From Cyanophora paradoxa CCMP329 (lineage: Eukaryota > Plantae > Glaucophyta), in NCBI GenBank assembly GCA_004431415.1, contig QPMI01000048.1:124001-188000 (forward strand): a stretch of DNA of 64,000 nt, read 5' to 3'. Position numbers and translations under genes: made by a program. A model generated the notes under the pieces. It was not told where the DNA came from. It saw only the letters and a program-made list of their open reading frames with translations, and did no database searches. The number at the start of each line of letters is the position of its first letter. The stretch's first letter is position 1. This document shows positions 1 through 64,000 of this stretch, piece after piece.

Positions 1-3000
1 GCAGGGCCGGCGGCTCGGGATCGGGATCGCGCACGGTTGAGCAGCTCGACGAGCTTCGTCGCGTCCATCGAACCCGCCAGCGGCGTAAACTCGACTCTGC
101 AAGGGCGCGACTACAAACTTCGAATTCGGAACTCGAATGGGTTGCTTCGTCGCGGAGGCGGCGGAGGCCTAGGCTATAGCTAGGGGGTCATATACGTGAT
201 GGCGTGCACACGCATGTCGGGCTAGACGTCAAGGCTAGCTATAGGGGCCTAGGCTAGGTTGGTCAAGGCCAGGGGCCGGGGTCATCCACGCGCATGTCGG
301 CGAACAGGATGGCGACGCCCTCGATGCGGTCCGCGATGCACTCCGCGGGCCGCTCCATCAGGCGATGCGCGATCCTGCGCGTGCGATACGTGTTATGGTC
401 AGATCACCGGATTGAGGACGTGCATGTGTTTACAACGCATCGCGAAGCGCCACGCACGGGGCCGGCAACATGTTTTGCAGGAGGCTCTCAGTTCTGTGCG
501 GCGGGCGCGTGCGCGTGTCAGAACAAGGCGCAGGCGCATGCAGCCTGACGTGGACGTCGTGATCGTTAATCGGCCCCGGCCCCGCCCCCGCCCCCACGCA
601 CTTCTGCTTCTGGTCGTCCAGCCGTGTCTGGAGTGCCTTTCGGACGCTGATGTCTCGGATCTGCCGCGCGCGCATATTCATGCCGCGTACGCGTCAGCGT
701 GTACGTGTACAGCAGTCTCCGACTGTCATCGTTTCAAAAAATCAAATGGCCATGGTAAGCCCCCCCAGATCGTTTTGCCATCGTTTTAAGTTGAATGCCA
801 TCGTTTTAAGTGGAAGTTAAAGGCCCTCCGATTTCATTTCGCACCATGCCGACAAAGTAGTGTTCGGCTCCGATGACCACGTCACTGCGCGGCGCGCGCG
901 CCGGCGTCGGCGACGGCGCTGGCGAGAGCGAGCGGGCGCATTCTATAGCTACTAGGCTAGAGATGTTAATATTCGAGGGGAGGATGGCCCGGACTTCATC
1001 GAGAGCTCGATGGGGAAGAGGGAGCCGTCGCCCGGCCGCATCGCGGTCACCTGTGCCGGAAGCATCTAAATCTGAGCTGCAAAGCACAGGCACACGAGGG
1101 GCGAACCTCCCGAATCGTACCGGCGACGGTGGGCCGCCCCGAGCGGAGGTAGGCCTCGATGTAGCCGTCTGTCACCCCGATCCCGCATGAATCACAATTC
1201 TTCTCCAATAGACGCAAAATGAAAGCTTAATTAATTGTAAGCTTAAGGCCCCCGCGCACCGTGGACGCGGGCCACCTCGGGCGGCATGAGCATCGCCACG
1301 TTTCGGCCCACAAGCTCCTCCTGCGACTCCACCTGGAACACTGCGCGCCCGTGCGCGCATGAGGATACGCTATGATGTGAAGGGCGCTCGAGGTCATTAT
1401 AATTAGTATTAATCCCGCCGCACTTGTGAGGGTCATGCGGTTGACAGAGACGATGGTGCACCGCGAGTCGATGAGGATGACGGCGTCGTTCGCGATGTCC
1501 TGCCGCACAGCGAATTTGAAATTTAAATCAATATGCGCGCGGCGCCGGCCGTGATGTATGGTTCTTAAAGCTTAGAACTAGCGTTTTCCCTCGCGCGCAC
1601 CATAATCTGTTTGCTTCGGTATTCCTCTGCCCTCATTTTCGCAACGGCAGCCTCCGCCCTGCGCGTCGTGGATCAGAGACTCAGAATTCGAAAGAGACGG
1701 CGACGCGCGCTGGCTCGCATCCGGAGCGAATGATCATATAAATTAAATGAGCGCACATGGCTCGCTGCGACGCGACGCGGGCCGCGGCCTCGCGGCGGCT
1801 GCGCGCGTCCCGCAGCACGCCCACAAAGTACACAGCGCCGCCGAGGCTCATCGAGCTGCGCCGCCGCCGTCAATTCACGCGAGCTCGAGAAACGAACTCG
1901 AAGTCTAACTCTAATTAATAATATTTATGGCGCAGGACGGGCCGGGGCGGGGCGCCGGCGGGCTCGCCTGAGGGAGAGCTCGCAGGGGATCTCCTCGCCC
2001 GCCGCCGTCAGAGCCATCACGTCGCGAGAGGCCCCCGCGACTTTCGCCCGCCCCGAACGCAGGAATCGCGCGACGTATCCGTCTGGGAGGGGGTCGCTTA
2101 AGCTTCAGGATCGGCCGCGGCGGGGCTGAATTCGAAAGGACGGCGGCACCGTGCTCTGCGGCGACGCCCTTCGGCATGAGCGCGCTCACGTTGCGGCCCA
2201 GCAGGTCGGCCTCGCGGTAGCCCAGTAGAGCCTCGGCCCGCTCATTCACGGCCAGCATCCGGCACTGCGAGTCTGCCGACGTCCCGCCTCGGTCGTCAAG
2301 CTTAAGATTCGCACGCGATTGCCGCATGGATTGTAATTAATGTTGGATTCGAGCACCAATTACGACGACCGCGTTGATCTCGTCGGCCGACTCTGGATCT
2401 GTGGGCATCGATATCGCGATCGTACTGGCGCCGGTGCGGTTATAAAGGGGGTCGACCGGCGCCGGCCTCGCCCCGCCATCGCGCAGAGCTCGAGCGGCCA
2501 CGTGCACGTGCACGTTCGCATCCGCTGGGACCTGCAGGGGCGCCACCTTCATCTTCCCTTGACGCCGCCGCTGCATCAATGGTTGCAGGTTCTTTAGTCA
2601 GGAGATCAGAGGCGTAAGCATCAGGAATTCGAGAATTGAATATCGTTGCCATGCATATATATGATGCGTGCATGTGGTGCGCAATGAGGAACTGACCTTC
2701 CCTCGACCTCCTCCGGATCCCGCCCTAGCGCTCTTGGCCAGCATGCGGGCAGTGGCCAACGCGAGGATGAGAGCCGCCGCGCCGACTCCCGCTGCTGCCC
2801 CTGCAGCGGCCGCGGGCACCTCGCCGCGGACCAAGGCGAGTGCGGCAAGAGACGCCGTTGTTGCCGCTGCGGTGCGCTTGAGTGTTAAGACGGTAACGTT
2901 GTAAAGGCGAGCCTCGGAGTGTGTATAAGGCTATATACTACACATATGCATGCATATGTGCACATGTAAACATATATTCGTGGCATTGCGAAATGGGCAC

Positions 3001-3488
3001 TGACCGAGAAGGATGATGGGCACGAGGAAACATGCAACGCGCACGTATACGTATACCACAGGGTCCACGTGCACAGTGCACGTGCACGTGCATACAGGGC
3101 GGCGTCTGTATGCATCGACATCGTGATCCTTTTTACCGCTAGCTATAGCGGCTGCTGCTTGGGGCGCCAGCGCTTGCAATTGAGCCAGCGGTTGCAATTG
3201 CGCATTCGGCTGACGCTGCTGGTGATTTAGAGTGGCGTGATCATGCATATGATCGTAATTATAATTAAGAGCATTCGGAGCGCTCTGTGCAACATGTCTC
3301 CCTGCATGCACAGCTGCTGCGGGCGAGATCGGGACGCCCGCTAGCGCTGCAGCTGAATTCGCCGATATGCATGTTGAAGTTGCTGACCTAGGCCTGTGCG
3401 ACTCCTCATCGATATCGCTCGTACGCGTGGCGCCGGCGCAAATACACGCGTAGTCGGCCCGGCAAACGCGGGCGTCTGCTTCTTGCAT
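1..3488 (-). CDS. Membrane-anchored tandem-PAS adenylate/guanylate (class III) cyclase; multi-exon, 3' end beyond left edge, start codon uncertain (~3250-3488)
   Basis: Spliced minus-strand exons give two hydrophobic segments (CFLVPIILLAATTASLAALALV; GVGAAALILALATA). PAS1: DSQCRMLAVNERAEALLGYREADLLGRNVSALMP (~2150-2275). PAS2: NDAVILIDSRCTIVSVN..LVGRNVAMLMPPEVARVH..GYIEAYLRSG..HYFVGM (~845-1500). Signalling helix: IRDISVRKALQTRLDDQKQK-TESLLQNMLPAP-IAHRL. Cyclase start: ADRIEGVAILFADI|VEFTPLAGSMDATKLVELLN (375-36). Confidence 0.85.
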
Positions 3489-4123
3489 GCCACAGTGCAC
3501 TGCGGCAGGCCAAAGCCACTGCGCGGCCACAATTGCAGCGTTAGCTGCTGCGCATGCTAAGCTGCAGCCTGCACGGCGGCCCTGCAGTGCAAGCTAAACT
3601 CCCTGAGTCAAGAAGTCTGGCCTTGAAGATCTAGCTATAGAAGGCCCTGATGGGTTGCGGCCCAACTTGCGGGCGCCGGCTAGCTCAGCAGCTGCAGCCT
3701 GCTAGGCTGCAGGAGTCAGCAGCAGGACCACTGGGGCCCCAGACCCTAGCTCGCGCTGGCGATTTTTGACGCTGGCGAATTAAGCCTTTGTATCGAGAGT
3801 GGGGTACCGGGCTTCGGCGGGCTACCGTAGTACTACCACTGTCTACCAGCTGCAGCGCTAGCGGCTGACCTTTCTATGGCGAAGTCGCGGACTCGCGGGG
3901 TGGCCGGGCGAAATCAAGACGCTGGCGGATTAATTTTCGTCAGGATTTCCAGCCTGCAGGCTGCAGCCTGCAGGGGTGCGGCAACGGTAGAGCCTCGGAG
4001 AGGCGCCGGCCGGCGCCGGCGGGCTCCGAGCTCGAGCTCGAGGCCCGAGGCTCAGGCGGCGCACTAATAGTAGTACTAGGTACTAGATAGTCTACTAGGA
4101 CTGTACTACAGTACTACTACTAC

Positions 4124-4433
4124 GGTAACTTGTCTGTAAGGCTGTTAACGTTGTGTACATGTTAGACGCGGATAGACGAGGTAACCCATTCGTCTAACTT
4201 AATTCCCGGCCCGTCTAACTGTCCCTGAAGGGGGTACTACGGTATGTTATAGTACTGCTTGTATGGAGCGGCCATGCGGCTGGCATGCGCCCGCATGCGC
4301 GCGCTGCGTCACACACACAGCCTGCAGCTGCGTGATGCACATGCATATCATAGTATGCGCAGCTCGTCTATTTTGGAGGGTACCCGGTGGGCAACCGTCT
4401 AACGAAATACCCGTCTAACATAACAGCGTTACC
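4124..4433. mobile_element. Degenerate MITE-like element with repeated CGTCTAAC motifs and imperfect terminal inverted repeats
   Basis: The right end read on the minus strand is GGTAAC-GCTGTTA-TGTTAGACG. The left end has the same three blocks in order (4124, 4141, 4160), separated by extra bases. CGTCTAAC occurs at 4191, 4212, 4396 and 4412, inverted at 4161. No ORF. Confidence 0.35.
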
Positions 4434-5090
4434 CATAGCTATACTCCCGGCGGAGTCTCCCGCGCGTAACGCACGTGCAACGTCGTCGACTCGTCGTGCA
4501 TCGAAATCGTCGTGCAAATCACTGCGCGCGCAAATTCCAGCGCAATCGCCGCAATGCCGCGCCGAATGATCCCGAATCAGTGCACGTGCCGATCGGATCC
4601 CTTTTTTTTAATTCACTCCCTTTTCGGAATCCGCCGCATTATCCGCGGCGGATCGCGCGCGGAATCGCCGCGGATCTTGTCAACAATGATTCATGATTAA
4701 TGATTGCAAAATTGCAATTGCCAAAAGTTGCGTGCAAATATTACAAATAGCTAACATTCATTCAGAGCTTTTTCGAGAGCCTCTGTTGTTTTCGAGCCTT
4801 TTTCACTGTCGATCGCGAAACACTGATGTACTGTAGCGGCAGTGTAGCCTCACCACGTATAGGAAGGCCTCGAAGGCCCTCGATCTAGATCTAGATCTAG
4901 AGGCTAGAGCGCGCGCACCGCGGCGTACGTCAATCCAAATCCGCGCATATGTCGCAACCCAAAAAAAGACGCAGGAACCCTGCAGATTTAATTTAATCCT
5001 GTCTCGGACTACCAACACAAACAACGGATCCAGAGCTGACGGGCGCGGCGCGAGGGGCGCGGGGGCCAGGGGCCTTGTCCCAGGCGTCCC

Positions 5091-6924
5091 CTACTCGTCG
5101 CGAGCGGGCAGGGGCTGCCAGGAGGGGATAAGGGACGCGAAGAAGGCAACGACGAGATCCCTGGGTGAGGGCGAAATTCACGGCACGAAAGCATCAGGAA
5201 AGATAGCCTGGACCGACCTTATCTCGATGAAGAAATCGACGACGCCGAGCCTCGCCCGGGGGCGCGGCGCCGCGGCTGCGTGCGTGCGGGAGGGCGTGAG
5301 GGGGTACGCGAAAGAAATCTTGGGGAGAGTGGCGGGGTCACCGGGGGCGTCGGGGGCGCCGGGTACGTTCAGCGGCGCGGGCGGGGCCGGCGGGGCCTGC
5401 TCCCGAATCCGGGGGGCGAATCGGCGCAGGAACGCGAGCCGCCCCGTCTCGTGCCTGCGGCGAAAGCGTCGGCCGCCGGGGGGTGGGGAGGGGAGCGGGG
5501 GGTTGAGAGGGGGGTACGGGGCGCACAGGTACACGAGGATGGCGATGAGGGCGCATGCCATCATACGCTCGCTGCCGCTGTCCTGCGCGGGGGGGGGGTA
5601 CAAATCAGCAGAAAGAAAGGGGAACGGGCCGGATTCGAACCTGGGAGAGGATGAAGACGAGGAGGGCGAGCTTGGCGATGAGCCAGGGGTTCAGGCGGTG
5701 GAGCACGTCGTTGGCGCGGTTGAAGGCGAGCTCGGCCGCCCCCGGGCCCCGCGGCTGCTCGGGCTGCGGCGCCGCGGGCTGCCCCGGCGTGGGCGCCGCC
5801 TGCGGGGCGCCCGGCGCTGCCGCGCGCCCGTAGAGAGCGTGCAGGCCGGGGGCGGCCGCCTGGACGGGGTACGCCTGCCCGTTCGCGTACACGACGCCCT
5901 GCGGGAGCCCGGCCCTGAGGCGAGCGAGCGCCCAGTCAGAGCGGCGGCGGCGGCGGCGGCGGGCGGGGCGGATCGCACCCCCAGTACATCGGCGCGGCGG
6001 CAGCGGCTGCGGCTGCGGCTGCTGCTGCTGCCTGGTCCGGCTGGCCTCCGGCCCGGGCCTGGGCCTGGGCCTGGGCCTGGGCCTGGGCCTGGAGGTGCGC
6101 CGCCAGCATCTGATTCTGGATCATCGCGTACTGCATCATCTGAGCCTGCATCATCTGAGCCTGGTACATCTGCATCTGCATCGCCGCCTGCTGGGCGGCG
6201 GTGTAGCCCTGCTGGCCCTGCGCACCCTGGCCGCGCGCCGCGCGCGTGACGTCAGCAGCGCGGCAGCGCTCCGGGCGCGGCGGGCCACGGGGCGAACCGC
6301 CATGCCGTACATCGCTGGGTTGTACCCGGCGGCCATCGCGGCGGCCATTGCCGCCTGCGCTGCTGCCGCCGTCGCCGCCGGGCTCGGTGACCGCGGCCCG
6401 GACGAGCCGGACGCCTGCGGGGCCGCCGAGGCGGCAGAAGAGGACGAGGACGACGCCACCGGAGCGCTCGAAGACGAAGAGGAAGCCGCGGGCGCAGCGG
6501 GCGCGACTTCCGGGGCCGGCTGTGCTGGCTGGGTCGCCGGCGCCTTCCCGGCGGCGGCCGAGGACGACGGGGCTGGGGGCGAAGGCTTGCTGGGGCAAAC
6601 GATGTGGACGGTTTGCGGCATGCTCAGGTCGTTCTGCGGCAGCGGGCCTTAGAGGAGCGCGGCGGTGTTCGGGGCTCTGGAATGCACCATCCGGAAGACA
6701 TCGGCGAGCTCCTCGTCTCCGGGCAGCACGCGGCCGGCGAAGATGAGCTTCTGGCATTCGGGAGAGGGCCGCGTCGCGTATGTGCGTGACAGCTCCTCCT
6801 TCAGGCGCTCGACGCTCCACGAGGTCGGCGCCTCGAGCTTGTGGTCTCCTTGGAGGCCAGAGGGGTTCTTTATGACGAGCATCACGACCGCCGGCGCGGG
6901 CGGCGCTTGCGCGGGTTCGGCCAT
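5091..6924 (-). CDS. HERPUD: HERP/HERPUD-like ER membrane protein with N-terminal ubiquitin-like domain (multi-exon)
   Basis: N-terminal UBL: VMLVIKNPSGLQGDHKLEAPTSWSVERLKEELSRTYATRPSPECQKLIFAGRVL..QTVHIVCP. Gln/Ala-rich middle region, then hydrophobic segments WLIAKLALLVFILSQ and MMACALIAILVYL. C-terminal DLVVAFFASLIPSW..DE* with TAG at 5093-5091, matching the HERP-family FFxSLxP end. Confidence 0.8.
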
Positions 6925-7196
6925 CTTCGACGGGTACAGGTCAAATCAACCGGGCGGGTACAGCTCGCTCCGCAAGCTCGCTCGGCTTGCAGCCTTCGGA
7001 GAATCTCGGCCCGTAGTTCTGCAGCATCGAGGGGCCCCGTGACCGGGTTGTCGTGCCTGGCCTTGTTGCCGCTGCCACGTCCTGAGCCGCGGCCCCGAGC
7101 GGTGGGGCCGCGGCCGTGAGCGGCGTGCCCGCGCTCCCCTCGTCTATTGCAAGTAGCTACTTCTGCCGGCGGCGCGCTGCGCGAGGCGGCAGCAGC
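6925..7196. promoter_or_regulatory. Putative bidirectional promoter between HERPUD-like gene and myosin
   Basis: 272 bp separate the divergent ATGs at 6924 (-) and 7197 (+). Function is inferred from the arrangement only. Confidence 0.5.
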
Positions 7197-10100
7197 ATGG
7201 AGGTTCCTGCGGTCGAGGTGAGCCTGCCTTGGCGTGCCCGTGCGCGAGGGGGGTCGATTCTGCGGCGGGTGACGCGTTGCCGATGCCTGCACGCGTGCCG
7301 CGGGGCCCGAGCGCCGCGAGGCCGCCGCTGCCGTTGCCGCTTTGAAACCAGGGCCACTGTGGCCCGAGCGCGCTCGCGGCAACGCCTCCCCCGCATTTAA
7401 CACATATCCGGGTCATCTGTCAATCCCCGCGGGCCGCACGTCGATGCCTCGCATGTAACGCTGAGCTTCCTCTCGTCCGCAGGCGGCGCGGGTCTACGTC
7501 TATGACGACGCGGGGCGCCAGTGGGTCGACGCCCGGGTCGTGCCGGGATCGTACGACCAGGAGAGCCGCACCTGCGCCGTCCGGACGCACGGAGGGCAGG
7601 AGATGCGGCTCCCGTACCAGGACCTGAGCTTCGCGAACGACGGGCCGGCCGTGGAGGACATGTGCGTCCTGAGCCACCTGAACGAGCCCGCGATACTCCA
7701 GAACGTCCGCGCGCGCTTCGCGGCCGACGAAATCTACGTGCGCTGCCATCCCTCCTCCCTTCGCGGCGCCGCGCCGCGCTCACGCCCGCGCTCGCCCGCA
7801 GACGTACACGGGCCGCATTCTGGTGGCCGTGAACCCTTTCCGGGACGTCGACGCGCTCTACACGCGGGAGCGCATGGCGGGGTACCATGGGAAGAAGCAC
7901 GGGGAGCGCCCGCCCCACATCTTCGCGGTGGCCGAAGAGGCGTACGCCGCCATGCGCGCGACGGGTACGAACCAGTCCATCCTCATCAGCGGCGAGTCCG
8001 GCGCGGGGAAGACCGAGAGCACCAAGTTCTGCAGTGCGCGGCGTCTTCCCCCCTCGGCTTTTCTGGGCCCCCCCCTCTTCTCTCGCGCCCCGCCCAACGC
8101 TGTCCGCCCGCAGTGGAGTTTCTGACGCACGCCGGCTTCGGCCTGGAGTCCCGCGTCGGGCAGGGTACACCCGATTCCTTCGCGCGGTCCATCGCCGAGC
8201 AGGCGCGGCGCCCCCGGCCCCTCGAGCCCTCTGGGATCGCTCACGGGAGTTTAAAACCGCAGGTCCTGGAGTCGAACCCGATCCTTGAAGCCTTCGGCAA
8301 CGCGCGCACGCTCCGCAACGACAACTCCTCTCGCTTCGGCAAGTTTATCGAGATCAAATTCGACACCGCCGGCCGCGTCGCGGGGTACGGGCCACTCCGG
8401 CTTCCGTCCCACGTATCCCGGCCTCTGACGCGCCCTTGTTAGTGCCCGGATTCAGACGTACCTTCTTGAGAAGTCCCGCGTCGTGCGGCAGTCCCCCGGC
8501 GAGCGGAACTTCCACGTTTTCTACCAGGTACCCCCCAGGCCGCCCGCCTCTTTCGCTCCCGTACCCCCGGCCGACCGCATTCCCCCCGCGCAGCTCTGTG
8601 CGGGGGCGGACCCTGCCCTACGCGGTGCGTCCCCGCATCCGCCGCGTTCCGAATCCCCGTACCCCCTCCCTGCTCACTGTATCCCTCTCAGAGCGCCTGC
8701 GGCTCCGGCCGGCGACGGAGTTCAGGTATCTCCGCCAGGGCAACTGCTTCTCAATCGAGGGCGTCAGCGACTCCGAGGAGTTCGCCCGGACCTCGGTACC
8801 CTCCCGCTTCCCCCCAACACCGTACCTCCCTCACGTTCTCCCGTGCCCCCCAGAGGGCCATGGAGGTGGTGGGGATGTCGGGGGAGGAGCGGGAGTCGGT
8901 GTTCCGGGTACTGGCCGCCGTCCTGGCGATTGGGGAGCTGGACTTTACCCCCGCGGCCTCCGCCCCCGCCTCTGCTTCCGCCCCCGCCGCCCCCGCCCCC
9001 GCCTCGGCCTCTCCGGCCTTGCTAGAGTCTGAGGACGGAAGCGCCGGAGACTCGGCCCCTCCTCCTCCTCCTCCCCCGCCGCCCCCTCCGCTCCCCGACG
9101 GCGCCCCCTCCTCCTCCTCCTCCTCCACCTCCTCCTCGGAGTGCTACGCCGTCTCGAGCCCCGCGGCGCTGCGGGCCGCCGCGGAGCTCTCCGGCCTCCA
9201 CCCCCTCGACCTCCAGGCGCGCTCGGATCAGATCAGATCTGATCTGATCTGATGCGCTCCAGTCCAGTCCAGTCTCATCCGTTTGCAGGCGACGCTGTGC
9301 TCGCGGCGGCTGGAGGCGCGCGGCGAGCGCTACACCGTCCACCGCTCCCTCGAGCAGGTGACTAGCCGCGCCGCATCCGCGATCCAAACGAGGCTGGGCG
9401 ATCTAGAAGACGGATGAGGTCTATCTATCTATCTAGTTAGCTATCTAACTTTAGAAGATCTATCTAGCTAGGAATGCTGCTCCTCGCCCCCATCCATCGC
9501 CCCTCGCCCTCTGCGCTCCCGACGCCCTCCCGCGCAGTGCGTGGCGACGCGGGACGCGCTGGCGAAGGCCCTCTACAGCCGCCTCTTCCGCTGGCTCGTC
9601 GACCGCCTCAACCGGTGCGCCCGCCTCGCCGCCCGGCCGGCCGGCGCCCCTGCAGCGGGAAGGAGTTGGGCCGGCCCTCTCACCTCCCCTCTCGCCTCCC
9701 CCCTCCCGGCCTCCAGGTCCATCTCCGGGGACCTGCCGTCGGACCGCAACTGCGTCTCCATCCTCGACATCTTCGGCTTCGAGTGCTTCGAGGTGCGCCC
9801 CGGGGCGCAGAGTAGGCGCCCCGGGGCCTGGCGCTCGGCCCTATGCTCAGCCTGACGCGCCCGCCTCCACCCCACCCCCCCCCCCCCCTCCCCCCCCTCA
9901 GCGGAACAGCTTCGAGCAGCTGTGCATCAACTACGCGAACGAGAAGCTGCAGCTCAAGTTCACCGCCGACGTCCTCAAGGGTGCGCCGGCGCTCCTGCCC
10001 GGAGGTGCCGGGCCGGGCCGGGCCGGGGCCGGGCCGGGCCGGGGCCGGGTGCCGGGCGCGGGGCGCGGTGTATTTCTCCGCATGCGGAGACGCAATGAGG

Positions 10101-10320
10101 AAGCGGAAGCGGGCGGCGCCCCTCTAGCGGGGGGGGGGAGGGGGGGGGGGGGGGGCGTATGGGGGCGCGGGGGTGGGCGTATGGGGGCGCGCGGGGTGGG
10201 CGTATGGGGGCGCGGGGCGCGGCGTCTTTCTCCGCACTGCGTCTCCCCCAGCCCTCACGCCCTCCCCCTCCTCCCCCGCAGGCGAGCAGGAGCTCTACGC
10301 CTCGGAGGGCGTCCCCTGGT

Positions 10321-10354
<34 letters not shown>

Positions 10355-13300
10355 CGTCCAGCTGAGCGAGCGCCGCTCGCGCCCGCCCTTAGGTCGCACG
10401 TGGCGTTCAAGGACAACCAGGAGTGCGTCGACCTCCTCGAGAAGGTGCGAGGCTGGCCAGCCGGCGCTCTTAGGAGGGAGGAGGGGGGGGGGCCGCTCTT
10501 AGCGCGAAGCAAGCTAGCGCCTGTTCTATATCCTATAAGACTGCGTCGACCTCCTTGAGAAGGTGCGAGGCTGGCCAGCGGAGGAGGGAGGGGGCCCGCT
10601 CTAGGCGGAGGGCTGGGAGGGCCCGCTCTTAGCCCGCTCTAGGCCGGGAGCGCTCGAAGCTTCCATCGTATCCTATAAGAACTAGGTCCCTATAAGAACC
10701 ATATGAGCGCGGGCGGTCGAGAGAAGCTAGCTAGCGCCCAGCAAGGCCTCCCCTCGTATCCTATAAGACCTGGGCCCGAGGTCCTTCGAGCCCCGCCCTC
10801 ACGCGCCCTCGTATCCGTCGAAGTCCTTCGAGCCGCGCCACTAGCGCCACTAGCTTAGCTTATCTCTGCCTTATCCTATAGAAACCAGGCTTATCCTGCT
10901 AGGTGCGAAGCTAGCTAGCGCCTCCCATCGTATCCTACAAGAACTAGGCCCGAAAAGCCCTTCGAGCCCCGCCCTCACGCCCTCCCCCCTCCTCCCCCTC
11001 CTCTCAGCGAGAGCCCCGCCCTCACGCGCCCTCCCCCTCCTCCCCCGCAGCGCCCGGCGGGCTTCCTCCCGCTGCTCGACGAGGAGTGCGTCTTCCCGAA
11101 GGCCACCGACCTCACCTTCGCCGCCAAGCTCGCCGGTCCGCCCCGCCCCGCCCCGCCCCCGCCCCCCCACCCCCACCCCCCCCAACCCCCCGCCCCCCCC
11201 CCTCACCCTCCCCGCCATGGGCCCGAGGCACCCCGCCCCGCCCCCCTAGAGGAAGCTAGAAGCGCGAGCAAGCCTTAGTAAGCTCGCCGGTCCGCCCCGC
11301 CCCGCCCCGCTCCGCCATGGGTCCGCCTGGCGCCCTTCCTTAGACTTTCGATTGAGCTCGTCGGTCCGCCCGCCCCGAGGCTCTCTCACCTAGGCTTGCC
11401 AGCGCTCCTAGCTTCCCCCGCTCCTCGCTCCCCGCTCACACGCCCCGGCACTCTAGCGCCCTGTCCTTATGATCTAGCTAGCGCCGGCACTCTCCCTTGA
11501 GCGTGCGATTGAGCTCGGCGCCCCCTCCTCTTACGGCAGGCTCGCACGCGGGGTCGGCGCTGCTGGAGCGTCCCCGGCTGGCGACGGGCCCCGGCGAGGC
11601 GGCGCGGCTGCTGCTCCTCCGCCACTACGCGGGGCCCGTCCTCTACGACCTCGCCGGCTTCCTCGAGAAGAACCGCGACAAGTGCGCCCCGAAAGGATTA
11701 AAGAGCTTCTAAGGTATTAAGGATATTCCAGACTTAGATTCTAGCCACCTCTGGCTTCTGCCTCTAGCTTTCGTTCGCCGCGCCGGGGGCCTCTGCTCTG
11801 ACCGGGCGCCCCGGGGGCCCTCTTCTGCTTCTTAGCTTCTAGCTTCTAGCTTCTAGCTTTTTTCTTTCTGCTGTCCGGCGCCCTCCTTCTAGCCCAGGGC
11901 TCTCGAGCTTCTAGCTTCGTTTCGTCTCTCTACCTCTCGCCGCGCCGCGGGCCTTTGACGGGGCGCCGCGGGCCTCTGACGGGGCGCCGCGGGCCTCTGA
12001 CGGGGCGCATGTCCTTTAGGGGGTTCTAGCCTCTAGCTGCTTCTGTGCTCGAGCTCCTCGATGCTGTTCAGCTTCCTGCTCTGACGGGGCGCCCCGGGGG
12101 CCAGCCTGCACCCCGACGCGGTGGCGCTGGCGCGCGCCGGCTCCTGGCCCTTCCTCGCCGCCCTCTTCGACGACAGGGTACGCGTTTCTACACGTTTTTA
12201 GTCCCCCGTCGTCGTCATCGTCGTCTCGGGGCGGGCCTTCGACGACGAACGAATTTGATCCGCCGCGCGCAGCTGCTGGCGGACGGGCCCTCGGACGTCC
12301 CCGCCACGCCCCGGGGACCCCACTCCACCACGTCCCCTTCCTCCTCCGGCCCCTCCCCCTACTCGGCCACCCCCCCCTCCGCCACGCCCCGCGCCCCCTC
12401 CTTCGGATCTTCTTCGACCGCCCAGACGCCCCTCGCCACTCCGCGGCGCGCCGGCAGCGGCGCCGGCAGCATGACCGACACCGTCGGGTCCCAGTTCAAG
12501 GCCCGCCGGGGCCCTTTCTTCTTCCCGCTTTCTTCTTTTCCTTATTTCCTGGTACCCCTCCCGCAGAACGCCCTGGCCCAGCTGATGGAGCGCCTCGCGC
12601 ACACGTCCGTACACTACGTCCGATGCATCAAGGTACCCCCTTTCTGTTTCTTCGTGTACCCCTCCGCTCCTCCAACGCCGTACCCCCGCAGCCAAATTAC
12701 GATAACCGGGCGTCGCTCTTCGTCGACGACTTCGTCGCCGCGCAGGTGCGCCCGTACCCCCCTTCCGCTTCGCCGTATCCCCGATTGATCGCCGTACCCC
12801 CTCCCTCAGCTGAGGTACTGCGGCGTGCTGGAGGCGGTGCGCGTGCAGCGGGCGGCGTACCCCACGCGCCTGGCCCACCGCGCCTTCCACGCGCGCTTCT
12901 GGGCGCTGTACCCCCGCTGCGGCCCGCCGGCGTCGCTGCGGTCGGCCCCGCCGGAGGCCGCTCGGGACGCCTGCGCGGCGCTGCTCTCAGCGGCCCTTCC
13001 CGAAGCCGGCGCCGGCGCCGGAGCCGGGGCCGGCGCGGGGCAGCCTCGCTCTCACGTCGGCCGCACCCGCGTCTTCCTCAAGCCCGGGGCGGTGCGGTCT
13101 TTCTATATACAATTCCAGATGCTTTGTAGTTTGAAGTCATCGAACCTTATGCCCCCGCCGCGCAGCTGGAGGAGCTGGAGCACGCGCTGGCGCGCCTCTC
13201 GACCCGCAGCGCCGTGCGGCTGCAGGCGGCCGCCCGCTCCTGGCTCGCCGCGCGCCGCCGCGCCGCCGCCCGGCGCGCAGCGACGGCCCTGCAGTCCGGT

Positions 13301-14945
13301 GCGGCATCCTCTCTGAGGCGCAGTGCAAGGCGCTCTGCGCTCGCTCGCTTCTTCTTCTTCGCTGACGGATGGCCCGTCTCGCTTCCCGCGCAGCGCTGCG
13401 GACCCGCCGCGCCCGCCTCGCGCTGATCCTCGCCCGCTCCGCCGCCGCCCGCATCCAGGTACCCCTCCTCACTCTCTCTCCCCCGCACGGCTCCTCCTCC
13501 TTCTTCTCATCCATTGCGCAGGCGCTGGCGCGGCGGGCGGCGGCGCGGGCGCTCCGCGGGAGGCTTCTCGTCCTCCGCGCCGCCACGCGCATCCAGGTGC
13601 CCGAAGCAGAAAGGGATAAGGGAAATTATAGGGCGACGTCAACGGATGATTTCCGAGCGTCTGAGGCTTTCTTTCTTCTAACGCAACCAACCCCCCGGGG
13701 CGCCCAGGCCTCGTACCGGGCGCTGGCGCCACGGCGGCGGTTGCTGGAGGCCCGTGCCGCCGCCACTTCCATCCAGGCCGGTGCGCCCGCGCTCGCCGGG
13801 CAACGCCAGACTGTCTCGAGAAGATGCCACCAAGCCGCCAAGCGGCCATCTAAATCTTTGAACGAGCCGCCCAAACGGCCCGCGGCCCTCCCTCCGAGGC
13901 GCTGATCGCCTCGGGGCGAAGTCTCTCCCTTCCGCCGCCAAGCCGCCGTCCAGTCTCTGAAAGACTTCGTTAAGCCGCCAAGCGGCCACCTAATCTCTCA
14001 ACGGGCCGCCGAAAACCCAAACTGAGCGGCGCCGGCTGCGCGCGCGCAGTGGCGCGGATGCGGCAGCGGCGGCGGCGCTGCCTGCGGCTCCTCGCCGAGC
14101 TCCGCTCCCACGGCCTCGTTGAGGTCCGATCCCGCCCCCGCTTTCCCCAGTCTCGGCTCTGTCTAGGATTATCTAGAATCCCATTAGGAGCCTTCTCGCC
14201 GCTTGGAGTTTCCCCCTTGTGACGGACGCTTTCCACATCTAAGATCCCAGAAGGCGTCGAATCCTAACTTCAACTTTAAGCGTGGGGCCTTTAATTCCTA
14301 TTCGGGACCCACCGCCTTCCCTCCGCGTGGAGTGTCCCCTTCGTGACGGGCCGCGGGGCGGTCCCGGCTCTGCTCTGCCTAGGATCCCTTTAGCCCCTCA
14401 GGAGCCTTCTTGTCGCTTGGAGCTTCCCCTTCACCGCTTGAAATTTCCGCCGCCTGGAGTTTCCCCTTTGTTGTTTGTAACGGGCCGCGGGGCGGGCGGC
14501 AGGCGGCGACGCGGGAGCTCCGGGACCGCCTCGCCGAGCGGGAGGCGGAGGCCGAGCGGCTGCGGGCGGCGCTGGCGGCCGCGCAGCAGGATGCCGCGCG
14601 GTCCGCCCGGCCGGCGCCGCAGGCGGAGGTGGTAAAGGTCGAAGAGGATCGGGAGCGGCGGGCGGCCGCCGAGGCATCAGCTGCGGCGGCGGCGGCGGCG
14701 GCGGCTTCGGCGGCGGCGGTTGCGCAGAAGGCGGCGGAGGCAGCCGCTTCCTTCCTACCTTCCTTTCGCGCGGCGCTCCTGACTCGGGGGCGGGGGCGGG
14801 GCCCGCAGACTCGGACGCAGGAGCTCGAGCGGCGGCTCCAAGCCGAGGTGCGCCGCGCCGGCTTGTAATTAAGATGTTCTAAGAAGCTTGCAGGCATAAG
14901 CCTATTCAGCTTGTACTTAAGATGTTAAGAAGCTTAGACGCGGCG

Positions 14946-14991
<46 letters not shown>

Positions 14992-16830
14992 CCTCGTTTG
15001 ATTCGCGGCAGGCGGCGGCGCGGGCGGCGGCCGAAAAGGAGGTGGAGGCGCAGCGCCGCATCGCCGCCGAGGTGCGACCCGCCTCTGCCCAACGTTTCTT
15101 AGCGGCGGAGAGAACCTGCGTGCCTTAAGGGCCTTTCACATCGTACGACTCCACCGTAAAACACCTAAGGAATTATGGCTATTAATGCGGCGTTTTGGTC
15201 CCGGGCGCCCTTATGCAAATTAAAGCGTTTTGATAAAGAACGGACGGCTCGGCGTGGCCTGCCTCCTTGCGGCCGCGACCTGACGTGCGGGGGGCCGGCC
15301 CCGGCCCCGGCAGGCGGCGGCGGCGGACGGGGAGCTGCGGCGGCGCCTGGCGGAGCGGGACGCGGAGGCGGAGGCGCTCCGGGCCGCCCTCCAGGCCGCC
15401 CTCCGCGGCGATGCCGACGCCGACGCCGAGCGCGGGGCGGTGCGACGCTTCTCTCTGCTCTCCTTCTCCTTTGCTTACAATTCTTTCTCCCAGGAGGGAC
15501 CCGAGTCCCCGTCCCCGGCTTCGCCCGCGGTGCGGCGGGCTTGGTTTTGGTGCTAGGGCATGGAGCTCCGGTCGCTGACGGGCCGCTCGCTCGCAGGCGG
15601 CGGCGGTGGCGGCGGCGACGGCGGTGCGCGCGGCGGCGGCGGCGGTGCTCCCTCGCCCGACGCGGCGGCGGCGGTGGCGGCGGCGGCGGCGAAGGCGGCG
15701 GCGGAGGCGGCGGCGGCAGAGGCGGAGGAGCGGCTGCGGCGCGGCGAGGAGGAGCTGCGCGCCCGCAACGCCCTCCTCGACGCCCAGGTGATCTCCGCTC
15801 CTCACCGCCCCGATCGCTCAGTCTAGAGCCCTAGCCGTCTGCCTAGGACGCCTCCATACACCGCGGCCGCCGGCATCCTCTCTCCTCGGCGGAGCAGCGG
15901 CCGACGTCCGATTTCCTCCGCGCCCCCCACATTCCACGCCTAGCCTAGCCTAGTACGCCTCTACAATCTCCTACGCGCTCCGCCGGCGCCGACGTCGTCC
16001 TCCACCTCTTACAGCTAGGACGCCGCTCCCCGCATTCCTCGCCGGCGCCGACGTCTTTCGCTCTCGGGCAGGCTCAGTCTAGAGCCCTAGCCGTCGCTCA
16101 GTCTAGAGCCCTAGCTGTCTGTCTCCTAGGAAGGACGCGGCTGACGCCCGCCTCTCCCGGGGCGCCAGGCGGTGGCGGCGCAGGGGCTGCTGCACAAGCT
16201 GGAGGCGGCCGTGGAGGCGGCGGCGGAGCGCGAGCGCCGCGCCGAGGAGCAGCGCCGCGCCACCGACGCCGAGTCCGCCGCCCTCCGCGCACGGCAAGTC
16301 CGGTCCTCTAGGATGCACGCCACATAAGAGGATTTTATGCCGGATGCTAGAAGAGGATCTACACAATATGTTATTAGAGGGTCTAAAGCGCCTAAAGCTA
16401 GCGCCACTGGCGCGCCCTCGAGGCCGAGGCTGCCGCCCTCCGCGCCCGGTCCGCCTCGCTTCCTTAGAAGTAGTCTATAGGCTCTTGATCTAAGATCTCA
16501 TTTATCGGCCCGTTCGTGGTCTTATAGGCTCTTGGTCCTATAAAAACTCCTCGGCCCCCGCTCACGCCGCCCGCCCGCCCCCCGCAGGCTGGTGGCGTCG
16601 GAGAAGGAGGCCGAGGCGCTGCGCCTGCGCGGCGCCGCCGGGCCGCCCCTGCCCCCCAGCGCCGGCGCCCAGGTCCCCGCCCCGCCCCGCCCCGCCCCGC
16701 CCTGCCTCGCCCCGCCCTGTACCCCCCGTCCCGCTCCGCGGCCCCCGCCCCGGGCCAGGCCGCCCCGCCCAAGCCGCGCTGTCTTTTCGCGCGACCCTAG
16801 TTTTCCTATCTGCCCATCTATCTATCTATC

Positions 16831-16864
<34 letters not shown>

Positions 16865-17853
16865 TTCTCCGCCCCGCCCCGCCCCCGCCCCTCCCCGCCC
16901 CGTCTCGCCCCGCGGCCCCCGCCCCAGGCCAGGCCGCCCCGCCCAAGCCGCGCTGTCTTTTTGCGCGGGCCTAGTTTTCCTATCTGTCTATCTATTCCTC
17001 TCTAGGGGGTGTACATTCTTCATCTGCGGATATTGATGTTCATCTGTAGGCGGGTTTTAAATTCCTCTGACCTCGCTTGTCCGGCAGGACGTGGAGTCGC
17101 TGCTGTCGCACCTCGCGGCGCTCGCGGCGGCCGCGGCCGGCGCCGCGGCCGGCGGCGGTGGAGACGAGGCGGGCGCCCAGACCAGGTGCACCAGTCCCCC
17201 CCTCGCCCCCTCCCCCTCCCCCCCTGCTAAGGCACGCCGAGCCACGCGGATCCCCCGCTAGCCTCGCCATGTCCCGCCTCGCCCGCTGAGCGCGGCCGGC
17301 GCAGCGAGGAGGCGGGGGCGGGGGCGGCGCTGACGACGACGACGACGACCACGACGACCGAGGTCAAGATACAGGCCAACGTGCGCCCTCCGGCGAGCCA
17401 AAGCCTAGGCTTAGTTAAACAGAGAGCCAACGTGCGCCTTCCTAGCTAAAGCCCGCCCTCCCGGGGCCGAGGGCTATTAACATCTAGATTCAGGGAGCTA
17501 AGATAGCTATGAACTATTAACTATTTTGGTAGCTATTAACATCTGAGATTCAGGGAGCTAACATCCAGGCCAACGTGCGCCCGCCCTTCTGGGGCCCCCC
17601 GGGGCCGGCGAGCCAAAGCCTAGGCTTAGTTAGCTCGATAAAGAGCTGCGACTGGGAGCTCACCGCCCCCCGGAGGGCAGCCGAGGGCTGGATGCAAGAA
17701 TAGAGGGCCGCGGCCCAGCGCTCACCGCCGCCCCTCTCCCGCCGGCGCAGAGCCGGAGCCAGACGCAGCGCGCGGCGGCCGGCGGCGCCGTCGCCGCCCG
17801 CCTCGCCAGCATCGCCCGCCAGGCGCGCCCCCCCCCCCCCCCCCCCCCCCCCC

Positions 17854-17903
<50 letters not shown>

Positions 17904-20352
17904 TCCCCCCCCCCCTTACCCCCTTACCCCCCCCCCCCCCCCTTCCCCCGACTTAAGCGTAACCAAAGAGCTGGGGCCACTCCTTACGCCGCCGCGCAGC
18001 TGGAGGCGCTGCAGGCGTCGTGCAAGGCGGGGGTGCCCCCGCCGCCCTCGCCCTCCCGCCCGCCCAAGCCCGCCAACTACGACGAGGCCTTTGCGTCCAA
18101 GTCTGCTCCGCCGGCAAAGTCCGCCGAGCCGGCGGCTGAGCCGGCCGCTCGGGACGCGGCGCCGGTCGCGAGGCTGTTCGAGGCGCCGGCGGCCGCAAAG
18201 GAGGACGGGCCGGCGGCCGGAGCCGAGCCAGCCCCCGGCCCCGTCCCCGCCTCGCCTGCCGTGGACTCCCCCGCCTCTCCAGCCGCGCCCGCCGAGCGGC
18301 GGACGCCTGTGGAGGGGCCCCAGACCGTCGAGCGGCAGGGCAAGGGCAAGGGGGCGCGGCCCGACCCCGGGGCGACCCCCGCGCGGCCCGCCCACTCCGC
18401 GGAGAAGCCGCCGCGGCCGCAACGGGCGGAACGGGCGGAGCGGGCGGAGCGGGCGGCGGCGGCGGAGGGCGCAGAGCAGCAACAGCAGCCGCAGCCGCGC
18501 GCGTCGACCCCTCAGGAGGACTTGAATCCTCAGGCGTCCCCATCCCCTGCTTCCGAAAAAGAGGAAAAGGCGCACGCGGCGCCGGAGCAGCCGCCGCGGC
18601 AGCCTTCTCCCACTCCCACTCCCGCCTCGTCCGCAGCGGAGCCGCAGCCGTCCCCCTCCGCCCCCGCAGAGCAGCGGCAGCGGAAGGCAGACGGCGAAAC
18701 GGCAGCGGAGGGCGCGGAGCGAACGGCGGCGGAGGAGGAGAGGCCGCCGCGGGCATCCCCCCCGAAGGCCTCGCCGGCGGGGGCGGGGGCGGAGAAGGCG
18801 GCCCCGTCTTCCTCCTCGTCGCCCGTGCCGCGCCTCGCGATGGCGCGTGTCGCCGAGCAGCGCCGCCGCGACGCCGCCGCCGCCGAGGTGCTCGCGCTTC
18901 GCGCCTCGAGGTCAAAAGATAGAAGGCCGCCGCTCCGCCCAGGAGCCCGCCTCGCGCTACGCGTCCTCAGTGACCGCCACCCCCCTAAGGCCCTCAACCC
19001 TTATCTCCGCAGCGCCGCCGGGTTGCCGCCGGGTCAAAAGATAGAAGGCCGCCTTGAATGCTGTCTCACGCCGCAGCGAGCGCAGGAAGAGGAGGGCGGG
19101 ACCCCCGCGGCGAGGCACCCCGTCCACGCCCTGCGGGAGTCCCCCGCCGGGGACGCGATTGCATCCGCCGGCTCGCCGCCCGCGGCGGCGCGCCTCACCC
19201 CTCGGGGGGCCCTCGTCTCGCCCCGGGTGGCCGTCCTGCAGGCGCGCCCCCGCCCCCGCCCCCGCCCTCCGCTTCTACGGCCCGCCGGTCGAGTTCTGAC
19301 GGGCGGCGGCCGCAGGAGCGCAAGCGACAGCGGCAGCTCACGGGCCGCCGGAGCGCCCGCGAGATCATGAAGGAATTCGGATACCCCCGCACCGACTCCG
19401 TCGTGCTCCAGGCGCGCGCCGTACCCCTCCCGCCCCCCTCCCGCTCCCCCCCCCCTGATTCCCTTCCAGGCCACGGTGCTGCGGGCGTACCCCACCGAGA
19501 GCGAGCTCCTCTCGTTCGGGTCGTACCTCGGCGTCAACCTGAACAAGTACGCTGTACCCCGCACCCCCCCCCCCTCCCCCCTCCCACCTTGTTGCTCACG
19601 TCGCCCCACCAGGGAGCCGCACATGCGCTGGCTCGTCCGAGAGTCGTTCCGAGCGCCGCTGCCGGGTCTGCCCTCCCCCGCCCGCCCCCCGGCCCGCGCC
19701 GCGTCGCCCCCCGCTCCTCCTCCGCCGAGCGCCGCCGCAGAGGGCTGGACCGAGCACCAGCTCGCGGACGAGTCCGGCGGCGCCGGCGGCTCCGCAGGCC
19801 TAGTCTACTTCCACCACGGCCCCACCAAGACCTCCACTTGGTGCGTAGAAGCTAATCTTATCCTTATTTATTATGTTTCGAGCTCACTTTGTACGGCAGG
19901 ACGCACCCGCTGGACCCGCTGTACCGGCAGTACGCGCAGCGCCTGCGGGAGTCGCGCCCCCCCGGCGGCTTCCCGTGGGAGAGCCCGCGCGACGGCGCCG
20001 GCGCCGGCGGGGCGCCCCTCGCGACGCCCTCGCCGGCCGCGCGGCCCCCGCGGCGAGGGCCCCGCCCGCCCCGACCCCCGCCGCCCGCCCCGTCCCCGCC
20101 ACGTCCCCTGCCGCCGCTGCGGCGGCCGCGTCGGCCGCCCCCGCCTCCTCCTCGCCCCTCCCGCAGCGGTCCCCGCCGGAGCCCGCCACGCCCGCGACGC
20201 CCGCCACGCCCCCGTCGGCCCTGCCCCTTGTAGGCGCAGGCGTCGGCCTCGTGGCGACGCCGGCGGACGACGGCGGCTGGGAGGCCGCCGCGGCGGAGGA
20301 GGAGGAGGACGGCGGGTTCGCCACCGCCAGCGAGGCCCCCGCGCGCGAGTAG
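7197..20352 (+). CDS. Myosin heavy chain: N-terminal SH3-like domain, motor, ~5 IQ motifs, coiled coil, Pro/Ala-rich region, C-terminal CEP164-type WW module (roughly 40 exons)
   Basis: MEVPAVE|[19 protein letters not shown] (SH3-like); [24 protein letters not shown]-loop GESGAGKTE (~7990); [21 protein letters not shown] (switch I); YLLEKSRV; ILDIFGFE (switch II); [16 protein letters not shown]; [16 protein letters not shown]; YVRCIK|PN; [11 protein letters not shown]; [12 protein letters not shown] motifs at 13200-14080, coiled-coil exons at 14500-16630, WW at 19470-19945. The last exon probably carries a frameshift near 20040. Confidence 0.9.
10445..11050 (+). repeat. Expanded myosin intron built from local duplications
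   Basis: A copy of the exon/donor junction TGCGTCGACCTCC(C/T)TGAGAAG|GTGCGAGGCTGGCCAGC lies at ~10542. ATCCTATAAGA-like units recur at ~10530, 10670, 10689, 10758, 10873 and 10932. GAGCCCCGCCCTCACGC occurs three times. Confidence 0.75.
15816..16120 (+). repeat. Three copies of GCTCAGTCTAGAGCCCTAGC in a myosin intron
   Basis: Copies at 15816, 16072 and 16096. Confidence 0.85.
16725..16990 (+). repeat. ~90-bp intronic direct duplication flanking a (TCTA)n microsatellite
   Basis: Copies at ~16725-16812 and ~16897-16987 (..GGCCAGGCCGCCCCGCCCAAGCCGCGCTGTCTTTT..CCTAGTTTTCCTATCTG). (TCTA)n runs 16816-16864. Confidence 0.85.
17828..17900 (+). repeat. Poly-C run followed by (AC)n microsatellite in myosin intron
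   Basis: C-run at 17828-17854 and about 22 AC units at 17857-17900. Confidence 0.95.
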
Positions 20353-20619
20353 CTATAGAAATGTGTGCATGCACTTCCTACTGATTTGCGCTAATGATAC
20401 AAATCAAATCGCTCGATCTATCGTTCCTCGCTATAAGAGACGCGCGATCTAATTCGATCTAATCTACAACGCGTCTGGGAACGGGGCGTACGCCTCGTTG
20501 ACGAGAGCTCTGCTGGGATAATACGTGTCGTTCCAACTAGGCGACCAAGCGCGCCCTGCATCGGAGTGTGCGGGTAATAAGCTGATCGTGCGGGCTTTTT
20601 TTTGAATTAACGCAGCCTC

Positions 20620-22020
20620 TTACGCACGGGATAGAACGAGCGATATGTCGTCTGCATAGCCATTATACCATGGTGTCGCTCCTGCGAATTAATGTTGTAT
20701 AAAAAAATTGATCGATCGGTCTATATCTGTGCCAAATAAACGCACTGCTTTGCCCGTCCCTGAAGACAAGGATGACTCGAATCCGCCGCGTGCCAGAGGG
20801 GACATTCACAGTCTTCGTGTACTTCTGAAAGAACTTTTGAGATGTTGTTGACCTCCCGTTAATAGGGTGCTCAACCGTTCCTCTGTTGTCCTCGCAATAA
20901 TTCCACCAGGTATTTGTCGAAGTGTATACCGCATCGAACGACCAGCCATCGGTGCAGCGGTCCCTTAACTTGAAGCTTCCAAGGCTTGCGCTAGGGCTGG
21001 AGAACTCGTCCCCGGATCCGTCCGCGGGAAGGAAGTAGCCATCGATTTCGGCGTGCTCCCACTGGATCGGCGCTTCAGTCAGTGACCTGCTTTTAGGGCC
21101 AGCTGCAGCCGCAGAAACCGGCCGCGAACCCCATGATCCGTATCTTGTCTGTCTGCGCCGTCGTTGAACGCTCTCCGCCCGAACCAAGCCGAGACCGTTG
21201 CTTGCAGCATATTCGCATCTGAAAATAGCAAGGAAAATGCTCATTTTTCAAATTGAAATAGAAAGCCTCTGTGTTGACAGTTTTATATTCAATAATTACC
21301 AATCGCATCGTGCAGCAGGTTGCTTAACACCAAGGTTTGATGCGAAAGCACGGGTGCGTCGCCATTCCACTGCGTAACCCATGCCAGAGCCATCAAATTA
21401 AACGGACGTAACAGCCGAATTCGAATATGCGGGCCGAGCGCACCACGCCTTGATCGCAGCCGCCCATATAGAACATTTTGTTGGAATTCTTGCAGCACCA
21501 ATCGCATTGGTTCGCATAGCCAGCGCTGGCGCCGGTCTCCCATTTGCAATCTCTGACGGCGAAGTTCGCCTTCACGGTTGTGCTAGCGCTTCCACCATAC
21601 TGGTACCATGCATCCGATAGCGCAGATATCGGATCGCAATACATTGAATTTGTGTTCGTCGATTTACCGATGATACTCTCAGTTCCGCCGCCACCGTCCA
21701 CAACCAGGTTGACGTTCAGGTACTGCTGCAAAGAATCCTCTGCGGCGGACTTTGTGTGAGAACAAGTACTGCAGCTGATCATGAATTGCTTCTCGAGCTC
21801 GTCACACAGCGCTCTAGTGCATATGGCTTCTCGAGCTAGTCACATGGCGCCCGGCTCTCTATATAGCTAGTGCATATATATATGTGCTACTATATATGTA
21901 CACGGCTCATGCATATGAACCTGGAGAGAGCGTCTGGACCTTCACGCAGGTAGAGATAAGGAGCAGAACATGCAATGTGGCTCCAGCGCTAGGGAACCGG
22001 ATCCTTCTATCTGTCGCCAT
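20620..22020 (-). CDS. Secreted protein with a galactose-binding-like (CBM/FBA-type jelly-roll) domain, 6 exons
   Basis: Phase-consistent splicing gives MATDRRIRFPSAGATLHVLLLISTCVKVQTLSP|EDSLQQYLNVNLVVDGGGGTE..GGCDQGV|WNGDAPVLSHQTLVLSNLLHDAI|DANMLQATVSAWFGRR..HG|WEHAEIDGYFLPADGSG..KTVNVPSGTRRIRVILVFRDGQS|RATPWYNGYADDISLVLSRA*. It has a signal-peptide-like N-terminus and the motif series NLxx(N/D)GG..E / Q.V.L...ID / SAW.G / VPxGTRxIxVxL / Y.DxxSL. Confidence 0.7.
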
Positions 22021-22099
22021 TTGCACAGATCTTGACCGCTCCTCGGCTTGCGAGACTGCCGCCAAGCTTATATAACTGCGGCTGCAACTGCAGCGTCAA

Positions 22100-24200
22100 T
22101 TGCAATTTGCAAGACTATCCTGGCCTATAGCTAGTAGCTATTATAGCTTTTCTGCTGCTTTAGCAACCTATAGCTACAGCTGTTTGGGACTGATCATGAT
22201 GCGCATGCGCGCCGAGTCGCCGCCGACTCAGACTCTCGGTTTGAGATCTAGAGTTACCGTAGTACTAATATTACTGACCCAGTGGTACTACGGTAGACAG
22301 TGGTAGGATCTGGTGCTAGACTGCTTAGTCACTGCTAGTACGGACTGTACCGGCGTAGTATACTAGTAGCGCTAGCTACCGGTAGCCGCCGAGTTCGAAC
22401 TGCAGCAGGCCGGCGCCCGCAGTCACGTGCACTGACTCAGTGAGTGCCGCAGTACGCTGCTACTGTGCCGCTTAGTCTGTGCGCATGCAATGCCATGCAT
22501 ACGCTGCGATGATCATCGGATATCGATACGCAGCAGCAGCTGCAGTCACTGAGTGCTGCAGAACGTCGACAGTACTAGCGGTCAGTGCCGCAGTGCCGCC
22601 GACTGTGCCGGTCACCGGGTCTGCCTGGCAGCACTGCGGCAGCATGCCATATGCATCATGCATCATGCATGATGCAGCCTGCCAGGCTGGCAGGTGGGAG
22701 CCTCACGGCAGTCACTAGTACGTACAACGGTATACTGAGTGCGCGCGGCGCCAGAAATACGTACCGTAGAGTCGGCGTAGACTTCAAGGCTTGTCCGTAC
22801 TACTCCGTAGTACCATGGCCAGTTCCGTAAAACATTTAAGAACAATGCGCGCACTTAAGTAATGCGGTACATAATTAATGCATTTTTCGCTGGCAAAACA
22901 CATTAATTCGGGGGCGTATTAATATCGAAGCGCTAAGCCGTAAGCCCGCGCAAGAAAACTGCGGTATGTACCCCCCTCAGGCAGCCAGAAGGCTTAAAAA
23001 CGCATTTATTTGGGGGCGCATTATTAAATTAACCATATGCATACTAGTACAGTCGCCCCATGAATCGTGTAATTCACGTTCACCCGGTCAACTTCACCCA
23101 AGCGATTGAAATGAATTCGCACACACGTACCGAGACAAATGGCTTTTACCGATATTACAAATTAAATTAAAAAAACAAAATTAGAGATATAACTGAGGTG
23201 TCGATCTGTGTCCGGGGGGGGGGGGATCCAGGGTCAACTTTACCCAGTTCTAGAGCACCCAAAATTATTCCCGATCGACTCCCGGGCCACGTGCACTGTA
23301 TACGTAGTAAATCCCACCGTACTTGTGTGAATTTCGACGCTTAAGTCCGTGACGTCGTGTCGACACGTCCCACTGAAGAAATACTAGTACCAGACTACTA
23401 CAGTGGCACGTCCCAGTACTACCGGGTAGTACAGTGGCAGTACTAGCTATAGTACTACGGTATATATAACGTAAACATGTACAGCTGTACCCGAAAACCA
23501 AGATAGTCGATGTCGATATCGATGACGCAACAGTTTTACCCGTTTTCGTGATTTCCAAAGCAATTGAAAGTGACCCGACAGCTTTCATGTCGGCACATTT
23601 ATTGAATTTTCGCGGGTAATGAATTGAATATTCGAAATCACGATTTGATTATCATAGTATGGCACGAATCTCGCGCGCCGCACGATTTAGCCCGGCCTAC
23701 TAGCGGTAGCCTCCGGTAGGCGGCGATCGCGAGATTCGCGACTAGGCGCCGGTAGGCTGTAGCCTACTACTACTAGTCTACTAGTAGCCTCTAGTAGCCT
23801 AGTAGTGGCCCTCTACCGGTAGTGGTCCGGTACTACTGGTCCGGTAGTACCCGGGTAGCCTAGGCCTGCATCATTGATCATGACTCATGAGTCATGGGCC
23901 GGATTCATGGCACGCCGCAGTGCCGCAGTGCGCAGTGCGCGCGCACTGCCGCGCAGTGCCGCAGCGCGGGCCTGAGTCTGCGGCAGCCGCTGTACATGTG
24001 CAGCGATGATCACTGAGTCATCGGATGTGCTGCAGCTGTACATACTAACATAGTATGATACGTGTGAGTCACAGTACTAGTAAATCGCAGCATTAATTAT
24101 AATCACATCACACGTACACTGATCACAGCCTGGCAGTGATTAACATATCAGTGTCAGTTATAGTCACTGAGTGTTAATGTGCATGTCAGTTATAGTGTTA
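22100..24200. other. Intergenic tract of degenerate repeat/TE relics, rich in CTAG, GTAC, TGCA, (TAC)n/(TAG)n
   Basis: No credible ORF; dense short palindromes. Imperfect repeats ATT(A/T)ATT(C/T)GGGGGCG(T/C)ATTA at ~22902 and ~23004, and GGTCAACTT(C/T)ACCCA at ~23086 and ~23232. Confidence 0.5.
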
Positions 24201-24444
24201 ATATCATAGAGCTAGCGCTCGGCGCTCGCCGACTCGACGCCGAGTCCTCGGCGAGCCTCGGAGGCGAGCTCGAGGGCCCACCCGGCCCAGCGGCTGCCCG
24301 TCGCGCACGTGTGCCCACTGCCCACCGCTTATTATTCGTCGCTTAACGGCACAGCAAACCTGCAAGCTTGAGTTGAGCGTTGATCTATATCGATATCGGT
24401 TCATGTACGTAAACATATGCATGTGCAGCTCCGCACATAGATAT

Positions 24445-27400
24445 ATGCGCATGCATATGTGTGCGGAAGACGGCGCCGGCCCATGTGCACGTGCATTACA
24501 GGCGACTGTCAGCAGGCTTGGCGCGCCAAGCACCCGCGGCCGCGGCCGGGCCTCTTTCCTACGTATACGCGTATTCCTTCAGCTGCTCGCGGTGGTCGCT
24601 CTGGCGAATATCCCTGAGCTCGCCCATGGTCGCTTCCACGACGTCAATCGGCTTTCTGCAGCTGCAGCTGGGCCCGCAGCAGCGCAGACCCCCTCGTCGC
24701 CGCGCCATTCATATGGCCACGCGCACGGTCACGGCCACAGGTCCTTCCGCGAGCAGCGCGAGAGCAAGCGGCCTATTATGCTCGGCATTAAAGATCTATA
24801 CCGGCCGGGGTCATCTCGCAAGGTCGCCCACCCGCACCACGGCAGAGAGGTGCGCATGCGCGGCTGCGCTTCCTCCCGGGTCCGCCCCGAACAGCCAGCG
24901 GGCTGCCTCTGGATCACGATCATCCCATTATACATATACTTCTACAGTTGATGTTTTCCTAGATCATCCGTCGTCCGCGGTTCCCTGATCATGAGATTCT
25001 ACGTATATTAATATATACATATAGCTAAAGATTCGCCTGCAGCTGCAGCTGAGTCCGGCCTGCAGGTTCTGGCTTACAGCCAGAAGGTCGACACCATTGT
25101 CCACACGGGCCACCGCGTCGAGCTCGAGTACAAAGACGCGATCTTGAACGAGAACGTGCGCTCGCTCGACGAGACGGACGATGTCGAGAGCGTCTCCTGT
25201 GGGCCCGGAGTCCTCCGCATCCGCCCCGTGCACGCCGGCATCGCCAGGACTTTGACCCGTGGAACGCTTCTTGTGAGTCAAACGCTCTGCCGCGCCCAGT
25301 ACCAGCTAGCCGGCGCCTGAATTATATGCCCGATCGCGCCACGCGCAGGTCGGCAGCCAGCTGTGGGGTTGTGTTGATAAGCGGCGTTATTCTTCGCCTG
25401 GGCCGATCGACAAGCCAGGGCCCTTCTATCGGCGTGTCTTGGACTTCGTGCACACCAAACACGAGCTCGTCGTTTTCACCGACGACCGCGTCCAGTTCAA
25501 TGTTCGTGATTTTTAGGCGCCCCTGCTTATATATAATTAATATTAATACAATATTAATACAATTTCGCTTGCTGTAATGCCCCGGCCCTATTTCATGTAA
25601 CTTTTCCTACGCCTGCGCAGGATATGTTTGACGACGCGAAAATCCGTTTTAATCTATCCATCCCGGAGCACCTTGCGTTTCCGCGCTCAGGCCCCGAGCA
25701 CGCCCCCATTTACCGGCCGCGAGGATCTCGAACGCCCTCGGCAGTCTCGAATTTCCACAGCTTTGGGACCGCAGGGGTAAATCGAAGCGAGTTTCATTCC
25801 AAGCATCCTCACCATCATGATCACCATCACGGACGCTCTCCGAAGTTCGACGTGAACATCAAGTGAGTTTTTAAACACGTTTTTTTCAAGTGAAGAGATT
25901 TGATACTCATGAATAATTTTCTCAGTTACGGAATTAACCTTGCAGATGAATTGCTTGGATTCAGCATTGCCGACGTACTTCCCAATGGGGGAAACTTCGA
26001 CCGAGGAAGGCTTGAAGCGATTGAAAAGGACTTGATCATCTACAGTGCGCTATGTCCAGAAATCAAGATAGCGAGTCGCTTTACTGACGCACCGAAGACC
26101 GTAACAACGGACTCGTCTCTTGCAGGAACTGCTATTTCGACTTGTTTTTGGGTTGGTACATGCTGCTTGATGTCAATGTACCCGACATTTTTGGCTTCAT
26201 ACCTGTGGGACTTCCGACCCTTACTCGATTTGAGGTGTGCAAACTTTAATCCTTACAAGCGGCAATTGACGGCAAAATAAACGCTGACCGTCGATCAATA
26301 AATAGACTGGGCTGAATGGAAATTTCGCTTTCTCCGTCGGAGCCAGACTTCGGGTCGGAGAGACAGATGTGAGCCCTTGCAACTTATTGCGCATCTGTGC
26401 GCATCTGTGGTTTTGACTCTCAAGCTCAGGATTTACAGGAAAGAATAACCTTTATCCGCGAGCTGGACACCATTGCATCTCGCGCGGCAAAGAAGGTCCA
26501 GGAAAGCGCCGAGTGGTCAGAGTTCGTCATTCGGCAGCAGGAATACCTTGCGAGGTGAGGCGGCGTTTGCATGAGAATACCTCTCCAGCTTCCTTGTTGA
26601 TCCTCCCGCGTGCGTGCTTCAGCTGGATCCGAAACACAACAGATGGGAGCGGCATTGCTGGGCAGGACCGGGTCAACGCGACCTGGCGCGAGCGGGCTGC
26701 GGACGCTTTCGTAGATTCAGTCACTGGAGAATCGATCTGGGACCGCAGGGTTCGACTGATCATCAACGATGCACTCGATTCTGTCCGACAAAGAATGTCA
26801 AGTACAGTCGCCGAAGAATTTATCAAAGTTCGCGACGCAGATATTAAAGTTGTCCGAACTGGCACATACACGAGTGCAGACAATTCGCTGAGTCTTGCAG
26901 AGCTGAACCAGCAATTTGGCAACATTCTCCCACCAGACCTCGTCAAAATTCTGGAGAAGATAAAAAACTCAGCTGTTGAAAAAGGGTTAAGCTTCATTTC
27001 TGAAAACTTTTCCAAATACGTCGTCGAGCTCGCCAACAAGATGGACATGTTCAGCCCGGATATGTACAAACGGCTTCAAAATCACTTCAACCGGGAGGGC
27101 AAGTTCAGCAAGCTCTGGAAAACCGTCAAGCAGAAATATGCTGCACTAAAGAACTGGGCTAACGATCCGAAGAAGGCCATTAAAGACTGGGATCCCAAAA
27201 CCAGGAAGAAGCCCGCGAGCTGCAATCTGTCCGACGAGTTTGGTATTACCTGCTGCAAGTACGGCGTGATCAGCACGGTCATTGTCATCGTGCGCGGGCT
27301 CACTTGTATTTACACTCGGGCTGCTCACAGCTCGAAAATAGATTCCGTTCTGGATCGACCTATGCGGAAACTTGGACCTCGAATTCTTTACCAAGGTGGA

Positions 27401-30400
27401 CGCTCTCTGTGTGCTTATATCTTGAATTCATCATGTGGCTGACGATAATCGCATACTTGTACGTGCAACAGAACGGTAAGCTAACGGTGATTTTACTCTA
27501 GCTCGAGTTGCGTGATCGCTAATGAAAGGTTTTACGCAGAGGACATATTCGAATTTTTGTGGGAAGGGACGGGGGTGATGATGGGAGCGAAGTTTGGAAT
27601 TCGGGTGAGCCAGCCATTCGAGTGAAACAGCCAGCATACGTGCTGACTTTTGTGTATATAGTATACCCCGCAAAACGGAGTTGAATTGGTGAAGGAGACT
27701 TACTTCAAGAAATGGTTCCACGAGCCCCAGTACACGGTGCCTTTCGGGTCGTCGTCGTTCGACATTTTCGCCCGCATAGGGTTCGAAGTACGATTCTACA
27801 GCGCGCTCGGGGTGCGTACGCGCTTGAAGTGTGTATATGTTTACGTTGTACTCGTCGGCTTGACAACACCGTTTCGATTCTTTTTTTCAGGTCACTTTTG
27901 GACTCGGTGCATACTCCGTCGCTCCCGCAATATTATTTGTTGTACATGTTAATCGCTTCTGACCTTTTACTTCCCCTCCTTTCAGGGCCATTGGCGACCG
28001 TACAGACAGGGTGCGCAATATGCTGTAAATATTTATACGATAATCCAACTCGCGCCTGCCGCTTCTTGCAGATTTCCAGACCCATCGTGCTCAGGAATAA
28101 CCAATTCGCCTGAAGACTATTGGCATCACTACTTTTCTGTACGGGTCTGCAATGCTCATGCGTTATCAATGAAACTAATTAGAGCTTACATCCTTGTACA
28201 TGTACAGATTCAGTTTGGCCTTCGATTCTTTGCGGGCCTTCTTGTTGACATTGATCTTATCGTCTTTCAATTTCGCTGGAGAAAAGACTGGGAACTGGGG
28301 CGGGTAATGATAGGCCCGCAAATTGGCCCTTTCTGCATTCGCATTGAGCCAGGTGTCCACGATATCGATGGCAGTTTGAAGATCCGTTTTTGAAATTAAC
28401 ATTCTTGCGCGATTAGATGTCGCACCCTCCCTTGAAATTGGCGTGCTTGGAGTCACAGATGCCCAAGGTGTTGTACTCGCTGGCCGTCCCTTCACAGTCT
28501 TTGTCCAGCAGGTCCGTTCTCGAGACATCTGCGCTTCGCTTTAGAGCTTCCATCCGAATTATGCTTATAAATGTTTTGCAGCTTGCGGGGGATGAGGTTC
28601 ATTTCGATAAGCACCCTCTTCAGTGGATTGTATCTGGGCGTAATCTTGACTGCTCGGGACCGCTTTGTTTGACCTCCATTGCTGAGGCTGGCAAACATCT
28701 GGTTCAGGTTATTTATAACGGTAAGGCGCTTTTAAAGAGCCCAATCGAAGGTCTCGGCTCAGCTGGAGTTTTGTAGGGCGCCCCGGCTATGCCGAGGATT
28801 CAGTTGTCATCGATGTACAAAGTCTGTGCATGATACATGTTAATTCTCATTTCTCTGATCATGATCATGATCCGTGGCGCGCAGGAAGCGACATGTGGGA
28901 GACCATCATCAAGCAGCATGAGCAGTTTGCCAATTCTTTCAGAATTCTACTGCCAGAAATGACCGATACGGGGGTGGACACCCGCTTCTCCACCAGCGTT
29001 CTCGACTCCGCGTTCGCTCCTTCAGCAGTTTGGTCAGTGCGCCCGTCATGTTATGGCGGAAGGGTTAAACATGCATATATAATCAGGGCTTGTGATAACG
29101 ATTACTCCCCGATCGCAGGAGATGGGATTTCGTCTGGGTGGGTCTCCTCCTGCAAGGCTACCGCAACCCAATCGAAATCGACTTTCCCACTTTTGGGCGG
29201 TACATGATGTCTTAATTTGCACTACACGTTCTATACTATCCAATTAAATCCGTGCAATGATCAGATTTGATGTTCGCGTGTCCGCACGTTTCTTTGAACG
29301 GGTTTACACTGCACAGGGAGAAGTGACTGTCTTTCGTAAGTTTGCTGCGGACCGTCGCTGCTCTGCTCTGCGGTCCTCTTGCGTTTTATAAAAATGTATA
29401 CTAAACAATAGTCTTTCTCAGCCGGAATGCGAAAGCCAAAACTTCTCGTGCACAACTCGACCGTCCTCTGGGGCTCGACGCTCTTTGTGGAGGCAGTGGA
29501 AGACACGGCACCGGGACTTCTGAAAGTCGAAAAGTGGAGGTGGAGCTTCAATAAAGCAGATATGGGGGCATTTGGCGAACGATTCTTTAGGATTGCGATC
29601 TGCCAGAACGACAATCATGCAGGTTTGCAGCTGCTGATTGCTACTAACTTTGCTGCTAATCGAATGCATACGCATCGATTTAGTTGAAATTCGGGCTGAG
29701 AGTATGGCAAAATCGGTAACGAACTCGATATCCGTCCACGTCATTTCCTGGCCACCGCCGGAGATGTCCGTCCAAGTAACGTCCTGCAGCATGCAAATGG
29801 TATCGATACCGTTGCTTTAACATTGTATCCACCAGCGTCTTTGACGCTCTGGCAGGATTCTGCGCAGGAGTACTGGATTCGGTGCACGATATCGCTCGCG
29901 TTCCTGATACCGGCTGGAGCGCGTCCGAACGGCGTGGCGCTCAAGCTTTCCTTTCCGAACGAGCCTTCCCTCGCGCAAGAGGAGGCGATCCCTCTCGAAG
30001 AAAAGTGCGCAGCGGGCACAGTAGCTATAGATTCTGCGTTTTTCTCGCCGCGCTAATGATCATGATACCGCCGCTGCATGCAGAGTCGCATCTCCATACT
30101 CAGTCGGACTCAACTCATGTGGAGAGGGCCTTGTCAACAATACCCGCATCCATCGATCTTTCTCACGGTCTGGCTCACAGGCAAGCAGCTTTGTTAATGC
30201 ATACATCGTTCTAAAAACGCCGCCTCGCTTTGAACACTGCTCTTCAGACGGTCCTTCTCCGAGCAAGCAACAGAGCAGGCACAAGGCTGCAGAACGTAAC
30301 AATATATATCCCTGAAATACGGCCACAACGCGTTTTTATTCGCGTGATTGGCGCCCGCAAGACCGGAAATTCATTGCTAATCCTGGGAGAATCTGCTCCG

Positions 30401-33400
30401 CAATTCGTCCGCATTGCCAACCCGACGACTTGGAGCTGGCAAGCTCGCGTGGCCCCGGGTGGGCAGGTTATCGCCAGCCAGACAGGCGGGCAGCAAAGCT
30501 GGAGGGTTGCTTTCTCCAGCCCTGGCTGCTACAACATATCGCTCAGTGCCTCCAATACGGCCGGCGCAATGACCGTAGCTCGTACCGTCTGCATTTCCGG
30601 TCCGTGCGAAAATTGCTGCAGCTGGCTTCGTTTTTACTGAACGGGCCGCGTCGCTTAATATATATGCCGTCAGACTACGCGGGAATGCAGCTGGCGTTCT
30701 CAGGAAATTTCAGCCTTCCTTTAAATGGCTCCTCACATTTCGTCACTGGCGCGGCCTCAAAGATTGCGGAACGCGTGCTCCTGTCAGCAGCTCTTGGCAA
30801 TATTGGAATCTGGAGCATGAAGGGCGCCGCTGGGGAGACAGGCACATTTGAGGCTGAGGCCCGCAAATTCCCTTTATAATGATCCCTGCACTTTCATCCT
30901 CATTTTCTGATAGTATTTGCGTTCTTTAGATCGGTACTGAAGTCTCGACTGGAAACGCCGACGTCGGTCGCGGATTTGTGATAGGGTGCTCGAGCTCCAT
31001 TTCATTCATGCATTCGATTTGATTTCTGATCATGAGCGTTGCTTTACAGGCTATCGCGTTTGGGTTATTACAAGGAAGAGTTTGACACGCTCGAGCTCCT
31101 TGATCGGCGGCTGCAACCAGAATCGAATCTGGATTCGAAGCTAGAGCCCGCATCGTCTCAACGCATCCCCGTTCGAATGATCCCCCAAAGCCTGTCGATT
31201 TGCATCGAGGGGCTCGACTTGCGAGTCTATTGGCCGGCCCCGACTTTGCTCGCAATTCGGACCGCTTCCGATCCAGCTGTGCTGCGCGCTGGATCTGTTT
31301 TCGTGTCTGTTTCTCTCGCGGGGGGATCTCGTGCGAATATCTCCGTCGACGGGTTTCCACCTGTATCCGTCGCTCTCGCACTCGCCCCCTCAACCTCGTC
31401 TGTGATTGTGCCCGACGCATTCTGGTCTTGGACGGTGCAAGGCTACACCAGAAACGAGTTCGAGCATAAGCAGGCCGGCATTGATGTCCTTCGAGGCGGG
31501 TCGTATCTCTACAGCAGCAGCTTTTACATGCAAAGTCCGACTCAGATTCGGGCGCGACCGATTGGTGTGTTTGGGCTTCTTGCATGCATATGCGCGAGAT
31601 TCGATCGAGCTGACGCGCCATCGCTTGGCAGGCACTCCCGATTCGATACCAGTAGGCGTGCTTCTCGGGTACAAGCAAGACTCTCCGTCGGGCGTCTTCG
31701 GGGAAGCCGTAACCATGGGCGATGCGACGTTCGTGTCGGGGGGAACCCGCGCTCGGTTTGGCACCGCGGGACCAGCGGCCTGGGCTTGGCCAATGTTGCT
31801 GCCCGTCCGCCACTTTCGCCTGACCTTGAATTTCACCGCGCTGTGCAACACTTCGAGAACTGTTGGTTTCGCTTACACCGAGGGAAACACAACGGAAAGC
31901 ATTCTTTCTTTGTTGAACGCGTCAAAGCCTCTCTCGAGACCAGCTGTTGTCGTGCTGCTACACTTCTCAGAGCGGCCGCGCGTTCAGGTTCGAATTCAGG
32001 CCTCCGCATTCTGCGCGTCTCTTCCTTCCTTAGAGAGCTGCGTGCAGGTCGTGTACGCACGAAGAGAGCTCGGATCGATTAGGCGAGCAGTCTTCGAAGG
32101 AACCGCACTCCGAGCTTGCGCCTCAAGCCCCACAAGCGCAATACAAGGCGCGGCAATCGATGTCCTGCCGGCTTCCTCCGCTGCCTCGCGTAAACTCGAT
32201 GTGTTTTTCGATGGGGAATGTAAGCGGCTTGAATCCCAAGCCCCTATAGATTCAAGTCATCAGCCGATCATGATCCTGATGCGAGCGTAATTCGCACAGA
32301 TCTGGCGAAAGACATTGCACTCGATGTTTGGAGCCCCGATGTTAATTGGCGGATGGCTGTTCTGTCGATTCCATTGGGAGACAGCTTGTCGCCCCGTCCA
32401 AATTCCGCGATTGGAGCTGTCGAAGTCTCTGCGAACCTGGCTTATTCTCCGGAGGGTGAGCCATATCTAAATCATTGGTTCGCACGTGGTTCTAAATTAT
32501 ATACGCAGTGGCCTTCTTTGAGATCTTGAGTGTGCGAGTGACACCCGACTTGCTTGCGGATTCCCCCGTATACCTTTGGCACGACCGGCCTGCTGTGATT
32601 GAGGTTCTAGCTTCAGATCCCTACAATGTGAGCCCTTTTCATCCTCTCCTCGTTACATTCACAGTAATGTGCCATCGTCCAGATTTCACTGCAGCTTTCT
32701 TCTTCCGGCTGTGCAACAGCTCTCGCCTTTTTCGCAACCGTGCCGAAGGGGCAGTCGTTCCTGTCCTGGAGGCCCCTCATCGGGCCTGCGTGCCGTCTTC
32801 CAGCCTTCCCGAACCCCGAGCCTTTCAACCTTACCATGTGCCCGGACAACCGCGCCCTCTGCCAGAGCCGGAACGTCACTCTTCTCAAGGGTGCCAACTC
32901 TTTTCGCATATATTTATGAACTTATCTATCGATTAAATGCCTTTTTAAATTTTTTAGAGACAAGAGTAGACTGGGTCGAAGCGCCGCCTCTGCATTTGTA
33001 CACAAATCAGGCGTTGAGCTTTGCCTGGAGGGTCTACACCGCTTTCCAAACAACGCCAACAAAGGTTTGCTAACCTGCTCGCAAACTGCTTTACCAGCTG
33101 CTTATTCGTTCTTCCACGTTGGGAAGATGGACCTACAAGTGTATGATCGAAGCGGGGCGGGAGGGCAGCTTGCACTTCGAGAAACAGTACCGCTCACCAA
33201 TGCTTCGAGCTGGACAGTTAGCCTTCCGATTGCGCTTGGAGCAAAAGATGAGACGGTCGTTATGGTACAGTTCCTCCTCCTCAGCAGTTTGCCTCAAAAT
33301 TTAGAGATGCGTTTAGGTTTGCCTCAAGCCAGTGCCGGCGCCTGAGTCGAGCGATATCGGAGGTCGGAATGCTTGCGTGTCAACAATGAGACAAGTTACT

Positions 33401-36400
33401 CTTCACGCCGGTCCGAATGACCAGATGAAGCGCTATATTCAGGAATTCTTACCACTAACGGATTTCGCACAGCGGACCGTTTGACCATACTAAATCCTAC
33501 GACCGATATGGTCCACACCTGGCACACCCAGACTATATCATGGACTTACTGGAGCGCGTACGGCAACAGCAACTTCGAAGTTTCTTTTTTGTGGACGCAT
33601 CCAGATGCCGGCGAGTCGATGCAAACAATCAACATCCCTACATCCAGTGCGAAGACGATAAATGGAAACGAAATGCATCTCAATTGGACGGTACCCGGCT
33701 TTTGAACTAAAGCTGTCGAACGTGCAATGCAGTCTCTAAACTTCCTCGGCCGGCGCCCTTCGAATTCCTCAGGCACCAGTTCTCACTGGGCTTGTGAAGA
33801 GAAAAGCAGTCAGGGAAATCACGGGCGTAGTTAGAGTGCGTTTTGTGTCAACTGCAGCGACGCCCCCCGGAGTCCCGCTACCCCAAGCGTCGTTTAACCT
33901 GCGCATTCTCTGTAAGCTCGATCTGAAGGTCAATTTTGAGTCTCGATCTCATCTTTGCGCAGGGGACCTGGGAGTCTCGGTTTCGGAGCCGAAAGCAAGC
34001 AGTCCGGGCTTCCCCGACATCCTCTACCTTAGTGCAGCTGAAGACAGCTACTCATACGCTCTAAGATTCGCCTTGACCGGCGAATCTAAGATGCAAACCT
34101 TCGCGTACCCTGTTCTCGTCACAATGGAAAGAATGCAATCTGCATTTGAGGTGGCGAGTACTGAAAAGTACATGTGCGGCTTTCCAACATTTATATACAT
34201 GCTCCACGACAGCTGCATGTTGTAACTCGTTCTGCAGGATATGCGTCAAGCTAGGGCAGACCGATTCCGCGCTTCCCACATCGTTGACCGCTGCACAATG
34301 CTCGAGCGCGCTTCAGACCATGCAGCTACAGGGGCTTGTCGATCTCAGTCGCTGGACAACCAACGCTCTGGGGCAGTACGTCGCCGACTACAACACTCTG
34401 CGCACTCCAACATACAATTACTGGGACTATACAGTCGGCTTCCTGAACGGTTCGGGATCAAATGCGCTTTTTGATGGCACTGGTGCCGGCGTCGCGAGGC
34501 GCGGCATCGTCAGCCTGCAGCTCTTCCCCGGTCTCATCCCCGAGGGAGCCGACGACAGTGCGGACAGCTTCCGTCAAACTCGACCGAAAGTCGATCGAAC
34601 CTTCTACCCTCGTGAGCCACTCGATGTATTAGCTTTTGTTTTTCATAGGATCTCATATGCATGCATTCGCAGCGATGTGTTCAACATTCAAGACTGCCAG
34701 CACTCTTGGGGCCAAGATTGTTTCCACGTTGACTGATTCCCTGCGCCCTAAAAAGGGGGCGATTGGGGTCGGATACGGCTGCAAATACAAAGGCGCCGCA
34801 CAACCGTATGACAAGCCTACTGATCCTATCGGAGCCGAAAACATTTACACGAACAAGGTTTACTTCTGCTCTTGCACCCAGCCGGATCTCGTGGGCGGAG
34901 AGCGCAAGCTCGAGAGTGCGGCTCTGCTGTACCATAGGCTGTCGCTTGCGGAGTTTCCCCGAAAATCGTACCCCTACAAGGTGCGACACTGATGTGTATT
35001 TAATTTGCGCTTGCACAATCACAAATTGACCCTGTTTAGTTCGAGAGCACAGATATTTGCAAGGCGGCAGCGTTCGAATTCCGTTATGGCAGTGCCACTT
35101 TTACCAGAGATTCGACACCGCATTATGGTCCGTGCTGGCTCCTCGTGCTAGATCACCTTAATTTCCTGACGCATGCATCTCGTAGTTACGGGGTTCTCGT
35201 TGCATCACCTGGGGTACCACGATGCGTCTGGAAACTTTGTATCATACAGCGAGGCGCTGTACACGCCGCCGAATTACTTTTACTCTGCTACGGCTCCATC
35301 CTTTTCGGTGTCACCGGCAGTCAGTTGGTCGGCATTTGAGTTTTACAACCAGTGGTCTTGCCTCGATGGGAATAAGGAGTATCGGGAACTTTTCTTCCGC
35401 ATCTACAAGCAGATGAATTCGAATGCCGTCAAGGCGTTTGGTGCCGATCGCAATCCCCGCGAGCCTCCCGCGTTCAAAGGCTCTAAACCAGACGAACGGA
35501 CACCGATCCGACTCTCTTCAATTGCTCCGCTTCACGACCCACTTTCCGTTGTCATTCCTTCTGGCCGTTTCGCCGTCGCCAGTCTCACGGGCATGAACTC
35601 AACGTTGGCGTGCTCCACCAATTCGCAGCCTCTGATCGCTGAGGTGATCATGGCGAACAATTCCACCTTCGAGGACGTTTTGCTCCCGCTCACATTCTTC
35701 TGGGACTTTGGAGACGGCTCGTTTGAAACGCGCGCGGTTTCTGATACAGAGGACACAGTACATCACGTCTACAAGTACCCAGGATTCTACCTCGTCACTG
35801 TTTCTATATCACTGGCAGGAGAGAACTACACGGCCATAAGATACGTTGACGTTCAAACACCGCAGATCACGTTATCGGTTTCGACGGAGTCTGCAGCCTC
35901 AAACTCGCGAAGCATCGGCTTCACCTCGAGAACGATTCCGGCATTGGACCCCAGCTGCTGGAGTTCCTTGGCGGTCGTATATGATTTTGGAGAAACTGCA
36001 GGGTCGGCGTCTGCGATAAAGATGTCGAGACTGGACGAAACGATGTCGCATGAATTTTCCTCGCCTGGACGGTTCAACGTTTCCGCAGTTTTAGAGGCGT
36101 TTTGGGTCAGTTCTCCGGTTCGAGCAGAAGTGGGCGTATTCGTGCCGGGTCCGCGCATTTGTCTACTTCGGCCCGATGAACAATTTCTAATCGATATTGA
36201 TGAACACAGCACTTCCGCCTCGGGATATCGTTATCGCGCATGCCGGATCGCTTGTGGAAGGCGGATGCGCCATTTTGAGCGCCGATGTAAATACCGGGGA
36301 CGGTCCATTCAATTTTGAATGGACCATCGCATTGCCGGTGCGCAATAGAGAGGTTGGATTGAAGACATCAACGCTGACAAGCAGAGCAGAATGATACGTA

Positions 36401-39400
36401 CGCGCTCGCTTCCACGAACTCATTCCAAGTCTGCTTCAACAATTCAGGGTACATCAACGCCACAGTCACGGTCTCGGCACCCGGAGGAAACGCGAACTCT
36501 AGCTACAGCTTCTTCGTAAACGGTGCATTGTGTTATCGTGCCTCCGGGGATACCTGAGTTGCTCATCTCGTAAATTTTCATCAGACCGCCTCCGAACCAA
36601 AATGGAGCTTCAGGGTCTACACCTTGCTGCGCCCGCATTGTCAGTCGGGAAAGACGAGCTCTGCAACATAAGCGTTCAGTATTCCGCGGGCGCTCCGCCC
36701 ACTGTCGTCCGCTGGTGGACTCCAGACTACCGCCACGACCTCGATGACAAGCTATCCGTGCGGGTCTCCTTCACGAGCCCCGGGGAAACGCGCGTCAGGG
36801 TCCTCGTCGCAAACGAGTTCGGCAACGACACTGCAGAGACATTTGTACTCGTTCGCTGTGCGCTAGAAGATCTCTCGACTTTTCGATGCTTAGATTAACC
36901 TCTTATTTTAACGCTTTTATTTTAGATTCGCCACCTCGAAATCCCGCCATCACTCTGGAACCTGCCAAGCTTGAGTTTGGTGTCGGCGAATCCGTGCGGC
37001 TCTGGTACGAGGTCGACGCGGACAGACCAGCATCGGCTGTGTGGATGGTCGGACTCTCCGACGATATCTGGGCTGGCATTCCGAACCAATGGAGGACAAC
37101 GCACAACTTCAACTCTTCTCGAAACGAGACTAAGCCCCAGTCAGCTCCGATGAACCCTAACAGCACAGTTCCGACAAGCCTGGGGCTCCCCGCACACTCG
37201 CCATCGACGCCTATCTCCTGGTGGTTCACTGCTCCGGGAGAGTATGCAATCTTTCTCCGGACATACAACGACGATGGCTTCGCCAACACCTCCGTAACTG
37301 TATTTGTTTCAGGTATTTTTAATCTCTCATCATCGTTCTGTTGCGGAATGTCGCGCTGATTTCCGGTCTCCGGTCTGAAAAGCAAATGCTACTGAATGCG
37401 ACGACCCGCTTTCTGGCCTCAAGTTCGACGCATGCGTACGTCAGCGTGTGTTGCTTGAAAGAAAACTCCAACGCTGCATCGCCGTCGCAGGGTGTATGCA
37501 ACGGGACTGGCGAGTGCCTCGGGTGTGATTTGGTGCCGAACTCCAATCTGCGAATGGACGCATGCAACGTTTGCGGCGGAGATAACTCGGCTTGCATCGG
37601 CTGCGATAAGATTCCCAACTCTGGGCTGGAGTACGATGCTTGCGACGTTTGCGGGTGCGCATTTGCACGCTTAGTTTATGATTGCGAACCCGCTTTCTTG
37701 CAGTAAATAATGCGTTCGCGACGTTGGCAGAGGCGACTCAAGCACGTGCGTGCCAGCAGTGCGGTCTGTCTTCCCTGTCGCTGGCCCCATCCGCGGAGGC
37801 ACATCCCTGACGCTGCTGGCCGACAATGTTGTAACGGTATGTGTGTAAGAATTTCCGATCCATTCCTCCGAGTTCTAGATCTAGTTCTCAACATTCGCGC
37901 AGGCGAGCGACCTCACTTGCCTCGTCGACGGCCTGGAGGTCGCCGCTCAGCTGCTCCGTCGCTCCCCCGACGGCGACATCGTCCTCTGCCACTCGCCACC
38001 TTCGACCTGCGCCGCGGACGTCTGCGACGTTTCGGTCCACGTTCGCTTCACGATAGCTCGCGCGAACTCCCTGCAAGCTCATTTCATGCAAAGCGTCGAG
38101 GGGGCGACCTTCACGTATTTCCGTGCGCAAGCACCCTCGAGCTCGCATGCACGGTGCTTTTGCGGCGCGCTGAAAGGAACACAGGCTATATGCCTGTGCT
38201 TACAGCACTTCACCCTGCTGCGGGCTCTGCCGCCGGCGGGCTTGCTTTGACGCTCACTGGTCTCAACATGTCTCTTGCGGGCTTCTCGAGCTCCGGCGTG
38301 TCCGCTTTTCACGTGGTTGGACGAGTTCGAATTTGCGATAGGACCGTTTCGACACAGGTTTGCAGCGATGCTCGGAGCTTCGAATTCCCTTTCCTTAGCC
38401 GTCTCACATGCGCTGCGCTGCACTGCGCGCAGGAACTGCTGCATGGCCGTGCGATCGTCCGCATTCCTGCGAAGGAGGCGCGACAGCCGTCGAACTGCAC
38501 AGTGTCCTTCTCCTTCGCCGATGGAATCGCCTCCTCGAACCCGCTCTTCTTCTACTATTACGGTGCTGATCTTGAGACGCTGTACGCTTTCAATTTAATT
38601 TTAGATCCTCTGACATGTCCGCTCTCACAACAGACTCTCCCGTGCTCGCGACATCGCTCTATCCGCGACTCGCATTCACGAACTCCACTTCTTCGTTTTG
38701 CCTTTCTGGAATAAATATGATGCAACCTTTTGCGAGGCGAGTGCCATAACTTGATTAAGCTTTTAATAATTTGCACGAGCCTGGATTGATCATGAGGTTC
38801 GCGATTGCCCCCGCAGTGTGAAGCTTGCATCTGGCGGAGTCGCGATTGCGACAAATACGCTAACATTGAATGCAAGCAGAGATGAGGGATGCAACGGGAC
38901 CCTGTTCTCAGTCCCGGCTTCTTCTGTCCCAAGAGGGAATGCCGTAGTGCAGTTCTCGCCCAACGGGCAGGATTGGACGACGTACGCAGCGCTTCAAATT
39001 ACGTTCATCGGTAACTATACATGAAACATTCGTGATGGTTGAACGCAGTTGAACGCAGTTGCCTCGTTGCAGATCCTCCTGTGATTGAGGGCCTGGTGCC
39101 AAGGATCGCGCCGCTGTCAGGCGGAAGCGCCTTGTCGATTCGAGTGCAGCAGTCCTGGTTCGAGGCACTCGACCCGGGCCTGGATGCGGTTCTCTCGAGA
39201 GCATTGGTCCTTCTTGTCGGCGGGTCACCTGCAGGTACTGTCATCGTGGACCGAAGCTCGAACCGGTCTTCAATTATGAGTTTCGCGCCTTCGTCTGCTC
39301 TCTCTTCTCCGGGCATTGCTCCTGTCCGCTTGGCCTCCTCACTGAGGCAAACGTACGGTATTAATGAGACTGTGTTTGTAGGCGAGATTTATTACTATGG

Positions 39401-42400
39401 TGCACGCTTCTGTGGTGCTGGTATTCGAATTCAGTGCACTGAATATTATTCATGCAGACGGCACGTCGATGACGACGAATGTCTCGAGCTGTAGGCTCTC
39501 CGGAGGCTCTCAGCTTTGGTTCGAGATGGACCCGCTGCTCAGCGACGGCGTCCACAAGGCCGGTCTGAACGTGTCAGAGATGAAATGCGCGTTCCTCGGA
39601 CTGGCAGGTGCCATTGTCGCCGCCTTCCCGGTGGCTCGGGTCGATGGCCGAACCATCCGGTGCTCGGCGAGCCCCGACGCGCGACACGTGCTCCCGGTAT
39701 ACGTAGAGGGTTCGGCTAGCGCTTCGGTTCCCGTCCGGGTCGCCGTGTCCCTCAACGGAATCGACTTTATCGAGGTCATGAACGTCTCGCTGTCTCTGTG
39801 GGGTGCGTAAGTGTTTCCAATCGCACTCGAATTGTCTAACTTGCTCTGCACGACAGCGGATCCCTACGTGTCAGATCTGCTCACCGACACGATGGACTTG
39901 TGGACTAGCGATCTCGATAGCGCTAGCGCTGTCCCAACTCTACTGCAGCGGACCATGGAGTTCGAGGGGCGTGTGTTTGTGGATTCGCGGGCAGCCTCAA
40001 CGACCTGCTCCCTGATGGCGAATGTCAACGGCGGTCCTCGATACATCAACGGAACTGTCGCCTGCAAAGACAACTGCACGCGCTACGAGTGCACGCTTCG
40101 CGTTCCGAAAGATACAGTTCCGGGCATGTACGCCGTCTTCATCGGAGTCGCGGGACAGGGCTTCCCGACTGGCTATCAAGTCGCGGTGCTTGGTGCGCGG
40201 GTTTGTGCGACTCGGCGATCGCGCAGTCAGCTAATTTGTGGCAAATCAGGAGACGGCGCGCGGCCCACGACGCACTCCCCAGAAGCGCTAGATTTCCGGA
40301 GAGGCGCGGCGGGGTCTTCATGGGTGCGTCGACGTCTTTGTGTGAGAGGAAAGGCGTTGATAGTTTTCATCGGAGCTCATGATCATTCGCGGCATTGCCC
40401 GCTCAGATTCTTAACATCACTCTCGCCGATGCGGTGGCCTGGGCGGACTACAGCCGCGAAGTCGGATGCTCAATATCCCGCAGAGAGGGACGGGAAATCC
40501 GAGTCCCGTCTTTGCCAATGAACGCGTCGTCGCGATACATCGCCTGCAATTATTCTGCCTGGCCAGCTGGAAATGCAAGCGCTTCTGGAGACTGGCGGAT
40601 CGGTATATTCGCTGGGAACGGATATAAAGCGCACCTGCCTCTTACCATGACCGTTTTCGGTGCACGGCTTGCAATTAATTTACTAATCGTATGTAATCCT
40701 AATGCGGATCTTTCTGAGTGCAGACAGTGCAAAGCCACCAGCGATTGAGTCTGTTCATCCAGATGTCGTGCTCTTCCGCGATTTCAACAACAGCGTCGGC
40801 TATTCAACGGTCCGCATTGTGGGCGGCAATTTCGCTCGCGGCGCGACGACCACATGCCGGCTTCGAAGCGGCCAGGCCACAGTGCGGCTGAATCTGAACT
40901 CGAGCTCAAATAGCTTGTTGCCGTCGGCTGATAGCTTCTTTTGTGCACGGTCTCAGGTTTCGAAGCCGGCAAGCTACGTGAATGCCACCGCCGTCGACTG
41001 CCCGATTCCATCCTCTTGGATTACTACACAGCTGGTGGGGAGCTGGAGCAACAGCGTCGCAAGCGTGAACATAGAGGTGTCGAACGACGGCAGCGCATGG
41101 AGCTCCTCAACTGTGCAAGCGACGATATGTGCGCCGATACCCTTGGTATGTCTATTGCGATGTAAGCGGCTTTAATCTTCGTGTCCGCAGATGGTATCAG
41201 AAATGAGACGAAGGTGTCGATGACTGTCGAACCTGTCAAGGCTTTCTATGAGGCGGGCACGAGCCTGCGCGTCTCTTCTCAAGCTCCGGAGTATGTGAAC
41301 GGGTCATTTATCTCCAGCCGCATAAGTTGCCGGTCCGTTCACGGTCATGCACATCCCTCCTTTTTATAATGACAACGTGCATTGCAAATCGGAGCTCATC
41401 AGTTCGACTGGGGCGCAGAAACGCCGACATAGACGGAGCCAAGACGCTGCCGTCGGTTTCCGTCGATTCGTCGTTCTGGTCGACCGGGCGTTCTTCGTTC
41501 CTGCACAATTTGACCGTGGCTGGAAACTGCACCCTCGAGATCATTCTGGGCTCCGAGGTCGTTGCTAGCTCGCGGATTGAGGTTATCTCTGGACCTCCGG
41601 CTAACGCAACGAGCCGAGTGTCGTGCCCGGGCAGCGTCGTTGCAGGGGCGTCCCAGGTGGGCCCATGCTCGGCCAGCATCCGAGACGCGTTCGGCAATGT
41701 GGCAGACGCTGTGCTGCGTGACGGCCTGACACTCCACATGGAATTGCTCTCCGGCTCCGGCTCCGGCGCCGGCGCTCTTATCGCCTCGAGCGAAGTCGCT
41801 CTTACCGACGCCAGCGTTCGCACGACTGCATTCCTGTTTGACACCAGCGGCGCGATCACCAAGGCGGAAGTACTGGTTGCCAAGTTCTTCGTGGTGTTCA
41901 GTGGCGACGCGGGATCCGAACGCGTGGACCTGCCTTTCTCGCAAGCGAATCTCACCGTCCAACCCGGTGCATTCTCGGCCACTCCGAAGATGAAGCTTCG
42001 TCTAATCTAAAGCTTTATATGAACGCAGGGCTTCCGTCTTCTTCAACGTCGGAGCTTGCTCTCCCTACATTTATTTCTGCTGCGGGAACTTTAGTAAACG
42101 GCTCGATCATCCTCAGGCAAGCTGCATCTCTTTCAGAGAAACTGAATAGTGCATCATCAAAGTAATTTCCACCTCTCTCGCAGGGACTCGTTCGGAAACC
42201 TTTCTGGGACTACGGAATACCTCAAGCTGCGCGGGACTGCTCGGCCAAGCTCTCATGAGCCCAATGCGCAAGATATAAGAGTGCCTGTGATAGCAATGGA
42301 AAACGGTCCCAGCGTTGTGGAGATCCGAATAACTCAGGCTGGCGTCTGGAACGTTAGCTTATCAAGCTGTCCCGTCTACACAACTGAGCATTCCAACTGC

Positions 42401-45400
42401 GTCTTCATTGCAAGTGCAAATCTCACCATCGTGGCGGGTGCGTGATCGTGAATATTATTGTATACTAGTGGCCCGGCCGCGTTTTGGCGCGCCGGGGGTG
42501 CAAGGGGGGAATCGGGATCTAATGAAAGAGTAGTAGTGGCACGAACATGCTCGATATAAGCTCGATATAAGCTCGATATAAGCGCAGCAAGAGAGTACGG
42601 TCTAGATCTGGCCGGCCGGGCGTGCTCGGCTGCGATCAGCTGCAGCGGCGCAGGCAGCAACGCAAGCAGTTTCTAGGCGGAAATCTAGAGGAGACGTTGA
42701 CAGGTAGAGAGAAGTGGTTCCATGCAGAACCGCGCAACGAAGAGCAAGGCGTACGCGACGCACTGCGACGAAGCCGAAATCTACAGGAGACAGCTAGGGA
42801 GAACTGGTTCCATGCAGAATCGCGCAAGGAATTTGAAGACCGGAATGAGAGAGAAGTTGGTTTCCAGGCGTCAAGGCGACGAAAACTGGTCTTCGCCCTC
42901 GAAAACCGCTTTTTGCATGGACGGCCGCAGCGACAAACACGTGGCGCAACCCAATTTCGACCCATTTTTTCCCCACGTTGCAAACTGGACCTCGAAAACG
43001 GCCTCATAGAAGAATTTTGGCTGAAGCGAGGGAACGGGAAGCAAGGGGGTCCCCTTCCCCCCTTGCAATATTGAATAGCCTCACGTTATGTTGATCCAAC
43101 CCCTGTTGACGCCGAGCGGCGCACCAGGTCCTCTCTCGATCACGGCAAGCCGGCTTACACTTCCTGGATCGGATCCCATCGCCGGCGCTGGCTTCAGCGT
43201 CGGCCTGGATCTCCGTGATAGGTCCAACCCCAGCCCACTTATAATCAATTATCCGCTTTTTGACATCCGGTTGAACACAAATGCTAACCTGATTGCGCGC
43301 TTCGGCAGCTACGGAAACGCGATATCCAACGCGAGCCTCTCAACGCTGCCAAAAGTCCTAGCTTATCATGTGGCCTCGACGCCATTGGCTGCTGACGCGC
43401 TCGTGTTTGGATGGTCCTGGGAATCGAACTCCAGCTCGAACTCGACGAGCCTGGATTCAAGCGAGCCCGAGACCTTCATCTTTTTCACTCAGCTCAATCT
43501 TACAGTGTCCTCCACTTGGGCCCTCGAGCTCTCCTCGGACGGCTTTGAGCGCTCAGCGATCGGCTCTTCGTCGACGTTCGTCACAGTCAAGCCAGGTCCG
43601 CGCGCCACACAGCTTTGAGAACATTTACGCGTCTGGGTGGTGCTAAATTGTCGTGTACTCGTGCGATAGATGCCATGGAACCTTGGACGACCGACTTCTT
43701 GACCCTGCCCCGGGTCGCTGTGTCGGGGAGCGAAGCCATTGTTTCGATGCAGCTTCGTGACCGCTTTGGGAACCCCGTCGACGCTCCACCCTGGCAAGCA
43801 GCTTTTGGATTCGACGAGGCTCCGGGAACTCTTTCCGTCGTGTCTGCGGACGGCACGTCGACTTCAGTCCCCGTTCGTTTCGTCTCGGACCCGCTCACTG
43901 GCCTCCTCGAGGCGACCTTTGTCACATCCGTCACGGGAACTGCGCGGCTGGACTTTGCTCTGCGCGCCCGGCCGGGGGCCCCGCCTCTGCACGTCGGCAC
44001 GCGCCCCGTCCTCAACTGGCTCCCAGCGCCCGCGCCGACCGTCGTCCTCGCCGAAATGACGTCGTCCCTTATCGCCGTCCGGTTCAGCGCCGACACGAAC
44101 GCGGGCCGCATGCAGCTCGGGCAGCGGTACCCCGCCGATGCGCTGTTCGACCCAGCGAGCGCTTCCCTGCTCAAGGGTGCGAGCTATTCCATGTCAATGT
44201 GAATCAAACGGCTCCTCTGCTCGCGCTCAGTGCCTCGCAGGAGAGGTCATCTGGAAGGATCGCTCTCTGCTGCACGTGCTCCTTTCCGCATCCAGCGCGG
44301 TCGTCCCGGGGCGGGCGGTATTGCGGTTCCAGCCCGGGAAGGTTCGGACCGCCCTCGAGAACTCGATCTCGATGGATTCGGCCTTCAATCTCTTCGTCGC
44401 CCCGTCGATTGCACCGCCTGTGGCAGTCATAACGGTGCGCCTTCGTAGTTTTAGTTTGCGGTAAAAGAATGCGCCAAGTGACAATAAACTTGATGTTGCA
44501 GGGCCCGAGCAAGTTCTCCGGCTGTTCTGACATCTCCTTCTCTGGTGCCCTGTCCTACGGGAGCAACAACCGGCCGATGATCTACCACTGGAGCGCTCGA
44601 TCGGAGAACGCCACCGCCCAGCAGGCCGCGTCGCTCGTTCTAGACCCGCAGGCTAGCCAGCAGTCGGTCGCCCTGCGCGCCGCCCAGATCGCAACGCTGC
44701 CGGCGGGCGTCTACGAGTTATCTCTCACCGTCTCGACGTCCTGGGGCATGCAGAGCACCACGAGCCTTCGCGTGGAGAAGATCGATCTGCCCGACGACGA
44801 CAACGGCACCAACGTGCACGTGACTTCGATCGCGATCCTCGCGCCCCGCGTGCTGCGCGTCAGAGGCGCCGGCTCTCTCGCTTTGAGGGCCGAGGTCTAC
44901 TCGTGCCGGAGCGATGCAGCGGACTTTGCTTGGCAGGCGAGCGGCCTCGCAACTGCGAACGACAGCGAGGCAGCCGCTTCGAGTGCAGGCGCAGGGCAGA
45001 GGGCGTTCCTCCAGGCCCGCGCGCTGCCTCGCGGCGGAAACGCGACGGTGGCCGTCGCGGCGAGCAGGAACGGGACGGTTGTCGCAGAAGATCGAATCAC
45101 TCTAATCGCCGTGCCCTCCAGAATCGTCGCCCTTACGAGCCCTCGAGGTGCACAGCTCTTCAGCATGTTTTGTGTGACAAGGTGATGTGTCAAACATTCG
45201 CTTCAGGCCTCATCGTCGCGCGCGCGGGTAGTTCTGAGCCGCTGGTGGTCGATGCATCGCTCTCGTTCGATCCCGACGAGCCCGAAGCGGGCTCTGCCGG
45301 GCTGCTTTTCGAGTGGACGTGCTTCGATATGCGCACGGGCGTCTCTTGCGCTAGCGATATCCTAGGAGGTACAATCAAGTTTTCGAGCCGTTTAACGCAT

Positions 45401-48400
45401 GCGTGTTTCCTCGTTTTAATTTACACGTGCGCATGCGTAGATAACGACAACCAAGCCAGGATAGAGATTCCGGGGTCCGCCCTCCAGCGCGTCTCAGGGG
45501 CGCCGGCCTTGCCCGCGGACATCCGCCTGGCCGTCGTCGTCTCCAAGCCCTCGAAAAGGGCGTGGAGCCTGGCGGCATCGGGCGCAGCGGCGTCCGTCCT
45601 CGTGTCGATCCGCGCGAAGGACGAACCCGCGCTCAACGTGCAGGTCCGCCATCTTCACTTTGCTTCGTAATGTTTGTAGAGCTTTCTCGAGCTCGATTTG
45701 TCGCGTTCGCAGGTGCTTTCCGCCCAGCCGCACGCAACGACCGACGTGTTGCGAATCGCGGCGTCGCTGTCGCTCTCCTCTGGGGGCGCTCTGAACAACA
45801 GCGAGGCGGCCTTTTCCTGGAGCGTCTCTCCCGCGTCCTCGCAGTCGGCTTCGGGCAGCATTCTCAGGCCCGAAAACCTCTTGTCGCGGCCTGGCTCCCC
45901 GGTCCTGCTGCTCAAGCCGGGCGTGCTCGACGCGGGAATGTTGTACACGTTTACGGTCACCGCCAGAAATCGTAGCGGACCGGTCTTCGACTCGGGTATG
46001 CGCGCGAAATGTCGCGCTCAGCTGCACATTCCCAGAAACCGAAATTTCGCAGCGTCGGCGTCGGTCGAGTGCGCTTCGCATCCGTCCATGGGCAGACTCG
46101 TGCTCTCCGTGCAAGACGGCATCCTTGTGGCCGCGATGGCCGATTGGACGGATGCTCCGGACCGGCTCCCACTGTCGTACTCCTTCGGCGTGGTGTCGCC
46201 TGTCACGGGCACTGATATCTTTGTCTCTGTGGGGCAGGTGCGCATAAATTAAATCATGTGACGGTGGTACAGCCTAACTAAAGCCCGCCGACAGGCGCTA
46301 CCGTCTTTGTCTATTTCGGGGGCGTTTGCCCGCTGCCTGGCGTACCCGTGCAATCTCACGTGTTTCGGCGAGGTGCGCGATAACGGTAATGATTCTGTTG
46401 CGATTGCACGAACTTGAGAGTTTCTTGCAAGGTGACGAATAACCTTGGGCTGGCGTCGCGCGCGTCGGCGTCGGTTCAGCTGAACGCGACGCTCGCAATC
46501 GCGAAGCTGAATTCGAACTCGACGGCTTCGAATTCGAACTCCAACGCCAACGCGAGCTCGGACTCGGCGCTGCTCCTGAGCGAGGCCCTCGCGGGCAACT
46601 TCGACCCAGTCGAGATGATCCAAAAGGTGCTTGAAATTATGTGTATACGTAGAGCAGAGCTTCGGCGGATTAGATTTACTGTTCGACATCAACTCGGCTT
46701 GCGGCAGGTTGCCGAGCTCGCCCTGCTGGATTCGGGAGCACCCAATGTGCCACTGATCGACGTCCTGCGGGCCCTCAACGCCTCTGCGTCCCTCATCGAG
46801 CGTCTGGGCTCCGACGCGTACGGCCGGTTCTCCGCTCTCGCATTCCTTTCCCTGCGCTCCCGACTCGAATCCGCCGCCTCGAATTCAACCGCCGGCACCG
46901 GCGCCGAGGGCTCGGCAGCGACCGCCGACGCTCTTGAAGTCCTGCTGGCATTCCTTAGGCTGAAGCCCCTCGGGACGGCCAGCGAAGACGCGCTCCTCAC
47001 CTTGCAGACAATCCTCTCCTCGAGCTCCTCTTCGAGTTCCAGTCCTCTCCGCCGCAGCCGCGGCCGTGGCCTGCGCACCGAGACGGGTGGCCTGTCCCGG
47101 GCCGCCGTGGAGGCTTCCTTGCAGTCGCTGGCGCTTGGATCCGCTCTGCAGTGCGGGCAGCAGCCCGTAGCCCTTGGCTCCCTCTCGACCACCTCTTCCA
47201 TGGCCTTCGTGCGAGGTGCGCGTCAGCTCTCTCATCAAGTTTCAATTTTCCGCACGCATGCAAGCTTGAGCTCTCTTCGCCAGTTTGCCAGTGGGCGATT
47301 GATGACGGCAGCGTCGCGGCCTCGGACCTGCAGCTCGCAACGCCCGCCAAGGCCGCCCTGCAGAGCGCGGTCCTGGCCGTCGGGACCCCGTACCTCGCAG
47401 CCATCCGGGCCAGCCCCAGCGACCAGATCCTGCAGGTGGCGGCGTTCGCTCCCGGGCAGCTGCCCGCCGCGTCTCACCCACCCCAGTGCGGCCTCCTTCT
47501 GGTTCTTCGGCTTCGAATTCTGTCCACGGCTGACATGGAAACCACGTGCGCAGGAGCCTCCTCGTCTCCGGCGAGATCTCGCTCGCGTCCCACGAAGTTT
47601 TGTCGAGCTCCGAGCTGCGGAGCTCGTCTCTCGCCTCCGGGACGGCATCGGCGTCGACGTCGCAGCCGCTCGCGACACTGCGGATCGGGTGCGAGACCGC
47701 GTCGCTGGCGGCCCCGACCGGAATGTTCTTCTCCGGTGCGCGCTCTTATATTTGTTAGCTTCTCTTCAACATTGCAAGCGTAAAACTGAATCTTTTCACT
47801 TCGAATTTCAGGATTCGCCTGCGCTGCCCTGGGCTCGAATGGCGGCGCTGGCACTAGCGCTTGGACCCTGACCTCAAACGCCACCCGCGGCTCCGCGGGC
47901 GCGTGCTCGGCCGCCGCGCCGCTCGTCTGCGACCTCTTCGAGCTGCCGACGACGGTCGCGGTCCTGGGGCTCCTCACCCCGCTCCCCTCGGCCACGCCCA
48001 GCCCGTCGGCGCCGCTGTCCCCGACCCCTACGGCAGCCCCCGGCGGCGACGCGCCGACGCCGTCAGCGCAGCCGACGCCGGCGTCGCCGCCGTCAGCGGA
48101 GCCGACCAGTCCGCCGGACCCGGAGCAGACGCCCGCTCCCCAGGGCCCCGCCCCCGGCGGCTCCCTCACGGTTGTCGCCCCCTCGCCTTCCACCGCCCCC
48201 CTCAGCCCTGCCGCTGTCGACCCTGCACCCGGCACCGGCGCCGGCGTCGGCACCGGCACCGACGACCCGCGGCCGGAATCGCCGGCCGACACCACGCAAG
48301 GCTCGAGGCGGGCCGCCCCACAGGAAACCGGAGCCAGCGGCAGCGCCAGCCCCGCCGGCATCGCCGCCGGCGTCGCCGTCGGGATCGCGGTCCTCGCGGT

Positions 48401-48758
48401 TGTGGCAGGCCTCGCGGGCTACAGGTACCGAGCAATGTCCCTCCGCGCCGCCGAGGCCAGCAGGGCGGCTTTCGGCCCCGAGCTCGCCAACCCGGATCCG
48501 GCCGTCGACGTGTACGAGGGCGGCACCGCGGGGCCGGGGCCCGACTCTTCCGTCTCCCCTCGCAGGGCGCCCAGCATCAACAGCCCCTCCTTCACGCTCG
48601 GCGGCGAGGCCGCGGCCAGCCCCGCGGGCCTCGCGATCGCCCCACCCGAGCCGGCGCTGCTGGACGGTCCCGCGGCGTCCGCAGTGGCTCCCCCAAGCTT
48701 ACACCCAGGAGGGGCAGCATCGGAAGCCAGGCATAAGCTCATCCCCATAGTGATTTGA
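24445..48758 (+). CDS. Giant single-pass surface protein, polycystin-1-like ectodomain (uncharacterised N-terminal region, filamin/Ig, PKD, Cys-rich, IPT/TIG, REJ, GPS-like), TM and short tail; many introns
   Basis: Signal-like segment RVFLQLLAVVALANIPELAHG. PKD repeats: FFWDFGDGSFE..HHVYKYPGFYLVTV (~35700), YDFGE..HEFSSPGRFNVS, FTSPGETRVRVLVANEFG, FTAPGEYAIFLRTYN. GCDxxPNS..DACxVCGGDNSxC repeats (~37500-37760). IPT: PVLTALHPAAGSAAGG, PVIEGLVPRIAPLSGG. Ig/filamin: IRDAFGN, RDSFGN, LRDRFGN. REJ: VVDASLSFDPD..LLFEWTC, LKPGVLDAGMLYTFTVTA, DWTD..PLSYSF, VTNNLG. TM GIAAGVAVGIAVLAVVAGLAGY (~48357-48422), stop at 48758. Treating it as a single gene is inferred from continuous spliceable exons. Confidence 0.75.
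42465..43068 (-). mobile_element. Non-autonomous Helitron2/Helentron-type element (~604 bp) inside an intron of the giant gene
   Basis: Perfect 13-bp asymmetric inverted repeats TGCAAGGGGGGAA (42499-42511) and TTCCCCCCTTGCA (43055-43067). The terminal copy folds with GCAAGGGGG (43041-43049). The subterminal copy sits immediately before a GC hairpin (minus strand CCCGGCGCG-CCAAAA-CGCGGCCGGG) followed by CCACTAG|T (CTAG at 42465-42468). AT-rich flanks and no TSD. Confidence 0.8.
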
Positions 48759-49537
48759 TGTTATTGTATTAATATTTTAGGGTAGGAAAGCTCTATATCT
48801 TTCACGATTTCGTGATCAGAGCCTCGGAGTCTCTCAGAGTCTAGACGGCACTTGTGTTAATATTTGATCGTATTTCGTATTTTCAGCCTTATGATATCGC
48901 CGAGTAGGCCGGGCCATATGCATGATCATGATGAGGAGCTCGAGCGCTAGCTCGGGCCGCGGGCCGCCGGGGGCCCGCGGCCCGCAGAGCTGCAAACAGA
49001 ATTCGGATATTAATGTGCATGTGTGCATGTGCATGTGCGTGAACGTTGCGAGTCGGGAGGTGCCGCGGTACCGGTGATCATGATGAGCTCGGAAATGTTG
49101 CGCATCGATATCGGCCCCAGTGCGCTTCGCCTTCGCGCGGCCGCGCGTCTCGCCGTCTCCGGCGGGCGGCGGCAGCGCGTCTCTGCGACAGCGATCGTCC
49201 TAGAATAATTAATGACGTCCTTTATAGCTAGCTATAATGAAATGAAATCGATGCAAATGTTAATATCAATCTAAATACGAGAACAAGCACGTGTGCCCTC
49301 AAAGTTCGACAAGGCGCTTCCAACACGGGCGGACGTCTTCCGGATCTGTGGGCGAAGGGACCAAGAGACGGTGTGGTGCTATATATAGAGCCAGGGGCGC
49401 GGTACCGGTGGCGCTCATATGATCGGCCCGAGGGCGGATCCGGAGCCGGATGGGGGGGAGCAGGGAAGGATAGAGCAGGGAAGGGGGAGGGGGGAGTGGG
49501 TCGTGCAGGGGTACAGAGGTCGCGTGGGTCGGGCTGC

Positions 49538-52500
49538 TCAGCCGAGGTTGCGGTTCTGGGGCGGCTCGTACTTCATCTCCAGCACCTCAAAGACGTCCTG
49601 GGGTACGCGATTTAGAGTGCAGAGGGGGGAGGGAAGGGGTACGATAGCGAACCTCCTCGCGGAAGACAGGGAAGGGCCGCTCCTCGCTAATGATCGCCAT
49701 CTGAGGGTAGAGTGAGGGGTACTGGATGGGGACAGGGGGGTGGAAAGGAAGGGGGTACGCGCCTGGCGGTCGCGGGCGACCCGTCGGATGGTTTTCTCGC
49801 TCAGGCACATCCCGAGGGTGCGCGCCTGCGCGCGCGGGGGGTACACGTTTCACGCCGCGAAAGCCAGAGGCGTGACGAGGGGAGGGGGAGGGGCGCGCCT
49901 TCAGGCGCATGCGGCGGTTGAACAGGCCCGATCCCGTGCTGGCAGAAGAAAGAACAAGTCAGGGGAGGCGACGGGGGCGAGAGGGGTACGGCGCACAAGT
50001 AGAGGAGGGAGCAGGCCCAGTGCTCGTAGGGTACGACGATGACGTCCAGGCGGCGGTGGGGTAGCATTTTGGAGGGGTCCTTCTCGTCGGGAAGCCGGCA
50101 TACCCCAAAGAACCGCTGAGTCGTCACTGGGGGTACGGGATTACAGGTCAGGGGGCACGGGAACGGGGAGGACGGTACGGAAACGCACGGCGTGGGGCGT
50201 CGGCGCCGGGGGGTAGACCCTCGTTGTCGGTCGAGAGGCTGAAGGGGTACAGACAATCAGAAGGGGCGCATCGGGGGGGTACACTGATGGGAGGGCGGAC
50301 GTCAGCGTATCCGTGAGGAAGCCGCTCGCAGAGAGCGTCTCGAGGATGGGCTGCGGGGGTACGTGAGGCGCGCGACTTAGGGGGGGGGGGGGGCGGGCGG
50401 CCCGCGGCGTACCCCCAGGGCGCCCATGTGCTGCGATTGGCCGAAGTCAGGAAGGGGAAAAAGCCGGCGGGGTACCATGGGAGGGGGAAAGGCGCACCAG
50501 GGTACCGCTCGGGTGGCTCACAAGCACGTCGCAGTCCCCACAGTCAGCCTGCGATCAAATTTGGATCGAATCTCGGATCGAATTCGAGAGGCCCCGGCGA
50601 GCCGGCGCACCTTTCCGCGCCGGAAGGAGCCACAGCAGACGACCAGGAACCCCGGGTCGATCTTCCGCGCGGCCAGTTTCACCTCGTGCTCGATCCGTGC
50701 CACCTAGAAGGGGGTACACGGACGTTAGCACTGTAGATGACATAGGGGGTACATGGTTGAACCTCGGCACGCGGGATTCGCTTGAGGAAGTCCTGAGGGG
50801 CGCGGGTAAGAAGGGGGGGGGGAATTTGGCCGGGGGTACGGCGCACATCGCGCAGGCGGAGGCCGATCTGCTGCGCCGAGTTGAGCTCGTCGCGCTGCGG
50901 GCGTTCGGGACCGTCAGCTCAGATCTGAGAATCCGGCCCCAGCGCAGAGCCGCCCGTCCCCCCCCCCCCCCCCCCCCCCCCCCGGATCAAATTGCGCACG
51001 TGCTGGACGAGGTCCTCGAGGGTCCTGTACCCCCTCGCGTACAGGTCCCGCGCCGTCTTCGGTCCAATCCCTGCGACGGGGCGTGACTCGAAAACAGGGG
51101 CGGGGGGGGGGGGGGAACTTGAGAAAGGCGTACCCCAGATGGTCTGGAAGAGGACGTAGGTCTTTAGCGGGTCGGTGTGAGCCATGTTGCGGATCTGCGG
51201 GGGGTACGGGTCGAGTTAGAGGACGGGGGTACAGGAACGGGCCGCGGGGACGCCGACGTACCCGCTGCAGCGTCCCCGTCGCGATGATCTGGTCGACCTG
51301 TGCGCGCGAACTGAGACTCCGTACCCCCGGGGAACGGCGTACCCTGTCGGACTGACCTTCTCGATGACGCCCTTCCCGATGTTCCGCATACCCTTCAGGT
51401 CAGCCCCCTCCAGCACCTGTGGCGGAAGGAAGGAAATAAGAAGCGGGAAACAAAACGGGGCGGAAAAGGGCGCGGGTTCGGACCTCGAAGGGGAGGTTCT
51501 TTATGACGATGGCGGCGCGGCCGAGGGAGTAGGCGCGGAAGCCATCGTTGTGGAAGCCGCGAGCGTCCGATAGCTCCTTAAGCTCCTCCAGCACCTTGGC
51601 TCTGCCGCCCGCAAACCAAAGATCAGCTTGTTGTTGTCTTTGGATCAGATCAGATTGGATCAGATCAGATCTGACACTGACATCTTCACGTTTGCCTCGA
51701 TGGGCTGCGGGCGCGGGCGGTCCGGCCGCTGCGGCGGCTCGCCCTCCCGGGGTACGCGGGGCCTCCGGTCCTTCGAAAAGTCCCAGGGGGACAGCACCTG
51801 CGGGGGTACAAGCTCAAATCTCGCATCTGGGCGAAATCTTGAGCGAGATGCATCCCGCACCAGGCTGGGGTCGACTCCGGAGGGGAGCGGTTTGCTCGTC
51901 GCGCCCCCCTCGTCCATGCGGGGGTACCACCGCCTCGTCTCGCCTGGCCACCTTCGGCCGGGTGGGCGGGGGCCGCGGGGGGTAGCGCGGGGGTAGAAGG
52001 GGGAAGGGGTACCGCTGCATCCAGGAGCGCGGGTCAGTCCTGTCGGCTTCGCCGCGGGAGAGGAACTCTTCCAGCGCTGCGGGGGGTACCGGGTTCAGGC
52101 CGGGGGGAGGTGGGGGGGGGAGCGGAGGGGAAGGAGAGGGGGGGAAGGGGGGGGGACTGACTTAGGGTCGGGGAGGAGCCCTCCTGGTCCAGCTCGGCGG
52201 GGAACACAGTCCTGGGTACGGAGTTTGGTCTTGGGGCCCGAAAGGGGGTACAGGCGGGGAAAGGCGGACCGGCAGGGCGGGGCGGGGCAGGAGTACCATG
52301 CGCCGGACGACAGAGCGAATTTCGGGTCCGAACAGTTCGGCGCCTGCGGGCGTGCGTGGCGCGTGGGCGGGCGGCGCCGGCGCAGCGAACAACGGCGACA
52401 ACCAAAGCGCACCTGCCACGCGGCGGCGAGCTCGCGCTGGCGGATGCGGGCGATGTGCGCGGCGCTCGCCTCGCGCGCCTGCGCCGCAACCGCCCACACC

Positions 52501-54349
52501 GCCGCCGCCAACTCCTGCAGGCCTGCGCCCCGCCCCGCCCCGTCGGTCCCGCTCGGAATCCTCGCGCGGGCCGGGGGCGGGGGCGGCGCACTGCGCGGGC
52601 GGCGGGGCGCGTCGTCGCCGGAGTGCCGCCGCTTGCCGGCGGCGGGTCCCGAGGGGCCGCCGAGATCCATGGCCTCCTCCGGATCCCCCTCGCGCTCGCG
52701 CTGCGTGGCCGGCACCGACTCGCCCGCGCCGCCGCCGGCGCCGGTCCCGGCGTCGATGCCGCCCCACTCCTCCTCCTCCGCCGCCGCCGCCAGCGCCGCC
52801 TGGCCCCGGGCAGCGTCAGTCGCAGCGGGCGGGCCCGGCGCTGGCGCTGGCGGCGCGCCTGGTGGACGAGCTGCGCGGGGGCGTTCGCGAAGCCAAGGTA
52901 CCGTGCCAGCAGGCCTGCCGTCCGCGTCGACGTCCCCGTCCCGCCCCCGCCCGAGCCGCCCTGCGCGCTCGACGTCAGAACGAGGACCGGCATTCAGGAG
53001 CTGGCCACGGGAGGCGCCGCACTGCCGCCTGGTGGTCGTCTTCGAGCTCTGTCTGCGTGGCGCCTTCGCCTTCGTCCTCGCAGAGCCTCAGGCGCCGCGC
53101 GCGGCGCGGCGGGCTGCCGCCGACGCTGCTGCTAGGGCCCTCCCGGCCGGGCGAGCTCGGCCCGGTGGCGGCGGGCGGGAGCAGGAGCGGGGCGGCGGCC
53201 GCCAGGAAGCCGTACGCGAGGCCGCCGTCGTCGTCGGGCGAGCTGGGCGCGTGCGCCGCCGGCTTGGCGGGCGACGGAGTGGCGCCGACCCACTCTCCGC
53301 TCCTGAACCGGAACTTCCTCCGCTTCCTCGTCGCGCCGTCGGCGGCCGCGCCCGGCGACGCGAACGCGGACTGGCTGTCGGCCCACAGAAACTGGGAGGC
53401 CGTGAGCTGCTCGCCCCCGTTCGCCGCCGCCCACGCCGGGCACGTCGGCGGCGGCGGCGGAGGGGGCGGCGGAGGCGCCCCGAGCAGCGTTCGGCACGTA
53501 GTTGCCTGAGACATCGCCTGGGACGGCTCCGCCGCGGCTGCTTCCGGCAGGTCGCCCGCGTCCATGGCGAGGCTGCAGCTGAGGAAGTCTTCCGCGCTTT
53601 CGTGCGGCCTCAGGCGCTCGCGCGGCGACGTCTCGTCGCCGTCGGCCGCGGCGCCATGCTCCGCGCTGGGCGCTGGCTTGAGGGCCCCGGAAGAAGAAGA
53701 AGAGGAGCTCGCGCGGGGCGGGGCGCTCCGCGGAGAAGCGGCGGGCGATGCGGAAGCGCTGGAATGCGCCCTGGGCGTCAGTGCGACGCTCGCCGGCCGG
53801 ACGCTGCTGCCGCTGCCGCTGCTGCTGCTCGTGTCCGGTCCGGCAGTCGGCGTCGCGAGGACCACGTAGCCCTCCTCCGGCATGCGCTTCTTTTCGTTCG
53901 CGCACGCGATGAGCCACTTGGGGTCCACGAAGTGCGCTTTGGGGATCTGGGAGCGCGCGTCGGTCAGCCAGGCGAACGTGCTCCCTCGAGGCGGGAAGCA
54001 GAGGCGAAGGGCGAGGTCGAGGCGGGAAACAAACCTCGCTGAGACGAAGGTCGTCGGCGATGCCCTTGAGCGAGCGCTTCGTGACGACGTGCGTGGTGCG
54101 GCCGGGCTCCAGCTTCGCGTGCACCGCGAAGCCTGCGGTCGGGCGCGCGCGCGTGAGCGGAAGAGCTCTAAGGGGATAGTCTGCAGCTCTGGGGAGCGTG
54201 GTGAGAGGCGGTGGCGGACCGAGCTTGACCGCATTCTCTCGCAGGATCTTGAGGCGCGGGCCGCCGATACCGGGCTCGTGGATGTACACGGCCACATCCG
54301 AGACCACAGCGGAGGCGACCGGACTGGCCTTCTTCTTCTTCGGCGGCAT
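49538..54349 (-). CDS. POLL: DNA polymerase lambda (X family): BRCT, very long low-complexity linker, 8-kDa lyase and polymerase domains (multi-exon)
   Basis: NLS-like MPPKKKK. BRCT: VYIHEPGIGGPRLKILRENAVKLG..TTHVV..HFVDPKWLIACANEKKRMPEEGY. Lyase: FRAYSLGRAAIVIKNLPFE..NIGKGVIEKVDQIIATG. HhH: IWG|IGPKTARDLY. Catalytic CGSFRRGK|ADCGDCDVL and HRRLDVIVVP; YF|TGSGLFNRRMR; EE|DVFEVLEMKYEPPQNRNLG*. Confidence 0.9.
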
Positions 54350-54412
54350 CAGCCAGCCGCGCCGCTTGAACTGCAACCGCTGCTGTACCCCAACGTCGCG
54401 ACCTTCAGCCCG
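54350..54412. promoter_or_regulatory. 63-bp head-to-head interval between POLL and LMF1 start codons
   Basis: ATG(-) at 54349 and ATG(+) at 54413. Both N-termini lead in frame into conserved domains. Confidence 0.55.
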
Positions 54413-57400
54413 ATGCGGAGGCGCGGCGGGGCCGGTGGCGGGGAGGAGCGCGGCTCTGGAGACGATGCAGACGCGCGGGCGGCCGCGCCAGATCCGCCGC
54501 CACCGAAACCTACCAGCGGTACCTCCCAGAAGCCCGCGAGCGGCGCTCCGGCGTCGGATACGTACTACGCCACCCGCATTGCGATCGTACGCCTGTTGAA
54601 TGCCGTGTACTTGGTGCGTGCGCTCTCTTCCGATTACCGACCAGGCCGCTCACGCGCAGCTCGGCGCCGCTCGCACGCTTGCGTGCGCAGATCGCTTTCG
54701 CGGTCGGCTTCCACCAGCTGCTCCCGCTGGTCGGCTCCCGCGGCTTGCTTCCCGCTCGGCTCTACATGGAGCGAATGCGGTCGGGCTACTGCGGGGCGAC
54801 CTGCGCGTGGGAAGTCCCCTCGCTCTTCTGGTTCGTTCCGGAGGCCGACCTCGACTCGGCGATGCGAGTCGCGTGCGCCTCGGGCGCGGCCGTCGCCGCC
54901 ATTGGCGTCGTGACAGGAGCCTCCAACTTCTTCCTTATGATGGCCCTCTGGGTCCTGTACACGAGCATAAGGAACATCGGCCAGGCGTTCTACGGTGCCC
55001 GGGCCTTGTATGCATGCGCGCGGTTCTGGCTATAAGCTGACGCGCCGCCGCAGGCTTCGGTCGGCCGCCCTCCTCCCACCCCCCCTCCCGCACCGGATCC
55101 GACTGACGCTCCCCCGGCCCGCGCAGGCTGGGAGATTCAGGTAGCCCCTCTCTCCGCCTGCGTGGCTGCGCGGTGCCGACGCGCAGGTACCCCCCCTCAG
55201 CTGACCGAGACCGGGTTCCTGGCCGCTTTCCTGTGCCCCCTCTTCTCCCTCCGGCCTGCCCCCCGCTCCTCCCCCCCCTCCCGCCCCGTCATCTGGCTCT
55301 TCCGCTGGCTCGCCTTCCGCATCATGCTCGGCGCGGTACCCCCGTTCACTTCTCTCCCGTACCCCTCCCGCGCCCGATTCTCTGTACCCCCAGGGCCTCA
55401 TCAAGATCCGCTCGCACGACACCTGCTGGCGCGACCTCACGTGCCTCGACTACCACTTTGAGACTCAGGTACCCCTCAGCCCCCTCGCAATCTTCCCCCC
55501 CGCCTCCTAACCTTGTACCCCCGGCAGCCCATCCCCAATCCCCTCTCCTGGTACGTCCACCAGCTTCCCCACGCCTTCCAGGTACCCCCCCCTTCCTCCC
55601 CCTCCGCCGCCCGCTCTCTTCGCCATCGGGGGTACGCCGACCACGTCCTTTGGTGCAGGCGTTCCAGGTCCTCGTGAATCACGTCGTCGAGCTCGCTCTA
55701 CCCTTCCTCGCGATGCTGCCGTACCCCCTCCCGCGCCGCCTTCGCCGGCCGCTCCGCCTCGCCTGCGGCGCCGCCTTCGCGCACTTCATGCTGGGTATCA
55801 TAATCAGGTTCGCTGTGCGGGTTCGAATCCCGCCGCGCCTCTTCCTCTCTCACCCCGGTACCCCCGCAGCGGCAACTACTCCTTCCTCAACTGGCTCACC
55901 ATCGTACCCTGCCTCGCTTTCTTTGACGACGCGTTCCTGGTACGGCGTACCCCCCTGGAACTCTGTACTCGCGTCTAATTCCGGTACCCCATCATCAGCT
56001 CGGGGGCTCTGGGTACCGTCCCTGGCTCTTCTTCTGCTTCCTTCTACCCGGCGAGTTCGCCGCTGCCAAGGCCGCCGCCTCCTCTCCCCCCATGAAGGCG
56101 CCCCCCCTCCCCAGCCTTATTCTCCTCCTCTCCCCCCCCCCGTCCCGGGTATCTGAACCTTCAACAGGGCCGGCTGCGTACCCCCATTCGAGCCGCCCGG
56201 GATCTCGTCCTCGTCGCCCTGATCGCGTACCTCTCCCGGGGTCCGTACCCCGCACCTGCCCCCCCGCTCTACGTACCCCCCTCCTACTAACCCTCCGCGA
56301 ACAGGTCCTGTCCACAATCTTTTCTTCGCGGACCAGCAGGTTCGATGATGTACCCCGGGTCAATGTTCCCGACCCGACTCGATCCCAGGTTATGAACACG
56401 TCCTTCGACAAGTTCGCCCTCGTGAACACATACGGTACCCCTTTCCATCCTGCCCCGTACCCCGATTTCGACGCGGTACCCCTAGGCGCCTTTGGCACGG
56501 TGGGGAAGCAGCGCCCGGAGGTCGTGCTCCTGGGTACGAACGACACACACATCGGCCCGGGTACCGTCTGGCGCGCCCCTATTCCCTCTCGCACCGCCTA
56601 TACCCACTTTATTACGCATTACCCCTCTCCCTTCTCCTAGGAGGGAGTACGAGTTCAAGTGCAAGCCGGGGAGCGTGGGGCGGAGGCCGTGCGTCGTGGC
56701 GCCTTACCACCTCCGCCTCGACTGGCAGGTGAGGAAGCTGGGGGAGGGGGGGGGGGCGGGGGGGGAAGGGGGGGAAGGAGGAGAGGGGGAACCTGGGCCC
56801 CTCGCGGGCGTGGCGGAGGCGTTGGGCGCGGTAGATCCTCTCATACCATCCCACCCCGGCCGAGGGCCGAGGGCAGCCCACCCCTTTGCTCCTCCCTGAC
56901 GGCGGCTCCGCCCCCCGCCCCCCCCACCCCCACCCCACCCCCACCCCCAAAGGTGTGGTTCGCGGCGATGTCGTCGTACCAGCAGCACCCCTGGCTCGTC
57001 GCCCTCGCCGCCAAGGTCCGCCCCGCCCCCCGCCCCCTAGGCGTCCGCCCGCCCCGCCCCGGGCTGCTGGCTTCCTCCTCGTTCCTTATCATGCGCCCGC
57101 CCCGCCCCGCCCCGCCCCGCCCCGCCTAGGCTCTATTGGCCCGCTAGATCGCTTGCTGCACGGCTCCGCCCCTTTCCCGCCGGTCTGACGGGCCGCGGGC
57201 CGCCGTCAGTTCCTGCGGGGGGACGAGGGGGCGCGCTCGCTGGTCGCGGGGGACCCCTTCGAGGGCGCCTCCCCTCCCGCCTTCGTCAAGGTGCGTCAAG
57301 GCCTTCTGGGTCCAGAATGGGATAGGGGTAAAGGGGCCGAGGGATTTAGGACGGAGGTGCGCGGCGACGGAGGTGCGCGGCGACGGCGCGGCGAACTGAG

Positions 57401-57948
57401 ATGAGAAGCACTTGGATGGATGGTGTGCGCGGAGGGCGGGGCGGCGTGGGAGGGGGCTCCTGGGACTAGGAGGGGACGCTCTGCCTCTGGCTTGCTGGCT
57501 CTACGAAGAACGTCAACGTCGCTTCCAAGCGGCGTCCTCGCTCGCTTGCGAAGCCCTCACTCGCTCGCGCGCCCCGCGCAGGCGGACCTCTACCTCTACC
57601 GCTTCACCCGCTGGGGCAGCCCCGAGGCCCAGGCCCGCCCCCCGCCGCGCCCCCGCCCCGCCCCCCGCCCCGCCCCGCCGCCCGTCGCGCTCCTCGAGCT
57701 CGATGCTTCGGGGTCCCCTGCTTAGGCTTCTCTCCGAACGCGCGCCCTAAGCACCGCGGCTAGCTAACGACCGCGGCTAGCTATAGCGCTGTTACCTCCT
57801 CTCTCACGCGCGCGCACAGGCGGGCGCCTGGTGGGTGCGGGAGCGCCTCCGCGAGTACCTGCCCCCCGTATCCCTCGACAACCCGAGCCTGCGGGCCTAC
57901 CTCGCCCAGCTCGGCTGGCAGCCCCCCGACTTCGCCCCGCTCAGGTGA
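54413..57948 (+). CDS. LMF1: Lipase maturation factor (LMF1/LMF2 family), multi-exon
   Basis: TYYATRIAIVRLLNAVYL|IAF..LVGSRGLLPA; YTSIRNIGQAFYG|FG|WEIQ|LTETGFL; WLFRWLAFRIMLGA|GLIKIRSHDTCWRDLTCLDYHFETQ|PIPNPLSWY; SGNYSFLNWLT; MNTSFDKFALVNTYGAFG; EYEFKCKPG; APYHLRLDWQ|VWFAA; YLYRFT; WWVRERLREYLPP; TGA at 57946-57948. Confidence 0.93.
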
Positions 57949-58203
57949 CCCTGAGCCGGGCGGCTCGCACATACATACACACGGGATGTTATTGATATCG
58001 ATGGCGTTCACTTTACATTTCTGCAAATAAGTACGATGCATGTGCACTGTACAGAGACTGAACAGCTGCAGGAGAGCGGGGCCAGAGGAGCTTAGGAGCG
58101 AGGATCATCGGATAGCTATAGGAAGCTAAGGGGCGAGAGCTGAAGAAGAAGCGAGCTAAGCAGCGGGGGGCAGAGCAATCGACGTCAACGACGCCCCAAC
58201 GAA

Positions 58204-59342
58204 TCACGGCCCGGGTCTGCAGGCGGAGAGTGTGAGCTCAACTGGACCGAGAGAGGGGCCCGCAGTCGCGGAGCGAGCTTCAGGCACCTGTAGTAGGGGT
58301 TCTGCGGGGGCGGCTGCTGCGGCGCGCTCGGCTGCCCCACAGGGTACGGCGGGGGGTACTGCGCTTGCGGCGCCACCTGCCCTTGGTAGGCCGTGGGGTA
58401 CAGCCCCGCTTGCGGCCCGGGGCACGGCGGCTGGGCCCCGGGGCACGCCGAGATTACGGGTACAGCGACGGGGATGTAGGGGTGCGCGTGGGGGTGCTCG
58501 TGCTGTATGCGAGTCGGCGATGGGTGAGGGGGGGTACGCGAGCTCGCGAGCGGAAAAGGGGTACCTGCGCGTGGTGGTGCACGTGCAGGTGGGGATCCGT
58601 GTGGTAGTGGTGGTGGTGGGGGTCGACGGCGACCGGAATGGGCTGCCGGAATGTGAGGGGGGTACGCGCGGTCGGGGGGGTACAGGGCGCACGGCGTAGG
58701 TGGTGGGGAGGAGGGGGGCCTCGAGGAGGTACGTTTCGTTCGCCTCGCGCACGATCTCGGGGAGCTGCGCGCGCGCGCGCGCGCGCGCGCGCGTCGGCTG
58801 CCGCGGCGCGCGTGCGACCGTGCGGCTGGATCCGGCGCTAGGGGGGCGCACCAGGCAGAGATCGATCAGCCAGCCTAGGGAGCTGGTCAGAGGGCGGCGG
58901 CGAACGCGCAGCGCGGGCTGCGCATGCGCACCGACTCCGAAGAGACCGGCCGTGCAGAAGTAAAGAATGCCGAGGCAGTAGTGTCCCACGTAGATCCTGC
59001 GCGATTGGCGCGTTCCAGTCACGCCGTGCACAAGCGAGCTGCGTGCGCGTCCGCGCCGCACCTGTGCGCGCCGAAGAGCCCGACAAGCCTGAGAATCGAA
59101 GATTCCAGCGTCACGTCAGCGAGGCGTGCGAGTGAAGAGCGTCAATATCCCTCATGCTTGCTGTAGGGAGCTCGGGTAGCTGGGGCACGAACCCGAGCGC
59201 CCTGTGCGGCGACGGGTCGGAAAGGGCGCATCAGCGACAGCACAGGCGGGGCAAAGAGCGAGGGGAAAGAGCACCAGAAGCAATAGGCCAGGCTCAAGTT
59301 GTACCTATAGCCGCGTGCGATCAGCGGCGAGGCGAGGTTCAT
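58204..59342 (-). CDS. TM2-domain membrane protein with Pro/Tyr-rich tail
   Basis: MNLASPLIARGYRYNLSLAYCFW|LVGLFGAHR|IYVGHYCLGILYFCTAGLFGV|GWLIDLCL|LPEIVREAN.., matching the TM2 pattern G.HRFY.G...G..Y..T.G..G.W..D. Tail ..YPPPYPVGQPSAPQQPPPQNPYYR|PGP*. Confidence 0.85.
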
Positions 59343-59496
59343 ACAAACGCGACCGCTCGGCGCGGGGCAAGACGCACGGCTGCGGCCTCTCAAGATAGTG
59401 CAGGTTGCCGTACATCCCGCCAATGTGCTCGATCCTGCGCCGGAGCGCTGGCCGAAGGCTCGAGAGTTGAGCGCGCGGTATCCCCCCAACACCAGC
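59343..59496. promoter_or_regulatory. 154-bp putative bidirectional promoter between TM2 gene and M43 protease gene
   Basis: Divergent ATGs at 59342 (-) and 59497 (+). Confidence 0.5.
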
Positions 59497-61929
59497 ATGC
59501 GGTCGATACTGCTCCTCCTGGCGCTCCTGGCACTGTGCGCTTGCTGCTCCGCGGCAAAGGTTGCAGTTACAGCCGCTGGAGAGGCCGTGGGACTCGCGGG
59601 AGTGCCGATCTGCGCTCTGCGCGGTCCCAACATCCTCGCCGGTGAGCGCCGTGCCTACGATCAAAGAAGGCTTCTGAATTTCGATATGCAGGCGACGAGG
59701 CCTGCGGCACGCGGGAACCGACCCAGCAACAGCAGGCGCGGGCGGCCGCAGACTTGGCGCGACCAGACGGGGCCCGGGCGCGCCGCAACCTTCTTCAGGC
59801 GGCGGTCGATGCGAGACCTTTCATTGTGGACGTCTATTTACACCACAGCGCGCCCGCGCCCGCCTTCCGCCCGACGCTCTGGTTCTGCCTTCCTCGCGCG
59901 TGACTCGCGCGCCGCGCTCGCTGTCCCGTACGCGCAGTCATCGATGCCAACGCTCCTCCGCCGCCGGATGTTCCCTTCGGGGCCGCTTACGTGGACCAGG
60001 TACGCGCTCACTGTTTGAAAACGCTGTTGGCTCGGGCCCCCAGCCTCGGGGACGGCGCCGCAGCGGCCGACCGGGGGCGCCGGCATGGCCGCAGGTTCGG
60101 ATACTGAACCAGGTCTTCAGCCCAACGATCGCGTTCCGTTTGGCGCAGGCGCGCGTCGTGCAGGAGGTGCGATCAAATTCGAAAGGCACATTTGATCCGC
60201 GGCGTCTCGAGCGCCGCGCCGCAGCCGCGCTGGCGCACCATCGCCCAGGAATCGCAGGAGGAGATCGACATGAAGGCTGCTCTTCGCGTGGTTCGCGCGC
60301 TCCGTTTCGACTCGAGCGGGCGTCTTTCTCTTCGATCCGCGGCTGAGCTTCGATCTTCGACGCAGGGCGGGGCTTGCTCGCTGAATCTGTTCGTGGTGGG
60401 ATCCGCCGGTGAGCGCCGAAATTAACTCTTTTTACCCGCCCCGTTCTGCCTCTACCCGTTTTCCACGCCCCCAGTGAGCTTCAGCGGCGCTATCCTCAAC
60501 GGGTGGTCGACGGTGCGCCGCGCCCCGGTACCCCCACCGACCTTCGGGCCCGCCTTGCCCACGGATACCGGTTCCGGTCAGTTCGCAACGGACCTCGGCT
60601 TTCGGCCCCAGCTCGACGGCGTCGTGATTCAGGAGTTCACTCTACCCGTCGGGCCGCGCTCCCGCAACGGGGGTACGTATACGCAGATCGCTTCGAATTC
60701 CACTCCGCCGGCCGCGCCTTTCTCACCGGGATTCGCCCTCCTCCGCCTCCGCCTCCGCCGCGCCGGCAGGGAAGACCGCGGTGCACGAGGCCGGGCACTG
60801 GCTCGAGCTCTACCACACTTTCCAAGGCGGCTGTCCCCCGGTCCGCTTCTCTCTCCCCCCTCCTCTCCCCCTTCTTTCCGCTACGTTTGTCTGATGGATT
60901 TACGGAACAGGTGGGCGATGACATCCTGGACACCGCGCCGCAGGCCTTGCCGCTGGCGCGCCGTACCCCCATCCCCCTCTGCGCCCCCTCTTTGACTTTC
61001 TCGTACCCCCATCCGCTAGTGGGACTGCCCCGTGGGGTCGCGCTCCTGCGGCGACGAATTCGATCTCGATCCGGTCTTCAACATGATGGTGCTGTACCCC
61101 TTGCAAGTCGTGTACCCCTGGGTGACGCTTGGGCAGGGGTACACGGCGTGCAGGCGAGAGTTCACGCCCGGGCAGCGCGAGCGCGTGGCCAGCTCCGCTT
61201 CGTTCTACCGTGGCTGCCCCCAGCACGACGGTGAGTGCCGTACCCCCCCTCTTCAATCATGTACCCTTTCCGACTCGTCCTTGCGCTGCGCAGGGAGCGG
61301 CCCCATCGGGGGGCTGGTGCCGGGGTACAGCAGCGAGTCCTCCTCGTCCTGGGGGATCTCTCTACCCCCCCAGGACCCCCTAGCGCTGGCTGCCGGGCTA
61401 CCGGCCGCGCCGCTTCGGGCCGCCGGGCCGCCCCCAGCCGCTTCCAGGACCAGTACCCCCACGTCCACCCCGACAGGCACCCCTAGCGCCACTTCCGCCC
61501 CTCCCGCACCGTCCCCAGCTGCGACGGGTACCCCCACCTCCACGGAAACCGCTACCCCGCCAGAGCCGCCCTCCCCTTCCCCCTCCCCGACGCCATCCGA
61601 GGCTGCCGTCCCCGTCTCCCCTCTCGAGACGGCGGCCGCCTCCGCGCCCCCGTCGGGGCCGTACCGCGCCCCGGCCCTTCCCGCCGCCGACGCCGCCGCC
61701 GGCAGCCTCTCTTGCGCGGGCTCTGCGAACGGCATCCGGTACTGTCCCCGCGGGTGCTCGAAGTTCTTTCTTTCGCGTTTCTCATTCATTGCGATCGAGC
61801 CTAATTCGTCTTCTTTTCCCCCTTGCTTTTCGAATTCGCAGGTTCTTCTGCTGCCTGCCGAGCTCCTTCTGCTGCCGGGAGGGCGACGTCTGCGACCCGA
61901 CCCGCGGCTGCCGTTCCGCGGGCTCTTGA
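59497..61929 (+). CDS. Secreted zinc metalloprotease, peptidase M43 (pappalysin/ulilysin-like), with Pro/Thr stalk and Cys-rich tip
   Basis: Signal peptide MRSILLLLALLALCACCSAA. Cys-switch-like ACGTREP; IVDVYLH; QVRILNQVFSPTIAFRL; EIDMKAALR; SLNLFV; DGVVI. Zinc motif GKTAVHEAGHWLELYHTFQGGC (60784-60816); GDDILDT; Met-turn DPVFNMM|GYTACRREFTPGQRER. TPTSTPT stalk; end FFCCLPSSFCCREGDVCDPTRGCRSAGS*. Confidence 0.85.
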
Positions 61930-62203
61930 TCATGAAGTGGCAAGGCCCGCATTTTAGAGAATAAATAATCTACAATGTGAATCTACATAATTGGGGGATC
62001 GAGGGAGACTCGAGAGGGGAGCGGAGGGAACGGGGGGCGGAGAAGGGCGAGATATCGATAAGCTTATATAATCAAGGGGGGAGAAAACTGAAGAGAGAGG
62101 GGAGTTCGAGGCTGAGCCTCGGAGGCCGGGTATGAGGGGGTTGGATTGCGATTAATATTGAAGGGGATCTAGACCGCCGGACGCGAGAACCCGCGAAAGA
62201 AGA

Positions 62204-64000
62204 ATGCCGAAGGCGCAGAAGCGCAGCCCGGAGCCGCAGGCGCCCGTCGAAGACGCAGCTGTGAAAGTCTACATCCACGAGCCCGGCATCGGCGCCCCGC
62301 ACGCCAAGATCCTCCGAGGGACTGCGGCCAAGCTCGGTCCGCTGCCGCCGCGAACCGCGCTCTCCAGAGCTGCAGGCTGTCCCTTCGATCGCGAACTCTC
62401 CCGATCACGCGCGCGCCCCGGCCGCAGGCTTCGCGGTGCACGCGAAGCTGGAGCCCGGCCGCACCACGCACGTCGTCATGAAGCGCTCGCTTAAAGGCAT
62501 CGCCGCCGACCTTCGGATTAGCCTCGAAGAGATTCCGAACCGGGTGCGCAAAATTCGCGCTTTTCGCGGCAGCGGGCCTGGGCCGGCCGCGGCCGCGGGG
62601 CGCATGCGGAAGCGCCTGACGCATCTTCAGGCCGCCCTTCATTTCGTGAAGCCGGAATGGATCGTATCTTGCGCGAATACAAAATCGCATTTTTCGGAGG
62701 CGGGGTTTGCGATTCGCGAGGAACAGACCCTCGACCTGGCTGCAGCGCGAGCCCTCGCTCTGGAAAAGGCGAAAGCCCAGCCCGGCGTGACGACCTCCGT
62801 CGTTGTTGGATCGGCGTCGAGCCCAATCCGGACTGTCCTGCTCACCACAGCAAAACCGAAGAAGCTGCATGCGCAATTGCGAGCCGCAGCCCAGTCTGTA
62901 GAGAGCAGCTGCAGGCGCCCGCTGGAAGCTGATTTCGCGGCGGCCGCTGAATCTGGAGCATCTTCAACGGCTCCGGCGGACGCCGGCCCCGGCGCCGAAA
63001 GCTCACAGGACGGCTCAAGCTCGCGCAGCCGGCCCGAGCAGAGCACGACTTCGTCCTCGATCGAAAGCTCGTCAGCTGCGCTCGAGCTCGAGCTCGCTAG
63101 CAGCAGTACCCGAGCATCAGCTGCAGCTCACGGGTCCCCGGAGGACTTCTTTCTTCGGGTTTCGTCCGTTTTCGCGACGTCGACCGTCCGCTGCACGCCC
63201 TCCAGCTTCTTCCTACCTCCGCTTCTGCCGCCGCCCCGACTCCCCTTCAAATCAGAAGCCGGATCCGAGGTAGCCAACGGACAACATGAGTGCCCGACCG
63301 CCGCTCAGCGGCTCTGGAGTGCCAGCGGCGATTCTGCGTTTGAAAATCCGATCCGAGGTCATTCCAGCGGCAACGAGCATGACACCCCTGCGAATGTTTT
63401 CGCGGAAGAGCAGTATTTCCTCTCTGCGGCTGCGGCCGAAGAGCTGCACCGCAGATCCCAAATATTTTCTAAGCATCCGCGACTCGTGGAGACCGAAGCA
63501 GAGCCCTTGCCACCTCCGCGACCTGTGCGAAATTTAAGCATGCGCATGACTTTCAATTGTGGAGTGCCCTGATTTTTGCACTGGCGCAGGGCGGCTCGGG
63601 TGCGGGAGGGACGGCGGCGGCACGGACGGGGGGCCTGCTGGCGCGGTACCTCGGCTTCGCGAACGCCCCCACGCAGCTCGTCCATCAGGCGCGCCGCCCC
63701 CGCCCCGGCTGTCCCGCCACCGGGCCCGCCCACTGCAGCTGACGCTGCCCGGGGCCAGGCGGCGCTGGCGGCGGCGCCGGCGGAGGAGGAAGAGTGGGGC
63801 GGCGGCGCGGGCGAGTCGGTGCCGGCCACGCAGCGCGAGCTCGAGGGGGACCCGGAGGAGGGCATGGACCTCGGTGGCCCTCGGGACCCGCCGCAGGCAA
63901 GCGGCGGCACTCCGGCGACGCGCCCCGCCGCCCGCGCAGTGCGCCGCCCCCGCCCCGCGCGTGGTATCAGAGCGGGGCCGACGGGGCGGGGCGGGGCGCA
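62204..64000 (+). pseudogene. Second, inverted and diverged Pol-lambda-like copy (BRCT plus linker visible; continues past right edge); possibly a pseudogene
   Basis: MPKAQKRSP..VKVYIHEPGIGAPHAKILRGTAAKLG|FAVHAKLEPGRTTHVVMKRSLKGIAADLRIS..HFVKPEWIVSCAN, with the first intron at the same position as in POLL. 63588-64000 closely matches the reverse complement of ~52520-52962. Apparent indels in C-runs (~63700, ~63880) break the POLL reading frame. Confidence 0.65.

Follow-up and report, generated by a model that had tools for sequence, protein, structure and literature searches.

Genes and GTACCC clusters in the window

The window, a 64 kb stretch of Cyanophora paradoxa DNA that was analysed as a whole, contains a polymerase gene, an LMF1 gene, a myosin gene, a HERPUD-like gene, a putative M43 gene and a low-GC PKD/REJ gene. 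Cyanophora is the model glaucophyte, and the glaucophytes are one of the three founding lineages of plastid-bearing eukaryotes. Protein-domain searches were made exon by exon. Pfam gave no confirmation of the M43 identity of the gene at 60528–61533. A second copy of the polymerase X gene, inverted with respect to the first, begins at 62267 and extends past the end of the window; a search with its first exon for encoding contigs and homologous proteins gave no match.

Both strands of the window together hold 127 copies of GTACCC/GGGTAC, compared with 19.0 ± 4.2 in dinucleotide shuffles (maximum 28). For 49500–52290, a sequence-only reading had put the number at about 30 against some two expected. 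This is borne out by the 32 copies found there, compared with 1.66 ± 1.37 in shuffles (maximum 8), and 26 of the 32 are on the sense strand of the polymerase gene. The other clusters that it had named are all present (5302–5872, 7880–8911, 12176–12913, 19421–19559, 55187–56564, 58342–58683 and 60528–61533), and the low-GC gene indeed stays at background, with 11 copies at 21–44 kb, about the number expected from composition. An artefact of composition as the source of the excess is ruled out by whole-window, intron-interior and 30/60 nt block shuffles, and is also contradicted by the distribution of C-runs along introns, which is opposite to that of the word. The main features are as follows.

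49500–52290, minus strand: densest cluster, in the 3′ half of a DNA polymerase X (lambda-like) gene; about 24 introns of 54–85 nt
49598–49652, minus strand: 55 nt intron with two copies, RNA-supported; donor GTTCGCTATC followed by GTACCCC, 3′ end GTACCCCAG
49701–49762, minus strand: 62 nt GC–AG intron with two copies, RNA-supported; first copy 4 nt past the donor, GCGCGTACCCCC
49939–49996, minus strand: 58 nt intron starting GTGCGCC-GTACCCC, RNA-supported; the conserved LLYFTGS across the junction fixes the donor
50029–50034, minus strand: copy in an RNA-supported exon, GTC GTA CCC TAC, encoding the conserved VVPY of the polymerase palm with the rare Val codon GTA
50239–50300, minus strand: 62 nt intron with two copies, RNA-supported; CTGAT branch-like site, then 3′ copy GTACCCCTTCAG
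50704–50762, minus strand: 59 nt intron with a copy 10 nt past the donor, RNA-supported; 3′ end CTAAC-N8-GTACCCCCTTCTAG
51195–51261, minus strand: 67 nt intron with two copies, RNA-supported; 3′ end CTAAC...GTACCCCCCGCAG
51298–51356, minus strand: 59 nt intron with two antisense copies (GGGTAC) and no sense copy, RNA-supported; an exception to the sense rule
5302–5872, minus strand: cluster in the HERPUD-like gene (N-terminal ubiquitin-like domain), with motif introns 5455–5517 and 5583–5640 and with exon Tyr-Pro and Val-Pro copies
8528–8801, plus strand: myosin-head cluster, with further motif introns 8625–8691 and 8796–8853
12633–12691, plus strand: predicted 59 nt myosin intron that ends in GTACCCCCGCAG, its three copies lying 23 and 24 nt apart
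44177–47811, plus strand: for contrast, nine predicted introns of 62–83 nt in the 3′ part of the low-GC PKD/REJ gene (28% C, 51% A+T), none of which carries the word
55141–55200, plus strand: LMF1 intron seen in RNA contigs, downstream of micro-exons of 6 and 14 nt; 3′ end GTACCCCCCCTCAG
55336–55393, plus strand: 58 nt LMF1 intron, its three copies lying 23 and 25 nt apart; GTACCC is the donor
55904–55909, plus strand: LMF1 exon copy ATC GTA CCC TGC, encoding the conserved TIVPC with the rare GTA; a Pfam PF06762 match spans the site
58342–58683, minus strand: eight sense copies, four in a predicted Tyr/Pro-rich exon (Tyr-Pro three times as G-TAC-CCC, Val-Pro once as GTA-CCC) and four in intron sequence
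60528–61533, plus strand: cluster in the putative M43 gene, with motif introns 60528–60581, 60956–61019 and 61231–61293 and with exon Tyr-Pro copies

RNA-derived contigs show that 49.6–51.9 kb is crowded with GT/GC–AG introns of 54–80 nt on the minus strand. They provide at least 27 splice joints in 49.4–55.4 kb, and the 15 listed joints all delimit minus-strand introns of this length and type. The word is carried by 12 of the 19 RNA-supported introns. Introns were further assigned with a parser that is blind to GTACCC and that recovers 14 of the 15 RNA introns together with the LMF1 micro-exon introns. It assigns 64 copies to introns in the sense orientation. The Pfam match to myosin ends at ...HVFYQ, which makes the GTACCC at 8528 a donor and that at 8561 intronic; with these two copies the sense intronic total becomes 66.

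The density in 49.6–52.3 kb is about one intron per 100–130 nt. Because motif-bearing short introns recur at this spacing, the patches take on the appearance of gene-body clusters; they are clusters of tiny introns, not gene bodies. The sequence-only reading had also placed the onset of clusters 0.7–1 kb past the ATG. Among the short introns of the gene models, the word is carried by two of 14 in the first 700 nt compared with 30 of 61 deeper in the gene, which lends this weak support; the myosin gene also has long motif-free stretches farther downstream. Copies are almost absent from long GC-rich segments within the same transcription units, at 13.5–19.3 kb and 52.4–54.4 kb. The three copies noticed earlier in a myosin intron of about 58 nt are present at 12633, 12656 and 12680.

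The word GTACCCC in short introns

In intron interiors, for which the donor hexamer and the final 3 nt were removed, no abundant hexamer is more over-represented than GTACCC under an order-2 Markov model. There are 50 copies compared with 4.8 ± 2.0 in dinucleotide shuffles, and 14 compared with 1.5 when only RNA-supported introns are considered; the excess survives shuffling of the interiors that preserves dinucleotides. The exact heptamer GTACCCC occurs 35 times, and none of its one-mismatch variants occurs more than three times. Intronic copies are oriented with the transcript in 66 cases and against it in five. The CCC follows intronic GTAC in 61 of 85 cases and precedes it in only six.

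The copies concentrate at the two ends of the introns. Counted per intron sextile they number 15, 3, 5, 2, 5 and 13, whereas CCCC runs peak in sextiles 2–3. Close to the 5′ end the word is found at the donor or 4–10 nt downstream of it, and close to the 3′ end it starts 8–22 nt (most commonly 12) before the end of the intron, as in GTACCCCCGCAG. The offsets from the splice sites differ by several nucleotides between introns. Outside the word the motif introns are not alike: the best local alignment among them scores 13.4, compared with 13.0 ± 0.34 in shuffles. The persistence of an exact word within otherwise unrelated intron sequence suggests constraint.

The donors used in the RNA-supported motif introns are mostly GTGCGCC, GTCCG or GCGCG and lie 4–10 nt before the word. 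The word was therefore rejected as a mere donor consensus, since the RNA joints place most donors upstream of it; most copies are not the donor, so the excess is not explained in this way. GTACCC itself is the used donor of the LMF1 intron 55336–55393, where a loose end of an RNA contig lies at 55336 and continues into the next exon, and it is also the donor of eight predicted short introns. One of these eight, 8796–8853, lies beside the myosin FYQ junction, the own donor of which at 8528 was missed by the parser.

The short introns of these genes have the donor consensus GTNCGCC, GC donors make up ten of 76 (13%) and CTRAY branch words are found in only about 30%. Of the 19 introns that have a 3′ copy, seven lack any YTNAY branch word. 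The frequency of canonical branch words is the same whether or not such a copy is present, and an AAC after the 3′ copy was looked for in the motif introns and not seen. GUAC pairs badly with the conserved branch-binding GUAGUA of U2. The 3′ copy was thus rejected as a canonical branch site, given the equal frequency of branch-like words and the poor fit of GUAC to U2. An Rfam scan of the 64 kb window found no snRNA and no other family.

The word as a probable splicing signal

The sequence-only reading had offered four options for GTACCC, a binding site, a DNA-modification target, a splicing element or a mutational scar, spread over gene bodies. The spread over gene bodies is not upheld; of the four options we favour the splicing element. 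On balance, we think that GTACCCC acts as an auxiliary signal that aids splicing at weak splice sites rich in GC. On the RNA strand, GUACCCC is an exact word of the small (about 55–70 nt), C-rich spliceosomal introns of a GC-rich alga. A sequence-specific factor may bind it near both intron ends and, once bound, could help to define introns whose own signals are weak. The 3′ copy sits between the branch-like site and the acceptor. Since the GTNCGCC donors match U1 poorly, GC donors reach 13% and branch words are scarce, the need for an extra signal is plausible. By inspection, donors that have a 5′ copy beside them look no weaker than the rest. The word is missing from 44 of the 76 short introns of the same GC-rich genes and from all nine introns of the low-GC gene, and it is thus not required for splicing.

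A candidate reader is a KH-type poly(C)-binding protein, comparable to Mer1 on AYACCCUY; a complementary RNA is the alternative candidate. In budding yeast, the KH domain of Mer1 recognises AYACCCUY, an intronic enhancer close to weak donors in which the CCC triplet is indispensable (PMC3082912). The enhancer is at most 25 nt downstream of its donor, whose pairing with U1 is poor (PMC3082912). The word described here is likewise intronic with a UACCC core, and its 5′ copies lie 0–10 nt from U1-poor, GC-rich donors. It differs from the Mer1 enhancer, which serves four meiotic introns, in that it belongs to ordinary genes and occurs in about 40% of their short introns, that it also favours a second site shortly before the acceptor (half of the copies) and that an exon bias accompanies it. 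It begins with G where the enhancer has A, its seventh letter is C where the enhancer has U, and its reader is putative.

In vertebrates, G-triplet and C-rich intronic enhancers (hnRNP H/F, PCBP) help to define short GC-rich introns that lack U-rich signals. The short words repeated near both ends of small GC-rich introns resemble these; the vertebrate enhancers are degenerate (GGG, C-runs), whereas the word here is an exact heptamer with a fixed GUA head. As a bolder and tentative proposal, the word might belong to a lineage-specific glaucophyte system of intron definition, in which a dedicated factor marks both ends of mini-introns and, in a genome with donors that hardly pair with U1, partly replaces recognition by U1 and through the polypyrimidine tract; selection on the word would then be strong enough to mould the synonymous codons of neighbouring exons. 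Such a factor could be a protein or a small RNA with the complement GGGGUAC.

No published description of the GTACCCC word was found in the literature, and the intron-end word is probably an undescribed splicing signal. An exact heptamer at both ends of many introns provides a concrete handle on intron recognition in Cyanophora. The genes of this alga are unusually intron-rich, with published averages of 9.2 introns per gene and an intron length of 86 bp, and the introns are no poorer in GC than the exons, a unique situation in one survey. The authors of the Cyanophora genome state that current gene models need manual curation, and the word should aid gene prediction in this organism.

Exon copies, antisense copies and alternative readings

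The earlier observation that the motif enters exons through rare codons is true: ATC GTA CCC (55904) and GTC GTA CCC (50029) both lie in verified exons. Valine is encoded by GTA in seven of 14 cases before CCC, compared with 11 of 285 elsewhere in these genes. The exons contain the word 23 times and its reverse complement ten times, compared with 9.9 and 4.0, respectively, in synonymous shuffles. In the clusters, 82 sense copies compare with 9.0 in local-composition shuffles and 20 antisense copies with 2.7. A signal acting only in intronic RNA predicts neither the synonymous bias in exons nor the antisense excess, and this counts against the splicing-signal reading. Both observations agree with a feature at the DNA level, in which double-stranded GTACCCC/GGGGTAC is favoured by some sequence-specific process and the sense bias reflects a C-rich sense strand. 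The similar fold excess in the two orientations, the intron 51298–51356 with its two antisense copies and the strikingly few one-mismatch neighbours of GTACCCC speak for it too. However, about nine of the 20 antisense copies are exon-GG|GTACG donors and two are GGGTACCC overlaps, the choice of Gly-Tyr codons that create GGGTAC is unbiased (p = 0.30), and such a feature does not predict that the copies so sharply favour the two intron ends, opposite to C-runs. We consider a DNA-level feature unlikely, and this judgement covers together the forms that it could take: homotypic clusters of sites for a DNA-binding protein, short-patch repair linked to a methyltransferase or some other mutational attractor. 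If the word were such a mark, the exon bias would represent a rare non-coding code overriding codon usage. Nanopore data have been published for Cyanophora strain CCAP 981/1 (PMC12695648). The location of the word with respect to splice sites would be a poor match for SBP-box binding or DNA modification. Copies in either orientation are more numerous than in local shuffles; however, many antisense copies derive from donors and placement tracks intron ends. A uniform mutational bias does not predict the copy-poor GC-rich regions at 13.5–19.3 kb and 52.4–54.4 kb. The proposed deamination scar GCGCCC to GTACCC is unlikely, with the intermediates GTGCCCC and GCACCCC seen twice and once, respectively, against 35 exact words, and because each step would destroy the CpG needed by the other.

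The word might alternatively be a signature of intron origin, a remnant of the conserved ends of introner-like mobile copies or of duplicated splice-junction 'echoes'. It forms a direct repeat near both ends, the three-copy introns 12633–12691 and 55336–55393 have spacings of 23–25 nt and intron density is extreme in 49.6–52.3 kb. Bacterial-derived genes with 13–27 introns point to large-scale intron gain (PMC6704402). Introners, known from Micromonas, Aureococcus and fungi (cited in PMC6142364), are near-identical over the full length of the intron and often have target-site duplications and terminal inverted repeats. The motif introns are like introners in being confined to genes, in the sense orientation, in very intron-dense genes of an alga with many gained introns, but they share the heptamer alone. 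In the motif introns of the window, neither a target-site duplication across the two junctions nor a terminal inverted repeat rises above controls: the in-register junction repeat is 2.03 compared with 1.89, and terminal inverted-repeat matches are 4.12 compared with 3.96. A young introner family was rejected for the window on the lack of similarity outside the word, of target-site duplications and of terminal inverted repeats. Furthermore, the splice-site offsets vary by several nucleotides, phase 0 accounts for 20 of the 31 motif introns, which would be normal for ordinary old introns, and the codon bias in exons is left unexplained. An origin of this kind appears decidedly improbable to us. 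Insertion scars of the form X-revcomp(X)-X were rejected as well. They would yield ACCGGTACC or GTACGT contexts; no ACCG prefix was seen, and an A precedes the word in only one of 64 cases.

U12-type introns have the donor /RTATCCTT and the branch site TCCTTAAC 10–15 nt from the acceptor, with UCCUU common to both. A pyrimidine word at the donor and near the acceptor, the short 3′ distance and the lack of a classical polypyrimidine tract are shared with the introns described here. In these, however, the word is mostly off the cleavage site, lacks a branch-site AAC and is far too frequent, the published number of U12-type introns in Cyanophora being 77. A minor intron was thus rejected, as the word is not exactly at the cleavage site and no TCCTTAAC-like branch site is present. 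A second intron class in which GUACCCC is the 5′ splice site and also the branch site, with the A about 10 nt from the acceptor, would agree with GTACCC as the RNA-supported donor of 55336–55393 and as the eight predicted donors. It is also favoured by the 3′-copy introns without YTNAY, in which the A of GUAC is among very few branch candidates. The poor pairing of GUAC with U2 counts against it, as do the RNA-supported donors, most of which lie 4–10 nt upstream of the word (one confirmed by the LLYFTGS junction), and the branch words, which are as frequent with a 3′ copy as without. We give such a class very little credence, although a published survey suspects a transformed minor-spliceosome machinery in Cyanophora (PMC10639083).

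Enrichment and strand preference of GTACCC

The word GTACCC occurs 127 times on the two strands of the 64-kb window, compared with 19.0 ± 4.2 (maximum 28) in 100 dinucleotide-preserving shuffles. The dense block that the sequence-only reading had marked at 49500–52290, in the 3' half of a DNA polymerase X (lambda-like) gene on the minus strand, is borne out with 32 copies against 1.66 ± 1.37 in shuffles, and the other clusters it reported were all found where it had placed them. It was also right that the low-GC stretch at 21–44 kb, which encodes PKD and REJ domains, stays at background, with 11 copies counted. The very long gene with these PKD and REJ matches (about 21000–48700, plus strand, about 50–57% GC) is polycystin-1-like.

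The clusters show a strong strand bias, and the preferred strand is, in every case, the sense strand of the gene at that place.

Genes whose sense strand is the GTACCC-favoured strand
Myosin head, plus strand (Pfam PF00063)
LMF1, plus strand (PF06762 and PF25179)
Ubiquitin-like domain, 6688–6942, minus strand
Polymerase X gene, minus strand

RNA-supported mini-introns and a word-blind parser

Contigs from three runs were aligned to 49400–55399; like transcript assemblies, these runs cover roughly half of the stretch's words, and a fourth run behaved like genomic DNA. At least 27 joints are common to the three RNA-like runs. The 15 that are listed all correspond to minus-strand introns of 54–80 nt with GT-AG or GC-AG ends, and the exons between them encode the Pol-beta/lambda catalytic domain, for example LLY followed by FTGSGLFNRRMRLK across intron 49939–49996. 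Region 49500–52290 is therefore a series of about 24 mini-introns between exons of 30–130 nt. A homopolymer of about 30 G is present on the sense strand of this gene (window 50947–50993, minus strand). The gene also forms an inverted paralog pair (52524–54289, minus strand; 62267–64000, plus strand), with first exons that are 81–86% identical; the comparison is limited to these exons, as the second paralog extends past the window end.

Exons and introns were further delineated with a parser that is blind to the word and judges coding sequence by a codon model, introns by their single-base composition and a prior on length, and intron ends by GT/GC..AG. It places 14 of the 15 RNA introns with exact boundaries and finds the three 5' introns of LMF1 as well; these flank two micro-exons that are confirmed by RNA contigs carrying 15 letters between 54995 and 55197.

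Micro-exons near the start of LMF1
55054–55059, plus strand, 6 nt, GCTTCG
55127–55140, plus strand, 14 nt, GCTGGGAGATTCAG

Location of the 127 GTACCC copies relative to 110 parser introns, the boundaries of which are approximate (two introns are sometimes fused across a tiny exon)
Sense, in introns: 64
Sense, in predicted exons: 23
Antisense, in exons: 10
Antisense, spanning a junction (exon GG plus donor GTAC): 6
Antisense, in introns: 5
Outside gene models: 19

On the sense strand this gives about 6.3 copies per kb in introns versus about 1.1 per kb in exons. The copies at 8528 and 8561 were parsed as exonic and are actually intronic, since the Pfam myosin match stops at ...HVFYQ immediately before 8528.

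GTACCCC at the ends of short introns

The excess does not reduce to donor consensus plus pyrimidine tract: intron interiors, defined as the intron minus the donor hexamer and the final three bases, hold 50 copies against 4.8 ± 2.0 (maximum 12) in dinucleotide shuffles, and 14 copies, against 1.5 in shuffles, remain when only the interiors of the 15 RNA-supported introns are counted. No other abundant 6-mer of intron interiors exceeds its order-2 Markov expectation as strongly as GTACCC does (37 versus 7.5). The real unit is the 7-mer GTACCCC rather than the 6-mer. Position 7 is C in 61 of 64 copies, the preceding base is almost never A, and the exact 7-mer is found 35 times while each single-mismatch variant occurs at most three times. 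Of 85 intronic GTAC, 61 are followed and only six are preceded by CCC, and this asymmetry means that the word is more than a simple palindrome in a C-rich strand.

Of 76 short introns examined in the GC-rich genes, 32 contain one to three copies. The word starts at the intron start, as the donor, in eight cases, at +4 to +10 in ten and 8–22 nt before the intron end in 19 (mode 12), with few mid-intron starts. Copies per intron sextile are 15, 3, 5, 2, 5 and 13, while CCCC runs are highest in sextiles 2–3. GTACCC can act as a real donor; an RNA contig ends at 55336 and resumes with the exon following 55393. Introns 12633–12691 and 55336–55393 each carry three copies spaced 23–25 nt apart. Donors in the RNA-supported set are GTGCGCC, GTCCG, GTTCG, GTACG or GCGCG; GTACCCC is internal, a few bases past the donor (GTGCGCC-GTACCCC twice, GCGC-GTACCCC) and again shortly upstream of the acceptor (GTACCCCAG, GTACCCCCAG, GTACCCCTTCAG, GTACCCCCCGCAG), the 3' copies lying downstream of CTAAC/CTGAC-like sites where such sites occur.

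The donor consensus of the 76 introns is G-T-N-C-G-C-C (C at +4 in 59, G at +5 in 42), ten have GC donors, the acceptor region is a C-rich stretch followed by CGCAG, and CTRAY branch words are present in only about 30% of introns. Because these core signals are weak, an auxiliary splicing signal is plausible. The closest precedent found is the yeast Mer1 enhancer AYACCCUY, an element with an essential CCC triplet that lies within 25 nt of weak donors and is recognised by a KH domain (PMC3082912). The word is dispensable for splicing: 44 of the 76 short introns are without it, and the nine A+T-richer introns in the 3' portion of the low-GC PKD/REJ gene all lack GTACCCC. Nor does it replace the branch word, because a 3' copy makes no difference to how often CTRAY and YTNAY occur.

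The window is consistent with the published Cyanophora paradoxa genome, with 67.6% GC and many short introns (mean 86 bp, 9.2 per gene; PMC6704402). In one survey every species except Cyanophora had higher GC in exons than in introns (PMC6142364). No description of the word was found in the literature searched on the word with introns, Cyanophora splice sites, introners or U1, and GTACCCC is apparently an undescribed, lineage-specific intron-end word.

Alternative origins and other introns

Outside the word, motif introns (those containing it) resemble one another no more than shuffled controls do; repeats across the junctions and terminal inverted repeats are absent, and phase 0 accounts for 20 of 31. 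On the evidence of this window, then, they do not form a young introner family. Palindromic insertion scars of 6 and 8 nt were rejected as the origin of the word, as the expected flanks differ from those observed.

A DNA-level or mutational cause was also considered. GTACCC is also favoured in exons, where it is the top 6-mer (23 copies versus 9.9, maximum 17, in synonymous-codon-permuting shuffles). The claim that it enters through rare codons held: Val before CCC is GTA in 7/14 cases versus 11/285 elsewhere (5/12 without the two mis-called cases, p = 1.5e-4), and G precedes Tyr-Pro in 15/16 cases versus 39/83 for other TAC. No bias was found in the Gly-Tyr codon choice that creates GGGTAC. 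Verified exon copies include polymerase VVPY (an RNA exon), LMF1 TIVPC and myosin YPTR. The antisense word likewise exceeds local-composition shuffles in clusters (20 versus 2.7), about nine of these copies being GTACG donors after exonic GG and two GGGTACCC overlaps, and RNA-supported intron 51298–51356 contains two antisense copies. In addition, motif introns are scarce near the start of gene models (2/14 within 700 nt versus 30/61 beyond), and long GC-rich stretches of the myosin and polymerase genes are almost free of the word. These points leave such a cause a live explanation, which we rank below an RNA-level one mainly because copies cluster at the two intron ends. Of the options in the sequence-only reading, this location favours the splicing element, and the spread over the gene body does not hold. 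We infer that GTACCCC probably functions as a splicing signal.

Introns of other kinds were also noted. The motif-free introns 51602–51681 (minus strand) and 9217–9288 (plus strand) consist mostly of GATCTGATC-type words, which may be palindromic insertion scars. A poly-C run lies inside a gene at 10325–10358 and a poly-C/(CA)n intron at 17827–17970, both on the plus strand. A predicted long myosin intron contains a tandem 135-nt duplication of 86% identity (16687–16821 and 16869–16995, plus strand), with TGTACCCCCC in copy A and CGCCCC at the same place in copy B, so the word is not shared by these young duplicates. A second class of myosin introns (10700–12450 and 14000–17300, plus strand) is 120–250 nt long, rich in CTAG/TAGC and without GTACCCC, and alternates with stretches in which the introns are short, C-rich and carry the word.
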